Of a DNA stretch of 64,000 nt, positions 1 to 64,000 are shown piece after piece. Numbering within the stretch: the stretch's first letter is position 1; the number at the start of each line of letters is the position of its first letter. The notes beneath the pieces were generated by a model, which saw nothing but the letters and a program-made list of their open reading frames with translations, ran no database searches and was not told where the DNA came from. The stretch lies in the NCBI GenBank assembly GCA_903878275.1, contig CAIRHC010000002.1:29218-93217 (forward strand). The letters run 5' to 3'. The stretch comes from Candidatus Vogelbacteria bacterium (lineage in GTDB: Bacteria > Patescibacteriota > Minisyncoccia > Phycocordibacterales > XYD1-FULL-46-19). The position numbers and the translations under genes are program-made.

Positions 1-2275
1 AATCGTTGTAAGCCAACTCAATTCCCTGCTCCGACAATCTTTTCGACAACTTATCAAGCAACAGTTTAGAAATTTGAAGCAAGTCTGATGAAGTCAACGG
101 ATTGAAAACCACCACCGCATCAAAACGGTTTAGGAGTTCAGGTTTGTAAATACCCTGATTGACAATCGCATCGATTATTTTGGTCGCTTCAGGTTTCTGA
201 CCTTCACGAACAGCTTGCCAAAGCATATCGGCACCAGCATTTGAAGTGGCGATAAAAATTAGATTGCGAACATTAACTTTCTTGCCACTCATATCCGAGA
301 AAAAACCTTCATCAAAAACCTGCAAGAAAAGATTTAAAATATCTTTGTTGCTTTTTTCAAATTCATCAAGCAACAAAACGCCGTACGGATGTTCGCGCAT
401 TAAGTTTGACAAAACTCCGGCTTGACTCTCACCAAAAGAACCGATCAACTTCGCCAACGCATCAGCTCCCTGATATTCAGACATATCGAGACGAAGCAAA
501 TCTTTTTCATTACCAAAGAAAACTTCCGCCAAAGCTTTTGAGGTTTCGGTCTTACCGACACCAGTGGGTCCCAAAAACAGGAAGGAGCCGATCGGACGTT
601 TTGGATTTCTAATACCAGTCCGAGAACGACGAATCGCATTACTGATTGCCTTAAGAGCTTCTTCTTGACCGACAACTCGTTTGTGAAGATTTTCTTCCAG
701 ACCAATAAGTTTTTCTTTTTCCTCTGGACTTATCTCTCCTAGCGGGATACTCGTCTTACCTTCGACAAACTCTTCAACTTCTTTTTTGCCAATCAAATAA
801 ATACCACGCGTCGCTGTCCAAGGAACAATTTCGGACAATAAATCAACCGCTTTATCGCCAGTATTACTTTCTGAAAAATAATACTCGGCATCGTGAGCTA
901 TCGCTAAAATAGCTGGATAAGTAAAAAATACGCTATTTCTTTTTTCCGACAACAAAACCGCTTCTTCCAAACTTCGAACAATCGATTCTTCTGGCATCGG
1001 TCGAATAAAAATGCGATCAAAGCGAGTCATTAGACCAGCGTTTGGTTCGATTTTTCGATGAAAAGTATCGCTATCAGCCAGACCAACGATCAGCAAAAGA
1101 TTGGCTGTCAAATAATGATCGACGAGACTTAAAAAATTGGAACCAAGATTTTCCAAACCTGAAAGTAATAATGGAAAATTATCAATAACCAACAAAATAT
1201 TGCCAGCCTTAGCGGCTTCATTGAGCATTTTTAGTAATTCTTGCTCCATTGCCGTGCGCTCTTTAAATTGAGCCAAAAAATTTCCCGTATTTAAAAGCAT
1301 CGGTCGGCGAAAGGCGACCGCCGGTGGTGCTTCTTTTTCTCGAATATTTCTGACCAAATGCCAGATGACATCCATCGCCTCCTGATTAGATTCGGCGACG
1401 ACCAGTGCGTTGGCTTCGCGATCTTTTGATAAAATCTCTTCAATTTGTGACAACTCTTCTTTACGAGAAGAAAAATCGTGATCAGCTGAACTTATTTGCG
1501 AACCAAAAAGTAGATCCCAGCAATATTTATCAAGAGTAAAAGTATTACCAAAACCCCAATCTTTCGCCAAGCCCGGAACTCGTTTGAGATTTTCCTCCCA
1601 CCACCAGCGCTTGCGATATTCAGCCGATTCAATACCGCGCACCACCCAATTGATCGCTCCGACAAGTTCGTCTTTTTTAATACCAAACCCATACAAAAAA
1701 TCTTTAAAATCTTTTTGTTCTTCATAAAGAGAAACGACTAATTCACGCAGTTTAAGCACTGTTTCATTAGACAGTGGCAATTGGTAATTCTGATCATTTT
1801 TATGATTTGCCAAAAACGTACCGATATCTGATTCGGTCACCCCGCAACGAGCCATAATTTCTAAGCCGAGCGAGGATCGAAGAAAGCCCGGCAAAATCTC
1901 ATCACCCTCGATCGACAATAAAATTCGGCCGACGGTAAAAGTAAAAAGATCACCCGGTTTATATTTATTTTGAGCGACATTATCAAAATAATAAGAAGAA
2001 TTAAAATAAGCCTCGATCATCTTGGAAACCAAATAGAAAGCCAGACTGATAAATAAAATCCCCCAAACTCTCGGCGCCAACAGTGCGACAAGGTTTTTAT
2101 CAACACCCGGAATAATATTAAAAGCCGTCACAATAGCGGTCAAAAATATAAATAAGCCTAGTAGCAAACCGCTAAATTTTAAAATCGCTTGGCGTTTTGA
2201 AGAAGAAACCCAAGACTCCAAAATGAGCACTGGGTAAAGCGGGCTCTCGTATAAAATTGTTTTAATATTACTCAT
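1..2275 (-). CDS. Clp/Hsp100-family AAA+ ATPase, partial (C-terminus runs off the left edge of the window). The N-terminus has two predicted TM helices and a degenerate first AAA module; the second AAA module is canonical.
   Basis: Reverse translation from ATG (rc of 2273-2275) gives MSNIKTILYESPLYPVLILESW... (the listed 77-aa ORF 1492..1725 is an internal in-frame piece of it). The D2 module carries NLHKRVVGQEEALKAISNAIRRSRTGIRNPKRPIGSFLFLGPTGVGKTE and the sensor motifs. The D1 region lacks a GxxGxGKT Walker A (ANALVVAESNQEAM). Confidence 0.7.
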   Translation of the reverse strand, partial: MSNIKTILYESPLYPVLILESWVSSSKRQAILKFSGLLLGLFIFLTAIVTAFNIIPGVDKNLVALLAPRVWGILFISLAFYLVSKMIEAYFNSSYYFDNVAQNKYKPGDLFTFTVGRILLSIEGDEILPGFLRSSLGLEIMARCGVTESDIGTFLANHKNDQNYQLPLSNETVLKLRELVVSLYEEQKDFKDFLYGFGIKKDELVGAINWVVRGIESAEYRKRWWWEENLKRVPGLAKDWGFGNTFTLDKYCWDLLFGSQISSADHDFSSRKEELSQIEEILSKDREANALVVAESNQEAMDVIWHLVRNIREKEAPPAVAFRRPMLLNTGNFLAQFKERTAMEQELLKMLNEAAKAGNILLVIDNFPLLLSGLENLGSNFLSLVDHYLTANLLLIVGLADSDTFHRKIEPNAGLMTRFDRIFIRPMPEESIVRSLEEAVLLSEKRNSVFFTYPAILAIAHDAEYYFSESNTGDKAVDLLSEIVPWTATRGIYLIGKKEVEEFVEGKTSIPLGEISPEEKEKLIGLEENLHKRVVGQEEALKAISNAIRRSRTGIRNPKRPIGSFLFLGPTGVGKTETSKALAEVFFGNEKDLLRLDMSEYQGADALAKLIGSFGESQAGVLSNLMREHPYGVLLLDEFEKSNKDILNLFLQVFDEGFFSDMSGKKVNVRNLIFIATSNAGADMLWQAVREGQKPEATKIIDAIVNQGIYKPELLNRFDAVVVFNPLTSSDLLQISKLLLDKLSKRLSEQGIELAYND

Positions 2276-2283
2276 AGATTAAA

Positions 2284-2682
2284 TTAGTAACCAAATATTA
2301 AAAGGGCGACACCAGCAATTAGCAAAAAGATAATAATAAAGGGCAGGGCCAACCAAAGAATCAACAAGACTGGATATAAAATGATCATCGACAACCAAGA
2401 AAACGCTCCGACAATAATAAGAATTGCCCGCATCAACATACCAACCAGACGCATCAGGAAATTTATCACGATCACCGAAGCCATCTCTTCAATTTTTAAA
2501 ACATCTTTCGGATAATCCTCACCAAGACGGCGCCACGGCGCAAAAAAAGATTTCAAAAGAACCGGAATCGAGAAAAAATTATAAACAAAATTTATTAAGC
2601 CTTTATAAATGGCATCGAATTCAGATAACGCCCGACCATAGTGCCAGGTCAAATAATTAAAAAAGATAAAGGTAAACCTCAT
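2284..2682 (-). CDS. hypothetical polytopic membrane protein
   Basis: 132-aa ORF, strongly hydrophobic, in an operon-like array with its neighbours. Confidence 0.4.
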   Translation of the reverse strand: MRFTFIFFNYLTWHYGRALSEFDAIYKGLINFVYNFFSIPVLLKSFFAPWRRLGEDYPKDVLKIEEMASVIVINFLMRLVGMLMRAILIIVGAFSWLSMIILYPVLLILWLALPFIIIFLLIAGVALLIFGY

Positions 2683-2714
2683 AACAATATTATACTACAA
2701 AATAAAAATAAACA

Positions 2715-3578
2715 TCAGATAAACCTGTAGAAAACTTTCTGTCCAAAGCGTAGATCGAGATATTCTAATTTTTGCTCTTTATTTTTCAGTTCGGTCAAAA
2801 AAGTTTCATTTTTAAGAATCGAAGTTAGGTTGTTAATCAAATCTTCGGTCTGGCGATCGGCATTAAACAAGATTTTAAAAAGAACACTAGAACCGCTACT
2901 AAATCCAATTTCAACAGAAAAATCACCGTCAGGCAAAACTTTTGTTTGTAAAATCTTAAGAGCCGTTTCGTCTTTTTGAAAACTTGGTAAAATATTTGTC
3001 AAAAAAATCAAAAAATTAGAGATATTCTCTATCCGGTCTGAAGTCAAAGCTTTCTGACCAATCTTATCGCCCAAATGATAACCAGCTAATTCAAAAATAA
3101 TATTCTCGGAAAAACTTGGTGCTTCCGAATATGTCCGCCCCGATTCATCCAAATAAAAACATTTTTTATCAGAAGCCATTCCTTCGCACCAGATAAGTTT
3201 TGGTTTTTTATCACTGACCGTAATTTTTAAAGCATTAAGCTCTGGTGCCATAATTTCAATATCAGCCAGTCGCGGAAAACTTTTTTTCAAATAATTTAGC
3301 ACTGATTTTTCTTGATAAAAAAACACGCTGTTTTTCGGGACAATAAAATAATAGCTACCAGTCAGCGCTTCGCCCGCTTTTTGTTCAATCAAACTTTTAT
3401 TTTCAAAAGTTGTACCCATCACGACAAATTTAGTCACGCGCAAAAAACTACAATTAATCAAAAACCAAAAAGCTCCGACAATCAAAAAAGCAATGACCAC
3501 GCCCAAAATATGCCGAGCGGTATTGATCTTTTTTTCGCGCTGTTTCGATTTTTTAAGAATTTCCGTCTTAGATGCCAC
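2715..3578 (-). CDS. FtsQ/DivIB-like cell-division protein (N-terminal TM anchor plus periplasmic POTRA-like domain)
   Basis: 287 aa with a single N-terminal TM segment (ILGVVIAFLIVGAFWFL) and FtsQ-like domain order. Homology is recalled, not searched. Confidence 0.45.
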   Translation of the reverse strand: MASKTEILKKSKQREKKINTARHILGVVIAFLIVGAFWFLINCSFLRVTKFVVMGTTFENKSLIEQKAGEALTGSYYFIVPKNSVFFYQEKSVLNYLKKSFPRLADIEIMAPELNALKITVSDKKPKLIWCEGMASDKKCFYLDESGRTYSEAPSFSENIIFELAGYHLGDKIGQKALTSDRIENISNFLIFLTNILPSFQKDETALKILQTKVLPDGDFSVEIGFSSGSSVLFKILFNADRQTEDLINNLTSILKNETFLTELKNKEQKLEYLDLRFGQKVFYRFI

Positions 3579-3608
3579 GACGAATTCTCGCTCGAAAGCG
3601 ATTAAATT

Positions 3609-4868
3609 TTATTTGATAATATCTTTGCCCAAATAAGGTCGCAAAACTTCCGGCACCAAAATACTACCATCAGCTTGCTGATAATTTTCTACTAAAGATA
3701 CAATCAAGCGTGGCGTCGCGGCTAGCGTCCCATTTAAAGAATGGACGAAACGCGTTTTACCATCAGTATCTTTGTATTTGGTGTTTAAGCGACGGGTTTG
3801 AAAATCGTGGAAATATGAGATCGAATGTGTCTCACGATATTTTCCTTCGGATGGCACCCAAGCTTCGATGTCATATTTTTTGACCTGACCTTGACCAAGA
3901 TCACCAGTACAATTTACCACCACATGATATGGAATTTTTAAATCTTGCATCAACTTTTCGGCATTAGCCAAAAGCACCTCGTGCCATTTGACACTTTCCT
4001 CGTGACTGGCTTCACACAACACCACTTGCTCCACTTTGTAAAATTCATGCAAGCGAATTAACCCACGAGTATCTTTACCATGGCTACCCGCTTCACGCCG
4101 ATAACACGGCGAAAAAGAAACAAATTTTAACGGCAGATGTTCTTTGGGAATGACCTCATCCATATAAAAACCCATTGTCGGCACTTCGGCGGTGCCAGCC
4201 AAAAAATCTCCATCTTGAGTTTTATAAAGATCATCCTCGCCTTGCGGTAAATAACCAGTCCCCATAAAAGTTTCCGGATGATTAACAATCGGTACGAGCA
4301 TTGGAGTGAAGCCATCTTTGACCATCAAGCTCAAGGCGTGTTGCCAAATTGCAAAAGACAGTTGCACTGCTTCGTTCTTCAAAAAATAACCACGAAAACC
4401 AGCGACTTTCACCCCGCGCTCAAAATCAACCAATTTCAAATTAGTAAATAATTCTAATTGACTTTTTGGCGTAAAACTAAATTTCGGTTTATCGCCCCAG
4501 ACTTTTACTTCTTGATTTTCAGAATCATCTTTGCCTTCAGGTACCGACATATCCGGAATATTTGGCACTTGAAGCATTAGGAGTTGCCATTTTTTCATTA
4601 CTTCCTTTAATTCTTCTTCTTTTTTCTGAAGTTCGTCTTTGACGACTTTCATTTCTTCAATCAAGCTATCTCGCCCACTGGCATCGGCTTTCATAATCGC
4701 GTCACTCGCCACATTTTGTTTGGCGCGCAAAGAATCCGTTTCGCCGACCAATTTCAGACGCTCGTCATCCGCCGTAATTAATTCATCAATATTAAAAGCT
4801 GATAATTTTTTCCGCGCTGCCTCTTTAATAAGCTCCTTGTTTTCTTTTATAAATTTAATGTCTAACAT
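3609..4868 (-). CDS. serS: seryl-tRNA synthetase
   Basis: MLDIKFIKEN... with class II aaRS motifs (FRGYFLKNEAV, CYRREAGSHGKDTRGLIRLHEF, TLAATPRL). The start is moved to the internal ATG at 4866-4868 that gives the canonical SerS N-terminus. Confidence 0.9.
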   Translation of the reverse strand: MLDIKFIKENKELIKEAARKKLSAFNIDELITADDERLKLVGETDSLRAKQNVASDAIMKADASGRDSLIEEMKVVKDELQKKEEELKEVMKKWQLLMLQVPNIPDMSVPEGKDDSENQEVKVWGDKPKFSFTPKSQLELFTNLKLVDFERGVKVAGFRGYFLKNEAVQLSFAIWQHALSLMVKDGFTPMLVPIVNHPETFMGTGYLPQGEDDLYKTQDGDFLAGTAEVPTMGFYMDEVIPKEHLPLKFVSFSPCYRREAGSHGKDTRGLIRLHEFYKVEQVVLCEASHEESVKWHEVLLANAEKLMQDLKIPYHVVVNCTGDLGQGQVKKYDIEAWVPSEGKYRETHSISYFHDFQTRRLNTKYKDTDGKTRFVHSLNGTLAATPRLIVSLVENYQQADGSILVPEVLRPYLGKDIIK

Positions 4869-4959
4869 ATACCCAAATCTTAGCAAAAACCGCCCAAAAA
4901 AACAAAAGTTGGTTAGGCACAATTTAATCTCACCGATTTGTTTGATACAATAATATAGA

Positions 4960-5829
4960 ATGTATCAAATCGAAAAAATTACGCCGAAAAAATTCCCGCC
5001 GGCTTTGCTGGAAATCCCCCAGTCGCCGAAAGAACTTTTTGTTGCTGGCAAAATACCAGATCCGGAAAAATATATTTTTCTGACTATTGTTGGCTCACGG
5101 CATTATTCTGCTTACGGTCGTGAAGTTTGTGAAAAAATAGTTTCCGGTCTGGCTGGTCAGCCGATCATGATCGTTTCCGGTTTGGCTTTAGGTATTGATA
5201 CGATTGCTCACCAAAGTGCCCTCGAAGCTGGTCTAATCACTGTCGCTTTTCCCGGATCAGGACTTAACCAAAAAGTGCTTTATCCATCTGCCAATCGTCG
5301 CCTCGCCGAAAAAATTATTGAAAATGGGGGAGCTTTAGTTTCTGAATATCAGCCCGACCAAATTGCCACGCTTTATACTTTTCCGCAAAGAAATCGCTTG
5401 ATGGCGGGTTTGTCTCGCGCCACCTTAATAATCGAAGCTGGACAAAAATCTGGTACGCTCATCACCGCTCGCCTCGCCACCGAATACAATCGCGATGTCC
5501 TAGCTATCCCCGGCTCCGTTTTTTCGCCAAATTCTTACGGTCCAAATTGGCTGATCAAACAAGGCGCCACGCCAATCACCGAAGCCGAAGATATTTTAAA
5601 ACATTTTAGTTTAAAACAAGAAAGCTTTGATTTTGATTCCGCCGAAAAACTGGCGGACTTATCCCCGATTGAGAAAAAAATTGTTGAGCTCTTAAGGATC
5701 GAACCGCTCCCGCGAGACGAACTAGTTTTTAAAGCTAAAGTTTCCGCGAGCGAAGCCAACACCGTTTTATCAATAATGGAAATTAAAGGTTTAATTAAAG
5801 AATCTTTAGGTGAGTTTCATTTAAACTAA
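4960..5829 (+). CDS. dprA: DNA processing protein DprA/Smf
   Basis: GSRHYSAYGREV...IVSGLALGIDTIAHQSALEAG...AGQKSGTLITARLA...IPGSVFSPNS, the typical DprA Rossmann-like domain. Confidence 0.85.
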   Translation: MYQIEKITPKKFPPALLEIPQSPKELFVAGKIPDPEKYIFLTIVGSRHYSAYGREVCEKIVSGLAGQPIMIVSGLALGIDTIAHQSALEAGLITVAFPGSGLNQKVLYPSANRRLAEKIIENGGALVSEYQPDQIATLYTFPQRNRLMAGLSRATLIIEAGQKSGTLITARLATEYNRDVLAIPGSVFSPNSYGPNWLIKQGATPITEAEDILKHFSLKQESFDFDSAEKLADLSPIEKKIVELLRIEPLPRDELVFKAKVSASEANTVLSIMEIKGLIKESLGEFHLN

Positions 5830-5842
5830 TTTTTTATCCCCA

Positions 5843-5878
5843 TTTGACATAATTCTATATTTATAATATAATTTGCAC
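5843..5878 (+). promoter_or_regulatory. near-consensus sigma70-type promoter (TTGACA, 17-nt spacer, TATAAT) upstream of the gene at 5953
   Basis: ttgacataattctatatttataatataat read directly. It is followed by an 11-bp stem hairpin (atatttccttg...caaggaaatat, about 5889-5929) in the 5' UTR. Confidence 0.5.
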
Positions 5879-5952
5879 AGATTAGATATTTTCCTTGATT
5901 TGGGCGTTCCGAACAAGGAAATATTTTTGTTCTTAATGTACGGAGGGAAAAA

Positions 5953-6255
5953 ATGACACACAAGCGACACGCCTATGAAATGTTGGTTGAGGAAATCGAA
6001 GAGACTGTTGTGGCTCTAAATTTTCTCGACAAGGCTAATATCAGCCATTTCGACAGGACGAGGATGACCTGCGAGTTAACTATTATGTTAAAAGTTATTT
6101 CGCAGATTATCATTCCAAGAGAAAATATCGACGAGGTAATCTCTCGGTTGTCCGAAATCAAAGAAAAAACTGGTAATCCCAATACCAAAAATCTTTTTTC
6201 GGAGAAGCTTTACAAAGAAGTCAGCAAAATCAACCCCCCCCCCAGCCGGAAGTAG
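5953..6255 (+). CDS. hypothetical protein (100 aa)
   Basis: ORF with an RBS (ggaggg) and a strong upstream promoter, followed by a terminator. Confidence 0.4.
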   Translation: MTHKRHAYEMLVEEIEETVVALNFLDKANISHFDRTRMTCELTIMLKVISQIIIPRENIDEVISRLSEIKEKTGNPNTKNLFSEKLYKEVSKINPPPSRK

Positions 6256-6284
6256 GTAGCCGATTCGTCCAGCTCAATCCAAGA

Positions 6285-6312
6285 CCCCGCAGACACCAGC
6301 GGGGTTTTTCTT
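6285..6312 (+). terminator. rho-independent terminator
   Basis: ccccgc-agacacca-gcgggg followed by tttttctttt. Confidence 0.6.
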
Positions 6313-6453
6313 TTGTTTAAATTAATAATTTTCCAAACAAAAAAAATAATCCCCAGTTTGACAAACAGTTACAAAAAGAATAATACTTGCTAAACTGTTT
6401 GAGATGTTAAAAAATTAAAAAGGAAAATTATAAATTTTAAATTACCAATTAAA

Positions 6454-8631
6454 GTGAAGTTACTTATTGTCGAGTCACCAGCCAAAGCCAAGACCATCTC
6501 AAAATATTTAGATGGCGCCTACACTGTCAAAGCCAGTGTTGGGCATATTCGTGATTTACCAAAATCAAATAAAAATGCGATTGATATTGAAAATGATTTT
6601 TTGCCACGCTATGAAATTTCTCCCGGCAAAGAAAAAGTGGTCGCCGAATTAAAAATTTTAGCTAAAAAAGCGAGTGAGGTTTTACTCGCGACTGACCCCG
6701 ACCGCGAAGGCGAAGCGATTGCTTGGCACATAAAAGAAGCGCTTGGTTTAAAAAAACCAGAACGCATTGTTTTTCACGAGATCACTGAAGAAGCGGTCAA
6801 AGAAGCAATGAAGCATCCTCGGCAGATTGATAACAATTTGCGTTATGCTCAAGAAGCCCGTCGAGTTCTCGATCGCCTTTTTGGTTATGATTTATCTGGC
6901 TTGATCTGGCAAAAAGTCCGTTATGGTCTATCTGCTGGTCGGGTCCAATCCCCGGCTTTGCGAATCATCGTGGAAAAAGAAAAAGAAATTCGCGCTTTTA
7001 TTCCAGAAAATTATTGGACAATCTCGGCAATTTTTGAAGATCAAAAGAAAAATAAGATTCCTTTTACTTGTAGTATCGAACCGAAGACCGAAGACGAGGC
7101 AAATAAAATTGTCGCCGATAGTCAAAAAACTGACTGGCAAGTCGAAAAAGTAGAAGAAACCAAAGCGGCTCGCAAAGCCCGCGCGCCATTTACCACTTCG
7201 ACATTACAACAAACCGCTTCGTCACGTTTTGGTTATGCGCCAAGTATTACGATGCGTCTGGCTCAAAAACTTTACGAAGCCGGACACATCACTTATATGC
7301 GTACTGATAGTACAAATTTAAGCACGGTGGCAGTGGAAGAAATTTCTAAAGTTGTAGCCAAAAAATACGGCGATAATTATTTTGTCGCCCAACAATATAA
7401 AACTAAAAGTAAAAATGCTCAAGAAGCCCATGAAGCCATCCGCCCCAGCCACGCCAGTGTTTTTTCTGCCGGCACTTCACCTCAAGAAAGAAAACTTTAT
7501 GAATTGATTTGGCAACGCACAGTCGCCAGCCAGATGGCTGATGCCGAAGTCTTGCGCACAAAGATTACGGCTGTCGCCGACAAAAAAGATATTCCGGTTT
7601 TTGAAACCAGCGGTTCACGCGTTTTATTTGATGGCTGGCTCAAAGCTGATCCCGACGCTCGCGGCGAGGATGTTGATTTACCAAAATTAAGCGCTGGTGA
7701 TAAATTAAACTTGCTTGAAATTGAAAGCCTCGACAAACAAACCGAGCCACCTCATCGCTATACCGAGGCAGGCCTCGTTAAAGAATTAGAAAAACGAGGT
7801 ATCGGTCGCCCAAGTACTTACGCAGCGATTATTAAAACAATTCAAGACCGCGGTTATGTTGTGAAAGAAAATAAATCTCTCCAGCCCACCGACACCGGCG
7901 AAGTCGTCAGTGATTTTTTAAGCGAATATTTTGCTCATTATATTAGCGACACTTTCACCGCCGAAATGGAAGATGAGCTTGATGATATTGCCGACGGCAA
8001 ACGCGGTTATGCTAAAACTTTAAAAGATTTTTACGGACCATTCACCAAAGAAATAAAAAGTAAAAAGAAAATTGAAAAAATTACTAATCTTGGCGATGCT
8101 CCAAAAAATATTAAGTGTCCAGAATGTGGCGGTCCGATGATTATCAAACTTGCCAAAAATGGTAAGTTTTATAGTTGCGCCAAATTCCCCGACTGCACCG
8201 GCGCTCTCACGATGGATGGCGAAAAATTGGAAGGTCCAAAGCCGACCGGCGAAAGTTGCCCAGACTGTAACAGCCCGCTCGTCGAGCGTGACGGACGTTT
8301 TGGTCGTTTCGTCGCCTGTTCCAATTATCCAAAATGCAAATATATTAAAAAAGACGCGATCATCGAAGGTCAAGAAAAACGCGGTGATACTGGTGTCGAA
8401 TGTCCTCTCTGCAAAGCCGGCACAATGACCGAGAAAAAAGGACGCTTTGGTGTTTTTTATGGTTGTTCTAATTATCCGAAATGCAAAAATATCATAAAAT
8501 CAAAACCAACTGGCGCGCTTTGCCCAGACTGCGGGTCTTTAATGATGGAGGGAACGAAAACAATCCCAGAGAGATGTAGTAATAAACTGTGCGAGAATAA
8601 CAGACCAGATAAAAAAGGGAAAATAAAATAG
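6454..8631 (+). CDS. topA: DNA topoisomerase I with a C-terminal array of C4 zinc ribbons
   Basis: TOPRIM N-terminus (LLIVESPAKAKTISKYLG), the catalytic region, and repeated CxxC...CxxC zinc-ribbon modules. GTG start, TAG stop. Confidence 0.9.
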   Translation: MKLLIVESPAKAKTISKYLDGAYTVKASVGHIRDLPKSNKNAIDIENDFLPRYEISPGKEKVVAELKILAKKASEVLLATDPDREGEAIAWHIKEALGLKKPERIVFHEITEEAVKEAMKHPRQIDNNLRYAQEARRVLDRLFGYDLSGLIWQKVRYGLSAGRVQSPALRIIVEKEKEIRAFIPENYWTISAIFEDQKKNKIPFTCSIEPKTEDEANKIVADSQKTDWQVEKVEETKAARKARAPFTTSTLQQTASSRFGYAPSITMRLAQKLYEAGHITYMRTDSTNLSTVAVEEISKVVAKKYGDNYFVAQQYKTKSKNAQEAHEAIRPSHASVFSAGTSPQERKLYELIWQRTVASQMADAEVLRTKITAVADKKDIPVFETSGSRVLFDGWLKADPDARGEDVDLPKLSAGDKLNLLEIESLDKQTEPPHRYTEAGLVKELEKRGIGRPSTYAAIIKTIQDRGYVVKENKSLQPTDTGEVVSDFLSEYFAHYISDTFTAEMEDELDDIADGKRGYAKTLKDFYGPFTKEIKSKKKIEKITNLGDAPKNIKCPECGGPMIIKLAKNGKFYSCAKFPDCTGALTMDGEKLEGPKPTGESCPDCNSPLVERDGRFGRFVACSNYPKCKYIKKDAIIEGQEKRGDTGVECPLCKAGTMTEKKGRFGVFYGCSNYPKCKNIIKSKPTGALCPDCGSLMMEGTKTIPERCSNKLCENNRPDKKGKIK

Positions 8632-8642
8632 CACCATACTAT

Positions 8643-8672
8643 TGACTTTTCTGCAAATCCGCCTAGTATAAT
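8643..8672 (+). promoter_or_regulatory. candidate promoter (TTGACT ... TATAAT) for the small membrane-protein gene
   Basis: attgacttttctgcaaatccgcctagtataat, followed by a strong RBS aaaggagag 5 nt before the ATG at 8708. Confidence 0.45.
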
Positions 8673-8707
8673 AGCTAGAATTGTAACCAAACGGAAAGGA
8701 GAGTTTT

Positions 8708-8956
8708 ATGCCAAAAAATAAAGAACCTTGGTGGGTTCACGTGTTTTCGATACTAGCTTGTCTGGGCGTTATGGGTGGTTTTTGTCTCCTAGCTATGGCA
8801 CCAGGAATTATCTGGTTGATTAGTATGGTGATGATATACCACCTTACTGGTAGTGCCTCACTCACAGCAGTTTATGCCATATTCGCAGGCATACTAGTAA
8901 TTGTGGTCTTTACATTCCTGTCCCGGAAGTTTCAGGAATGGGGCATAGACCACTAA
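8708..8956 (+). CDS. small membrane protein (82 aa, 2-3 TM)
   Basis: ORF with a strong RBS; hydrophobic. Confidence 0.5.
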   Translation: MPKNKEPWWVHVFSILACLGVMGGFCLLAMAPGIIWLISMVMIYHLTGSASLTAVYAIFAGILVIVVFTFLSRKFQEWGIDH

Positions 8957-8964
8957 TTAGTTTT

Positions 8965-9005
8965 GACCCGTCGGACGCCTCGCGTCCGACGGGTCCTTTT
9001 GTTTT
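8965..9005 (+). terminator. rho-independent terminator
   Basis: Perfect 14-bp stem gacccgtcggacgc/gcgtccgacgggtc followed by a T-run. Confidence 0.7.
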
Positions 9006-9035
9006 AATCAAACTTTGTTAAGATTAGAGTTAATT

Positions 9036-10481
9036 ATGAATCCTCAAGAAATAGTCAGCTTAATAAAAAACCCAAGCGCCAAAGACCGGGCTTTAATCGA
9101 AAAAGCTTTTTACTTTGCCGAGAAAGCGCATTTGGGTCAAAAAAGATTTTCTGGCGAACCATACCTCATTCACCCATTCAATACGGCTCTCATTTTGGCA
9201 GAATTTAAAGCCGACACCGAAACAATTGTTGCTGGTTTGCTGCACGATACAATTGAAGATACACCGATAACCAGAGAAGATATTGTCCGTGAATTTGGTT
9301 CGACGGTCGCTTTTATGGTGGATGGTGTAACCAAACTCGGGCAATTAAAATATCAAGGCGCCAAAAGACATACCGAAAGTTTGCGAAAATTATTCGTGGC
9401 AATGGCAGAAGATATCCGCATTATTTTAATTCGTCTTGCCGACCGCTTACACAATGTCCGAACGCTACAATACGTCTCACCCGAAAAACAAAAACGGATC
9501 GCGGTAGAAACTTTGGAAATTTATGCTCCCCTTGCCAACCGTCTCGGTATTTGGCGCTTGAAGGGAATGCTGGAGGATGCCAGTTTTCCTTATGCTTATC
9601 CGACGCAATACAAAAAAGTTGTCGAGCTTCGAAAAACCAAAGGTAAAGAATCGGCTAAAAGTTTACAAAAAGTTTATCGAATTTTGCAAAAAGAAATTAC
9701 CAATCGTGGCTTAGATAATTTCGAAATCGATTACCGTATTAAATATTTGTATAGTCTTTACACGAAGCTTCTACGAAAGAAAATGAATATCGATGAGATT
9801 TATGATATCTCGGCGCTGCGGGTGATTGTTGAAAATATTGAAGAATGTTATCAAGTCCTCGGAATTATTCACAGCGTCTGGCGGCCAATTCCCGGTCGGC
9901 TGAAAGATTATATTGCCAACCCGAAACCAAACGGCTATCAAAGTATTCATACCGCTGTTTTCATCGGCGATGGCACTATTGTAGAAATTCAAATTCGCAC
10001 CAGACAAATGCAACACGAAGCTGAATATGGTATCGCTTCACACATTTATTATGACGAATCAGGCAAACCAAAAATCGGCGGAAAGCTAACCAAAAATATG
10101 TCTTGGATCAAAGAACTAATTGATTGGCAAAAACAAGTCAGTAGTGATGGTGTCGATTTTGTCGGGGAATTAAAAGATCGTTTTTTTCACGACCGGATTT
10201 TCGTTTTTACGCCAAAAGGTGAAGTTGTCGAATTACCAAAAGAAGCCACGCCGATCGATTTTGCTTACGCCATCCACTCCGACATCGGCAGTCACGCTTC
10301 TGGTGTGAAGGTCAACGGCAAAATGTCTACTCTTGATAAACTTTTAAAAAACGGTGATATGGTTGAAATCTTAGTCAGCAAAAATAGCGAGCCAAGAGCC
10401 AAATGGGCAGATACAGCCAAGACGACCGATGCTAAAAGGCATATCAAGAGTTTTCTGGCGACCAAGAAAAAGGCTGGGTAA
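9036..10481 (+). CDS. short RelA/SpoT-family (p)ppGpp synthetase/hydrolase (HD, synthetase and TGS domains; no ACT domain)
   Basis: The HD motif HLGQKR...HPFNTALIL...LLHDTIEDT, a RelA/SpoT synthetase-domain motif (ALRVIV...GRLKDYIANPKPNGYQSIHTAV) and a TGS domain (IFVFTPKGEVVELP). Confidence 0.85.
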   Translation: MNPQEIVSLIKNPSAKDRALIEKAFYFAEKAHLGQKRFSGEPYLIHPFNTALILAEFKADTETIVAGLLHDTIEDTPITREDIVREFGSTVAFMVDGVTKLGQLKYQGAKRHTESLRKLFVAMAEDIRIILIRLADRLHNVRTLQYVSPEKQKRIAVETLEIYAPLANRLGIWRLKGMLEDASFPYAYPTQYKKVVELRKTKGKESAKSLQKVYRILQKEITNRGLDNFEIDYRIKYLYSLYTKLLRKKMNIDEIYDISALRVIVENIEECYQVLGIIHSVWRPIPGRLKDYIANPKPNGYQSIHTAVFIGDGTIVEIQIRTRQMQHEAEYGIASHIYYDESGKPKIGGKLTKNMSWIKELIDWQKQVSSDGVDFVGELKDRFFHDRIFVFTPKGEVVELPKEATPIDFAYAIHSDIGSHASGVKVNGKMSTLDKLLKNGDMVEILVSKNSEPRAKWADTAKTTDAKRHIKSFLATKKKAG

Positions 10482-10483
10482 AA

Positions 10484-10520
10484 ATACCGCTCGAGGCTTG
10501 CCTCGAGCGGTATTTTATTT
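10484..10520. terminator. bidirectional rho-independent terminator between convergent genes
   Basis: ataccgctcgagg-cttg-cctcgagcggtat, flanked by an A-run and a T-run. Confidence 0.7.
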
Positions 10521-10522
10521 TT

Positions 10523-11506
10523 TTATAGTGAAAAATTTTTAATAAAATAAAGATTTTCGTCTTCGTCTACTTTTTCGGGCTGGTTAAAACCAAGTCGTTC
10601 CGCTTCGGCAAAACTTTCTGGCAAAGCCGGCCTGTCTTCTTCTGGCACCAAACCGGTAATTTCTAAAATCGAATTGGCTTCATTCTTATACATCATCTCC
10701 AAAATTTTTCGCAAATCTTCGATGGAAGCATAGTCGATCGAAATCCGTCCACCCTTGTCTCTTTTTTCCACCTTAACTCGGTTGCCATATTTTTCGGTCA
10801 GCTTTTCCTCCATTTCAATAATGTCTGGCTCCACCATTGATTCTTTTCGACGGACTTTGTCATAAGCAATTCGCCGAGCAATTGCTTCGACTTCGCGCAC
10901 GGTCAAACGCTTTAGTAAGGTTTCTTTAAAAATTGTCGATTGTTCTTCGGGCCGATCGCCAAGCATCAAAAGTGGTCGGGTGTGACCTTCACTAATTTGA
11001 CCGGTTGTCAAAGCGTCCAAAATTTCTTGCGGCAAATTCATAATGCGAATAGTATTGGAAACAAACTCGCGACTTCGCCCAATTCTTTTGGCAACATCAG
11101 AATGAGTCAAATCAAATTCTTTAACCAAGCGACAAAAAGCTTGAGCCCGATCGACAGGATTCAAATCTTCACGTTGAAGATTTTCGATAATCGCCAACTC
11201 GAGCTTCATCTTGTCGGTTTGTTCGCCACTACGAATTATCGCCGGCACCTGATACAGACCAGCCAGTTTAGACGCTCGCCAGCGTCGTTCGCCCGCGATA
11301 ATTTCGTATTCGCTAAAAAAACTGCCATCCTCGCGTTCAATTTCTTTGCGTGTCACCACGAGTGGTTGCAACACACCATATTGTTTAATCGAATCAGCCA
11401 GATCACGCAAACGATCCTCGTTAAATTCATTGCGAGGCTGAAAAGGATTGGGTTTGATTTTCTCAACCTCAATCAAAAATATTTTATCTTCAAATTCATT
11501 AGCCAT
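10523..11506 (-). CDS. parB: ParB/Spo0J-family partition protein
   Basis: ParB N-terminal box (KIKPNPFQPRNEFNEDRLRDLADSIKQYGVLQPLVV, IIAGERRWRASKLAG) followed by an HTH. Confidence 0.8.
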   Translation of the reverse strand: MANEFEDKIFLIEVEKIKPNPFQPRNEFNEDRLRDLADSIKQYGVLQPLVVTRKEIEREDGSFFSEYEIIAGERRWRASKLAGLYQVPAIIRSGEQTDKMKLELAIIENLQREDLNPVDRAQAFCRLVKEFDLTHSDVAKRIGRSREFVSNTIRIMNLPQEILDALTTGQISEGHTRPLLMLGDRPEEQSTIFKETLLKRLTVREVEAIARRIAYDKVRRKESMVEPDIIEMEEKLTEKYGNRVKVEKRDKGGRISIDYASIEDLRKILEMMYKNEANSILEITGLVPEEDRPALPESFAEAERLGFNQPEKVDEDENLYFIKNFSL

Positions 11507-11507
11507 A

Positions 11508-11592
11508 TGGTGCCGAAGGAGAGAATCGAACTCTCACATCTTGCGATACACGATTTTGAGTCGTGCGCGTCTACCAATTCCGCCACTTCGGC
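11508..11592 (-). tRNA. tRNA-Leu (anticodon CAA), long variable arm
   Basis: rc reads GCCGAAGTGGCGGAATTGGTAGACGCGCACGACTCAAAATCGTG...GTTCGATTCTCTCCTTCGGCACCA. The anticodon loop is CTCAAAA. Confidence 0.8.
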
Positions 11593-11827
11593 AAAAACAA
11601 AAGATAGGACTTTTGTCTTATCTTATATTCTACTAAAAATTAAAACAAAATCAAACCTGTTTTGCTAATGGTTTATCGTAAAAAACTTCTTACCAAACGA
11701 CACCTTAATATTACAACGACCACTTGACACTACTATTTAGATATGATAGTATTTTAACAGACGCAATACCTTTACCTAGGACATTGACTTAAAAACGCTA
11801 GCTATCTAGCACAGAAAAGAAGCAACT

Positions 11828-12223
11828 ATGAAATGGAGAGATTTGTACACTGGTCTGAAAATATGCGACCAAGAAGACCAGCCTAGTCACCAATACACCG
11901 ACCACCTCGGTCGTATGGCGGCAAAAAAAGATTTCGCCTTTGTGGCATTCCACTATGTCACAGAAAAGGACAATCTAAAAGCCTGCCTTCAACTAGACCA
12001 ACATATACTGATGCGAATCAATTCAATTAAAATTTCCAAGAGGAAAGTGAATAGTCTTGAGTTCGTCGTTAAGACTGTTGGTATTCTTCCCCCTGGCATC
12101 AAACACGGCGCATACAAACTCATATTTTATGAAGGTGCCATGACTGAAGGCAAATTACCAAAGGAGATGTTTGAGGAAGAAGAAGTGCCAGAGGACGAAC
12201 TTCTCCACTGGGTAGAGAAGTAG
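11828..12223 (+). CDS. hypothetical protein (131 aa)
   Basis: ORF followed by a terminator-like hairpin (about 12234..12290). Confidence 0.4.
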   Translation: MKWRDLYTGLKICDQEDQPSHQYTDHLGRMAAKKDFAFVAFHYVTEKDNLKACLQLDQHILMRINSIKISKRKVNSLEFVVKTVGILPPGIKHGAYKLIFYEGAMTEGKLPKEMFEEEEVPEDELLHWVEK

Positions 12224-12326
12224 GATTCAACAACGAGCCGGAGCGAAGTTGGTTTTTTCATGAAATCAACCTCGCTCCGGCTTTCATTTTAATAAAAACC
12301 CCCTATCATATTATAGGCAAGATAAA

Positions 12327-13184
12327 ATGAAGAAAAAAATAATTAAAACCTACGTCATTGTCGGGCCGACCGCTTCTGGCAAGACCGCCTATTCCATAAA
12401 ACTCGCCAAAAAACTAAATGGTGAGGTGATTTCAGCTGATTCCAGGCAGGTCTACCGAGGGATGAATATCGGCACCGGCAAGGTGACAAAAAAAGAAATG
12501 GCAGGTATTCCCCACCACTTACTTGATGTGGCTGATCCCAAAAAAGTTTTTACGGTCGCTGATTGGCAAAAATTAGCAAATCAAAAAATTGAAGAAATTA
12601 TCGCTCGAGGCAAAACACCAATCATTGTCGGTGGCACTGGTTTTTATATTCAAGCAATAGTCGATGGTTTAGTTTTACCAGAAGTTCCGCCAAATAAAAA
12701 ACTTCGCGCCGAACTAGCCAAAAAATCGGTAGCTGAACTTTTCGCTATCTTAAAAAAACTAGACTCGGCTTATGCTAAAAAAATTGATAGCCAAAATCCA
12801 GTGCGATTGATTCGCGCCATCGAAATTGCCACAGCTTTAGGAAAAATGCCGGAATTAAAAAAGATTAAAAATCCTAATTATGATTTTAAAATCATCGGTA
12901 TTAAAATTGATCAAGAAAAATTAAACAAAAAAATTTACCAGAGATTAATCGAGCGCTTAAAACACGGAATGATTACCGAGGTCAAAAAACTTCACGCCGA
13001 TGGTTTAAGCTGGAAAAGAATGGAAGAATTAGGTTTGGAATATCGCTATCTCGCCAGATTTTTACAAGGCAAAATCACCAAACCAGAAATGATCGAGCAA
13101 CTCTACAAAGAAATCGTCAAATATGCCAAACGCCAAATGACGTGGTTTAAAAAAGACAAAAGAATCAAGTGGATAAAAATATAG
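12327..13184 (+). CDS. miaA: tRNA dimethylallyltransferase
   Basis: P-loop VIVGPTASGKTAYSIKLA...ISADSRQVYRGMNIGTGK. Confidence 0.9.
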   Translation: MKKKIIKTYVIVGPTASGKTAYSIKLAKKLNGEVISADSRQVYRGMNIGTGKVTKKEMAGIPHHLLDVADPKKVFTVADWQKLANQKIEEIIARGKTPIIVGGTGFYIQAIVDGLVLPEVPPNKKLRAELAKKSVAELFAILKKLDSAYAKKIDSQNPVRLIRAIEIATALGKMPELKKIKNPNYDFKIIGIKIDQEKLNKKIYQRLIERLKHGMITEVKKLHADGLSWKRMEELGLEYRYLARFLQGKITKPEMIEQLYKEIVKYAKRQMTWFKKDKRIKWIKI

Positions 13185-13281
13185 GCGGGCTTTCTACTTG
13201 GATTTACGAACTATCAAGTTACTATGATGATATCAAGATCGGACTTGAAAAGCTAGAAAAGGCTGCTACCTCAGCTTTTAG

Positions 13282-13938
13282 TTAGTCTTCTTGAACAAAA
13301 TAATCAATCTTAGTCTTACTTCCATCTAAAACTGGATCATCGAAAGAGAATTTTTGAAGCGGAACTAGCCCACGACCAGAATATTCCAATGTTCGATACA
13401 GATAACCAAGAAAACAACCAGTATAGCGATAACGACGGATACAACCCTCGATATTAGCCTGAATCCGATCATCATAGCCTCGCCAGTGAGCAAAAGTTGA
13501 ATATCTATCGATCCACTCCTCAATAACGTAACTAAGCCAGTGGCAAAGCTCCTGCTGGGCCAAAAGATTGCCCTTTTGGGCAATTCGGACCAACGATATG
13601 ATAATTTGCTCCAGTCTTCGCTTATCAGCGTTGGTGATTGGCGCCATTAGCACATAAAGCTTTGGTCTGTGACGATTAATAACCAGATCGACCTCAACTT
13701 TATCTTCATACTTTTTAGCCACTTTGCCTTGATAGTAGACCCAGCGTTTCTGAAAAGGTCGATCAAGTCGGTAAGTAACTCGATCCCAATCAATCTGATT
13801 ATTTTCGGTCCTAAGATTCAACCTGACAAAACGATAGACTCGTGGAGCATTAGCTAAAACCCAAGTGCTACTAAATTTGTCTGGTTTCTTTGTTTTTAGT
13901 TGTTTATTAAGAATACTAACAGCTTGCTTGAGATCCAT
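13282..13938 (-). CDS. hypothetical protein, last gene of the RiPP-like operon
   Basis: 218-aa ORF placed 21 nt downstream of the C39 peptidase gene on the same strand. Confidence 0.4.
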   Translation of the reverse strand: MDLKQAVSILNKQLKTKKPDKFSSTWVLANAPRVYRFVRLNLRTENNQIDWDRVTYRLDRPFQKRWVYYQGKVAKKYEDKVEVDLVINRHRPKLYVLMAPITNADKRRLEQIIISLVRIAQKGNLLAQQELCHWLSYVIEEWIDRYSTFAHWRGYDDRIQANIEGCIRRYRYTGCFLGYLYRTLEYSGRGLVPLQKFSFDDPVLDGSKTKIDYFVQED

Positions 13939-13958
13939 CTTTCTTTCGTCGTCTAAAG

Positions 13959-14471
13959 CTAATTATTTTTGTAGATCGCAATAATCTGTCTAATAATTAA
14001 TTCGTCAGGTTTAATCGTCTCTCCAGTAAAATCAAACCAGACTTTTAGAAAATCCTTTCTTTTAATTTTTCTTTCGCCACCAATTTCAGGATCTTGTAGA
14101 TAGATATACTCATCATCGAGGCCACCTACAACTGAATAATGACCGTCGGCAACTTCTGAATCATCATAATCTTGTCGGCCACGGGTAAACCAGTCGACAA
14201 TAACCGGAACACCTTTCTCTAGCCATTTCTCAATATCTTCAAAACTGCTTTCGTTTTTTATTTCAGCTTTGAATCCTAACGATTCCGCTACTCTTACAAT
14301 ATCTTTATCGTTAATACCCAGCTCTGGATCTAAACCAGCCAGATCGGCCAGTTCTTTTTCTGTCTTCTCAACTCCGTAATAATCGAGAACAATTTTCAGT
14401 GAAGCTGGCCCGCACATTCCAGCGTGTAGGGTTTCTTGAAAATATTTTGTGTTTAATAATATTTTATTCAT
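13959..14471 (-). CDS. stand-alone C39-like (papain-fold) peptidase, a candidate leader peptidase
   Basis: The catalytic Cys sits in MCGPASLKIVLDYYG, the His in ADGHYSVVGG and the Asp in YLQDPE. Its start overlaps the stop of the upstream gene by 8 nt. Confidence 0.65.
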   Translation of the reverse strand: MNKILLNTKYFQETLHAGMCGPASLKIVLDYYGVEKTEKELADLAGLDPELGINDKDIVRVAESLGFKAEIKNESSFEDIEKWLEKGVPVIVDWFTRGRQDYDDSEVADGHYSVVGGLDDEYIYLQDPEIGGERKIKRKDFLKVWFDFTGETIKPDELIIRQIIAIYKNN

Positions 14472-15183
14472 AGAATTTTAAACTTTCTTTTATAAAGTTT
14501 TTTATATCACCATTGTTTTGGTCCCAAAGATTTTGGATTTTAACTAGTTTTTCTTTTAATCCAGGATAAAATAATTGCTCTGGTCTTCTTATTATCGCTT
14601 GAAGTTGTGGCAAGTTTAAAATAATAACATTAAAAATCTCGGATAATTCCCAAAGTGGACCATTGTTTTTACTTAAGTCTTTTGTCTCTTCAATAAACTG
14701 ACCACAATAATCAAAAAAGGCGAAGTGAAGAGATTCGTGAAAAGCTACCTCGGCCTTACCCAATAAGTCTTTTTTATAAAAAACCTGAAAGGTCTGGTCC
14801 TCAATATATCGTGGATTACAATTAAAAATTGAGAGGTAGCCAGTGTACTCTTTCCCCAAAAAATCTAAGCTGAAAATCTTTCTTAATTCGGCAAAAAATA
14901 ATTGTTGATTTTGATTAAGATAATCGTTTATTTCCTGAATATTTTTCTCTAACAAATCGTTATTCGTTAAGTAAAAATTATCAATATACTGTTGGTAATT
15001 ATTCCCGTCTATTTCCGGATGGTCCTTTTTTATCTTTTCGCTAAAATCAATACCGGCAACTTTAAAATCCTTAAAATCATTAAAGACTTCGTAGTCCAGT
15101 TCTTTATTTAATCTTATTGTAATCATTGTTAAATAATAGAACCCCCGAGCCATTAAGGCAAGGGGGTTCAAGGTCTTCAACAA
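14464..15183 (-). CDS. hypothetical protein (239 aa) between the rSAM gene and the C39 peptidase gene
   Basis: ORF that is translationally coupled to both neighbours. Confidence 0.4.
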   Translation of the reverse strand: MLKTLNPLALMARGFYYLTMITIRLNKELDYEVFNDFKDFKVAGIDFSEKIKKDHPEIDGNNYQQYIDNFYLTNNDLLEKNIQEINDYLNQNQQLFFAELRKIFSLDFLGKEYTGYLSIFNCNPRYIEDQTFQVFYKKDLLGKAEVAFHESLHFAFFDYCGQFIEETKDLSKNNGPLWELSEIFNVIILNLPQLQAIIRRPEQLFYPGLKEKLVKIQNLWDQNNGDIKNFIKESLKFYE

Positions 15184-15185
15184 GT

Positions 15186-16604
15186 CTAGAGTCTGTCAAA
15201 CAGGTCCCAGACCAGCCATTCGAGAGTCTTGAGAGAATGCACGCAGAAGCGGTCATCGATAGACCAGATACTTCCGTTTCTTAGCCAAGCTCCATAGGCG
15301 CATCCTCCGCCACAGATACCGATTGCTGGGCAGTCGAAGCACTGGGGCATGTTTAAGGGTGTTCGTTGTTTCCAGTCTTGAACCAGGGGCTCATCGTGAA
15401 AACGAAAATCCTTGGAGACTTGGCCAAAGAAGAAACACTTGGCCCCAATGCCTTCGTGACAGAGTCCAAGCCGACCATCTGGCGAACAAACGATTTGCGC
15501 GCCTGTTGCTTGACAATCGGCTACATGAATCGTTTTGCCGATGAAGGCTTTGACCTTACGCATGATTCGATCTTCGTAGATACCCGCCTCTCTCGCCAGA
15601 ATGAAATACTCGAGCATTCGACGAGACACCTTTGTCATGTACCGGTGGCTGATTCGTCTTTCGCTGGTGTCCAAAAGCGGATTGAGGTTTATTGCCGAGA
15701 CACCACAGTCTTGGCCGACAGCAATAAGTTCGGGCAGTCGATCGATGTTGTGTTGGTCAATAGTGCAAGAGAACGAAAGATCCTTGCGACCACTGATTTT
15801 ACTCAACAGTTCGAATCCTCTCTCGACTTGATCGAAAGACCCGTTGCCATCAACCGTAATTCTCATCTGGTCGTGAACCATTGCTGGCCCGTCAAGAGAG
15901 ATCCCGATGTTGATATCCTTATGCTCGCCAAAGAATTGCGCCATCTCCTCATTGATGACCGTCCCATTCGTCACAATCGAGAACCGAAATCCCGTGCCAA
16001 GTTCTTTAAGCTCCGCACGATATTTCTCTTTGGTATATTCGATGACTCGCTTAACGATCGGGAAATTCAACAATGGCTCGCCACCGTAGAATATAATCGT
16101 CTTAACGAAATCATCGAACTCTGGAGGATTTCTCGAGATGTTAGAGAAGAACATGTCGATCGCTTCTCTGGCTGTTTCCCAGCTCATGGAAGAGCAGGGG
16201 TAATCGCTTGGCATGTTGTTGTTGATGAAGCAGTAACGGCAACGCAAATTACAAATATCCGTTACTAACAAATACATTGTCTCAAGACCGACAGGAAGCA
16301 CATACTTCTCGCGTTTACGGTCCAGCAGGTCTTGATCGTTTTGCCTCGTCTCAACAACTATTCCGGTTTGGCACAGCTCGTCAATAACTGACAGAACTTC
16401 CTCAGCTGGCACACCAGCAAGACCGTGGGTGATTTTTTCCCTCGTCGCCCCAACTCGAAGCATCGCTACCAACTTCTTGAACTTGTTCTCAAGAAAGAGG
16501 GTCTCGATATTAAGAGAATGATAAACGGCGAAGAAATCGACACCTTTTTTCTTGATGATGTGTGCCCACCGAGACAACCTTAGGGCGTTTTCGCCGTGTT
16601 GCAT
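15186..16604 (-). CDS. radical SAM enzyme with a C-terminal SPASM/twitch domain and a roughly 110-aa N-terminal extension that could be an RRE; a candidate RiPP maturase
   Basis: The CxxxCxxC motif is in TDICNLRCRYCF. The C-terminus has a Cys cluster (CQATGAQIVCSPDG...CFDCPAIGICGGGCAYGAW). GC content is clearly higher than in neighbouring genes. Confidence 0.85.
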   Translation of the reverse strand: MQHGENALRLSRWAHIIKKKGVDFFAVYHSLNIETLFLENKFKKLVAMLRVGATREKITHGLAGVPAEEVLSVIDELCQTGIVVETRQNDQDLLDRKREKYVLPVGLETMYLLVTDICNLRCRYCFINNNMPSDYPCSSMSWETAREAIDMFFSNISRNPPEFDDFVKTIIFYGGEPLLNFPIVKRVIEYTKEKYRAELKELGTGFRFSIVTNGTVINEEMAQFFGEHKDINIGISLDGPAMVHDQMRITVDGNGSFDQVERGFELLSKISGRKDLSFSCTIDQHNIDRLPELIAVGQDCGVSAINLNPLLDTSERRISHRYMTKVSRRMLEYFILAREAGIYEDRIMRKVKAFIGKTIHVADCQATGAQIVCSPDGRLGLCHEGIGAKCFFFGQVSKDFRFHDEPLVQDWKQRTPLNMPQCFDCPAIGICGGGCAYGAWLRNGSIWSIDDRFCVHSLKTLEWLVWDLFDRL

Positions 16605-16671
16605 CTGATTTCTCCTTACCTTAGTTTTGTGGCGGGCCAGGACTAGCCCGACCCGCCACGACTCGCCCTTA

Positions 16672-16791
16672 CTTACTCCTTAATCTTGGGAGCATTGCAA
16701 GAACAACCGCAGGCGCAGACACTGACTGACGCCCTGGCCATGTCGATATTGCCGACAATGGCTTGAAGTTGCGACCGATTGGCCTTCTTCA
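16672..16791 (-). CDS. unannotated 39-aa Cys-rich precursor peptide (MKKANRSQLQAIVGNIDMARASVSVCACGCSCNAPKIKE)
   Basis: ATG at rc 16789-16791 with a consensus SD (AAAGGAGAAA) 6 nt upstream and a TAA stop. It lies 68 nt upstream of the rSAM gene on the same strand. It is absent from the ORF track because it is under 60 aa. Confidence 0.6.
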
Positions 16792-16896
16792 TAGCTTTCT
16801 CCTTTCTAGATCTCAATGATCGGATCCAAAATAACCATACCACGAATATCTAAAGTATTCAAGTGGTCAAAAGAACCAACTTTTATAGATATATTT

Positions 16897-17280
16897 TTAT
16901 CTCCGATCAAAATAATCTTGCACCTTAGCCGCTAGAGCCATCGGGGCTAACTCAGTTTTTCCCCAAAATTCAGTTGCTCCAAGAGCTAGAAACTTTCGCT
17001 TTACTTCTTTTTTATCAAGATTAGTGAAAACAATAACTGGTATATCTTTAGTGGTCGGATCAGCCTTTAATTGCTTTAAAACTTCTTCACCGTCAACACC
17101 CTCCATTACGATATCTAAAACGATAACTTTAGGATGCCAACTCTTGGCTTGCTCAACCCCAATCTTGCCACCATTAGCCATCACGCTAGGAATACCGGCG
17201 ACATCAAAAGCTACTTTGTAAAGATACATTTGATCAGAATCATCCTCAATCATTAAGACTTGTTTTATTTCTTCGGCCAT
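16897..17280 (-). CDS. single-domain response regulator (CheY-like receiver with no output domain)
   Basis: MIEDDSDQ...VLDIVMEGVDGEEVLKQLK...PVIVFTNLD, 127 aa. Confidence 0.8.
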   Translation of the reverse strand: MAEEIKQVLMIEDDSDQMYLYKVAFDVAGIPSVMANGGKIGVEQAKSWHPKVIVLDIVMEGVDGEEVLKQLKADPTTKDIPVIVFTNLDKKEVKRKFLALGATEFWGKTELAPMALAAKVQDYFDRR

Positions 17281-17285
17281 AATAT

Positions 17286-19454
17286 TTATTTTTTAGTTTT
17301 TGGAATAGTAACGATAAATTCAGTGCCTTTACCTTCCTCACTAATGAAAGTAATCGTGCCACCCGGATGAGCCTGAATAACTTCTCTTGTGATAAAAAGA
17401 CCTAAGCCAGAACCATCAGTGTACATATCTACCGCGTTAGTCGCTCGTTCAAACTTACCAAACATCCGCGCTTGATCGTCTTTTGGAATACCGACGCCAG
17501 TATCTTTAACCTTAATGATAATACTTTGAGGATTTTCGTCCAGTAGCATCTCAACCTTACCTTCCTTAGTATATTTAAGAGCATTATCAACCAAATTAAA
17601 GAGAGCTTGTTCAAGATAATCGGGATCAGACTTGATTTGAGGATTGGCTGGATTGGGAATAAAGACTAGTTGTAGCTTCTTTTCATTAGCAAAATTTTGA
17701 CTATCAGCAATCACATCAGCCAACACCTTGTTAAGGTCGACTAGCACGATTCTTTTCTCGACAAAACTAAATTTTTCGGTATCAAATTCAGAGGCTTGGA
17801 GAATATCTCTAATTATCTGGCTAATCTTTAATGATTTTTGATAGATATTATCAATCAAATGATTTTGAGTTTCCTGTGGGACATTCTTTAATGACCCTTC
17901 TCTAAACATTGAGATGGTACCAAAGATAACCGAGATTGGTGTTTTTAATTGATGTGAGGCAATATCTAAAAATTCTGATCTCATCGCCAATAATTTCTTT
18001 AAGTGTTCAGCTTGTTCTTCCAATACTTTCGTTTTATCTTGCAAAGTCATCGTTTGATCATTTACTTTTTGTTTGAGTGTTTTATTAAAATCTTTAACCT
18101 CTTTATACAATTCGGCATTATCAATCGCAATCGCGGCTTGATTTGAAAGCGTCATCAACAATTCTAAATCTTCGACCGTAAATGGGTCGCCAAAAAGTCT
18201 CGGCCCTAAAGCAATCGAACCAATTAATTTTTTGTTATTAACCAATGGTAAACAAACGGAAATATCCATTTTCTTCATTTGCTCAACAATCAGCAAAAGA
18301 TCCTCTGGCTTTTCTTTCAACCGTTCATCAGAAGAAAATAAAGACAGCTCTTCAAGCACAACGGGTCGCTGAGTTTTTTCTAAATATTTAATTAAAGAAT
18401 CTTTTGTTCTGGCTCTCGGATTAAGCATTGTCACTTCAACTTTTTTAATCCCCATAATGTCTTGAATCGTTTTAGTGATCAGGTCAGTAATTTCAACCAA
18501 GTCAGTATGATAAGTTAATTGACCAGCGAGACGACTAATGGTTTCTTGAAAATTGTAGAGGCCGGAAAAGAGGTATTTATTAGCAAAAATTTTCATACCC
18601 TTGTCGACACGATAAAAACCAAAAGCAAAGAGTGGAGCAATTGCTAGACCGATAATCAAGGCTCCGTTGGCAAAAACACCACCAAAAAATTCGTTATAAA
18701 ACCAAGTAAGGAGATAAAAAATCGCATAAGCAAAAAAGGCTACACCGAAATAAACAAAAATTCGGCGGACAACAATTCTAACATCCAAGAGTCGGTAACG
18801 GATAATGGCGTAAACAGTGAATAAAACGTAGGTCGAAGCAAATAAATTACCATAAGGTTTAATTGGGATGTTATACCAAAGAAAGTAATTAGTTGAACCG
18901 CCGACAAGACTAATCGCGATACCTAAAAGAAGATATTTAATCTGGGCTCTTTTAATCGCCGAGGTTTCAGTTTTTAAAGCACGAAATGACAAATAGGCCG
19001 AGTAGGCAGACACTCCAACGAACATCATCAAAAATGGGGCATATGCTATGCCCGGTTTAGGCCAAAAAATAAAACCGGCCAATGGCTCAACGTGATCCAC
19101 CATTAACGGAGTTAATAGTAGCAGGGAAAAAACGACAGACAGAAGATAATTAAGATTTAAAAACTTCTTATATCTCTCTTCAATATTCAAAAAGACCAAA
19201 ACCACTTTTAGATAGGCAACCGGAATCCAAACGGCCCCAAGCATCAATACTCTAGTCCAAAATAAAGCTAAGTCGCTATTACTTTGTTCTGTTTGCCAAA
19301 GAAAATAAAAGAAGCTCCAAAAAGCGACAGAGGCACACCAAAAAGCTAATGATTTATTTAAACGAGCTTTGGGATTTTTGTATAAAACAAAAAAGCCCAG
19401 TAGTAATCCGATCGAAAAATTAATAAGAGCAGTAATTGAGTAATAACTCCACAT
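17286..19454 (-). CDS. sensor histidine kinase (about 8 N-terminal TM helices, then GAF, HisKA and HATPase_c)
   Basis: Hydrophobic N-terminal 290 aa; the H-box is ASHQLKTPISVI; the C-terminal part carries the HATPase_c G-boxes (DTGVGIP...GSGLGL). Confidence 0.8.
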   Translation of the reverse strand: MWSYYSITALINFSIGLLLGFFVLYKNPKARLNKSLAFWCASVAFWSFFYFLWQTEQSNSDLALFWTRVLMLGAVWIPVAYLKVVLVFLNIEERYKKFLNLNYLLSVVFSLLLLTPLMVDHVEPLAGFIFWPKPGIAYAPFLMMFVGVSAYSAYLSFRALKTETSAIKRAQIKYLLLGIAISLVGGSTNYFLWYNIPIKPYGNLFASTYVLFTVYAIIRYRLLDVRIVVRRIFVYFGVAFFAYAIFYLLTWFYNEFFGGVFANGALIIGLAIAPLFAFGFYRVDKGMKIFANKYLFSGLYNFQETISRLAGQLTYHTDLVEITDLITKTIQDIMGIKKVEVTMLNPRARTKDSLIKYLEKTQRPVVLEELSLFSSDERLKEKPEDLLLIVEQMKKMDISVCLPLVNNKKLIGSIALGPRLFGDPFTVEDLELLMTLSNQAAIAIDNAELYKEVKDFNKTLKQKVNDQTMTLQDKTKVLEEQAEHLKKLLAMRSEFLDIASHQLKTPISVIFGTISMFREGSLKNVPQETQNHLIDNIYQKSLKISQIIRDILQASEFDTEKFSFVEKRIVLVDLNKVLADVIADSQNFANEKKLQLVFIPNPANPQIKSDPDYLEQALFNLVDNALKYTKEGKVEMLLDENPQSIIIKVKDTGVGIPKDDQARMFGKFERATNAVDMYTDGSGLGLFITREVIQAHPGGTITFISEEGKGTEFIVTIPKTKK

Positions 19455-19570
19455 AAAAAATATGTTTGATTATTAAAATTATAGCATAATCGTTTATTAA
19501 ACGAAAAATAGCAGTTGCTCGAATGGTTTAGATTCAAGCAACTGCTATTATGTTACGCTTTCTCGTCGGC

Positions 19571-20674
19571 TCAGCGTGTTGCCGTCGCCACAGGGTGAAC
19601 ACCCCACGGCTCAACATAAACCTTGATGTTCTTGCCACCAGCCTTTTCGATGAGTTGACCAAACTCTTCGGGAGTCCGATAGATGATCGGCCAATTGTAC
19701 ATCTTCAAAAGCAGGTTTGCCGCTCTGGTCCGACTCATGTTCGAGATGATGATCTGTCCACCCTCTCTCAAAGAGCCGAGGGCAAACCGAATCAAAGCAA
19801 TCGCGCGGTCGTCTGGCAGATAATCAAGAATGCCACAGGCCTCGACGATGTCGAAACTCTGTTCGGCAAAATGATCCGCCAATTTCAGAAACGAGATCCG
19901 CTCGCAACTGACTTGATCGGCGACTCCCGCTTGTTCCGCTCTCTTAGCGGCTAAAGCCAGAGATTCTTTCCGCACGTCCGTGAGGATCAACTCGACTTTT
20001 TGTCCACGCCCTTTTGCTTTCAGATTGCGCAAGGCGTGAACGATTGGCTGAGCTGACCCACAAGCGATTGACATTGTTCGACCGCCACCAGTTTGTTCAT
20101 AAAGCTTAACAACCTGGCGATAGCGGTTTCTAACTGACTGCGCGTTCGGGCAATCAAGATAGAGATTCGACCACATATCGGGTGGGGCACTGAGCGGATA
20201 AATGGCTTGACTGTCCCACTCGAACGAGCCGATGGCGTTGTAAACATCGTCCAAAGCTTCCGCTTCGGCCGCGTGTTCACAAAAGTCTTGGAGTAGTGGC
20301 GAAGACGCGTTGAAACCGAGAGTTCTCAGTTCAAAGAGCGCCTTCAACCGTTTTGGTCCAAAACTCTGTCTGGCTTGATCGAGGATGCCGTCCTTACCAT
20401 TACCGTTTCCGTTCTCCTCGACGAACGACTCGGGTTGACTGGAAAAGTTCAGAGCGACCCTCAGGGATTTAATCCTGATATATTCGGCCAGTAACCAGCC
20501 GATTGTCCACTCAAAAACAAACCAGAACCACGAACCTTTCTTCTCAAATCCAGCGTGACTAAGCTTGATGATCTCAAAACTTGACCCAACCGAATCTTTT
20601 TCCGCGACCCCCTTATCAATAAGGGAGGCCGTCAGCACCTCAGCGTTGTTGTCCATGACGAAACCTCCTTTCAA
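19571..20674 (-). CDS. class I SAM-dependent methyltransferase with an about 170-aa N-terminal domain of unknown function
   Basis: Motif I-like IACGSAQP and ...LTDVRKESL...DIVEACGILDYL. GC-rich. It is the first gene of the minus-strand array. Confidence 0.55.
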   Translation of the reverse strand: MKGGFVMDNNAEVLTASLIDKGVAEKDSVGSSFEIIKLSHAGFEKKGSWFWFVFEWTIGWLLAEYIRIKSLRVALNFSSQPESFVEENGNGNGKDGILDQARQSFGPKRLKALFELRTLGFNASSPLLQDFCEHAAEAEALDDVYNAIGSFEWDSQAIYPLSAPPDMWSNLYLDCPNAQSVRNRYRQVVKLYEQTGGGRTMSIACGSAQPIVHALRNLKAKGRGQKVELILTDVRKESLALAAKRAEQAGVADQVSCERISFLKLADHFAEQSFDIVEACGILDYLPDDRAIALIRFALGSLREGGQIIISNMSRTRAANLLLKMYNWPIIYRTPEEFGQLIEKAGGKNIKVYVEPWGVHPVATATR

Positions 20675-21109
20675 GGTTTACTTAACAAAGTTCCTAGTTA
20701 AAATCATTCCACTGGTTACAATACCACAAAATTGTAGAGTAGTCCAGTTTTTATTAAAGAAGAATTCCTGATCGATAAAAGCCTTAACTCTCCCGAAATA
20801 TCGTCTCCATCGTCGGTATCGTCGCACGAAGACGATAGGACGGTAGAGACGGTTAGGCGGACAACTTCTTAGATTTCAAATTTTCCCACCAGGGCGGGCG
20901 TAACTTCCCATCTAAAAGCGTAAAGTAACGCAAAAGAAAACTCTGGGTTCCTATTAGAAAATGGGAAACCCCGTAAAAACTACGAGTTCTCATCTAAAAG
21001 CGGATTTATCCGTAAAAATAACCTCTAGCTTCCCAATTCAAATCGATGGTGATCGAAACCACAACTTCCCTGCTATCAAAATACTGTGCTTTCATCGAAA
21101 AACTCTGGA

Positions 21110-21691
21110 CTAACGAGCAATAGCTTGAACATCTTGCCATATCTTCATTACATCTCTGACATAATCAGTCATACCAGCACGAGCGGCCATGTTAAGAAGA
21201 GAACAATATCGTCGGGTATAGCTACCACAGTACCAAATCCGACTGATAGCTTCTCGTTTATCCATTACTTTAGCTTTACGGCTTAATTGATATAGATATT
21301 GGCCGTTGGTAGACTGTCGATTAATTGTGGTCAAAGCATAGATAAAATGTTGCTGGCATTTAAACTCTCTTTCTGTTGGTGACAAATAGAGCTTGTCGCA
21401 TCGACGCAAGCACTCAGGGCATTCAAAATAGTACCTCGTTCCTCCAAAAGGAGTGCTTAGTGTCAGTAAAGTTATTTTTTGTGAGTCACGATTAGGTGCA
21501 CCAAGTGTCACCACTGGTTCACCGCCTTCCATTTCTAGCCAATAATTAACAATTAGCTCGTTTTTACCGTTTAAAAGAGTGGCTTGGTCGGTAATAACGA
21601 CCCCACTAGCGTTCCTACAGCGAGATATTGAGCGTTTTAAAGCAGAAGTTGATAGTTGATAACACTCTTCAATTAAAGATGATCTAGTCAC
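21110..21691 (-). CDS. hypothetical protein with a Zn-ribbon-like CPEC...C motif
   Basis: 193-aa ORF, the last gene of the minus-strand island. Confidence 0.35.
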   Translation of the reverse strand: MTRSSLIEECYQLSTSALKRSISRCRNASGVVITDQATLLNGKNELIVNYWLEMEGGEPVVTLGAPNRDSQKITLLTLSTPFGGTRYYFECPECLRRCDKLYLSPTEREFKCQQHFIYALTTINRQSTNGQYLYQLSRKAKVMDKREAISRIWYCGSYTRRYCSLLNMAARAGMTDYVRDVMKIWQDVQAIAR

Positions 21692-21727
21692 CTTTAAATT
21701 TTAGCATAAGTCCTTGGAAAAATTCCC

Positions 21728-21886
21728 TTATATCTCCTCGGCAACCTCTAAAGCATCATCTTCGTCCAAACCTTCATCGATAAGCTCCTGTACCTTCTCG
21801 GCTTGGTCCTCATCAAGATCGTGAGCCAGCATTAGCTCGGCAATCTCTTCTTCTGGTCCTTCGTCTTTGTTTATTTCGTCATTCAT
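21728..21886 (-). CDS. small, highly acidic protein (52 aa; MNDEINKDEGPEEEIAELMLAHDLDEDQAEKVQELIDEGLDEDDALEVAEEI)
   Basis: ORF under 60 aa, missing from the track. Its ATG is 5 nt downstream of the thermonuclease stop. Confidence 0.3.
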   Translation of the reverse strand: MNDEINKDEGPEEEIAELMLAHDLDEDQAEKVQELIDEGLDEDDALEVAEEI

Positions 21887-21890
21887 AACT

Positions 21891-22691
21891 TTATTTACAC
21901 TCCTTATGCAATGTCTTATCCGGATAAGCCTTTAGCAACTCCGCCTCAGAGCTAAAGGTCTTAAGATATTTTGGCGACAAGCCTTTCCACACGGAATCAG
22001 TATCGCAATAATAATATCTCGCTGTTGGGTGAGCGCTAACATAAAAGGTGTGGCCGGTGGTCCCGATTACTGCAGGGCTAGAGGAAGAGACTTTTTGACT
22101 CGCATTTGTTACTTGTTGGCAAGCATTATCAGCCCACAAGCCTACCTTACTCGCCTCAGCTACTTTCTGGGCATTTTTATATTCCGCTTGATACTTGTAA
22201 GGGAGGTCATAGGTATATTCGTGAGCATAGCCTTCTTCAATCATCAACTTATTAAAACTTCGCCCATCAGCCAAATAAACATATCTTAATGTCCGGCCGT
22301 ACTTATCAAGCTCGCCTTGTGATTGATCGCTTTCTAAGCCGACTGATTGGCCTGACAAGAGCTCCTTCGCTTTCGCTGACGCTTCTCGGCCAAAACATTG
22401 AACTGGTTTTCGAGGATCAACCACTTCGGGCGTGTCCATACCAATCAGACGAAGTCTTGTTACTTTGCCGTTAATATCCACATCAATCGTGTCGCCATCA
22501 ACGACTTTGGTTACTCTAAATAACGAGCTTGAAGCGAAATTGCCACTAAGTTGGACATTTGCCACTAATTTTTGACCAAAGTCGCTAGATTGAGGAGATG
22601 GTGATAATTTAGAACTACTTACCGCTAAAACAACAGCGGCAAAAATAAAGATTAAGACTGTGAACCATTTTAAATACTGTTTTTTAAGCAT
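21891..22691 (-). CDS. secreted thermonuclease (staphylococcal-nuclease-like) with a C-terminal extension
   Basis: An N-terminal TM/signal segment, then VVDGDTIDVDINGKVTRLRLIGMDTPE...GRTLRYVYL...EGYAHEY. Confidence 0.75.
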   Translation of the reverse strand: MLKKQYLKWFTVLIFIFAAVVLAVSSSKLSPSPQSSDFGQKLVANVQLSGNFASSSLFRVTKVVDGDTIDVDINGKVTRLRLIGMDTPEVVDPRKPVQCFGREASAKAKELLSGQSVGLESDQSQGELDKYGRTLRYVYLADGRSFNKLMIEEGYAHEYTYDLPYKYQAEYKNAQKVAEASKVGLWADNACQQVTNASQKVSSSSPAVIGTTGHTFYVSAHPTARYYYCDTDSVWKGLSPKYLKTFSSEAELLKAYPDKTLHKECK

Positions 22692-23307
22692 GTTGATTTT
22701 TGTCGTAATAATACTTATTTATACCATGAGCAATCTCTAAAACCTCATTGGCTAAGGCTCTTAAGTTATCTATTTCTTTAGAAAAATCAGACGGACTATA
22801 CCTTTCATCCTTAGTAGATTTCGATCTTAATTTCTTTAAATCTTCTATTACCTTTGAACCATCGCTATCTAAACCCCCCTGAAATTCTAAAAGCTTTTTA
22901 TAACTTTCGATTTTTGTATCAATTTCAATCTCAGAGAACCCCATGTTAAAATAGGAACCCTTGTCACTAATATCCACATGGGCAATTATTTTATTTCTAT
23001 TGATTGTAATTTTATCAATAATGTTTTTATATTTCTTCTCAAAATTACTAATTCTGTCCTTAAAAATTTGAGGTGAGTCTTTTTTTAATTGTTTCAATCC
23101 TGATTTATCGCTCTTTGTCACTGAAATCAACTTTGCCATATCCAAAATAATGGAGTGGATATAGACAAAATCAATATTGTAAAAATCTTTCTTAATATCA
23201 CTTCCTTCTATCTTATTTTGGTAATCATCTAACTTTTTTAAACTGGTGCGACACAAATCATCAATAACCAGCAACAGGTTATAAAAATTTTTGGGGTGTT
23301 TCGTCAT
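22684..23307 (-). CDS. hypothetical protein with an Rx5H motif, possibly a HEPN/Abi-like RNase domain
   Basis: 207 aa, very AT-rich; RNKIIAH matches the HEPN R-x4-6-H pattern. Confidence 0.3.
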   Translation of the reverse strand: MTKHPKNFYNLLLVIDDLCRTSLKKLDDYQNKIEGSDIKKDFYNIDFVYIHSIILDMAKLISVTKSDKSGLKQLKKDSPQIFKDRISNFEKKYKNIIDKITINRNKIIAHVDISDKGSYFNMGFSEIEIDTKIESYKKLLEFQGGLDSDGSKVIEDLKKLRSKSTKDERYSPSDFSKEIDNLRALANEVLEIAHGINKYYYDKNQHA

Positions 23308-23338
23308 CTTTTGTTTATTTCATCGTCCATAGATTTAT

Positions 23339-23533
23339 CTAAATTCTGTTATTCCATCCTTGCCAGATTAAAACGATAGTGAGAATCACTAAAATTACAT
23401 TAAGGACGATAACTACTCGACTTGAAAAGTCGGTTGAATTCTTGAGCCGTCGCATCATTTCGACAGAGGCTCTGCTCGAAGTATTAAGGGTTTGATCGAC
23501 CAACTCATTATCTGTCTTGTTTTTATATTCCAT
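23339..23533 (-). CDS. small protein with a C-terminal TM helix (64 aa)
   Basis: ORF between the Cas4-like gene and the HEPN-like gene. Confidence 0.3.
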   Translation of the reverse strand: MEYKNKTDNELVDQTLNTSSRASVEMMRRLKNSTDFSSRVVIVLNVILVILTIVLIWQGWNNRI

Positions 23534-23541
23534 GGGTATTT

Positions 23542-24291
23542 TTATTTAATTAACTTCGCCCTTTCCTTAGCATAACCACAAAACTCACAATCGATGGTCT
23601 CCTTGGGCATCTTGGCGCGATTAAGGCACTTCTTAATCTTAACCAACTCCGCTTCAATCCAGTCGTCCTTGCCGGTATACGGAAGGACTACGATATCAAA
23701 CTCTACCTTGCCATCAAACGCTTTTCTATCCGTTCGACCATTACAATAGACGAAGTAGCCAATATCGGACACCTTAAAACCATTCTGACGCAGTAGCCAT
23801 TGGTAAATCTCCATTTGGCGCTTATAGCCGTCTTGCCACTCGGCATCAAGATTAACTTCGCTTTCCTTAGCCGTCGCCTTATAATCCACCACGATTAACT
23901 CTTTCTTTTTATTTATCCAGATATCGTCAACCGCCCCAGTGATCAACAGATTGGTCGGTTCATGTAGATAGCGAACACCTTTGAAGTTCTCTCTCCACTC
24001 GTCCATCATTTCATGCTGAAAAGGCACCGCATCAATGCCGTACTGCTTCATTAGCGGATGAGTCGTTTTGTCGGCGCGATGAATATCAAATTCTTTCTTT
24101 AAGAGTGTATCCACTGCCTTGTTAATATTAAAAGGTGGACAGTTTGGTTGTTTAATCCCAAGACGGTTATTTAAGTAGAAACAACAAGGGCAATTAACAA
24201 ACGACTCAATACCACTGCGGCTAATCTTAAATGGCTTGTCGTCTTTGGCTTTAAATAACCCCCGAGATTTTATTTTAAATTCTTTTTTCAT
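23542..24291 (-). CDS. Cas4/RecB-like PD-(D/E)xK nuclease with a four-Cys candidate Fe-S ligand set
   Basis: D...VVDYK core motif; cysteines in CPCC (N-terminal) and CEFC (C-terminal), as in Cas4/AddB nuclease domains. Confidence 0.55.
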   Translation of the reverse strand: MKKEFKIKSRGLFKAKDDKPFKISRSGIESFVNCPCCFYLNNRLGIKQPNCPPFNINKAVDTLLKKEFDIHRADKTTHPLMKQYGIDAVPFQHEMMDEWRENFKGVRYLHEPTNLLITGAVDDIWINKKKELIVVDYKATAKESEVNLDAEWQDGYKRQMEIYQWLLRQNGFKVSDIGYFVYCNGRTDRKAFDGKVEFDIVVLPYTGKDDWIEAELVKIKKCLNRAKMPKETIDCEFCGYAKERAKLIK

Positions 24292-24307
24292 ATTTATTCC
24301 TAGTTCT

Positions 24308-25978
24308 TCAACGTACTTCGACCCTGTCTTTATTAATCCACTTTAAAAATGTTGGTTTTTTATTTTTATTAGATGAGATGAGAAATATTTTCTTCCTAGC
24401 TCTAGTCAAAGCAACAATAAAATTACAGATATCTTGGTCGGAAATATTTTTCTTATCTTTGCCTTTGATAAAATACTGATCATCAAAGTGAGTAATAAAG
24501 ACAATATCAGCGGCCAGACCCTTGGAACTTTGGATAGTAGTGGCTTTTATTGGGATTTTCCTAATTCCCGGATTTCCTCCTTTTAAGGGATTAGACTCGA
24601 TCTCATTTTTTAGGAAGTTTTTTATAATTTCTTTATTTTCAAACCCCATTTTATTTAACAATTGTTCGAGTTCAACGGTATCGACAATTTTATCATTTTT
24701 AATACTACGACAGATCTTTAAGTCTCCATTGATTTCTTTTTTGATATCCTTAGAGACAATTTCGCTAATTGGTTTCGCGTTATCTTTAGCCGTCTCTTTA
24801 ATTAGCCTCTCAAAATCTTCCTTGCTTAAATAATGCTTTACAACAATACGCCAACCAAGATTGCTGCCAATGTGATCCAGAAGGAGTTTAAATCCATCAA
24901 TAATTGTTGGGTCTTCACCACTTTCTTTTTCTGGGTGCTCAATATTACTAAAACCTTTTTTGCGTAAGGCTTCGACGACAGTTTTTGACTGTTTTTTTGT
25001 TGGAGATATTATTAAGACCGAAAATAAACCCTTAACTTCTTCAGCTATCTCACCAATTTTTGTTTGGATATACCATGGGATTTGGCCAGCATACGATTGG
25101 TTATAAATAATGTTAGGGTTTAGTTCGCTCTCCTTGTCTTTCTTCTCATCCGGAAAATATTGATATGGTTTATCAATCCGATTTTTTAATAACCCGTTAT
25201 TCTTGGCGGACAATATCAAATCATTCGTAGCATCGACAATAACCTCGGTACACCGAGAACAATAGGGAAGGCTAAATGGTGCATATTCCGGGCACAAATC
25301 ACCATGCTTGAGTCGTATATAATCAGCGCTGGCACTCTTAAAACCATATAGAGCTTGGTCATCGTCCCCAGCTAACAAGACGGGACTTTTTTCTGAAAGT
25401 AGCTCGATGAGAGAAACTTCTAGTCTATTAAAATCCTGAAATTCATCGACGACAATTTGTTCCCACTTTGGTATTTTTTCTTTTTTAGATTCAAAATATT
25501 TAACCACGGCAAAGATAACATCTGGATACCCATAGTATTTGCCATAAAAGTTCTTTCGCTTCTTGTAAAATTCTAAATCCGTGTTATCGTCGTCACGGTT
25601 ATGAAAAATTTGGTCAAAATCAATGTCTTTTTCTAAAACAATCTTGGCATCTTCTTTTATTACCCGTGGCAGTTTAGGAAAAAGTTTTATCTCATTTTTT
25701 ACCACCTTACTTAACTCACTTCTGGCAAAACTATGGAGAGTTCTAACTTCTGATACACCACAAAGCTCTAGAGATAGTTCCTCTACCAGAGCATTCACAA
25801 AGGTAAGGGTTAGTGTGTCTTTTTTCCCTTTAAGTATCTCTTTAAAAAGATGGGTCTTCCCTGTCCCCGGCCCAGCAACGACAATTTTATGTCTTGAGAT
25901 AGAATTTAAAATTGCGTCAGTATGTTTCTTCCGTTCGGCTTTTGACTTAACATATTTTTCAACATTGTCAGGAATAAT
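24308..25978 (-). CDS. UvrD/Rep-family SF1 helicase with all motifs. There is no ATG/GTG/TTG before its Walker A, and it lies in frame with the upstream ORF across a single TAG.
   Basis: Motif I (IVVAGPGTGKT, about 25853-25885), motif II (IVVDEFQD), motif III (LLAGDDDQALYGF) and motifs V/VI (TIQSSKGLAADIVFI, VALTRARKKIFL). The first codons after the TAG are ATT ATT CCT GAC... Confidence 0.65.
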   Translation of the reverse strand: MIPDNVEKYVKSKAERKKHTDAILNSISRHKIVVAGPGTGKTHLFKEILKGKKDTLTLTFVNALVEELSLELCGVSEVRTLHSFARSELSKVVKNEIKLFPKLPRVIKEDAKIVLEKDIDFDQIFHNRDDDNTDLEFYKKRKNFYGKYYGYPDVIFAVVKYFESKKEKIPKWEQIVVDEFQDFNRLEVSLIELLSEKSPVLLAGDDDQALYGFKSASADYIRLKHGDLCPEYAPFSLPYCSRCTEVIVDATNDLILSAKNNGLLKNRIDKPYQYFPDEKKDKESELNPNIIYNQSYAGQIPWYIQTKIGEIAEEVKGLFSVLIISPTKKQSKTVVEALRKKGFSNIEHPEKESGEDPTIIDGFKLLLDHIGSNLGWRIVVKHYLSKEDFERLIKETAKDNAKPISEIVSKDIKKEINGDLKICRSIKNDKIVDTVELEQLLNKMGFENKEIIKNFLKNEIESNPLKGGNPGIRKIPIKATTIQSSKGLAADIVFITHFDDQYFIKGKDKKNISDQDICNFIVALTRARKKIFLISSNKNKKPTFLKWINKDRVEVR

Positions 25979-27214
25979 CTATAACTTTGATCTAAGATTT
26001 TTAAGATTAGCCAATAATTCGTCATAGAGAATAAAATTAATATTTTTTAGCGACGATCCCAATTTTCTAAAATCTGCCGATTCCTTTTTGTTTGCAAATT
26101 GAGCACTTGTTCCCGCGATGATATAACCGCGAGGACGAACAACACGGATATCTAGAGTCTTTTTTCTTTTTACTGCACGAATATAATCATCAGAATTACG
26201 AACAATTTCATCGTTATAATTCTCAATTTGAGCAATGGCTTTTGAAATATCAGCTTTCCAATAATAATTATCGTGGTCCTCGTCGAGACTAAGTAAGGGG
26301 GTGTCATGCTTTTTTATTTCAAAAACATCCACGAAACCGTACACATCAACCAAGACAAAATCTGGGTAACTTACACTGACACTAACATTTTGTTTTTCTA
26401 TTGAAGTGATATAGTTTGCCATAAAACGAAAAACTTTTTCGCTTAAGAATTTTTGCCAATCATTTTCAGAGAGGGTCTTTTTCGCCAAATTAAGATCAAA
26501 TTCTTTTATAACTTCGTCAAGAAAAATTTTATCAGTGACAGTCTTGGTCTTTTTTATAAGCGTGGCACGTCCAATTTTAACTCCTCGTTTCTTGCCCTTG
26601 GTCGAACCCTCAAATATTTTAGGGAAGAAATCGCTAAGAGATTCGAGGTCTTCTTCATTCAGCTTTTGGGATACCTTTTTGCGCCGCAGAAGCGCCGCCA
26701 TTTCACCTCCTTTATATTCGTCAAAATCATCGGCAGAAATTCTAATTTCCTTTGGAAATTTTGTACTCAAAAAGGAAGCAACGGAACCACGCAATTCATT
26801 ATTGTTATCTTCGTTTATTCTCCCAAGTCTTATAAGGAGATTCTTAATGTCAATAAAAGGAAGGGTAACTGATATTTTATGGATACCGTTCTTCACTTTT
26901 TTTCTTTGTTTGTCTGATATTATAAACTCAAGAATCCTCCCGTTTGCCAAGTGATTTTTAAGTCCAAGGAGAAGAAAAACGCCTTTCTTGCTACCACTAA
27001 ATCCATAACCGTTCTTGTTAAGGTAAAGTCCTGATGGAACACCCTGAAAACCATCGAGCGTAATACTAGAAACCTCTTTTGCTTTTGTCGGCCGGAAGTT
27101 ATAAATCGTTTTATTTGTCTTGCGATATATCTCGCAGACACAAAAATCAGGGTCGTCTGTCGCAAAGCGTCGTTCAGGAATTTCTTGTTTTTTTATCTTT
27201 TTCATTTTTCCCAA
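25979..27214 (-). CDS. PD-(D/E)xK nuclease-domain protein, Shedu/DUF4263-like, with an N-terminal domain of unknown function
   Basis: C-terminal motifs VLVDVYGFVDVFEIKK and ...AIAQIENY (D...ExK...QxxxY). 411 aa, ending at a TAG in frame with the helicase. Confidence 0.45.
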   Translation of the reverse strand: MGKMKKIKKQEIPERRFATDDPDFCVCEIYRKTNKTIYNFRPTKAKEVSSITLDGFQGVPSGLYLNKNGYGFSGSKKGVFLLLGLKNHLANGRILEFIISDKQRKKVKNGIHKISVTLPFIDIKNLLIRLGRINEDNNNELRGSVASFLSTKFPKEIRISADDFDEYKGGEMAALLRRKKVSQKLNEEDLESLSDFFPKIFEGSTKGKKRGVKIGRATLIKKTKTVTDKIFLDEVIKEFDLNLAKKTLSENDWQKFLSEKVFRFMANYITSIEKQNVSVSVSYPDFVLVDVYGFVDVFEIKKHDTPLLSLDEDHDNYYWKADISKAIAQIENYNDEIVRNSDDYIRAVKRKKTLDIRVVRPRGYIIAGTSAQFANKKESADFRKLGSSLKNINFILYDELLANLKNLRSKL

Positions 27215-29637
27215 AGTTTAGCTAATACTTCTTTAGCCTTTTGCTCATAAATCTCAATAAGTTTTTTAGCAGAATTGACTAAGCCGAGCTCAGCTTCGAT
27301 TTTTTCCACAATTTGTTTTTGAATTTCGAGAGGAGGTGCAAATATTTCAGTTTCTTCAATTAATTTATTATATAGCCGTTCGATGGTCCCACCTTTAGTA
27401 GTAACCCAATTAATATCTTGAAAAACTAAATAAAGATATTTATTGTCTACTATTTTTCCATCGTTTTCTATCCAAACTATATTTGAATCTTGAAAATAGG
27501 CTGGCTCACCATCAAAAATAACAGTTCTGCCAATAGTCCCAGAAGTTGAAATTAAGACATCGCCTTTTTTGGGGTAAGAAAATTTAGCCTGATAATCATC
27601 AAACAATTCTTGACTAATAAATGCATCTGGATTTTTCCCAAATGTACCAATTTTATAAAAAGGGACTTTACCATCGGCACTAGTTTGGTCCTTAAAAACT
27701 CTTTTACACATGCTAACTTTCCCAACCTCTCCCAACTTCACCTTCTCCCACTCAGGATCAATCTCGATTTTCGTTTTCCAGTTTTGGGTAATTTGTTTAG
27801 CGCCGGAAATAATACCCGTATATCCTTCCAGCTCTACTACAATCTGCTTTTGGATTTCGAGAGGTGGGAGAGGGATTTTAATTGTTTTTAGATCCTTTGG
27901 ATAAACATGTGGTTGCCCACCTCCTTGCTGAAATTTATAGATGTCTTCCTGTTTTGTTTTAAGAATATAAAATAGATATTTAGTGCTAACTACATTTTTA
28001 TCGATTGATTGGATTGTCGAACAATCGGAGGCAAAAATTGGGGTATTAAAATAATTTACAAATCCAGAATAAGCACCAGAAGCGCTAACCGTGATGACTT
28101 CACCATTCCGATTTGATTCGTCGTGATAATAGGCTGGCTCTTGACCTCCCGCTATCACTGGAATATTCCCATCTTTAGTGTCTTTTTTTGTTATGGCGGA
28201 ACCTTTTATAATTTCAGCAATCTCGCCCAACTCAACCATTGGCCACTTGGCGTTAGAATAATCGGTGACAACTTGATAACGATCACCGGAAAGATTATAG
28301 TCACCGCTCTCGGCAATTTTGGATTTTTCAACCCACAAACCAAGATCCCATTCTTTTTCTCCTTTTAAATTAACTTTTTTATCCCCGGCCATTAAAGTGT
28401 CCTGCCAAATTCGAAGATAATGTAAAGCTAAAGGCAAATCACCCTGATGACCAAGAGATCTCCTCTGTGCGCCCAAATCAAAGCCGTCATCCTTTATTTT
28501 TATAAACAAAATATCCTGAGCTCTCTTTGCTAGCTCATTATCAAAAAACAAGATACTTGTTTTTACCCCAGCATAAGGATTAAACACGCCTGAGGGTAAA
28601 GACACGACAGCAAACAAGCCATCTTCAACGAGACTTTTTCGCAGTTGCTTATAGGCAGTCCCTGATTGAAAGATGATACCCTCAGGCACAATAATACCGG
28701 CTCGGCCCTTTGGTTGGAGGTGGTTCATTATGTAATCGACAAACAAAACCTCACTTCGGCTCGATTGAATACTAAACTTACTGTGCGGTTTAATGCCTCC
28801 CTTCGGTGACATAAAAGGTGGATTGGCCAGAATTACACTAAATTTGTCGTTCCAACGCTCATCGCTTGAAAGAGAATCATACTGAAAGATTTTTGGATTC
28901 TTAAATTGGTGAAGATACATATTAACTTGAGCAATACGCACCATGCCGGGATCGATGTCGTAGCCTTCAAAGTTATTCGCTAAAGCGCGCCTTTGATCCG
29001 GAGTCAGAGATTTCTCTTTTTTGTCTGGGTCGTCTTTGCCATCATGTTGCTCAAGAATATGTTTGTAAGAACTAACCAAGAAGCCACCCGTGCCACAAGC
29101 GGGATCAAGAACTTTATCATCTTTTGTTGGATTAACGACATCAACTATAAAATCAATGATGTGGCGAGGAGTACGGAATTGACCAGCGTCGCCTTGAGAG
29201 GACATTATTGATAGTAAATATTCGTAAGCGTTACCAAGCTCTTCGGGGTGAGAGTAATCAAAATAATCAATCTCTTTAAGGAATAGCCCCAAAGTTTCAG
29301 GTGAACGATACGGCAAGAAGGCAGACTTAAAGATCCCTCTAAAAAGTTCCGGCAGTTGTTTGGCTTCTGAGAATTTAAGTAGGGCCTCTGAGTAAAGATT
29401 CATGCGCTCTTGATTTCCCATGCGAGAATCCATTAAGCGAGTCCAAGCGTAACGCTCGAGACTACCGACAAAAAAGGAAGGTTCGCCACCCGCTTTAATC
29501 GCCGCCTGATCCATGTCATCCATAAACTTATAGACCAAAGCATTGGTGATTTGATCAATCTGCGAAGTCGGATTTGGTACCACTCCAACAAGCACTTGAC
29601 GAGCCGAATCAATATGTCGTTTTGTGTCAGCGTTCAT
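27202..29637 (-). CDS. type I R-M methyltransferase fused to a specificity subunit (HsdM-HsdS fusion, two TRDs)
   Basis: The N-terminal half has N6-adenine MTase motifs (DPACGTGGFLV, LANPPF). The C-terminal half has two TRD-like halves, each followed by the repeat PLPPLEIQKQIV / APPLEIQKQIV. Confidence 0.8.
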   Translation of the reverse strand: MNADTKRHIDSARQVLVGVVPNPTSQIDQITNALVYKFMDDMDQAAIKAGGEPSFFVGSLERYAWTRLMDSRMGNQERMNLYSEALLKFSEAKQLPELFRGIFKSAFLPYRSPETLGLFLKEIDYFDYSHPEELGNAYEYLLSIMSSQGDAGQFRTPRHIIDFIVDVVNPTKDDKVLDPACGTGGFLVSSYKHILEQHDGKDDPDKKEKSLTPDQRRALANNFEGYDIDPGMVRIAQVNMYLHQFKNPKIFQYDSLSSDERWNDKFSVILANPPFMSPKGGIKPHSKFSIQSSRSEVLFVDYIMNHLQPKGRAGIIVPEGIIFQSGTAYKQLRKSLVEDGLFAVVSLPSGVFNPYAGVKTSILFFDNELAKRAQDILFIKIKDDGFDLGAQRRSLGHQGDLPLALHYLRIWQDTLMAGDKKVNLKGEKEWDLGLWVEKSKIAESGDYNLSGDRYQVVTDYSNAKWPMVELGEIAEIIKGSAITKKDTKDGNIPVIAGGQEPAYYHDESNRNGEVITVSASGAYSGFVNYFNTPIFASDCSTIQSIDKNVVSTKYLFYILKTKQEDIYKFQQGGGQPHVYPKDLKTIKIPLPPLEIQKQIVVELEGYTGIISGAKQITQNWKTKIEIDPEWEKVKLGEVGKVSMCKRVFKDQTSADGKVPFYKIGTFGKNPDAFISQELFDDYQAKFSYPKKGDVLISTSGTIGRTVIFDGEPAYFQDSNIVWIENDGKIVDNKYLYLVFQDINWVTTKGGTIERLYNKLIEETEIFAPPLEIQKQIVEKIEAELGLVNSAKKLIEIYEQKAKEVLAKLWEK

Positions 29638-29641
29638 TTAT

Positions 29642-32179
29642 TTATAAGTTTGTTAATTGGTAGGCATAATCACGGACATATTGAGGGACGATCACTCGGT
29701 AGCCATTTAATTTCTGATAATCTTCAAAGTCGAAAGAGGGACAGTGATAAAAATCAGCTGGTTGATTGCGCTTCACAATGTCACGAACTTCTTCGTCAGA
29801 GATGTAAGCCTTAAAGAAGTTTTTAGCTGGTCGGTAATGGTCTTGATCAACATTATAAATATCGACAAATTTCTGCCATTCGGATTCCAAGAGGTCATCT
29901 TTCATCTCAAAGGTTTCTTTATCACCAAAAGCTACCTGCAAGAATTCTTTAACAGTCACTCGGCGGTCAACGCCAAAAATCTTACGGATCTTATCAAGAT
30001 TCAAGAAATATTTCGGCTTATCAAAAATCTGCTTTTTAGCAAAGTCTTCCGCCGCTTCCGTGTCGCCGTTCTCCCACATATTCTTTAGAGTTTCATTGCC
30101 AAGGACATCTTCTTCGACAGCTCGCTTAAAACCTTCGCGATCAATTCGCATAATCACACCCTCGGGAGTCTCAGAAATTGTGGCTAATTCATCTGAAGTC
30201 GCAAGATCGATCGGCCCCTTAAGTGGTTCCGGAGTTGGACCACCGACAGGACCATTTCCTCCCGGACCAGTTAATGGCGGGATATGGACGATGGGAAGTT
30301 TAATTTTTTCATCATACTCAAATTCATTTTCAAAATATTCACAGGTGGCGAAGAAATCGAAAAACTTAAATTTTTCTTTCGGTAGGGTAACTTTATCATT
30401 TTGATAATCGTTATATTCAAACAGCCATTTTCTCGTGCCTCGTCCTTTAATCTGAACAAAATCGGTGGGAGAAAAAACCGGACGCATTAAGGCGATGTTG
30501 AGTAGGTCTTGGCAATCATAACCAGTGGTCATCATGCCGACAGTGACAGCAATCCGCGCTTTGCTTGTGTCATAGCCTTCTGGGTGTTTTGTTTGTCCGC
30601 CAAGGCGATTGTTGGCAAAATTAATGGTCATTTGTTGAGCACTGTCTACTTGTGAAGAAACTTGCATCGCAAAATTTGATTCACTATATTGCTCTGGCCA
30701 TTTTTCAAAAGCAATTTTGTTTAATATGTTGGTCAGTCGAGCAGCGTGTTTTTGAGAGACAGCAAAGACAATTGATTTACCAAAAAGATCTACTCCTAAT
30801 TTTTTAGCCACTGGGTCATATAGCCCGTTATCAATAAAGGCTTTGCACATGGCGATATTGGTCTCATCATTAAAAATTTTCCGCTCATAGTGGCGTTCAT
30901 TAAATACCTCGTCGATGGTCTCGCCGCTTTCCGTTAGGGTATGAACGGCATAACCTTTCTCTGATAAAAGTTCAGTGGTAATTTCGGTCCGAGCATCGAC
31001 AAGTGTCGGCTTAATCAAGTAGCCTTCTTTTGCTCCAGTGTCTAAGTCATAAGAAAAAGTAGGATTACCGGATTCGCAACCAAATGTTTTATAGGTATCA
31101 ATCAAGAGTCGTCGCTCGTACTCTCTTTGACTATCAGCACCTTCAGTATCAAAGCCTCTCAAATAATTTTTAGGTGTAGCCGTTAAACCTAATTTATAGC
31201 CAACAAAGTATTCAAAAACCGCTCGACTATTACCACCGATTGAACGATGTGCTTCATCTGAAATAACTAATTCAAAATCGGTTGGTGAAAATTCTTTTTT
31301 ATAACGATCGCCAGCGAGAAAGGTTTGGATAGTAGAAACCACCACGCTAGCGTTTTGCCAAGAATCCCGGCTGTCTTTATAAATAACCGTGGCAAAATCG
31401 TGACCAAGATAAGCGGTAAACGCTTTGTAGGCTTGATCTTCCAGCTCTAAACGGTCTACCAAGAAAAGAACACGGCGAGCATTACCGGATTTTAAGAATA
31501 ATTTAATTATCGCTGCGGAAATGAGAGTCTTACCAGTGCCAGTGGCCATCTCAAAAAGAAATCGTTGCTTACCACTTTTCGCTGATTCTTGAAGAGCTTT
31601 GATCGATTGAAGTTGATAAGGACGAAGTTGCTTAATACGATTATTTTTTAAGAAGTCAGATCTCGTGGCTTCATTCTGAAAAGAAGGATCATTTATTAAT
31701 CCTGGCATTTGCGTGACGGCAACATAATTCTCATCAACTGGAGTGTTAGCTAATTCCTCAGGATTTGGAGTGTACTTTTCATATTGAGTAATTGAGTCTT
31801 GGGTTGGGAAACGAGAAATGGTGTCAGGATTACCATGCTTAGTGTCCCAGAGATAATGAATATTGCCATTTGAGAGAATGATAAAACGAGCGCCAGAGTT
31901 ACGAGCATAATTTCTCGCTTGTTCTTTGGCAGAAAGTGGATCAACTGCTTCGCGTTTCGCTTCTACCACCACCAAGGCTCGGCCATCTTTATCAAGTAAA
32001 AGAAAATCTATGAAGCCATGAGTTTCATTTTCAAAGTCATCTCCAAGGTCAGAATATTTAACACCTGGCTCAAGGCGGATATTAGCTTTGCCGTTTTTGT
32101 CATCCTCAAAACGCCAGCCAGAAGCTTCGAGAAGTTTATTGATCTTAATTCGAGCAGATGCTTCTTTAGAATTTGCCAT
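29642..32179 (-). CDS. hsdR: type I restriction enzyme R subunit (HsdR-like, 845 aa)
   Basis: N-terminal Mrr/HSDR_N-like nuclease (FIDFLLLDKDGRALVVVEAKRE), then an SF2 helicase (FLFEMATGTGKT, VISDEAHRS). Confidence 0.8.
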   Translation of the reverse strand: MANSKEASARIKINKLLEASGWRFEDDKNGKANIRLEPGVKYSDLGDDFENETHGFIDFLLLDKDGRALVVVEAKREAVDPLSAKEQARNYARNSGARFIILSNGNIHYLWDTKHGNPDTISRFPTQDSITQYEKYTPNPEELANTPVDENYVAVTQMPGLINDPSFQNEATRSDFLKNNRIKQLRPYQLQSIKALQESAKSGKQRFLFEMATGTGKTLISAAIIKLFLKSGNARRVLFLVDRLELEDQAYKAFTAYLGHDFATVIYKDSRDSWQNASVVVSTIQTFLAGDRYKKEFSPTDFELVISDEAHRSIGGNSRAVFEYFVGYKLGLTATPKNYLRGFDTEGADSQREYERRLLIDTYKTFGCESGNPTFSYDLDTGAKEGYLIKPTLVDARTEITTELLSEKGYAVHTLTESGETIDEVFNERHYERKIFNDETNIAMCKAFIDNGLYDPVAKKLGVDLFGKSIVFAVSQKHAARLTNILNKIAFEKWPEQYSESNFAMQVSSQVDSAQQMTINFANNRLGGQTKHPEGYDTSKARIAVTVGMMTTGYDCQDLLNIALMRPVFSPTDFVQIKGRGTRKWLFEYNDYQNDKVTLPKEKFKFFDFFATCEYFENEFEYDEKIKLPIVHIPPLTGPGGNGPVGGPTPEPLKGPIDLATSDELATISETPEGVIMRIDREGFKRAVEEDVLGNETLKNMWENGDTEAAEDFAKKQIFDKPKYFLNLDKIRKIFGVDRRVTVKEFLQVAFGDKETFEMKDDLLESEWQKFVDIYNVDQDHYRPAKNFFKAYISDEEVRDIVKRNQPADFYHCPSFDFEDYQKLNGYRVIVPQYVRDYAYQLTNL

Positions 32180-32184
32180 AATCT

Positions 32185-33381
32185 TTATTTTTTAAATTCT
32201 TGAAGCTTAAAATCAATTTTATATAAATAAACCTCCGTGTCTTTTATTTTTTTCAAGGCGTAATACAGTCTTTCGTCATACTGCGAGGCGATAATGATTC
32301 CTTTTACCGTTTTGCCATTAGTTTTATTTTCTTCAATCCAACCCATATACCGAGCAAGTTGCCCAACAGTATCATCGCTCGTCTTTCCCTTTTTCAATTC
32401 GATAACAACATAATTTTTGGTCTCTTTTTCTTGCGCCAAGATGTCAATTCGTCCGATACCGGTCTGATACTGCTGGCTTTTTAATTCACCCTCCTCTTCG
32501 ATAAGGTCATATCTTTGGCCCAACTCAGTTCTATCCCAGTTTTCTATTAAAAAATCTTCAAGTTGACTCTCCATATAAAAAACAGACGGATCAACCAAAA
32601 CTTCAGAGGTTGTGTCCTCTTTATTTACGGAGACTTCTTTAAAACCACCCCATGGGGCATAGTCATCTTCATGCTCAATCTTCCAAAGAGGCTTAGCTTC
32701 CGAAGAATACAGAAAATCGGAAATAGTTCGAGCTGAGTAATTAAGGCCAAAGCTATTAAAGCCTCTCATTATTTCGATATTAGAAAAAATTATTTTCTTT
32801 CCAATAGAATCTTTATCGAAATCTGGAGCCCCCTCAAATCCAAAATACTCAAAAACTTTTCTTCGATCCTTAAGTGAGATAACACTTAAGTTGCTGACGG
32901 GGTTAAAAGCGGCCAGCATCGCGTTTATGGCATTACCACTTGGACCAGTAAGATTATTACGATGCCCCTCGTTAAGTTTATATACCTCATTTATAAGTTC
33001 CGCCCTCTTATCAACATCTTTTTCTGTAAAAATACTGTTCAGCAGGTTGGATAAATTCTTATTTATTTTTATCTCATTAAACATTCTGCGCCACGCCCCC
33101 TGTGGAATCATCGCTTTGGCGACAGCTTCACTTTCTTTGGTATTGCCCTTACCGTTTCGATCCAAAATTTTAATAATTTGATCCGTCTCCGTATCGTTTA
33201 GTTCTTCTCTGTCACCACTCATTATTTTAGTCACCCAAAAATCATGAAATTGTTTACTTTGTTTTTCCCAAACAGCATTCTTGGCCTCAGTGTCATAATT
33301 GGCAAGAAAGCTATTAAATAATTGATTAAGTTGTTGTTTTTCCATTGGATTACCTATTATTAGAGCCTTATTTATCAACAC
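32185..33381 (-). CDS. protein with a C-terminal PD-(D/E)xK (NucS/RecB-like) nuclease-fold domain; first gene of the island
   Basis: ...GRIDILAQEKETKNYVVIELKKGKTSDDTVGQLARYMGWI. Confidence 0.45.
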   Translation of the reverse strand: MLINKALIIGNPMEKQQLNQLFNSFLANYDTEAKNAVWEKQSKQFHDFWVTKIMSGDREELNDTETDQIIKILDRNGKGNTKESEAVAKAMIPQGAWRRMFNEIKINKNLSNLLNSIFTEKDVDKRAELINEVYKLNEGHRNNLTGPSGNAINAMLAAFNPVSNLSVISLKDRRKVFEYFGFEGAPDFDKDSIGKKIIFSNIEIMRGFNSFGLNYSARTISDFLYSSEAKPLWKIEHEDDYAPWGGFKEVSVNKEDTTSEVLVDPSVFYMESQLEDFLIENWDRTELGQRYDLIEEEGELKSQQYQTGIGRIDILAQEKETKNYVVIELKKGKTSDDTVGQLARYMGWIEENKTNGKTVKGIIIASQYDERLYYALKKIKDTEVYLYKIDFKLQEFKK

Positions 33382-33725
33382 AAAAGATACTTGATACTTG
33401 ACAAGAGTTTAGCACTTTTAGCAAATTTTTACAAAAAATATTTTTAGGCTGGAGGGTTACTGATCCCTGCCGGTTTTAGAGCGATTTCTAATAGTAGCCA
33501 CGGGAGCGGATAAGTCCTTTACGTATGGTACCGTTGAATCTTCAGAGTCCCGAATCGAACAACTCCCCCTACCCCTCCTCACTGAGTAGCCATAAATCAA
33601 TAAAAACTTTTCTTTGTAGATAATAAAATAAATTAACTTTTATTTGGTCGAAAATTATCTCACCCTCTGGCGTTGCTTCTAGTCCAAGTAACGCCTTTTA
33701 TTATTTAGTTATTAACCAATAAAAT

Positions 33726-34034
33726 ATGAGTGATACTCTAACAATCAAAACAAATTACTCTGGCTCAGAACATACTCGAGATGATGTTAAGCAACAAATC
33801 TTGGAGCGTTTTGGACCAGAACTCGCCAAAGAATACGATCCGTACACCAACTGTATGACTTTGGCACAATGGGCTTCAAGAGGCTACCGTGTTAAACCTG
33901 GCGAGAAATCTTTGAAATCCAAGGTTATCGTGGAGAAAAAAGATGAGAATGAAAAAACTGTAGCGTCCTTCTTTCGTATTTGCCATCTTTTTTATTACCC
34001 ACAAGTAAAACGCCTACCGAATTATGGAAACTAA
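33726..34034 (+). CDS. hypothetical protein (102 aa)
   Basis: ORF that overlaps the next gene by 11 nt. Confidence 0.35.
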   Translation: MSDTLTIKTNYSGSEHTRDDVKQQILERFGPELAKEYDPYTNCMTLAQWASRGYRVKPGEKSLKSKVIVEKKDENEKTVASFFRICHLFYYPQVKRLPNYGN

Positions 34035-34707
34035 CACCGTCAGTCGTGGAGCAGTTAGTATCGGCGAAGCGTTACAGTCGCTTGATGTCTTCAAAGTATC
34101 GATCAACCAGTTACTCCTTCAGCGTCGATTTTTTGTTGATAAAATCAAACCAATGCTCAAGCAAGATCAGGACTACTATATTATCAATGGTAAAAAATCA
34201 TTGAGTAAGGGTGGCGCAGAAAAACTCTGTCAGATTTATGGCCTAACCGCTTCGTTTGAGCGTGATTATGACAGCCTTCAATCATTCCCTGAAACAAAAG
34301 GAGTCGTGATCTTCAAATGTACGCTAAGAAGAGCAGACGGTTCTGTGGTCGGTGAAGGACGTGGGGCGTCAACGCTTGAGAAAAATAACGGCGATATTAA
34401 TAAATGTTTAAAGCTCGCTGAGAAAAGTTCCATGATTTGCGCGACGTTGAGATCCACTTTTTTGTCGTCAGATTTTACTCAAGATTTAGAAGATATGCCT
34501 AGCTTGGGCGGTCCTGTTCAAATCGAAGAAGTAGCCAGAGCTAATGAGGCCCTAATGATTAGTGACCGTCAGAAGTCTTATTTGACCCAGCTCCTATATG
34601 ACAACATTAATGACGAGAATGAGCGAGAAGAATCGTTAAACTCTTTAACCACCCTAACCAGGCACGAAGCTAGCGAAATGATAGCTAGTTTTGTAGGAGT
34701 TAAATAG
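34024..34707 (+). CDS. hypothetical protein (227 aa)
   Basis: ORF; no family recognised. Confidence 0.4.
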   Translation: METNTVSRGAVSIGEALQSLDVFKVSINQLLLQRRFFVDKIKPMLKQDQDYYIINGKKSLSKGGAEKLCQIYGLTASFERDYDSLQSFPETKGVVIFKCTLRRADGSVVGEGRGASTLEKNNGDINKCLKLAEKSSMICATLRSTFLSSDFTQDLEDMPSLGGPVQIEEVARANEALMISDRQKSYLTQLLYDNINDENEREESLNSLTTLTRHEASEMIASFVGVK

Positions 34708-34728
34708 CTAAAGAATTAAGTTTTGTCG

Positions 34729-34912
34729 CTATCGAGTGCGTGGGTGTAGAGATGCGAATCTATCGCTGGGACAAACTCTAAGGAACCAAGGGTGGCAACA
34801 CCTGAAGAGTTTGCGAGAGTTGCCAATGCCAAATCTGGCCCTATGCCTGCGCACCTGATAGCGACAAAACAACTTAAAAAGACACACCTTAACTGGTGTG
34901 TCTTTTTTTTGC
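34729..34912 (+). ncRNA. candidate structured small RNA (about 150 nt) ending in a strong intrinsic terminator
   Basis: A 14-bp long-range stem (gttttgtcgctatc / gatagcgacaaaac) encloses internal hairpins. The terminator is agacacacc-ttaa-ctggtgtgtct followed by T8. The 62-aa minus-strand ORF here is implausible. Confidence 0.3.
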
Positions 34913-34925
34913 TTCAACCAAGCTA

Positions 34926-35357
34926 CTAACCAAAATCAGCTCTCATCAATCCTTCCTTTTTCTGTTGATAATCAGTGTCGCTAGAGAGAGATTCAGTTGA
35001 GATAAGTAACTGGTTTGAGTAAATATCAGTCACTGAATCAAAATCTATATCATGGGCGGGTAGATACTCGCTACCATTAAAATTATAATGAGTTGAATCT
35101 TGGTAATTGATTGAGATAAGACAGGTGTTTAATTGGCGATTAAAATGATAGGTTGGTTCACCAAGAATTCGTCCGGCAATAGCTTCTTTTGATTTGTATT
35201 GATCAAAAAATTTCTGTCCATCAATGTTACATTTTCTAATTAGCCCTAAAGATTGTTGGCCAGTAAAATAATAGGCCATAAAAATTAGCCCTGCCACCAA
35301 AAGGATAGCCACGGCGACTTTAACCCAGTTTTTTAATAAAAGATTCTTTAATATCAT
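34926..35357 (-). CDS. membrane-anchored hypothetical protein (143 aa)
   Basis: N-terminal TM helix (VAVAILLVAGLIFMAYYF). Confidence 0.4.
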   Translation of the reverse strand: MILKNLLLKNWVKVAVAILLVAGLIFMAYYFTGQQSLGLIRKCNIDGQKFFDQYKSKEAIAGRILGEPTYHFNRQLNTCLISINYQDSTHYNFNGSEYLPAHDIDFDSVTDIYSNQLLISTESLSSDTDYQQKKEGLMRADFG

Positions 35358-35408
35358 TACTAAAGTATCAATGATACTAGCTAAAAAGTAAAATTGGTAA
35401 ACAACTGA

Positions 35409-36839
35409 CTATAACCCAAAAAATGATCTAAACCTCGACCAGAAACTAGTCTTCTTGTCACCAGACGCAAATGTAGTACTGCTATTTTTTACCTCAGGCT
35501 GAATTAATGCTTGTTGTTTGGAATTACTAATGGCTTTAAGTTGATCTCTAAAATCACCAGCAAAAAGACTTCTGCTCATCCAGCCTGTTATTATCTCTTT
35601 ATTATCATTTCTTGCTTTAACTTGATACCAATCTCCGCTACCATCAATACTAATAATGGAAACTTCAGCTGTTTCGGCATAGTACCTAATCACCTCACAA
35701 GACATCCCCGGACATTCCCTAAAAGCTCCTGGGATTTTTAAAATCGCTACGATTCCATCAATACCCGTTGCCGTGGAAGAAGCACCACTTTCAGATTTAT
35801 TATTAATATCAGGAGCCTTAATCTTTTTCTCTAACTTAGGAACCACTGGTGTTATTTTAGGTGTTAGGACACAAACGGTGCTATTAGAATTAAATTGATA
35901 ACCAACTTTACAGTCGCAAATTAACCCCCCTTCATTATTTTTGTCTCCACCCCATATACTATTTTTACCATATTCATCCTGACAAATCTGGTCATTCGTT
36001 TTTGTCGGAGCAACTGCTTCAGCCTTTTGTCTGGCCAAGAGTAGGGCTTTTTGATAAGCGATTTCTGCTTCGATATTACTTGCCCTTATTTGTCCCCGCA
36101 AAGCCTCTGACCCAGAGCTGATATTTTGGGGAACAACTGGCGGAACAATACAGCCAGATCCAGAGTCTCTAACATAACCATCTTTGCACCCACAAGTTGT
36201 ACCACCCACCCATTTAAAGTTTTGCCCAAATTTTTCACTGCAAATCTGATCCTGTGACTTTGAGGGAGTTATTGCCGGAGGTGGAGTTTCCCTCATAATT
36301 GAGCATTGTAAAAGAGCCGTAACACACCTTTCTTTACTTCCTAAAAGGCTCACAAAAACATCAAAGTCCAGAGAAGTTGGGTCAGACGGAATCCTCGCAC
36401 CCTGAAGACAATCAGAATTACTTAACCGACATTGAGTATAACTAGAATTTGAACTACCCGCAGCGTCATATTGTTTTTCAATACCGTCTAATTTATAGAA
36501 ATAATCTAATTTAATTTTAAAAATCTCTTGAGCATGAGTAGCATCAGCGGCTAGTTGATCTCTTGCTCGTTGATCCTGAATTCTTTGATCCCTTGTACAA
36601 TTATAGATTGCTTCATTTTCAAGGCCAGAACCAGAAAGCCCCCGGGCTTCGTATTCCGCCCTTATCGATGACAAGCAATCACTGGCGCGAATTTTATCTG
36701 GCGAAATAAATAAGCAAAAGAAAAAAATAAAGAGACTCAAATAAATTCTTTTCTTCATAATGTTGTTTATTAACTGATAATTTTTAATATTAGAACGCAA
36801 AAAGCTCTTAGCCAGATTGATGGTTTTGAAGCCATCCAT
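35409..36839 (-). CDS. secreted Cys-rich repeat protein with a C-terminal SH3b-like domain
   Basis: Signal peptide; two internal repeats (QICSEKFGQNFKWVGGTTCGCKDGYV / QICQDEYGKNSIWGG...LICDCKVGYQF); C-terminal GSGDWYQVKAR...ITGWMSRSL. Confidence 0.5.
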   Translation of the reverse strand: MDGFKTINLAKSFLRSNIKNYQLINNIMKKRIYLSLFIFFFCLFISPDKIRASDCLSSIRAEYEARGLSGSGLENEAIYNCTRDQRIQDQRARDQLAADATHAQEIFKIKLDYFYKLDGIEKQYDAAGSSNSSYTQCRLSNSDCLQGARIPSDPTSLDFDVFVSLLGSKERCVTALLQCSIMRETPPPAITPSKSQDQICSEKFGQNFKWVGGTTCGCKDGYVRDSGSGCIVPPVVPQNISSGSEALRGQIRASNIEAEIAYQKALLLARQKAEAVAPTKTNDQICQDEYGKNSIWGGDKNNEGGLICDCKVGYQFNSNSTVCVLTPKITPVVPKLEKKIKAPDINNKSESGASSTATGIDGIVAILKIPGAFRECPGMSCEVIRYYAETAEVSIISIDGSGDWYQVKARNDNKEIITGWMSRSLFAGDFRDQLKAISNSKQQALIQPEVKNSSTTFASGDKKTSFWSRFRSFFGL

Positions 36840-36999
36840 ATCCCTTTCGAGATACGACCCGTGAAGGCAAAACTCTGACTAAGAGTTCTTTATGCTTCAC
36901 GGGATTTTCACCATGCCCAGCACCGCTGGGTTTAGGTTACTTTTAACTATTTAATTGTCCTTTTATGGTACCATGCCAAATTGAAATCGTCCAACAAAA

Positions 37000-37788
37000 A
37001 TGTTAGTCTGGGGTATGAATATGGAGGAACTAGACTTTTTTACTACTGACAAAACCCGATTCGACTATTTCACTAAAAAAAAGTTGACCGAGGAAACGGT
37101 AGCTTGGATGGTGAACCAGTTATTTCAAGGGTCCTACGAAGAATCATTTTTTGAATTTATCAATGAATATAGAGAGTATGTGGAACTTCCCAAAGCTAAC
37201 TTCAAAGATAAATCAATCGCTCTTAGCTGGAATAAATTAAATGAAGCCCTCTTTAGCTTGGCTGATTTTTTAACTAAAGAGAAAGCTGAGTTCATTTTAG
37301 ATCCGAGGGAGACCAAATCCGAACAGGAATCTTACTATATCCTTAACCCATCAAAGAAAAATCTGACGAAGAATCGAGAAAAACTACAAAAGATCGGTGA
37401 GGCGATTAAAACCAATTACCACAGCTTTTTAAGTAACGCCGGGAAAAAGTGGGTACCTCAACCGAAGATTGATATTAATATTGACGAAAGAACCGGAGTT
37501 TACCGAATAGATACTGACGGTAAAAAATTAACATATCGCTGTTTAAGTCCCCAAAGCGAAATTTTTAAAACAGTCTTATATCTAGCGAGAAGTAGTACTC
37601 CGATCAAAACGAGAGAGTTGGCCGAGAGATCAAGGCAGTACACCAGAACAGTTAGAGATGCAATAAAAAGGTTCAATAATAATTTTAGAAAGTATCTAAA
37701 GGTTAATCATGACCTTGTCAGGACGATAAAAGACGACTCCGTGAGCTATCAGTATTTTATTGAAAGAGACAAATATAACATAATCTAA
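37000..37788 (+). CDS. hypothetical protein (262 aa)
   Basis: ORF; a terminator-like hairpin (aggcac-gaggat-gtgcct, T-run) follows at about 37808-37836. Confidence 0.4.
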   Translation: MLVWGMNMEELDFFTTDKTRFDYFTKKKLTEETVAWMVNQLFQGSYEESFFEFINEYREYVELPKANFKDKSIALSWNKLNEALFSLADFLTKEKAEFILDPRETKSEQESYYILNPSKKNLTKNREKLQKIGEAIKTNYHSFLSNAGKKWVPQPKIDINIDERTGVYRIDTDGKKLTYRCLSPQSEIFKTVLYLARSSTPIKTRELAERSRQYTRTVRDAIKRFNNNFRKYLKVNHDLVRTIKDDSVSYQYFIERDKYNII

Positions 37789-38100
37789 CAACTTCTATTT
37801 TGGGCATGAGGTAGGCACGAGGATGTGCCTTTTTTGATGTCTTAAAATGGCTTAAATAAACGGATTTTTAATGATTAGAAAAAAGATCGTGCCTGCGTAA
37901 CACTCTTTTTTTTAAGCTTCTTTTGAACCAGACTTAGGTCATAACATTGTCATTAATTTAAGTTCGCCATGGAGGCCATCGAAGTCCCTTATCGGGTCGA
38001 TGAGTTCTACCTCCATGGAACTCATCGTGCCGATAGCGGATTTTTATTTTGGCCAAGGTCGAAGAAATTATTAAAAGAATTAATCAATAAAATATAAATT

Positions 38101-38400
38101 ATGAAAACAAAAAAGAAGGGTACAAAACTGATGGCTAAAAAAGAAATCACGAAAGAAAACTTGGGTTTAGGTCGTTTCAGGGGCGTAACCCTATGTCTGG
38201 GAAAGATTCAAGACGGCCTCCATTTTCATTTACTTATCGACAAGACGGGTGAGAAGCATGAAAGTTTAGTCGTAATAACTCTAAACGATCAACCAATTGC
38301 TATTTATGACTTAGAGTGTGCCGAGAAGAATTTCTGGCCAATCATAAAAAAGATGACCCTCAGCAAAGATAAATTAGTAGCCACGAAGCAAATAAACTAA
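38101..38400 (+). CDS. hypothetical protein (99 aa)
   Basis: ORF. Confidence 0.35.
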   Translation: MKTKKKGTKLMAKKEITKENLGLGRFRGVTLCLGKIQDGLHFHLLIDKTGEKHESLVVITLNDQPIAIYDLECAEKNFWPIIKKMTLSKDKLVATKQIN

Positions 38401-38538
38401 TCGTATGGGAAATAATAATTACATAATATCGTTAGCTAATGAAGAGCTCCTTGATGCTCAGCGCTCTTTTGACGAAGGCAATGGTGAAGAAACTCCTGAG
38501 GAAGTATCACCAAACCAAGGTAAATTATTCGAGTAAAG

Positions 38539-38960
38539 ATGTTTGACAATGTTGGGAAAACCCTGATTTCGGGACCACCAGGTAAAACGGTTCCGACAAC
38601 CCCCACTTTGGCGTTGAGAGCGCGGAGTAGGTAAACGAAACATTATCATAAGGATGATGAAGGGAGTTTCAGGAGTCGATATCGACAGCTGGGAAAATGC
38701 CATCCGACCTGCACCCAGCCGTTTAATCGGTTCCGGAGCCTCCTAAGGTTGCGGTTGAGGCTATGTCGAGAAGTTATGAAACTCAATGGATGAAACTTCT
38801 CTAAAGGGGCCTGCAACACGCAACCACTCCCAACTATATAGTTATTATCAGTCCTTTTAATCATCTAGGGATGTTATCACGGCCATCTGGCGTTGTTACA
38901 CTTAAGAAGCTAAGCAGTAGCCCTAAGAATGTAACTTGTAATCTTTAGCCACATAGCCCC
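38539..38960 (+). pseudogene. decayed remnants of a RarA/MgsA-like AAA+ ATPase gene (frameshifts and internal deletions)
   Basis: Frame a reads MFDNVGKTLISGPPGKTVPTTPTLALRA (FDxVVGQ...GPPGTGKTT..A collapsed). Frame b reads HATTPNYIVIISPFNHLGMLSRPSGVVTLKKLSS, compared from memory with the RarA sensor region [28 protein letters not shown]. The minus-strand ORFs here have junk composition. Confidence 0.4.
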
Positions 38961-39024
38961 AGAATGCTCCCCCCTCCCAGGGATTAAAAGGTTAGGTCGG
39001 GCAAATTAATTAAAATTGTAACTT

Positions 39025-39258
39025 ATGTCACAAGACAACAAAGTAGAAGTAAAAATCAAAAAAGCGTTGAGGATTACCAAACCAGTGAGAATAAACAGGG
39101 AACTTCACAAATTACTAAAGGAAAAAGCCGCCAAGGTTGAGGTAACAATGTCTTTTCTATTAGATGAGATAATTCAAGAGTACTACCAAATCGGCTATCG
39201 ACTTGAAGATTATCAAGATAACCAAATTAATCATGAAGAGCTTAGAACGACGATTTAA
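39025..39258 (+). CDS. small ribbon-helix-helix-like protein, a candidate antitoxin or regulator
   Basis: VRINRELHKLLKEKAAKVEVTMSFLLDEII resembles the RHH beta-strand plus helix pattern. Confidence 0.35.
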   Translation: MSQDNKVEVKIKKALRITKPVRINRELHKLLKEKAAKVEVTMSFLLDEIIQEYYQIGYRLEDYQDNQINHEELRTTI

Positions 39259-39529
39259 AATTAGAGCCGAAAACGATCCACACCATTACAGCATTGTCCA
39301 TTTCAATGGAGCGGTTCTTGGTCAGAACTTTTCTCGTAAAATTATCCTTTACTGGTTCAACAAATTAGTTGATCCCGATGATTACGACAAAAAAGATAAG
39401 AAAGCCTTGATTGAAGATCTCTTGGTCAAGACAAAACCGGTTGAGGCGGGTATAAAATCGGGGGTAACTCACGCGTGGAGGGCCTTTATTATCAAAAGTA
39501 ATACTAATCACCATGCCAGAACTATTTAA
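39233..39529 (+). CDS. hypothetical protein overlapping the RHH gene, a candidate toxin partner
   Basis: ATG at 39233 (MKSLERRFKIRAEND...), overlapping the upstream gene by 26 nt in another frame. Confidence 0.3.
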   Translation: MKSLERRFKIRAENDPHHYSIVHFNGAVLGQNFSRKIILYWFNKLVDPDDYDKKDKKALIEDLLVKTKPVEAGIKSGVTHAWRAFIIKSNTNHHARTI

Positions 39530-39690
39530 CAAAATTAAAGGGGATAAGATTACCCAAAACCTGAAGATATCTCGCCAACTAAATAATGAATCATTAGAAG
39601 CAATGACCAAGCTGGGAGAGGTCCTAAAAAGGATTCATGGACGACTCATAGCAAATGGTTATATAATGAGCGATAATTAACTAGATAAAA

Positions 39691-41430
39691 ATGGCAACTC
39701 TAAATACAAAAGATCAAGAAATATTAAAAGATATCACCGCTGGTAAATACCGCGATTATTATTTTGTGTACGACCGTCGATCAACGGACGAGCCTGATAA
39801 CCAGAAAAATTCTCTTAGTTATCAAAAAATTGAGAATTTAAAGTTTGCTCATGACAAAAAACTACTAATTGCACCTATCACTATCGTTGGCTTCTGCACA
39901 GACGGAATAATTTCGGAGAAACACTCAGGTTTTAAAGAAGATGGGAATTTTACTATTACTCCTGACGGCAAAGTTCAATACAGTATTTCTCGCATCAAAT
40001 TCCATCGAATGGTTTACTTCCTAAACAAAAAACTGCTTAAGGGAGTTATCTTTCTCTGCTACGATCGAGCCAGTCGTAACAGTGGCGACGACGCCATTAT
40101 TAATAAGTTAATCGCCAATGGTGTAGATTTACGCTTTGCTCAAACAAATTACGAAAAGAATAGCTCAGGTTTTCTTCATCGTTCGGTTGATAGCATGTTT
40201 TCTGGCCATTATTCACGAGTTGTTGGTGAAAAAGTTAAACTAGCTCAAGAAAAATTAAGAAACGAAGGCGTTTGTGTCTATAAAGCGCCAGTCGGCTACT
40301 TAAACACTGGAAAAGCTGAATATAAACCGATTGATTCTGTCCGTGGTCCAATTATTACAGAACTTTTCGAGCTATATTCCACTGGCGAGTGGAGCCTTGC
40401 CGACTTAGCTCGTTGGGCTAATAAAGCAGGATTAACAACATCACCAAGTCGCCATCGCCGGACACCAGAAGAAATGGCCGAGGACGATGACGAAGAAACT
40501 GGTGATAAAAGGGATAGCGAGATACCCGTCTCGCGTCCGATTATTCCTCAAAGTATTCACGGGATACTATCAAATCGTTTTTATCTTGGCTTAATACGAG
40601 GTAGAGATGGACAATACCTAAAAAGCACTAGCCACAAGGCACTAGTTACCGAAGAATTGTTTAATAAAGTTCAAATGGTCTTGAGAGGCAAAAATATCAG
40701 CGCTCATTATCTTAATAAATTACCACTGGCAAATCGTGGCTTTGTTCGTTGTGGCGGTTGTCGTCGAGTTTATACTCCTTACGAACAAAAAGGGATAACT
40801 TTCTTTCGATCTAACTGCCAGCGAGGTTGTGAGAATAAAAAGAAAAACTTTAACCTATCCTTTCTCGAAGAAAAAGTTAGTGGATTAATGGCGAAGTTGT
40901 CTTTTACTGATGATGAATTGTCTGAAATCGATGCCGAATTTAATGACAAGATCATCAGCGCTGACGAGAAAAAGAAAGAAAAGTTAAGACAGAATGACAG
41001 GATTAAAAGAAAACTCCAAGAAGATCTTGAGTATATCCGCTCAAACAAAATTTCTTTATTAAGATCAAAAGTTTTCTCTCCAGAATCTTTGGCCACCGAA
41101 GAAGGCCGTCTTCATACTGAATTTTTGTCCTGTTTGGTTATCGAGAAGTATGCCGAGCTCTCCATGCATAAAATGTTCCAAGATGCCTTGAAACTTTCCG
41201 AACTGCTAAAAAACGGCTCAAAGTATTACGATTTAGCTCTTTCTAACGAAAAAGAAGAAATTGCCAAAATAATCTTTTACGAACTGAATATCACCGATAA
41301 TACGTTGGATTATAAGTGTCGAGAAGGTTTTAAATTTCTCGAAGACAGATTCCGAAATGTTGGCGGGCCCACGGGGATTCGAACCTCGGTTATCCGTTTT
41401 GGAGACGGACGTTCTACCACTGAACTATAG
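39691..41430 (+). CDS. large serine recombinase (resolvase, recombinase and zinc-ribbon domains); its 3' end is encoded antisense to tRNA-Trp
   Basis: YFVYDRRSTDEPDNQ (catalytic Ser), a recombinase domain, and CGGCRRVYTPYEQKG...CQRGC. The last 23 codons overlap the tRNA. Confidence 0.8.
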   Translation: MATLNTKDQEILKDITAGKYRDYYFVYDRRSTDEPDNQKNSLSYQKIENLKFAHDKKLLIAPITIVGFCTDGIISEKHSGFKEDGNFTITPDGKVQYSISRIKFHRMVYFLNKKLLKGVIFLCYDRASRNSGDDAIINKLIANGVDLRFAQTNYEKNSSGFLHRSVDSMFSGHYSRVVGEKVKLAQEKLRNEGVCVYKAPVGYLNTGKAEYKPIDSVRGPIITELFELYSTGEWSLADLARWANKAGLTTSPSRHRRTPEEMAEDDDEETGDKRDSEIPVSRPIIPQSIHGILSNRFYLGLIRGRDGQYLKSTSHKALVTEELFNKVQMVLRGKNISAHYLNKLPLANRGFVRCGGCRRVYTPYEQKGITFFRSNCQRGCENKKKNFNLSFLEEKVSGLMAKLSFTDDELSEIDAEFNDKIISADEKKKEKLRQNDRIKRKLQEDLEYIRSNKISLLRSKVFSPESLATEEGRLHTEFLSCLVIEKYAELSMHKMFQDALKLSELLKNGSKYYDLALSNEKEEIAKIIFYELNITDNTLDYKCREGFKFLEDRFRNVGGPTGIRTSVIRFGDGRSTTEL

Positions 41431-41434
41431 GCCC
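41361..41434 (-). tRNA. tRNA-Trp (anticodon CCA)
   Basis: rc reads GGGCCTATAGTTCAGTGGTAGAACGTCCGTCTCCAAAACGGATAACCGAGGTTCGAATCCCCGTGGGCCCGCCA. The anticodon loop is CTCCAAA and CCA is encoded. Confidence 0.75.
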
Positions 41435-41436
41435 AA

Positions 41437-41475
41437 GTGCTTGAGGCTTCCCAAGCACTTTTATCTTAGCACAAA
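41437..41475 (+). terminator. terminator-like hairpin just past the recombinase/tRNA junction
   Basis: aagtgcttg-aggcttccc-caagcactt followed by ttttatctt. Confidence 0.35.
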
Positions 41476-41508
41476 AAACTACTGTTTTTCAATTTTTACG
41501 ACCGTCGG

Positions 41509-43488
41509 CTATTTATTTGAAGTAAAATCGTATTTCAAGGCGTTTACCCTCTCCCATGTTTTTTCGTCAAAAACCACGACGCCATTGTCGCTAACGACAT
41601 ACAAATAATTATTGACATAAACCGCTCTCTTTACGGCATAGCTATCTTCCACGGTCTGTACCAATTTTAATTGGTTATTATCGTAAGAGAAAACATAACC
41701 ACCTTTTGAACCCGGCAAGAAAAATACTTTCATCAAAGCATCTTGCGTAAAAGCTTTGTGATTGTTCAACGCTTCTGACCAGTATTCATCGAGAGTGTAT
41801 TTATCAATTTCTTTCGGATTATTTTTACTGGAAACATCAAACAAAGATAATTTGACGTTGCTTCCCTCTTTGCCAATACCTAAAATAATATTTGCCGAAA
41901 GCGGATGCAAGTAGCCAGAATAGCCGGGAATTTTCAACTCGCCACGCACAACCGGCTTAGTCGGAACAGACAAGTCGAGAACATAAAATGGATCCGTCTG
42001 ACGGAAAGTGACCAGATAGCCAGCATCGCCAATAAATCGGACAGAATAAATTCTTTCGGTTTTACCTAAATCAATAATTGAACCCACGCGTTCAAGGTTG
42101 CTATTTAAGATATACACATCGCTGACACTTTCGCCATTGGCGTTAAAACCAAATAGCCATTGTCGCGGGTCAACGGTCGTCGCGACGCGCAGATTACCTT
42201 TATATTCATCGAGAGCAAATTGATTAAGTAAGGTGCCGGGAACCTTGCTCGTCGCCACCACCTGAAGCGAACCTAAACTAATTTTTACGATACTAGTGGA
42301 AGTAAGCAATCTTTTATTTTTTTCATTATATTTGTTTAAACGATTGGTCATTTCGTTATCGAATTTCAAACGAGCATCACCGGTCAAACCAAAGCGTACC
42401 TCATCAAGAATAAAACCGAGTTCGGTATTTTTGGCCGCCAAACTTAAATCATAATTCATTAATTTTTGCACTCGCGTCAAAACTGTTTGCCCGACTAAAT
42501 CAGAAGCCGAACTTTTCAAGAAGCCGTACATATAGCTAACAGTTTCCGGCTGATTGACATAAGTAAGATAGAGATTATCTTTTGACATATAAATAGCGGT
42601 CGTCTCTGGCGAACCAAGCAACGAAACTTTTCTCTCCACTTGACCGGTCGCCGGATTAAGCACCGCCACCGTATAGACCGTCTTGGTGTTGGCGATCTCA
42701 ACCGGACGATAGATATCGGTACATTTTATTGTAGCCACATTTTCCGCGTTCTTCATAAAAAGCGGAATTGGACAAGGAGAATCCTGACCAATGTAATTTC
42801 GACTAACTAAATACAATTTCCCATTTAGAAGTCGCGATGTTTCAATCTGACTATTTTCCGGTAAATCATAATACCACTTTGAAGTTGGATTTTTGGTGTC
42901 AGTCACATCATAACCGCTGACCCGAGTCGAAGAAATGATGGCTAAATTTTTTTCATAAAGCAGTAAATCGCCGGCATCATTTATCCGAGATTCCACGCCC
43001 ATATTTTCCGGTGGAAAAATTTTCACAACCGTAGTTTTGTTTTGTTCATTACCTTGCCAGAAAGACGAGACTTTGCTAGCAGCACCAGTCATTGGTGTTG
43101 CCAAATAGCGATAACTTGGGTTTGGTGCAAAATAAATATTTTTACCATCAACTTTTAAAACATCGGCTTCGTCCACTCCCGCCACCTGAACATTGGTTTC
43201 GGATACACGATCAACAGGTGCACTTTCAGACGCCCCTTTGGCGGTCGCCATCATCGGCACCGCGACCATATCTGTCACCATTCCGCCACCACCATAACCA
43301 GACAGCTGGTCAACTTTTTTTAAGTAAGAATAAAACTCTTTATCGGTTTTAAATTTTTGAATCGCACAAGTGCTGTTTGTTGATAAACCAGAACGACAAT
43401 CTTTGGCAAAAACAACCGAGGCCGATAAGAAAACGACAAGACACGAAACCAAAATAATTACATATTTTTTCATATTGCTTGCCCGCAT
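41509..43488 (-). CDS. secreted beta-propeller domain protein
   Basis: Signal peptide, then a long repeat-rich domain typical of the beta-propeller secreted proteins common in CPR and archaea (recalled similarity). Confidence 0.5.
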   Translation of the reverse strand: MRASNMKKYVIILVSCLVVFLSASVVFAKDCRSGLSTNSTCAIQKFKTDKEFYSYLKKVDQLSGYGGGGMVTDMVAVPMMATAKGASESAPVDRVSETNVQVAGVDEADVLKVDGKNIYFAPNPSYRYLATPMTGAASKVSSFWQGNEQNKTTVVKIFPPENMGVESRINDAGDLLLYEKNLAIISSTRVSGYDVTDTKNPTSKWYYDLPENSQIETSRLLNGKLYLVSRNYIGQDSPCPIPLFMKNAENVATIKCTDIYRPVEIANTKTVYTVAVLNPATGQVERKVSLLGSPETTAIYMSKDNLYLTYVNQPETVSYMYGFLKSSASDLVGQTVLTRVQKLMNYDLSLAAKNTELGFILDEVRFGLTGDARLKFDNEMTNRLNKYNEKNKRLLTSTSIVKISLGSLQVVATSKVPGTLLNQFALDEYKGNLRVATTVDPRQWLFGFNANGESVSDVYILNSNLERVGSIIDLGKTERIYSVRFIGDAGYLVTFRQTDPFYVLDLSVPTKPVVRGELKIPGYSGYLHPLSANIILGIGKEGSNVKLSLFDVSSKNNPKEIDKYTLDEYWSEALNNHKAFTQDALMKVFFLPGSKGGYVFSYDNNQLKLVQTVEDSYAVKRAVYVNNYLYVVSDNGVVVFDEKTWERVNALKYDFTSNK

Positions 43489-43540
43489 AAATTTTTGTAT
43501 TACAAAAATTTTGGCGGGTTAAAATTAAAAACTAATAATA

Positions 43541-43576
43541 ACTAAAAATGAGCCCTAATTGATTGGGCTCATTTTA
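43541..43576 (-). terminator. rho-independent terminator downstream of rpmG
   Basis: aatgagccc-taattgatt-gggctcatt with flanking A and T runs. Confidence 0.6.
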
Positions 43577-43604
43577 ACACGAATTTGCGAATTACAATAG
43601 TGGC

Positions 43605-43763
43605 TTATTTCTTGATTTCTACGTGCTGGGTGTGCTTTTTGCACCATTTGCAGTATTTTTTCACGTCAATTTTCCGCTCCACTTTTTTCTTGTTTTTGCG
43701 GGACCAGTAGTTGATTCTTTTACAGCTTTTACAAGCCAATTTTATGAGGAAATCTTGGGACAT
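43605..43763 (-). CDS. rpmG: 50S ribosomal protein L33
   Basis: MSQDFLIKLACKSCKRINYWSRKNKKKVERKIDVKKYCKWCKKHTQHVEIKK, a 52-aa L33-like Cys/Lys-rich sequence. Missing from the ORF track because it is under 60 aa. Confidence 0.8.
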   Translation of the reverse strand: MSQDFLIKLACKSCKRINYWSRKNKKKVERKIDVKKYCKWCKKHTQHVEIKK

Positions 43764-43835
43764 AATGTTTATTTTTGACCGTTTAAATATAACTTACTTT
43801 TTCGAAAAAAGCAAATCTAAAGAATCAGCCACGCG

Positions 43836-44043
43836 AGGATTGTTCCATTTTAAAACCCCCGCCCAAATTTTGCACAGCAAAAATTGGGTCGGGTAAACTT
43901 GCGGAATTGTCGCCAGCATGGTTTTTGCTTTCGGAGCTGAAAGCTCGTTCCGCACGAAGTAGTGGAACAAAAGCAAAATGGCGACTTGAAGCAGAGGAAA
44001 AAGCCCCGCTGGGGCTTTTTCTGTGGTTTTAAAATGGAACAAT
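43836..44043. repeat. 208-bp element bounded by perfect 19-bp terminal inverted repeats (gattgttccattttaaaac ... gttttaaaatggaacaatc), with internal nested hairpins and a bidirectional terminator
   Basis: Read directly. Internal stems are ttttgcttttg/caaaagcaaaa, gttcc-gcacgaagtagt-ggaac, and aaaagcccc-gctg-gggcttttt. Confidence 0.45.
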
Positions 44044-46328
44044 CAGAGCAATTTTTTGGCTTTTAATCGCAAGGAATTCCCCACCACCGATACGCTCGAA
44101 CCCGCCATTGCCATACCAGCAAAAACCGGATTTAGAATAATTCCCAGAACCGGATACAAGAGACCGGCGGCAACCGGAATACCGATGACATTGTAAATAA
44201 ACGCCCAGAAAAGATTTTGTTTGATAGTACGCATCGTCGCTCGAGAAAGATCAAATGCCTGCGACAATTTATTCATATCGCCCTTCAACAGAGTAATACC
44301 TGCCGACTCAATCGCCACGTCCGTACCAGTCGCCATAGCGATGCCGACATCCGCTTGAGCCAGCGCTGGAGCATCGTTGATACCATCGCCAACCATCGCC
44401 ACTTTCCGCCCCTGTTTTTGCAATTCTTTTATTTTGTTCGCTTTGTCTTGTGGCAAGACTTCGGCAATCACCTCATCAATGCCCGCAAGACCGGCAATGT
44501 AATGAGCCACCGCTTCGTTGTCACCGGTGAGCATAATCGTCTTAATTTTTTTCTGATGTAATTTCGCAATCGCCACTTTGACTTCGGATTTTATCGTATC
44601 GCTAATGGCAATATAACCAATCGCCTTTTCGCTTTTTTCTAAAATCACCACGGTTTTCCCCTCGCTTTGCAAAGTGCGAATTTTTTCATCTTTCTCGCCA
44701 CTTGGTTTTTTGACCATCACCGACATTCCATCAATTTCCGCTTTGACACCCACTCCTTCCAAATTTAAAAAACTTTCAACTTCAAAAAAATCTAAACCGG
44801 CTTTTTGGGCTCGCTCAACAATCGCCAGAGCTAAAGGATGATCCGAATTTTTTTCCACACTACCCGCCAATTTCAAAATATCTTTTTCGGTCAAATTATT
44901 ATCCAAAATCACGATATCAGTAACTTCTGGAGTGCCTTTGGTAATTGTGCCGGTTTTATCAAACACCACCGTATCGACGGCGCTCAATTTTTCTAAACTC
45001 TCGGCATTTTTAATTAAGATGCCATATTCCGCACCCTTACCTACACCAACAATAATCGCCGTCGGTGTTGCCAAACCCAAAGCACACGGACAGGCAATCA
45101 CTAAAATTCCCACAAATGATAAGATGCCAAAAGATAAAGCCGAAGAGAAGCCGAGGAAGCTCGCACCAATCGTCAGCCAAGCAAGCAAAGAAACAATTGA
45201 AATACCTAAAACAATCGGCACAAAAATCGAAGAAATTTTATCGGCAAGATCTTGAATCGGCGCTTTAGAACCTTGGGCTTCTTCCACCATTTTTACAATT
45301 TGTGCCAGCATCGTATCCGAACCAATTTTTGTCGCTTCAAATTTAAAAGCGCCCTGTTTATTGATCGTCGCCCCCACCACCCAATCCCCAACTTTTTTAT
45401 CAACCGGTAATGATTCACCGGTAATCATTGATTCATCGATCGAAGAACTGCCAGAAATAATTTTGCCATCGACAGGAACCTTGGCTCCCGGCTTGACGAT
45501 AATCATGTCGCCAATTTTCACTTCACCAATTGGAATTTCGATTTCTTTGTCATCTCGCAAAACCAAAGCGGTCTTGGCTTGCAAACCAAGTAATTTTTCA
45601 ATCGCTTCACCGGTTTTTAGTTTCGAGCGAGCTTCGAGATATTTACCCAAAGTCACAAAACCAATCACGACAATTGTCACATCAAAATAAGTGGCATCGG
45701 GAGCGTGAAGCAAAGCTTTGACCGCCGGAAAAAGTGTCATGACCACACTATAAATATAAGCAACGAGCGTCCCAATACCAATCAGTGTATCCATATTTGC
45801 CACGCGAAATTTTACAAACCGCCACACTCCAAGCAAAAACGGCTGACCGATCCAGAAAATCACGAAGGTTGCCAAAATTAAAAAGATGGGATTTAAAGCG
45901 TCCATTGAAATCGGAAATTCTGGCACTGAAAGAAATTCCACCAAAATCTGCCACATCATCAAAACAAAAATAATCAACGAGACAGGCAAAACAAATTGCA
46001 CTTTCATTTTTTGCGAGGCAAGCTCTTTCAGTTTTGTTTCTTTTGATTGACCGATACCGGCATGTGCCGAATGATCCATTCCACCACCCATATTGTGACC
46101 TTCGTGACCAGTATGTTCCATAGAATCAATCAAGCTATAACCCAAAGGACCAATAACTTTATTGAACTCGGCGATTGAAGATTGTTGCATATCGTAATCA
46201 ATCTTCGCCTTTTCGGTCGCAAAATTAACATCAACATTATCCACCCCGGGTAATTTTGATAATTTATCGGTGATAATACCAGCACAACTAGCACAATGCA
46301 TTCCTTTTATTTCATATACGTGTTTCAT
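44043..46328 (-). CDS. copA: copper-translocating P1B-type ATPase
   Basis: N-terminal HMA (GMHCASCAG), CPC motif ([10 protein letters not shown]), [17 protein letters not shown]. Confidence 0.9.
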
Positions 46329-46342
46329 ATTTTAATTTTTAT

Positions 46343-46534
46343 CTAGCCGTTAAATTCTTCTGGATTAGCATCAAACTGCTCTTTGCAATGTTCGGAACAA
46401 AAATAATAATCTTTACCTTGATACTTAGACTCCGGAATTTCGCTCGACGCAACCATACCACAGACCGGATCCAAATGTTCGTTTTCTTTTTTGTTTGACA
46501 AAGTATTCATTAATTTTTTAGTTAAGTTAATCAA
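46343..46534 (-). CDS. YHS/TRASH-domain metal-binding protein (63 aa)
   Basis: DPVCGM...YYFCSEHCKEQF. Confidence 0.55.
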   Translation of the reverse strand: MINLTKKLMNTLSNKKENEHLDPVCGMVASSEIPESKYQGKDYYFCSEHCKEQFDANPEEFNG

Positions 46535-47954
46535 TTACTTTTAATTTCCCACGCGGTACGCCCATCGCACAGGTGATAAGATAATCTCCCGCTTCGGTCG
46601 GCGTAAAATCCATTTTGATAATAGTCCCAGCTTGTAAATATGTTGATTTGGGATAAAGATGTTGAATCATAATCGTACTCATACAACCTTGACCATTTTC
46701 TTTGACATCAACTCGGAAACTGACCGGCTGACCTTTTTTAACGGTGAAAGTATTTGGTTGGATATCATCATTTAAAGTATAGGTGGTTTTAATCACTTGC
46801 ACGTCATTACTATTATTGGTCACCGGCTCACTAGAAGTCGAAGTGTTATTAGAAGTATCTGACACCACGATTGGTTGCCCCACATTTTCTTCGACGGTCG
46901 TACCGGTAAAAGCAAAATTTGTCCACTTATTTAAATCGACAAAATTAAATTGCACATTCAAATTATAGAACACAAAAAACAAAACGAGAATACCAGCAAT
47001 GCGCATAAAACGATTTGCCAGATTTTCATTTTTTAATAATTTGGCACTGGAGACGCCAATCGCCATAAGTGGTATCGCCGTACCCAAAGCAAAAGAGCCT
47101 AGCATTATCGCTCCGCGAAAAGGATTGCCAGACAACACCGCAAAACCTTCGACCATTAAAGTAAAACCGCACGGTAAAATAAAAGTCAGAAAACCAAAAG
47201 TGAAGGGCATTAACCGGTTTTTTCCACTTGGACCGCCCGCCACTTTTCGGGTCAAACTTTTTGGCAAAGCAATTTTAAATCGTTGAAAAGATTTTACGCC
47301 GAGCATTTGCAAGGCCAGAGCCGTCATCAAACCAGAGATAATAATAACTAGAGCCGAATTAACGGTTAGCGAAAACTGAAATTTTTCACCAACAAAACCC
47401 AAAAACAAACCGAGTATTCCATAGGAAATAATTCTCCCGATATTAAACATCAAGCTTGGCTCCCAACTAGCTTTTTTGTTTGCTTCTTTGCCATATTGTT
47501 CTTGCCACTGTTTTGACAAAGATAAAAGCAAACCACCGACTAAGGCGGCGCAGCTAGACAAACCAGCAATAATGCCAAAGATAAAAAACACCGGCCAAGA
47601 AGCTGAAGCGGTCACGTTGACCAAACCAGACAAACCAAGTTTTTCTAATAGCAAAAAGATGATAATAATAGTAACCGCTGGCAATAAAGCAGACGAATTT
47701 AACTCATTTTCTATTTTAGCCAAATTTTTATTCTCAACACCCACTTTTTCTGAAAAATTATAATTCCGGTCGGCAAAAAATTTATTTAACTCATTTACAC
47801 TAGGTTTCTGACCTTGATAATCAAAAACGACTTCCCCTTTAGCTAGAGAAGCGTCAGCAAAAGAAACACCAGGAAATTCTAGCATCTTTTTTTCAATTGA
47901 GAGCTCACAAGATGCACAATGCATCCCTTTAATATAATAAATTGAACGTGCCAT
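46527..47954 (-). CDS. three-module copper-handling membrane protein: N-terminal HMA, a CcdA/DsbD-like polytopic membrane domain, and a C-terminal cupredoxin-like domain
   Basis: GMHCASCELSIEKK (HMA); a hydrophobic core with paired Cys (SSCAALVGG..., ILPCGFT); C-terminal ...GQGCMSTIMIQHL...YLITCAMG. Confidence 0.5.
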   Translation of the reverse strand: MARSIYYIKGMHCASCELSIEKKMLEFPGVSFADASLAKGEVVFDYQGQKPSVNELNKFFADRNYNFSEKVGVENKNLAKIENELNSSALLPAVTIIIIFLLLEKLGLSGLVNVTASASWPVFFIFGIIAGLSSCAALVGGLLLSLSKQWQEQYGKEANKKASWEPSLMFNIGRIISYGILGLFLGFVGEKFQFSLTVNSALVIIISGLMTALALQMLGVKSFQRFKIALPKSLTRKVAGGPSGKNRLMPFTFGFLTFILPCGFTLMVEGFAVLSGNPFRGAIMLGSFALGTAIPLMAIGVSSAKLLKNENLANRFMRIAGILVLFFVFYNLNVQFNFVDLNKWTNFAFTGTTVEENVGQPIVVSDTSNNTSTSSEPVTNNSNDVQVIKTTYTLNDDIQPNTFTVKKGQPVSFRVDVKENGQGCMSTIMIQHLYPKSTYLQAGTIIKMDFTPTEAGDYLITCAMGVPRGKLKVID

Positions 47955-47955
47955 A

Positions 47956-48252
47956 TTATTTATTTGATAATTTGGAAACTTTAATAATTTCTTCGACCAT
48001 CTCTTCTTGTTTTTTCTTATTATTAGATTCTACCGCACTAGCAAAACAGCCGTGCAAATGATTTTCCATTAAAGTCTGATGGGCTGATTTTAAAAGACCA
48101 ATCACCGCCAAGTTTTGTTGCATTACGCTAATACAATAATGACCGTCTTCGACCATTTTTATAATATTACTCAAATGAGTATGGGCCTTGCGAAAGCTAA
48201 TTAACGCCTTTGTCCGCTTCTCTTTATCTTTTTCTTTAATATCTTTTGTCAT
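47956..48252 (-). CDS. csoR: CsoR/RcnR-family copper-sensing repressor
   Basis: HYCISVMQQ...AHQTLMENHLHGC carries the conserved C-H-C ligand pattern of CsoR. Confidence 0.7.
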   Translation of the reverse strand: MTKDIKEKDKEKRTKALISFRKAHTHLSNIIKMVEDGHYCISVMQQNLAVIGLLKSAHQTLMENHLHGCFASAVESNNKKKQEEMVEEIIKVSKLSNK

Positions 48253-48287
48253 AAATTATTAGTTAGAATTTTGTTATTAATATTTAT

Positions 48288-48313
48288 ACCTACACCTAGG
48301 GTACAGGTGTAAC
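48288..48313. promoter_or_regulatory. candidate CsoR operator: 7-7-7 palindrome TACACCT-AGGGTAC-AGGTGTA about 40 bp upstream of csoR
   Basis: Read directly; GC-rich pseudo-palindromes of this kind are typical CsoR sites. Confidence 0.4.
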
Positions 48314-48544
48314 ACAACACTGTCAACCAAAAACAGTGGATAAATAAAAAGCCCGCTCGACCAAAAATTGGTCGAGCGGTTAAAAATCAGTACGCCGAAC
48401 ATCCACGTAACAAAAAATAAAACACCGTAAAAACTAGTACGCCAAGTTTCATTTTTATCGCTCCTCAAAGTTACTTGATTTCAGGTTAACTTGTATCTAC
48501 CCCAAATCTAAACCTATTTCTTCCAAAGTCAATATATCTTTTAC

Positions 48545-48631
48545 TGGTGCGTAGGGCAGGATTTGAACCTGCGTAGCCCATTGGGCGACAGATTTACAGT
48601 CTGTTGCGATTGACCACTCCGCCACCTACGC
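48545..48631 (-). tRNA. tRNA-Tyr (anticodon GTA), long variable arm
   Basis: rc reads GCGTAGGTGGCGGAGTGGTCAATCGCAACAGACTGTAAATCTGTCGCCCAATGGGCTACGCAGGTTCAAATCCTGCCCTACGCACCA. Confidence 0.8.
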
Positions 48632-48679
48632 ATAATTACTCAACTGGCATTTTAACTTAAAAACCCCAGTTGTGCAATT

Positions 48680-51370
48680 TTATTTTTTACTCGAAGCTTG
48701 CTGACGAGAACCGCTCAAGCTGATTCGACTCTTGATTCTTTTTTCAAGATTAACGACCGGTTTACCATCTTTTATATCCACAATGACCGTTCCCCCGCCA
48801 AGAACCTGACGAGAGATAATAAACTGCGCCACCGGATTAAGAATCTTACTTTGAATCAAACGCTTCATCGGACGAGCACCGAATTCTGGGCTGTAACCTT
48901 CTTTTGATAAATAGGTTAAAACTTCCGGCTTTACTTCTAAAATCAAATCTTTCAACTTCAACCTTTTGCGAACAATTTCTAATTGCAAATCAACAATCTG
49001 CGCCAACACTTCCGGCAAAAGCGGACTGAAAACCACAATTTCGTCAAGACGATTAATAAATTCTGGTCGGAAATGATCTTTCAAACTATCAACAATCTTT
49101 CCCTTAACCGCTTCGAAGTCTTCTTTTTCGGTAGAGACATTAGAAAAACCGATCCGTTGAAAATTCTTGATAAACTGGCTACCAATATTTGACGTCAGAA
49201 TAATAATCGTGTTTTTGAAATTAACTACGCGCCCTTTGGAATCAGTCAAACGACCATTATCCAAAACTTGAAGCAACACATTGAAAACTTCCGGATGCGC
49301 TTTTTCAATTTCATCAAACAACAAAACAGAATATGGTCGATGACGAACAAGCTCGGTCAAATTACCACCTTCTTCGTGGCCGACATAACCAGGTGGCGAA
49401 CCGATGAGTTTCGACACTGAATACTTTTCCATATATTCGGACATATCCACTCGAATCAAAGATTTTTCATCATTAAACAAAAACTCGGCGAGAGCTTTGG
49501 CGAGCTCGGTTTTACCGACACCAGATGGACCAAGAAACATAAACGAGCCAATTGGTCGATCAGGATCCGAAATACCCGCTCTCGATCGCTGAACGGCTTC
49601 AGCCACCTTTTGCACCGCCTCATCTTGACCACGAACCCGCTTTTTCAAATCGTCTTCCATCCTCACGAGTTTGTCACTTTCCTCTTCCAACATTTTCATT
49701 ACCGGAATACCGGTCCAGCGAGAAACTACACGCGCAATATCTTCTTCGGTCACTTCTTCTTTTAAAATTTTCCGCGCACTTTGCAATTTTTTTAATTTCA
49801 ATTCTTTCACCTTGAGCAATTTTTGCAATTCCGGAATTTTACCATAAAGAATTTCAGCGGCTTTCGCCAGGTCGGCTCGCATTTCGGCTTGACCAGCTTC
49901 AAAACGCATTTTTTCCAATTCGCCTTTGACCGCCCGCATTTCACCGATCAATTGCTTTTCATTTTTCCATTTCAATTCAAGCTCGCTAATTTTTTCTTTC
50001 AATTCGCCAATTTCTTTCTCAATTTCTTTCACCCGATTTTTCGCACTTTTGTTGTCGTTGATTTCGGATTCTTTTTTTAGCGCTTCTTTTTCAACTTCCA
50101 AACGCATTATTTTTCGTTCACCATCTTCGAGTGCCACCGGTTTATTTTCCAATTGCAGACGCAACGCTGATGCCGATTCATCAATCAAATCAATCGCCTT
50201 ATCTGGCAAAAAACGATCAGTAATATAACGGCTGGACAAATTCACCGCCGACACAATCGCGTCGTCCGTAATGTGCACGCCATGATGAAGTTCATATTTG
50301 TCTTTCAGCCCTCGCAAAATCGTCACCGCATCTTCCACACTTGGCTCCTCAACAGTCACCGGCTGAAAACGACGAGTGAGCGCCTGATCTTTCTCGATAT
50401 ATTTTTGATATTCTTTTATGGTCGTAGCACCAATGGTTCGCAATTCGCCTCGTGCCAAAGCTGGCTTGAGCATATTCGAAGCATCAATCGCCCCCTCCGC
50501 CGCACCCGCACCAACGATCGTATGAATTTCGTCAATAAACAAAATTATCTTGCCTTCAGATTTTTCTATTTCTTTAATTAAATTTTTTAAGCGCTCTTCA
50601 AATTCACCTCGATATTTTGTGCCCGCCAAAAGTAAGCCGAGATCAAGCGACACAATTTCTTTGTCGCGCAAAGATTCCGGCGCGTCACCTTTGGCGATGC
50701 GAATCGCTAAACCTTCGGCAATTGCCGTTTTCCCTGTCCCCGCCTCGCCGACCAACACCGGATTATTTTTAGTCCGACGCGACAAAATTTCCATAATGCG
50801 TCGAATTTCCGCATCGCGACCAATCACCGGATCAAGCTTATCAGCTCGCGCCATATCAGTCAGGTTTTTAGTAAATTTTTCAATCGCCTTTAATTTTTTT
50901 GGTGGATTCAAATTTGGCATTTTGCCCGATTTTAATTCTTCCAAAATTTTCAGCACCCCTTCTTTGTTTATGCGAAAACGAGACAAGGCTTCTTTGGCTG
51001 GACTTGGCACATCAAGAAGCGCGAGCAAAACATGCTCGGTCGAAACAAAGTCTTCACCCAGATTTCCCGCCACTTTCGCTGAAGTATCAAGCACTTTCAC
51101 CAATTCCGGCGTTAGGTAAATCTGATAAGACGGGCTCATTGTATTGGAAACTCCCGAACCATCAATACTATCTAAAACATAATCAGTCAACATTATTGTG
51201 TCGGCTTCGAGTTTATCAACAATCGAGACAGTCAGGCTTTCGTCTTGCAATAAAAGTGACGCCAAAAGATGCATTGGACTAACCTGATTTTGTCCACGCT
51301 CAATCGCCAGCTCGTGAGCGCGCCGGATAACTTCTCTCGCTTTGGATGTAAAATTTTGAAATGGAGGCAT
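48680..51370 (-). CDS. clpB: chaperone ClpB (two AAA+ modules plus a middle coiled-coil)
   Basis: N-domain, D1 ([13 protein letters not shown]), a long coiled-coil M-domain, and D2 ([15 protein letters not shown]). Confidence 0.9.
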
Positions 51371-51429
51371 AAAATATAAATTTAACCACTAAATTAAAAG
51401 CGGTAGCTAGTTTAAAAATTCTACAATAA

Positions 51430-52233
51430 CTACTTTAATTTGTCAATTAAAGCCTTTAGAGATTTTATAGACAATGCATAACCGCGAGAAATACCAATGC
51501 CGATCAGATTGCCTTGAACATTAAGCACTGGTCCGCCAACATTTCTTTCTATAACCGAGCTGGTTCGCAAGACTTCTTGGGTCGTGCTGGCAGTAGTTGT
51601 GCTATTTGAAATTAATTCTGAAGTACCAAGAATCAAACCGGTGACAATGTCTGGTGTATTATTTTCAGCCAAAACCAAACTAATACTGGTCTGACCAATA
51701 CCACTAGTCGAGGAAGCGTCGATCATAAATGGCACAAGGTTGGTCGTGGTCGCCGACATTCGCAAAAAAGCGACACCACTTTCGTCCCGATAAATAACAT
51801 TCGCTTGTGAAGTTACTTTAGGAAAAACAACTGTCACTTCTTGAGTATTTGCCGGAAGAAGACGACTCGCTGTCGCGATGAGTTGCTCACCCACCACGAC
51901 CCCAGTACCAATTTTTTCAAAACCTTTGTCAGTTTTATTTTGTAATTGAACTAAACTCGGCAAAGAGCTATCTACTGCTTTAGCAATTATTTCACCTTCA
52001 TTAACAACTGGTGCTGGAATTTCTTTAACAATTCGTACGATCGTGGTCGTCGCCCCAGGCACAATTTTTTCGATAGTTCTCTCTACCACCCGATCAATCT
52101 TTCCACCAAAACTACTTTTGGTTGTCTGGTCAAAGAGGGCGATAGTAATAATCGCGGTCACGGCAGATGTTACGAGCATCACCAGAAAAACAACGAGTAA
52201 AAATTGTGTTTTATTTAAATCTTTTATATCCAT
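51430..52233 (-). CDS. membrane-anchored trypsin-like (HtrA-fold) domain protein, probably catalytically inactive
   Basis: The GNSGGP box reads NVGGPVLNVQGNLIGIGIS (Ser replaced by Val). No His appears in the GTGVVVGEQLIATASRLL region. Confidence 0.45.
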   Translation of the reverse strand: MDIKDLNKTQFLLVVFLVMLVTSAVTAIITIALFDQTTKSSFGGKIDRVVERTIEKIVPGATTTIVRIVKEIPAPVVNEGEIIAKAVDSSLPSLVQLQNKTDKGFEKIGTGVVVGEQLIATASRLLPANTQEVTVVFPKVTSQANVIYRDESGVAFLRMSATTTNLVPFMIDASSTSGIGQTSISLVLAENNTPDIVTGLILGTSELISNSTTTASTTQEVLRTSSVIERNVGGPVLNVQGNLIGIGISRGYALSIKSLKALIDKLK

Positions 52234-52295
52234 ATATTTGTGTTTTATTATACCATAATCAGCTAATTTCTTCCAACGCTTATTACAAATGGATA

Positions 52296-53510
52296 CTACC
52301 CGGTTCGCGCTATTCCATATTTAGCTAAAATCGCTTGTAAAGTTTTGACAAAAAGACCGATTTCGGACTTTTGCACTTCGCGACCGAAAGATAATCGAAC
52401 CGAACCAAGGGCTCGCTCTTTGTTACCGCTTATCACTTGCACCACATACGAACCATTTTCATCAGCAAAAGAACAAGCACTACCAGAAGACACCGCAAAA
52501 CCTTTGGCGTCTAACTCCAAAACCAATTGTTCACCTTCGAGACCTTTGACCGAAAAATTTAAAACATTCGGTAAATAATTTTCAGCATCGCCATTAATTA
52601 TTAGTTCGGGAATTTTCGTAATTAAAATATTTGATAATTCTTCACGAAACGCAGACAATTTTTTTGATTCTTTGTCTCGTTCTTTCGCACAGATAGTTAG
52701 CGCTTCCGCCAAACCGACCGCTCCAGCGACATTCACCGTGCCTGCCCGTAAACCTTTTTCTTGACCACCACCCATAATTATCGGTGAAATTTTTACACCC
52801 CGCCGAATATACAAACAGCCGATACCTTTCGGACCATAAACTTTTGAACCATTCAAAGATAGTAAATCCACACCAAGTTTTTCAACATTCAAATCAAAAA
52901 ATCTGGGAGCTTGGCACGCATCAACATGAAAGTAGGGGTAGGGATAATTTTTTTGTTTATCGGGTGGCAAGCTTGCTTTGCTATCCCGACGCCAAGCCCG
53001 AATAATCTTCGCAATTTCTTTGATTGGTTCCACTGTCCCGATTTCATTATTCGCAAACATCACCGACACTAAAAAAGTTTCTGGTGTCAAAGAATCTTTA
53101 ACAGATTTCAAATCAACTGCACCATCTTTATCTACCGGCAGATAGGTTACTTTAAATCCCCTCTTACTTAAATAGTGGCACGGCGCTAAAACTGCTTTGT
53201 GTTCGATCGGTGTAGTAATGATGTGATTTTTAAGACCTTGTTGTGGCAATGCGGTACCGAGAATAGCGAGATTGTCACTTTCGGTACCAGAACCGGTAAA
53301 AATTATTTCGTCAGGATGAGTCGCCAAAAAATCCGCGATTTTTTGGCGGCTCATCGTTAACGCTTTTTCCGCTGTCACCCCTTCAAAATGAATGCTCCCC
53401 GAATTGCCGGACAAACTCGCTTGCGATAAATAAGGCGCCATCGCCTTAAAAACCCTTTTATCCAAAGGTGTCGTAGCAGCGGTATCCCAATAAATTCGCT
53501 TGTTTTTCAC
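52296..53510 (-). CDS. cysteine desulfurase (class V aminotransferase, IscS/NifS-like)
   Basis: IYWDTAATTPLD, FHVDACQA, SLNGSKVYGPKGIGCLY (PLP Lys and active Cys). Confidence 0.85.
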   Translation of the reverse strand: MKNKRIYWDTAATTPLDKRVFKAMAPYLSQASLSGNSGSIHFEGVTAEKALTMSRQKIADFLATHPDEIIFTGSGTESDNLAILGTALPQQGLKNHIITTPIEHKAVLAPCHYLSKRGFKVTYLPVDKDGAVDLKSVKDSLTPETFLVSVMFANNEIGTVEPIKEIAKIIRAWRRDSKASLPPDKQKNYPYPYFHVDACQAPRFFDLNVEKLGVDLLSLNGSKVYGPKGIGCLYIRRGVKISPIIMGGGQEKGLRAGTVNVAGAVGLAEALTICAKERDKESKKLSAFREELSNILITKIPELIINGDAENYLPNVLNFSVKGLEGEQLVLELDAKGFAVSSGSACSFADENGSYVVQVISGNKERALGSVRLSFGREVQKSEIGLFVKTLQAILAKYGIARTG

Positions 53511-53583
53511 CCAAAAATCATACCATCTTTTCGAAATAGCTCCAATTGTTGCCTACTCTGCCGTTCTGCGTTAAAATGACTTA

Positions 53584-54042
53584 ATGAATATCGGAACACT
53601 ACTAATTATCACTGTCGGACTAGGCGCTCTGGTCTTTTTTTGCTTGATTCGCTTGTTTATTTTAGAAAAAAGACTTAGCAATATTTTAGCCGGGAAAAAT
53701 GCTCGCGACCTCGAAGACACGATCAGCGATTCTGTATCAAATATAAAAAAAATGGATTCTCGAATTTTGCTTATCGCTCAAGAAATAGACAATATCAACA
53801 AAAGACTTGCCAAAGCCATCCAAAAAGTTCAAACGGTTCGGTTTAATCCATTCAAAGACCAAGGTGGCAACCAAAGTTTCGCAACCTGTTTTATGGATGA
53901 AAACGGCGACGGCGTCATAATTTCTAGCTTATATTCGCGAGACAAAGTTGGAATCTACGCCAAAGCCCTATCCGCTGGAAAATCCGAACACGAACTTTCT
54001 GAAGAAGAAAAAGAGTCAATCGAAAAAGCCGGGTCGTTTTAG
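53584..54042 (+). CDS. hypothetical membrane-anchored protein (152 aa)
   Basis: N-terminal TM segment; the perfect hairpin terminator ccagcgctgatttt-tctaataa-aatcagcgctgg lies at 54047-54081. Confidence 0.4.
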   Translation: MNIGTLLIITVGLGALVFFCLIRLFILEKRLSNILAGKNARDLEDTISDSVSNIKKMDSRILLIAQEIDNINKRLAKAIQKVQTVRFNPFKDQGGNQSFATCFMDENGDGVIISSLYSRDKVGIYAKALSAGKSEHELSEEEKESIEKAGSF

Positions 54043-54148
54043 CCAGCGCTGATTTTTCTAATAAAATCAGCGCTGGTTGCCTTTGTTTTTAACCCGCCCA
54101 AGGCGGGTAAACCTTGTAAAAGCCCGTTTTTACTGGTTTAATATAATT

Positions 54149-55639
54149 ATGGTCAATACTAAAGAACAAAATTTAATTGAACGACCACCCGTCATCGCCG
54201 TGATGGGGCATATTGATCACGGAAAATCAAAGCTCCTTGACTACATCAGAAAAACAAATATCGTTGACCGCGAAGCTGGCGGTATTACCCAACACACCAG
54301 CGCCTATGAAGTAGTCCACAATAATAAAAAAATTACCTTCATTGACACACCCGGTCACGCCGCTTTTGAAACAATGCGTCAACGCGGAGCAATGATTGCC
54401 GATATTGCCATTTTGATTGTCTCGGCAGAAGAAGGGGTCAAAGCTCAAACAATCGAGGCTTTAAACTCAATCAAGGAACACGACACACCGTTTGTTGTCG
54501 CCATCAATAAAATTGATAAACCTCAAGCCGACCCAGACAAAACCAAACAGAGCCTAGCCGAAAATGGCGTCTTTGTTGAAGGTTATGGTGGCAGCGTCCC
54601 TTGTGCCCTCATTTCCGCCGTCGAAGGAACCGGCGTAAACGAACTACTCGACCTTTTACTTCTGGTATCTGAAATGGAAGAATTGCGAGGTAGCCCCCAA
54701 AAAGGCGCAGAAGGTTTTGTTTTAGAATCTCATCTTGATCCCAAAAGTGGCACGACCGCCACGGTCATTATTAAAGATGGCACACTCAAAGTCACCGATT
54801 TTATCGTCGTCGGACGAGAAGCTTCTAAAATCAAAAGGCTTGCCAATTTCCTCGACCACCCCGTCAAAGAATTAACCTTTTCCGCCCCAGCTAAAATTTT
54901 TGGCTTTACAACCTTACCTGCAGTCGGCTCATCTTTTCATAGTTTCGTCGACAAAAAAGAAGCCGAGCAATTTGCTTCAGAATGTGAAAAAGAAAATTGT
55001 CGCAAAGTTGTTTTCAGTTTAAAACAAACAGACGAAGTTGGTTTGCCAGTTATAATAAAAGCTGATGTCGCCGGCACATTAGAAGCGCTGGAAAAAGAAT
55101 TAGCTAAAATAAAAGTTGATAAGGTAGTCTTGGATATTTACGAACAAGGTGTCGGTACAATTACCGAAAACGACATAAAATTAATTTCAGCTTTTCCGCA
55201 CGCTAAAATTATCGGTTTCAAAACAAAAATTGATAACAACGCCCAATCTCTCGCCGAAAAAACCGGTGTCGCGATAAAAACTTCAGACATTATTTATAAA
55301 TTATCTGAATGGCTAGAAGAAGAAATGAAAGCCATTGCTCCAAAAGTAACAATTGAACAAACTGTCGGTAAAGCAAAAATTCTAAAAACTTTTAGTCGCA
55401 CCAAAGACAAACAAGTAGTCGGCGGTCAAGCCAGCGAAGGAGTGATTGCCAGAGGCAGAAAAGTAAGAATTCTCCGCCGAGATGTTGAGGTTGGTCACGG
55501 CGAAATTGCTGATTTGCAAATGCAAAAGATAAAAACTAGCGAAGTGCCAGCCGGCAATCAATTCGGTGCTGAAATTTCTTCAAAAATTGAAATCGCTCCG
55601 GGTGACGTCATCGAGGTTTTTGATTTGGTTACCAAATAA
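54149..55639 (+). CDS. infB: translation initiation factor IF-2 (short form: G domain and C-terminal domains)
   Basis: The start is moved to the ATG at 54149 (MVNTKEQNLIERPPVIAVMGHIDHGKSKLLDYIR); G motifs DTPGHAAF, NKID. Confidence 0.9.
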   Translation: MVNTKEQNLIERPPVIAVMGHIDHGKSKLLDYIRKTNIVDREAGGITQHTSAYEVVHNNKKITFIDTPGHAAFETMRQRGAMIADIAILIVSAEEGVKAQTIEALNSIKEHDTPFVVAINKIDKPQADPDKTKQSLAENGVFVEGYGGSVPCALISAVEGTGVNELLDLLLLVSEMEELRGSPQKGAEGFVLESHLDPKSGTTATVIIKDGTLKVTDFIVVGREASKIKRLANFLDHPVKELTFSAPAKIFGFTTLPAVGSSFHSFVDKKEAEQFASECEKENCRKVVFSLKQTDEVGLPVIIKADVAGTLEALEKELAKIKVDKVVLDIYEQGVGTITENDIKLISAFPHAKIIGFKTKIDNNAQSLAEKTGVAIKTSDIIYKLSEWLEEEMKAIAPKVTIEQTVGKAKILKTFSRTKDKQVVGGQASEGVIARGRKVRILRRDVEVGHGEIADLQMQKIKTSEVPAGNQFGAEISSKIEIAPGDVIEVFDLVTK

Positions 55640-55641
55640 TT

Positions 55642-55983
55642 ATGGCTCACCACCAAGAAAAAGAAGAGGTTTTATTAAAAGAGCTAATCGCTCAATTTTT
55701 AAATTTGGAAGCCAGCACCAAATCGGTTATTACCGTCACTGATTGTTCGATGTCTAGCGATTCGAAAAAAGCCACCATTTATATTACCGTCCTACCAGAA
55801 AATATGGAAAAAGAAGCGTTAAATTTTGCCAAAAGACAACGCCCGGCGATGCGTGATTTCTTAAAACAAAGAGCTCGTTTAAAAACCTTGCCATTTATCG
55901 AAGTCGAAATTGACCAAGGTGAAAAAAACCGTCAGAGAATTGAGGGATTATTGAAAACAATCGAAGAACCATATCTTGGCTAA
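55642..55983 (+). CDS. rbfA: ribosome-binding factor A
   Basis: 113-aa KH-like RbfA (LKELIAQFLNLEAS...ITVTDCSMSSDSKKATIYITV), immediately after infB. Confidence 0.8.
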   Translation: MAHHQEKEEVLLKELIAQFLNLEASTKSVITVTDCSMSSDSKKATIYITVLPENMEKEALNFAKRQRPAMRDFLKQRARLKTLPFIEVEIDQGEKNRQRIEGLLKTIEEPYLG

Positions 55984-56026
55984 AATCGAGTAATTTGTTA
56001 AACTATTTTTGTCAGTTAAAAAATAT

Positions 56027-56100
56027 CCGCTCATAGCTCAGCTGGTAGAGCAGCTCCCTCTTAAGGAGACGGTCGGGGGTTCGATCCCCTCTGAGCGGAC
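56027..56100 (+). tRNA. tRNA-Lys (anticodon CTT); CCA not encoded
   Basis: CCGCTCATAGCTCAGCTGGTAGAGCAGCTCCCTCTTAAGGAGACGGTCGGGGGTTCGATCCCCTCTGAGCGGA, followed by the terminator aaaaccac-aaac-gtggtttttt (56107-56130). Confidence 0.7.
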
Positions 56101-56189
56101 AAAATAAAAAACCACAAACGTGGTTTTTTATTTTGTCCGCTCAAATTTAAATCTAAAAAGTACCTACCACTATTAGCTTACTTACCAGC

Positions 56190-57398
56190 TTAAGTCATAG
56201 GAGGTAAAATGCTATCCGAAGAATCAGTCCCCTTAAGTCCTGTTGTTTTTGCCATTAAGACCAACAATATAACCAAGACTAGCCCAGCAAAACCAATCCC
56301 AATCCAAGGCAACCAAGCATATTTTTCAGTAATCCTACTTTCCTCTTTATCACACACATCGCCAATACCATCACCATCGGTATCTTTTTGGTCAAAATTT
56401 GGATTATCTGGACAATTATCTTTTGAGTTGATTATCCCATCTTGGTCAAAGTCATCGCAAACATCACCTCGACCATTACCATTTACGTCGAGCAGGTCAG
56501 GATTCGCGACATCGACACAATTATCTTTCACATCAGGAATTCCATCTTTATCGACATCGGCAATAATATATTCAGGATTACTTTTTGTCGGACTTTCCGA
56601 CGCCGAAAGCTCAAAGACTTCTTTGGTCGAAGACAAATCACCGAGCTCTCCCACTGGAATTCGAACATAACGATCAGGATCAAAATAAACAGAATAAGAA
56701 TGACCTGGTTGCGATAGAAAACGAACCGCTCTAAAACTTGATTGTGCTGTTTCGTCTTGAATCAATCGTAATTCACTAATACGAAGAGGCTGATTAAAAG
56801 TAAAAGTAACTACCCAGTTATCAGACGTCGTTTTGGGAAAACGAATAGTTTGACCATCCATTTTTTTATTAGCCACCACTATTTGGCTCTGGCCATTCAC
56901 GGAAGCTCGCACCTCCACAAAACTGGGTAAAGCCACATTATTTTCAAGTAAGACCGTCAAAGCCGAAGAAGTCACCGGTTTCAAGCTAGAAAGGGTGATC
57001 TGAACATTCCCTTGAGCATTTTCTGGTAGCGGAAATTCTGAATAAGTCTGAAGGTTATCATCTACCATTTGCCCAGCACCACCAGTTTCTGGATTACTTA
57101 CAGCTGAAATATTATTTTCAACGGTTTTGTTCTTAAAAAAATACGGCTCAAAAGCTCCCGTCGCGGTATCAAAAACCGCGAAATCTAAACGCTCAATAAA
57201 TTCACCAGAAAAAGGAACATCGACAACGGTCGGTACCTTAAAAGAAAGATTGCTTATTTCTTTGTAAGAACGGAAAGCGCTCGGGATTGGATTTTTTAGT
57301 AATGGTGGTAGTTCAGCGTTTACGCCAGAAGCTAATAAGACACCGAGCAAAAAAAGAGATAAAGTTAAAAATTTTAATTTCATAATTTTATTGACCAT
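56190..57398 (-). CDS. cell-surface protein with thrombospondin-type-3-like Ca-binding repeats and a C-terminal TM anchor
   Basis: Signal peptide; repeats [68 protein letters not shown]; C-terminal hydrophobic anchor. Confidence 0.5.
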
Positions 57399-59142
57399 TA
57401 TTTGTTAAACTTGAAACTGATTTTTTCTTGCCCAAAAATGCAGTACTCATTAATAATGCTCCGATTAAGAAAAACGTGATAATGCGTCCAGCCAATTCCA
57501 TCTCCCAGACATCAACCAAAAATAATCGCCCAGTAACAAATCCGATGAGCAAACTACCGTACAAACGAAGACTTTTTTTCTCATTGGTAAGACCATAAAA
57601 ATAAGTGATCAGACCAATTACCGTATAAATCACAAGAGAAATCATTACGGCTTGGTTATCATTTTGTAAGCCCGCATGAAGCGAAAGCCACAAAAGTATG
57701 TAGGCGTAAATTGAACCAGCGGTCAGTAATATTGTATTAAGCTGTCTAGGCTCTGGATCTTCAACCTCTTTAACATTTTCTTTGTACATCAAGCCGAGCC
57801 CAAGAAGGGTAAAGCTTAAAATCAAAAGCATAAAGAAATCTCGGTGAAAAACTCCGGTACTCCAAGCACTAGAAGCAATACTGGCGAAAGACAAAACAAC
57901 TGGACAAATCAAAAGTAAATTCATTCGTTCGGCAATTTTTATATCTTTTAAAACTAAAAAGGTGACAAGTGATATCACCGCAGATTCAATAATAAAAGCA
58001 ATCGCCAACGAGGCTCCAGACAATTCCACCGATGTCGCTGCCGCAATCATAGCAATGCCTACCCCAGCATAAGCATAAAATGGTTCTTTTCTTCGTGTTG
58101 CTTTAAATATCAAAAACGCTCCGACAATAAAGACAATCGCCCAAGCCGAGATTATTAAACTCTTCCACTCTTCTGTCGCAGCCACCAAAATCCAAGAAAG
58201 CAAAAATATTCCGTTCCCCGCAGCAGTAAGAAGGTCTGGAGAAATATTTTTATCTTTCAACTTTAAAATCCCCATCGTATTCGTAAAGAAAAACACCACG
58301 GCAAACGCGTAAGCAAAAAGAAGTAACGCTCCCTTATCAACAGCCGAACTAAAAAACAGAAGATGTGGTAGGCTATAAAATGTAACAAGGATAAGAGCAG
58401 CCGTCGTAAGCTCTCGCCGACCAGTCAAAACCACAATCCAAATCGCCCCGAGGACAACCACAAATAGGTAAAAGAACAGCCCAACGAAGTCTGGATTTGG
58501 TGAATTCGTAAGTAGTGGTGCTACGCCAGCCAGAATTAAACTGGACAAAGCCAAAGCTCGATTATTATATTTCACACTGGCCAGAGCAACAAAAGCCGTA
58601 CTCAAAAACATCACCACGAGAGCAAATAATGGATTAAAGAAACCGTAGATTTCTCGAGCCGCAAAAATAGTCAACAAAATAGTCGAGGAACCCAGCACAA
58701 GAAATACCCCGCCCTGATTGATATAATTTTTAATCCGCCACCAACCCAAAATAATAAATAGCGCACCCGCAATTAATCCAAGATTAATTCGCCCCATCGG
58801 TCCAATCCAATTATTAAGAAAAGCGTATGATGTGAGCCAGCCAAAACCAATCAGTAAAAGCAGGGCACCGAGCTTGAGAAGCCACTCGTCTTTCGCCCAC
58901 TCGACAAACCGATCGACGGCATTTGGTCCTGTTTGATCATGTCCTATTTCTGGCTGACTAGGTGACGCCGACACTGACGTCGCCAAACCTTCGGCTATCT
59001 TTGTTTGAGATAAATAATCTACTTGGGTAGACTGTTGGGCAATCTCCCCTTTTACAATTTGCTCTAGATGATGAACGCGACGAGATAAACTAATAATATA
59101 AAATAACAACGCCAATCCTCCAATTAAAATATAAAATTCCAT
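57388..59142 (-). CDS. polytopic integral membrane protein (584 aa, more than 12 TM)
   Basis: Hydrophobicity pattern; overlaps the upstream gene by 11 nt. Confidence 0.45.
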
Positions 59143-59233
59143 ATACTTTAAATTATACCAAATATTTGTTTAATAAGTCTAAAAAAGAAGTGGACAAAAT
59201 AAAAATCTCACAGTCGTGAGATTTTTATTTTTG

Positions 59234-59315
59234 TGCCCAGGGCGGGAGTCGAACCCGCACAGATTTCTCCACACGATTTTAAGTCGTGCGTGTATACCAA
59301 TTCCACCACCCGGGC
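59234..59315 (-). tRNA. tRNA-Leu (anticodon TAA), long variable arm
   Basis: rc reads GCCCGGGTGGTGGAATTGGTATACACGCACGACTTAAAATCGTGTGGAGAAATCTGTGCGGGTTCGACTCCCGCCCTGGGCA. Confidence 0.75.
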
Positions 59316-59352
59316 ATTTTTAGTTTTTACACTTAAATTTTCAAACAACAAT

Positions 59353-59424
59353 GAGGCCTGGGGCGGAATCGGACCGCCGTATAAGAGTTTTGCAGACTCT
59401 TGCCTTACCACTTGGCGACCAGGC
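59353..59424 (-). tRNA. tRNA-Cys (anticodon GCA)
   Basis: rc reads GGCCTGGTCGCCAAGTGGTAAGGCAAGAGTCTGCAAAACTCTTATACGGCGGTCCGATTCCGCCCCAGGCCT. Confidence 0.75.
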
Positions 59425-59485
59425 CACCCTTCTCCTAGCACAGATAACTACCAGATTTTATTACAAATAAGACCAAAAATCAAAC

Positions 59486-60679
59486 TTACCTACCGACTAG
59501 TTTTTTCAAATCACCGAACATTTTAACAAAAGTCTTTTTATAAAAATCTAAAAGCTTTTTGAGATCTTCTTGCAAAAGCGTTACAAAATAGTAAAGCCAT
59601 TCGGTATCGATATTTAATCTTTTTTCTCGTCGCATAAACCATTCGACGGTCACGAGAGTGACCAACGCCAGCAAAAAACCGAAAATTATATCGATGCCAT
59701 AATGTTCAAAAGTGTACACTGCACCAAGTCCATTCAAAATTCCCAACGGAATAAGTAAAAATATCAGCGGTCGCCAAAACATCGAAAAATAATAAACCGC
59801 AATCACGCCCCAAGCCATATGCATACTCGGATTGTTGGTCACCGCAAATTTATCTTTCTTTTCGCCCAACCAAAATTTTTCCCAAAAATCTATTTTGCCT
59901 TTTAAATATGAACTGATTTTATATTCTGGAATTTTTTGAGTTAGTTGCAATTTTTCCGCACTTAAATTGTAGGAATTTCGCTCGTAAATCCAACCGGGCG
60001 ACACCGCCGGAAATAAATACCAAAAAGGTTGGCTGATTATCGCCACAAATAAAATGCTAATCAAAAATCGCCGGAAAATTTCCTTGTTGTTCAATAAGAA
60101 AAAGACAAAAAGAAATAAGAGGAAAATTATCAGCTCGCCATAAACCGTCACAGTTATTTTTTCAAATAATGAACCAGACCACAAATTATTCAGCCAAAAC
60201 CCAGGATAAACCGAAAACACCGCCAAATCCCAAGTCATAAATTGTCGGCTGTATTTTATGATCGAGTCAATTGGACTATTGCTGGAAAAATAAGAAAGCA
60301 TTAAAACAAACGGAGTAATTACCGACCAGACCAGTGCCAAAAAAAAGAACGAGCTTTTAATTAATTTGATTATTTTTGCCTGCTCGACCAAGCTACGACT
60401 TCGATCTAAAATACTTTTTGTTACAAACAAAACAATTTTAAAAAAAATGTACCATAAAATAACCAAGATAATCGGAAACAAAAAAATCATCCCGACCGCT
60501 AAATTTTTTAGTAAATAATCACTAAGGTTTGGGATATTTTTCAGAAAAAATTCCCAGCCGATAAACAACGAGATGATTAACCCAAAAATCGACGGTAAAA
60601 TTAACAAAAAAAACTCGGCTGGTAATTTTTTCCAGAGCAACATTAAACTTATTATATTTTGTTTGAAGCTTTTTTTCAA
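59486..60679 (-). CDS. polytopic integral membrane protein (397 aa)
   Basis: Hydrophobicity; no family recognised. Confidence 0.45.
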   Translation of the reverse strand: MKKSFKQNIISLMLLWKKLPAEFFLLILPSIFGLIISLFIGWEFFLKNIPNLSDYLLKNLAVGMIFLFPIILVILWYIFFKIVLFVTKSILDRSRSLVEQAKIIKLIKSSFFFLALVWSVITPFVLMLSYFSSNSPIDSIIKYSRQFMTWDLAVFSVYPGFWLNNLWSGSLFEKITVTVYGELIIFLLFLFVFFLLNNKEIFRRFLISILFVAIISQPFWYLFPAVSPGWIYERNSYNLSAEKLQLTQKIPEYKISSYLKGKIDFWEKFWLGEKKDKFAVTNNPSMHMAWGVIAVYYFSMFWRPLIFLLIPLGILNGLGAVYTFEHYGIDIIFGFLLALVTLVTVEWFMRREKRLNIDTEWLYYFVTLLQEDLKKLLDFYKKTFVKMFGDLKKLVGR

Positions 60680-60725
60680 TTGAAATAAAAGGTGAAAAAT
60701 GTTTTAATTAGCAGGTTGTGCAAAT

Positions 60726-60807
60726 GCCGAGGTGGCGTAATTGGTAGCCGCGCTAGTCTTAGGAACTAGTGGAGTAATCCATGGAGGTTCAAGTCCTCTC
60801 CTCGGCA
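60726..60807 (+). tRNA. tRNA-Leu (anticodon TAG), long variable arm
   Basis: GCCGAGGTGGCGTAATTGGTAGCCGCGCTAGTCTTAGGAACTAGTGGAGTAATCCATGGAGGTTCAAGTCCTCTCCTCGGCA. Confidence 0.75.
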
Positions 60808-60970
60808 CAAGAAAATAATCAGCAATTGCTGGTTATTTTTCATAATTTCAGCACCTTGACTTTATGCACAAAGTAGTGTATAATTACTAACAGATCAATG
60901 AGTTCAGCTTTTGGGGTCTGTTCCCTAATAGCTTTTGTCAAAAGAACAACACAAAGAAAGGGTTAGAAAA

Positions 60971-62032
60971 ATGAGTATTATTTGGATAGCGGTGGGAGCA
61001 TTGAGTTTTTTGCTACCAGCATTACTGGTTTGGCCATACTTTTTAGCCAACCTAGATCTCTTCTTCACTCTTGTCAAAGAGGGCGAAGCAAAAATCATAA
61101 TAGCTGGACAATCCTATGTCAGGACAATTGTCAGCCTGGCTGGACACGAAGTAAATCAGAGCGGAGATATTGTCCCTTCTACCACAGTAAGACAAAAAAG
61201 TCTTTTTGAAAGGTGGTATGGAGCTTTCTGGATTGGCCTTCCACCAGCTCGGAAAATCTTCCAGTACAACTTACGCTGGATGTCTTATCAACCGAAAGCA
61301 ACTGGAGACGGTGAAAAAGAACCAGTTGTAAAAACCGGTATACTAAAGAGTACTTTCGTCAAAGACAAAGTCTATTATGGAGTGGCTAAGGGAGTCGAAA
61401 CAAACGAGGGTTTGCCTTTAACGGTAGAATTTTTGATTACTTTGAGAGTAGTCAACCCCTATAAGGCAATATTCTTAATTAGTAATTGGGTAGAAGCGAT
61501 CATTGATCGAGCGACCCAACAGGTCAGAGTATATGTAGGCACAAAAACCTACAAAGAACTCCTTACGTTGGAAACATCTACCCCAACCCAGGGCTTCTCT
61601 GGTTACCTCGAAGTAGCACTGGCCAGAACAATTCTCGACGCCTACGGTGTAAAATTTGTATCATGTGACATCCTGTCTGTTGACCCACCGCCAGAGTACC
61701 GCCAAGTTACAACAAGGGCGTACACGGCAACGCAAAACGCCACAACCATCACGACAGAGGCTACAGCCAAAGCAACGGCGATTAGTTCAATCGGAAATGC
61801 TGAAGCTGGGATAATAACAGCAAAAGGACAGGCTGAAGCCAACTCACTTAAGAGTCGGATAGAGCAGTTCAAAGAAAACCCAGAGGCAGCAAAAGCCTTG
61901 CTCAACGCAGATGTTGGCCGAGCTCTAAGTATTAAAACAATCGCCGAAGCGATTGGTACTGGTCTTGGTTGGAACATAACACCGCCAGATCCGCCAACTC
62001 CACCGAATCCACCGGCACCACCTAACCCCTAA
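60971..62032 (+). CDS. SPFH/band-7 (stomatin/prohibitin-like) domain protein with a Pro/Thr-rich C-terminal tail
   Basis: N-terminal TM segment, an SPFH-like core (VRVYVGTKTYKELLT...ILDAYGVKFVSCDILSVDPPPEYRQ), and a C-terminal TPPDPPTPPNPPAPPNP tail. The start could be 60935 or 60971. Confidence 0.6.
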   Translation: MSIIWIAVGALSFLLPALLVWPYFLANLDLFFTLVKEGEAKIIIAGQSYVRTIVSLAGHEVNQSGDIVPSTTVRQKSLFERWYGAFWIGLPPARKIFQYNLRWMSYQPKATGDGEKEPVVKTGILKSTFVKDKVYYGVAKGVETNEGLPLTVEFLITLRVVNPYKAIFLISNWVEAIIDRATQQVRVYVGTKTYKELLTLETSTPTQGFSGYLEVALARTILDAYGVKFVSCDILSVDPPPEYRQVTTRAYTATQNATTITTEATAKATAISSIGNAEAGIITAKGQAEANSLKSRIEQFKENPEAAKALLNADVGRALSIKTIAEAIGTGLGWNITPPDPPTPPNPPAPPNP

Positions 62033-62047
62033 CCAAGGAGAAAAAAG

Positions 62048-62626
62048 ATGGGAGTGATAATTTTAATTTTGTATGGTGTTTTCGGAGCTGCAATTTCTGT
62101 ATTTCTGATCCATTTATTGTTTATATGGAAAAGTCCAGCTCCGGCACCTGCACCGACACCAAATCCGGCACCTACGCCTACGCCGGATCCGGCTCCAAAC
62201 CCTACGCCGAACCCAGCACCAACACCAACACCGGCACCAGTACCGGCGAAGGCGAGTATCACTGACTCACTTATCGTACTAGTCGTCATTCTGGCGATCA
62301 TTGTTGGGGTTGTCTACGGTGTTCAAACACCCGTAGTCAAAAAGTTTTTTGAGGCTCGGGAGACAGTAACGATTAGGGATAAAATGAAAAACGTGAAGTT
62401 TCTCACCGCTCCGGTTGGAGCTTGGTCAGAAACGTTCGTGATGCCCGGTGGCACACGATTCAGCGTTGGCTGTGAGCCGGGTCAAAGCTTCCAATTTAAG
62501 AATGGAGGCAAATTCTTCACCGTCGTCGGCGGGAAGAATTCTGACCACGGCAATATGTCCACCAGTGAATTCCAGTTTAAGGCAGTCGGTGACAAGGATG
62601 TCAAAATTGTTTTCACCTGGAATTAG
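62048..62626 (+). CDS. membrane protein with a long (AP/TP)n proline-rich linker
   Basis: TM helix, then APAPAPTPNPAPTPTPDPAPNPTPNPAPTPTPAPVPA, a second TM helix and a globular C-terminus. The terminator accgcccacgag-acttcg-tctcgtgggcggt is at 62647-62686. Confidence 0.45.
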   Translation: MGVIILILYGVFGAAISVFLIHLLFIWKSPAPAPAPTPNPAPTPTPDPAPNPTPNPAPTPTPAPVPAKASITDSLIVLVVILAIIVGVVYGVQTPVVKKFFEARETVTIRDKMKNVKFLTAPVGAWSETFVMPGGTRFSVGCEPGQSFQFKNGGKFFTVVGGKNSDHGNMSTSEFQFKAVGDKDVKIVFTWN

Positions 62627-62746
62627 TTGTTCTTTTTAGAAAACCAAACCGCCCACGAGACTTCGTCTCGTGGGCGGTATTTATTTTCTTATTTTCTTGA
62701 CGCAAAAACTTTTAATGTTTTTACCTTTTACCGTAGTATTTTTACT

Positions 62747-62998
62747 CTATTTCCCGATCAGCTGATTTATAGTATTGACGATCAAATCCTCGATACCATA
62801 GACCGCCACCATTATCGCCATACCGATCAAACCCCAAATCATCACGTCTTTCCCCTCTTTGTTGCCCGAAGACACGTCGCCACTCATTAGAAACTGGACC
62901 AGACCATAAAGAAACAAGATGAGCGCGGCGCCAAAGAGCAAAATCACAAATGGACCTAAAATATGGGCTTTGATTTCTTCGAGTAAAGTGATGGTCAT
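62747..62998 (-). CDS. small membrane protein (83 aa, 2 TM)
   Basis: ORF; hydrophobic. Confidence 0.4.
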   Translation of the reverse strand: MTITLLEEIKAHILGPFVILLFGAALILFLYGLVQFLMSGDVSSGNKEGKDVMIWGLIGMAIMVAVYGIEDLIVNTINQLIGK

Positions 62999-63007
62999 AA
63001 CGATATT

Positions 63008-63445
63008 TTACATACCCGGCAAAGCATTTATTTGTTCTTGAACTTCAGGAGAAACGCCACCAGAAGCTCCCGAGCCACTAGCACCAGGGATATTCGGAAA
63101 TTTGATTGTGTAATCTGTCGCCCCAAAAATACTTTGCAAAAGATTGACTATGCCCCAAATAGAGACAACGAGGACAATAGCGATGACACTCCAAATCAAA
63201 GATGATTTGTATTTTTCTTTATCACTACTCTCGGACCGGATGTACTGGATCATATTCCAGGCAAAAAAGATGAAAGTCAGACCGATCATTACTGGAATCA
63301 GACCAGCGACAACCGTCTTTGCCGTGGTGACCATATCCGTAAAGTAAGTGCCAGAAAAAGCACCAAAAGCCAGACCGGGCACCAACGCCAGTGCAACAAC
63401 TAGCCAATTCTTTCTTGTATGTATCTTTTTAAGGAACGTGATCAT
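63008..63445 (-). CDS. small two-TM membrane protein, paralogue of the adjacent gene, possibly a VirB2/TrbC-like pilin
   Basis: KSSLIWSVIAIVLVVSIWGIVNLLQSIFGATD is shared nearly verbatim with the neighbour. Confidence 0.45.
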   Translation of the reverse strand: MITFLKKIHTRKNWLVVALALVPGLAFGAFSGTYFTDMVTTAKTVVAGLIPVMIGLTFIFFAWNMIQYIRSESSDKEKYKSSLIWSVIAIVLVVSIWGIVNLLQSIFGATDYTIKFPNIPGASGSGASGGVSPEVQEQINALPGM

Positions 63446-63462
63446 GAATTACGAATAAAAAA

Positions 63463-63873
63463 CTAGATGATAGGCACGGTGATAGGGTTGATGGTTGGAT
63501 CCGTAGCTCCAAAAATACTCTGCAATAGGTTCGCAAGACCCCAAATAGAAACAACGAGAACAATCGCAATAACACTCCAGATCAAAGATGATTTGTTCTT
63601 TTCTTTGTCAGCACCTTCAGATCGGATATAAGCAATCATACACCAGGCAAAATAAATAAAGGTTAACCCGATCATAATTGGGATCAAGGCATTAACCGTA
63701 TTCTTTACGACATCAACAACAGCATTTACATAGGTAGTCCCAGCACCAAAAGAAGCCACCGTTCCAGCTCCCAAAGCCAACATCGGAGCCAAAGCAAAAG
63801 CTCCCGTCGTCACAAAACTCAAAATTTTTCTCGATGAATTTGACATAATATTATTTAGACCAACATTTCTCAT
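63463..63873 (-). CDS. small two-TM membrane protein, tandem paralogue of 63008..63445
   Basis: NKSSLIWSVIAIVLVVSIWGLANLLQSIFGATD with the same architecture. Confidence 0.45.
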   Translation of the reverse strand: MRNVGLNNIMSNSSRKILSFVTTGAFALAPMLALGAGTVASFGAGTTYVNAVVDVVKNTVNALIPIMIGLTFIYFAWCMIAYIRSEGADKEKNKSSLIWSVIAIVLVVSIWGLANLLQSIFGATDPTINPITVPII

Positions 63874-64000
63874 TTAAACGCTCGGCGTTTGGAAAAATGT
63901 TTTAGTCTGTTTATTTATAATTAATAATTAATAATAGACCTATTTTTTATAATACTCACATTATAAACAATCCAAAAAACTTTATCAAAAGACTTATCAA

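Follow-up and report, generated by a model that had tools for sequence, protein, structure and literature searches.

A 28.2-kb island in the 3' end of a Paceibacterota tRNA-Trp gene, probably inserted by a large serine recombinase with attP inside its own gene

Serine integrases are key tools of genome engineering. Large serine recombinases (LSRs) recombine attP with attB by a 2-bp staggered cut and subunit rotation, and excision needs a directionality factor (RDF). The core of serine integrases is typically 5-8 bp long, the characterised serine systems surveyed integrate within open reading frames (ORFs) and disrupt them, and the same survey does not describe serine attachment sites as lying inside the integrase gene (PMC8092301). 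In a large survey of LSRs, the term 'tRNA' does not occur (PMC10083194). Tyrosine-integrase prophages are reported to have tRNA attB cores of 25-76 bp (PMC8092301), compared with 7 bp at the locus described here. The archaeal 'suicidal' (SSV1-type) tyrosine integrases have attP within the integrase gene, use tRNA targets and have their gene split to the two ends of the element; such in-gene attachment sites have been stated to be exclusive to archaeal tyrosine integrases (PMC8371274). A further in-gene site is found in the integration-dependent immunity of mycobacteriophages, in which attP lies in the repressor gene and integration alters the C-terminus of the protein (PMC8092301). Our own literature search yielded no serine integrase with an in-gene attP, although absence there is not proof of absence, and no tRNA-targeting LSR islands in CPR/Patescibacteria.

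Here, we have analyzed a 64,000-nt stretch of DNA (the window), in which positions 13184-41368 represent, with a probability of about 90%, a 28.2-kb integrative island that its own LSR, with attP in the recombinase gene, inserted at the 3' end of chromosomal tRNA-Trp in a Paceibacterota (CPR) host. The features on which this reading is built are as follows:

12327..13184, + strand: host miaA (tRNA dimethylallyltransferase), left chromosomal flank (Pfam IPPT, E=5e-72)
13184..13190: attL core GGCGGGC, same as the attR core (read from sequence; automated core finding)
13191..13285, + strand: displaced recombinase 3' end, with the putative attP P' arm, tail codons ..LSTWIYELSSYYDDIKIGLEKLEKAATSAFS and stop (tail HMM)
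13282..39000: cargo region overall, hypothetical genes included (Pfam, PADLOC, Rfam)
39025..39258, + strand: Arc/RHH-like small regulator upstream of the recombinase (phrog_3180 Arc-like repressor, E=9e-5; phrog_11622, E=3.6e-5)
39513..39680, + strand: gene for a conserved 55-aa protein with the motif LSxETxxALxELGxVLxxIHxRLxSEGY, directly upstream of the recombinase
39691..41430, + strand: large serine recombinase, integrated (attR) form, 579 aa, ATG start (ORF list; Pfam, phrog_95, Foldseek)
41361..41434, - strand: intact tRNA-Trp(CCA), chromosomal target, B' side of attB (ARAGORN; Rfam)
41362..41368: attR core GGCGGGC (sequence; automated core finding)

The recombinase has the same three-part architecture as the phage and element serine integrases phiC31, Bxb1, A118/LI, SPbeta SprA and TP901-1, and the locus resembles these systems in its very short core (7 bp), in the lack of long direct repeats and in the position of the integrase gene at the element end. 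It differs from them in that the target is a tRNA 3' end that is left intact, in that the putative attP lies inside the integrase ORF, because of which the enzyme would differ at its C-terminus between the free and the integrated state, and in an extra C-terminal sub-domain plus tail helix (residues about 492-590). The closest analogue is provided by the archaeal suicidal integrases, which likewise combine an in-gene attP, a tRNA target and a gene in two pieces. However, these use tyrosine chemistry in archaeal hosts, whereas the present enzyme is a serine recombinase in a host that is considered bacterial because the relatives of its MiaA (homologues of 75-80% identity) are named Paceibacterota MiaA. 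Moreover, the integrated copy of a suicidal integrase is presumed inactive, whereas here no more than the final 31 of 590 codons have been moved away and the integrated recombinase keeps 559 of 590 residues and all domains, catalytic and DNA-binding, in one ORF, the tail helix alone being lost. The recombinase family would be a bacterial, serine-recombinase counterpart of archaeal suicidal integration. The logic of mycobacteriophage immunity is the removal of a degradation tag from a repressor that is split by a tyrosine integrase; at the present locus it is the recombinase itself that is split, and no degradation-tag logic is evident in it. Islander/TIGER-type and P4-like islands share with the locus the tRNA 3'-end site, the integrase beside the tRNA, a functional tRNA and defence or accessory cargo, but unlike these islands it has no tyrosine integrase (0 of 29 island proteins scanned with Pfam) and no direct repeat of a tRNA fragment.

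The 579-aa ORF on the + strand, ending at 41430, was present as described in the initial annotation, and the catalytic-serine motif and zinc-ribbon cysteines noted there proved to be real: S31, R29, C354, C357, C376 and C380 are invariant in family alignments of 32 and 47 sequences, as is the catalytic motif Y27-x-R29-x-S31-T-D plus R126/S128/R129 in the recombinase family. A Pfam scan of the 579-aa protein at E<=0.01 returned the Recombinase domain alone (PF07508, E=5.6e-10, residues 219-332), and PF00239 is precomputed for every recombinase homologue among the matches listed. The integrase family phrog_95 matches with E=7e-33. Foldseek aligned the protein over its full length with the SPbeta, phiC31, LI and Bxb1 integrases (E=2e-13 to 4e-9), the identity to known LSRs being 12-16% over full-length structural alignments and up to 20% over partial chains. 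A PDB sequence search gave one weak match, the TP901-1 catalytic domain, and the NCBIfam XisF model scored 37 bits against a cutoff of 375. In the AlphaFold2 model, the zinc-ribbon region has beta strands at 352-388, and next in the sequence come two long helices (407-451 and 464-488) that pair with each other. The protein is an LSR in which the catalytic domain, the Recombinase domain and the zinc ribbon with its coiled-coil insertion are all found.

The complete tRNA-Trp(CCA) that had been placed on the opposite strand at 41361..41434 was called by ARAGORN, and the Rfam tRNA model matched 41364..41434 with 67.1 bits (gathering score 29). As claimed at the outset, the recombinase C-terminus is read from the complement of this tRNA; the 70-nt overlap of the two genes takes in the final 22 sense codons and the stop. 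Residues 1-559 are element-encoded and the last 20 (PTGIRTSVIRFGDGRSTTEL) come from the antisense strand of the tRNA, in which the encoded CCA, the discriminator and the 3' acceptor strand give V-G-G-P-T. The overlap is not a chance event, because in 39 of the 80 independent genomic family loci the recombinase ORF likewise runs into an opposite-strand tRNA. Of tRNA-Trp, the attR core complements the discriminator G together with the final four acceptor-stem bases before it and the CC after it. The initial annotation also supposed that the att core reconstitutes the tRNA, which is right in that the core includes the tRNA end and wrong in extent, as this is only the last GCCCGCC; the tRNA stays complete because the core takes in no more than these seven terminal bases, which are identical.

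The overlap had been interpreted as an integration junction of an element lying to the left and possibly including the upstream defence island. Both proposals hold: the overlap is attR, and a matching attL core with a displaced tail lies 28 kb to the left, at 13.19 kb, which gives an island of 28,178 bp from attL (13184) to attR (41368). On the other hand, attL is not the partial tRNA copy that had been expected. No direct repeat of the 41361-41434 segment was found in the window with 3 mismatches allowed, and neither a direct and inverted repeat search nor a 21-nt tRNA probe with 3 mismatches revealed a second tRNA copy there; the junctions have just 7 bp in common, and attL is marked by the recombinase tail instead. 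A 7-bp identity is what would be expected for a serine recombinase, whereas a partial tRNA repeat is the trace of a tyrosine integrase. The tail remnant was missed by a six-frame WLSEL regular expression, because the copy here reads WIYEL, and was found by a profile HMM built from 57 native tails, which gave a single match in the window translated in six frames (E=1.6e-6), on the strand that had been predicted. The remnant follows the attL core, the first base of which is shared with the TAG stop of miaA (13182-13184); a conserved DNA motif, TGGATTTACGAAC, lies within it at 13199-13211, and a terminator-like hairpin at 13258-13279. The P' motif is unique in the window; a near-match at 59980-59992 lies within an ordinary gene and is no more than chance expectation.

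When 39691-41368 was joined to the displaced tail, an in-frame 590-aa protein with the conserved long C-terminal alpha-helix of the family (..GG-LSTWIYEL...SAFS) was obtained, and the reconstructed attB, with miaA directly beside the tRNA, retains a tRNA-Trp that folds over 73 nt. The restoration of both by joining the junctions argues for an attP within the recombinase ORF, some 31 codons ahead of the stop. The reconstructed attP context is gaaatgttGGCGGGCtttctacttgg, the predicted circle junction GAAATGTTGGCGGGCTTTCTACTTGG and the predicted empty site AAAATATAGGCGGGCCCACGGGG. By eye, attP gave hints of dyad symmetry and of a TC(A)GAAC motif shifted outward by 5 bp relative to the tRNA T-arm, but these were inconsistent between loci, and we make no claim from them.

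Related genomes without the intervening genes were compared, the check that the initial annotation had set for itself, and the outcome supports its reading. The empty sites come from related Paceibacterota contigs (77% MiaA identity), not from the same species. In L086 (MiaA 77% identical), miaA abuts tRNA-Trp as ...tggattgaaacttaGGCGGGCCCACGAGG and there is no recombinase, which is exactly the arrangement of the predicted attB (...tggataaaaatataGGCGGGCCCACGGGG); L085 is likewise empty, with no recombinase and with 33 nt between miaA and tRNA-Trp. Orthologous tRNA-Trp genes adjoin miaA in all of L084-L086, and the upstream synteny topA-relA/spoT-parB-tRNA-Leu-miaA is conserved in them. The recombinase might otherwise have been regarded as a resident chromosomal gene overlapping tRNA-Trp by accident, with no mobile element, in favor of which there is nothing beyond the overlap itself. 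This reading is refuted by the relatives' miaA-tRNA-Trp sites without a recombinase, and the displaced tail 28 kb away and the fusion of the family to about four or five other tRNA kinds elsewhere also stand against it, which makes it extremely improbable.

For the integrative island, the following course of events is proposed. In the free circle, the gene would encode a 590-aa recombinase ending in a long C-terminal alpha-helix. The attP x attB crossover would take place within the common 7-bp core GGCGGGC, attB being the miaA stop abutting the tRNA-Trp end, presumably by central-dinucleotide cleavage in the core and subunit rotation as in the known LSR mechanism. Recombination would send the helix-coding piece to the far left end of the island (attL), and the rest of the gene would become fused to the antisense strand of the tRNA (attR), so that the recombinase of the integrated copy would lose its C-terminal helix and gain 20 tRNA-dictated residues. 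AlphaFold2 predicted a helix at 562-589 of the native 590-aa form (pLDDT 72-85) and no secondary structure for the tRNA-encoded tail at 557-579 (pLDDT<50). On these models, integration appears to exchange a predicted 28-residue helix for 20 tRNA-dictated, predicted-disordered residues. Together with tRNA transcription that converges on the gene and an mRNA whose final 70 nt are complementary to tRNA-Trp, the tail swap may, as we infer, change recombinase activity or expression after integration, which, if true, would couple the state of the enzyme to the state of integration.

The same arrangement recurs across the recombinase family. Altogether, 40 nearby tRNAs (the 39 overlapped ones plus that of L018, which lies 51 nt past the recombinase stop) were identified, all on the opposite strand, including 35 for Glu, 3 for Ala, 1 for Leu and 1 for Ser. 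Displaced tails were found upstream on the + strand in 14 of the 80 loci (18 tails), and in 13 out of 13 junction pairs with a core of at least 6 nt, joining restores the in-frame native tail. The core measures 7 bp at the present locus and 5-15 bp at other loci, and its sequence is GTGACCCCAC for tRNA-Glu at other loci and GGCGGGC for tRNA-Trp here. The family would combine tRNA 3'-end targeting without damage, an in-frame attP and retargeting, the last to at least five or six tRNA identities by changing the short core. Synonymous positions are also conserved in the motif TGGCTTTC(A/C)GAA: the Leu/Ile codon ends in T in 20 of 20 native genes and the Glu codon is GAA in 19 of 20, which argues for a DNA-level att arm inside the ORF. 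The family was absent from PLSDB plasmids and IMG/VR, and from INPHARED phages apart from matches of 25-28% identity. Among cultivable bacteria, isolates of Mucilaginibacter, Dokdonia and Kordiimonas, for example, have members of it. An antisense-tRNA-fused recombinase together with an orphan 'WLSEL' tail is a simple signature that gives exact island limits in CPR/Patescibacteria genomes, and these islands carry defence systems. The part that a C-terminal helix plays in integrase directionality also becomes directly testable.

It should be noted that the present-day mobility of the island is unproven, because no excised circle or attP junction was found in viral and JGI metagenome collections: the exact 26-nt attP junction had no match in IMG/VR or JGI metagenomes. 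A 25-nt tRNA-Trp pattern had none in GTDB genomes or JGI metagenomes. A further point against the integrative reading is that the family members of non-CPR genomes retain the native tail in every case, also on chromosomal contigs of Mb size, which a simple model with the native tail as the excised state does not explain. The island could have arisen as described and since become a fixed fossil, with an inactive tail-less recombinase, no mobility and a tail swap of no regulatory meaning. In agreement with this, neither attP nor an excised form was found, the fused tail is predicted to be disordered, and orphan-tail arrays and a decayed second recombinase (L033, L009 and L072) show decay in place. 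However, the recombinase gene here is intact, with all family-invariant residues in place, the attL tail remains open and in frame with its own terminator-like hairpin, and all 39 independent fused genes are full length at ~50% mutual identity. In addition, native and fused tail states are interspersed on the family tree and therefore interconvert; this, together with the full-length fused genes, argues for continuing turnover. We consider fossilization somewhat unlikely.

A more tentative extension of the integrative reading, which we regard as rather unlikely, is that the in-gene att site acts as a state switch: the helix form would integrate, and the tail-less form would be shut off or, with the 55-aa partner, biased toward excision, while outside the CPR the site would be a landing pad for recombinase-less cassettes. 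If the switch were real, directionality would be written into the structure of the gene and would not come only from a separate factor. If the landing pad were real, each cassette would bring a replacement tail, resulting in an integron-like array of defence genes with core-plus-tail scars (L036, L037 and L033). In L036, L037, L063 and L064, orphan tails lie downstream of a native-tailed recombinase gene. The 55-aa protein, which had no family match in Pfam, NCBIfam or PHROG, is a candidate accessory or directionality factor. Homologues occur at 16 other loci, and at 15 of these a copy on the recombinase strand sits immediately upstream of that gene; two copies lie downstream on the opposite strand, namely the sole copy of L036 and a second one in L064. 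The loci with a homologue include both native and fused tail states.

The island carries defence systems as its cargo, along with a RiPP-like cluster and a two-component system:

13959-16604: C39 peptidase and radical-SAM enzyme (RiPP-like cluster; Pfam)
16897-19454: two-component system, response regulator and 7TM histidine kinase (Pfam)
within 21891-33381: methyltransferase, SNase/SNc+LTD protein and AbiU2-like protein (Pfam; PADLOC)
within 21891-33381: Cas4-like nuclease and GajB-like UvrD helicase; Shedu SduA (Pfam; PADLOC)
within 21891-33381: type I R-M system (fused M+S, and R); PDC-S02/NucS-like nuclease (Pfam; PADLOC)
36819-36938, - strand: LOOT RNA (Rfam, 77 bits)

The decayed rarA pseudogene of the initial annotation was not found, and the ORFs at 38458-38864 had no Pfam match. 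The cargo genes are not common to other loci, where the elements are 5-11.5 kb long, although these loci were viewed with 10-kb flanks and larger elements lie beyond view. Some loci also have several tail remnants 0.6-1.2 kb apart (4 in L033 and 2 in L009), and in L036 and L037 the remnants are separated by defence genes. These observations are consistent with a composite origin, in which the recombinase's own element is the right part only (about 33.7-41.4 kb) and the defence, RiPP and two-component blocks came separately or as recombinase-less core-plus-tail cassettes. However, the whole window contains one tail remnant and one P' motif, with no tRNA fragment or internal core-context repeat, and no second integrase gene was found among the island ORFs with Pfam. 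A composite origin is therefore quite unlikely in our opinion, and a single island inserted by its own recombinase is preferred.

A prophage was rejected as the identity of this island, since no capsid, tail, terminase or lysis Pfam match was observed among its ORFs, and a PHROGs search on ten ORFs matched nothing beyond the integrase, Arc-like regulators and a single family whose function is unknown. An integrative conjugative or mobilisable element was rejected as well, as Pfam revealed no relaxase, coupling protein, type IV secretion or replication gene in the island. Some of the relatives' loci contain a RepSA/G2P-like Rep (L020) or Replic_Relax and TrwB-like genes.

The window encodes a large serine recombinase (LSR) whose 3' end is read from the complement of a tRNA gene, and the initial annotation of a 579-aa ORF ending antisense to a complete tRNA-Trp proved exact:

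39691-41430, + strand: recombinase ORF, ATG start, 579 aa
41361-41434, opposite (-) strand: tRNA-Trp(CCA), called by ARAGORN, Rfam score 67.1 bits

The ORF enters the tRNA gene at the encoded CCA end and stops 4 bases before the tRNA 5' end; thus, its last 22 sense codons and stop codon are antisense tRNA. The protein contains a Recombinase domain (Pfam) and matches an integrase family in PHROGs (E=7e-33), and every listed homologue has both Resolvase and Recombinase domains. The family shows no variation in the Y-x-R-x-S-T-D motif (S31) or in four zinc-ribbon cysteines. It is only remotely related in sequence to characterised integrases. The AlphaFold2 model (mean pLDDT 78) gave full-length matches to the SPbeta, phiC31, LI and Bxb1 integrase structures (E=2e-13 to 4e-9).

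A second, partial tRNA copy had been expected as attL, and no repeat of the tRNA-Trp segment could be found within the window. Instead, attL could be located because of a clue in the homologue C-termini, which split into two main classes after a conserved ..NRF...(C/G)DPT. Among the 120 top homologues, 57 shared a conserved native tail (..WLSEL......I..SI.EL..) and 48 ended instead in translated antisense tRNA T-arms (DPTGNRTPI.. and the like). A profile built from the 57 native tails was searched against the six-frame translation of the window, and the sole significant match (E=1.6e-6) was on the + strand at about 13211-13300, in a frame reading IGGLSTWIYELSSYYDDIKIGLEKLEKAATSAFS* from 13181 to a stop at 13283-13285. 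The core GGCGGGC lies just ahead of this displaced tail (13184-13190) and again at the point where the recombinase enters tRNA-Trp (41362-41368). Joining 39691-41368 to 13191-13285 yields an in-frame 590-aa protein with the native tail of the family, and joining the outer flanks leaves miaA abutting a complete 73-nt tRNA-Trp, with the miaA stop codon overlapping the core. On the basis of the two junctions and both joins, the island measures 28,178 bp, core to core.

The refuting test named for the initial claim of a likely integration junction, a recombinase resident at tRNA-Trp in relatives, was run on three contigs (L084-L086) carrying MiaA homologues with 75-80% identity, annotated as Candidatus Paceibacterota. 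These share with the window the upstream order topA-relA/spoT-parB-tRNA-Leu-miaA:

L086: miaA (6001-6891) abutting tRNA-Trp (6891-6963, - strand), then rpmG; junction ...tggattgaaacttaGGCGGGCCCACGAGG, the same architecture as the reconstructed chromosomal site (attB)
L085: also empty, with a miaA-to-tRNA gap of 33 nt
L084, with MiaA 80% identical the closest relative: miaA and tRNA-Trp separated by a different insert of 1.3 kb (6337-7628), with a 271-aa ORF and a GIY-YIG protein

A recombinase between miaA and tRNA-Trp was found in none of the three, which supports insertion, and the site appears to be a hotspot for inserts. It should be noted that rpmG lies directly beside tRNA-Trp in L086; in the window, a 52-aa ORF resembling ribosomal protein L33 (rpmG; 43605-43763, - strand) is separated from the tRNA by a 659-aa beta-propeller gene (41509-43488).

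This arrangement recurred in the 80 genomic loci fetched for the family. The recombinase ORF overlapped a tRNA in 39 of them, usually by 62-68 nt, and in another (L018) the tRNA lay 51 nt past the stop. All 40 tRNAs were on the opposite strand: Glu(UUC) in 23 loci, Glu(CUC) in 12, Ala in 3, and Leu and Ser in 1 each. With the tail profile, 14 of the 80 loci proved to have orphan tails upstream of the recombinase gene. These number 18, all of them on the + strand and 3.4-9.8 kb ahead of the recombinase start. Within an attL/attR pair the common core is 5-15 nt long and lies at the 3' acceptor strand of the tRNA (locus L007, for example, has TTTTTGTGACCCCAC). Joining gene and remnant at the core gave back an in-frame native tail for 14 of the 17 pairs, among them 13/13 with a core of at least 6 nt. 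On a neighbour-joining tree, native and fused forms are mixed among each other; they resemble alternative states of a single kind of element rather than clade traits.

The stretch TGTGACCC..TGGCTTTC(A/C)GAAC is conserved both in native-tailed genes (20) and in orphan tails (23). In the former, synonymous positions are kept as well: the Leu/Ile codon always ends in T (CTT in 17), and the Glu codon is GAA in 19. Such conservation across loci with 33-59% GC points to a constraint acting on the DNA itself, as a recombinase-binding arm would impose; the element attachment site (attP) is a DNA element within the recombinase ORF. In the reconstructed protein the native tail is a single long predicted helix (562-589, pLDDT 72-85); the integrated form has pLDDT<50 at residues 557-579, where no secondary structure is predicted. 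The native tail also contains a terminator-like hairpin (13258-13279), which sits behind miaA after integration, and the fused gene is convergent with tRNA-Trp, which has a promoter-like site at 41492-41463. We infer that the tail swap may affect recombinase activity, direction or expression.

Members from Bacteroidota, Proteobacteria and other groups outside the candidate phyla radiation had the native tail without exception, including those on contigs of Mb size. In four such loci a + strand orphan core-plus-tail lies 1.2-2.4 kb downstream of the native-tailed recombinase (L036, 6683; L037, 9623; L063, 12937; L064, 14040). Defence-like neighbours were annotated in two of them: an AbiEii-like ATPase before the orphan tail and an OLD-family nuclease just beyond it in L036, and an HTH protein and a PBECR3 nuclease, respectively, in L037. 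The pattern looks like cassettes parted by att scars; capture of recombinase-less cassettes at the in-gene site may occur. Tail arrays were also found upstream of tRNA-Glu-fused recombinases, with four orphan tails in L033 (3376-6151) and two in L009 (1310, 2161) at a spacing of 0.6-1.2 kb; two left arms in L033 are mutually similar (..GTTCTGAAC..GGTGCCCTGAAATAC..ATAGCTCTT..). Tandem accretion certainly occurs in the family. In L072 (9971-16748), three features line up: a recombinase whose tail (..CEEILTLARTYFEQN) is foreign to the family, the decayed remains of a second serine recombinase (15160-16194), and finally tRNA-Glu (16676-16748, - strand). This order indicates tandem accretion at a single tRNA, and L011 and L040 have a similar appearance. 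The att site of L025 (1880-2100) holds a minimal insert: the recombinase ends ..CDPTSQ*, and 159 nt with a terminator-like hairpin are flanked on both sides by the core GTGACCCTAC, whose second copy forms the start of tRNA-Glu.

The island carries the following further features:

13959-16604, - strand: C39-family peptidase, 239-aa ORF and radical-SAM/4Fe-4S enzyme in a row
16897-19454, after this row: response regulator and 7TM-GAF histidine kinase
21891-33381, - strand: dense defence block with an SNase/SNc+LTD candidate, AbiU2-like HEPN protein, Cas4-like nuclease with GajB-like UvrD helicase, Shedu SduA, type I R-M (fused M+S, and R) and PDC-S02/NucS-like nuclease
36819-36938, - strand: LOOT RNA (Rfam RF03000), full model length, scoring 77 bits (gathering score 46.4)
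39025-39258: Arc-like regulator
39513-39680: 55-aa ORF directly adjoining the recombinase on its upstream side, conserved in a further 16 loci

The first row resembles a cluster for RiPP or bacteriocin maturation that the island carries as cargo. The 55-aa ORF has a homologue in the same upstream position in 15 of the 16 other loci; it matched no known family, so its product is a candidate accessory factor. The LOOT RNA overlaps the start of a 476-aa ORF (35409-36839, weak SH3_3 match), and the main text of PMC5737381 gives no function for the motif. No phage, conjugation or replication genes could be identified in the island and no excised form of it was found in IMG/VR or the JGI metagenomes; some relatives encode RepSA/G2P-like Rep or relaxase-like proteins.

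We regard the window element as an LSR integrative island directed at tRNA 3' ends, with attP inside its own recombinase gene. One survey reports cores of 5-8 bp and ORF disruption for serine-integrase systems, and tRNA genes as the sites used by tyrosine integrases (PMC8092301); the same work describes integration-dependent immunity with attP within the repressor gene. In-gene attachment sites are known from archaeal 'suicidal' tyrosine integrases and were called exclusive to archaea (PMC8371274). The term 'tRNA' does not occur in a large LSR survey (PMC10083194), and no serine integrase with an in-gene attP at a tRNA was described in the literature searched.

Other motifs and repeats were observed. 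The motif GTTGTACCTATGTTGTACC lies immediately left of a - strand tRNA in two unrelated loci (L045, about 9120-9178; L057, about 19662-19721), 3.7-8 kb downstream of their native-tailed recombinases, and may serve some other integrative element as an arm site. In the window, tRNA-Lys (56027-56100) is overlapped at its 3' end by a perfect inverted repeat of 24 bp with 4 nt between the arms (56092-56143), which reaches just past the gene, and two 199-nt direct repeat copies with 76% identity lie 386 nt apart at 63102-63686.
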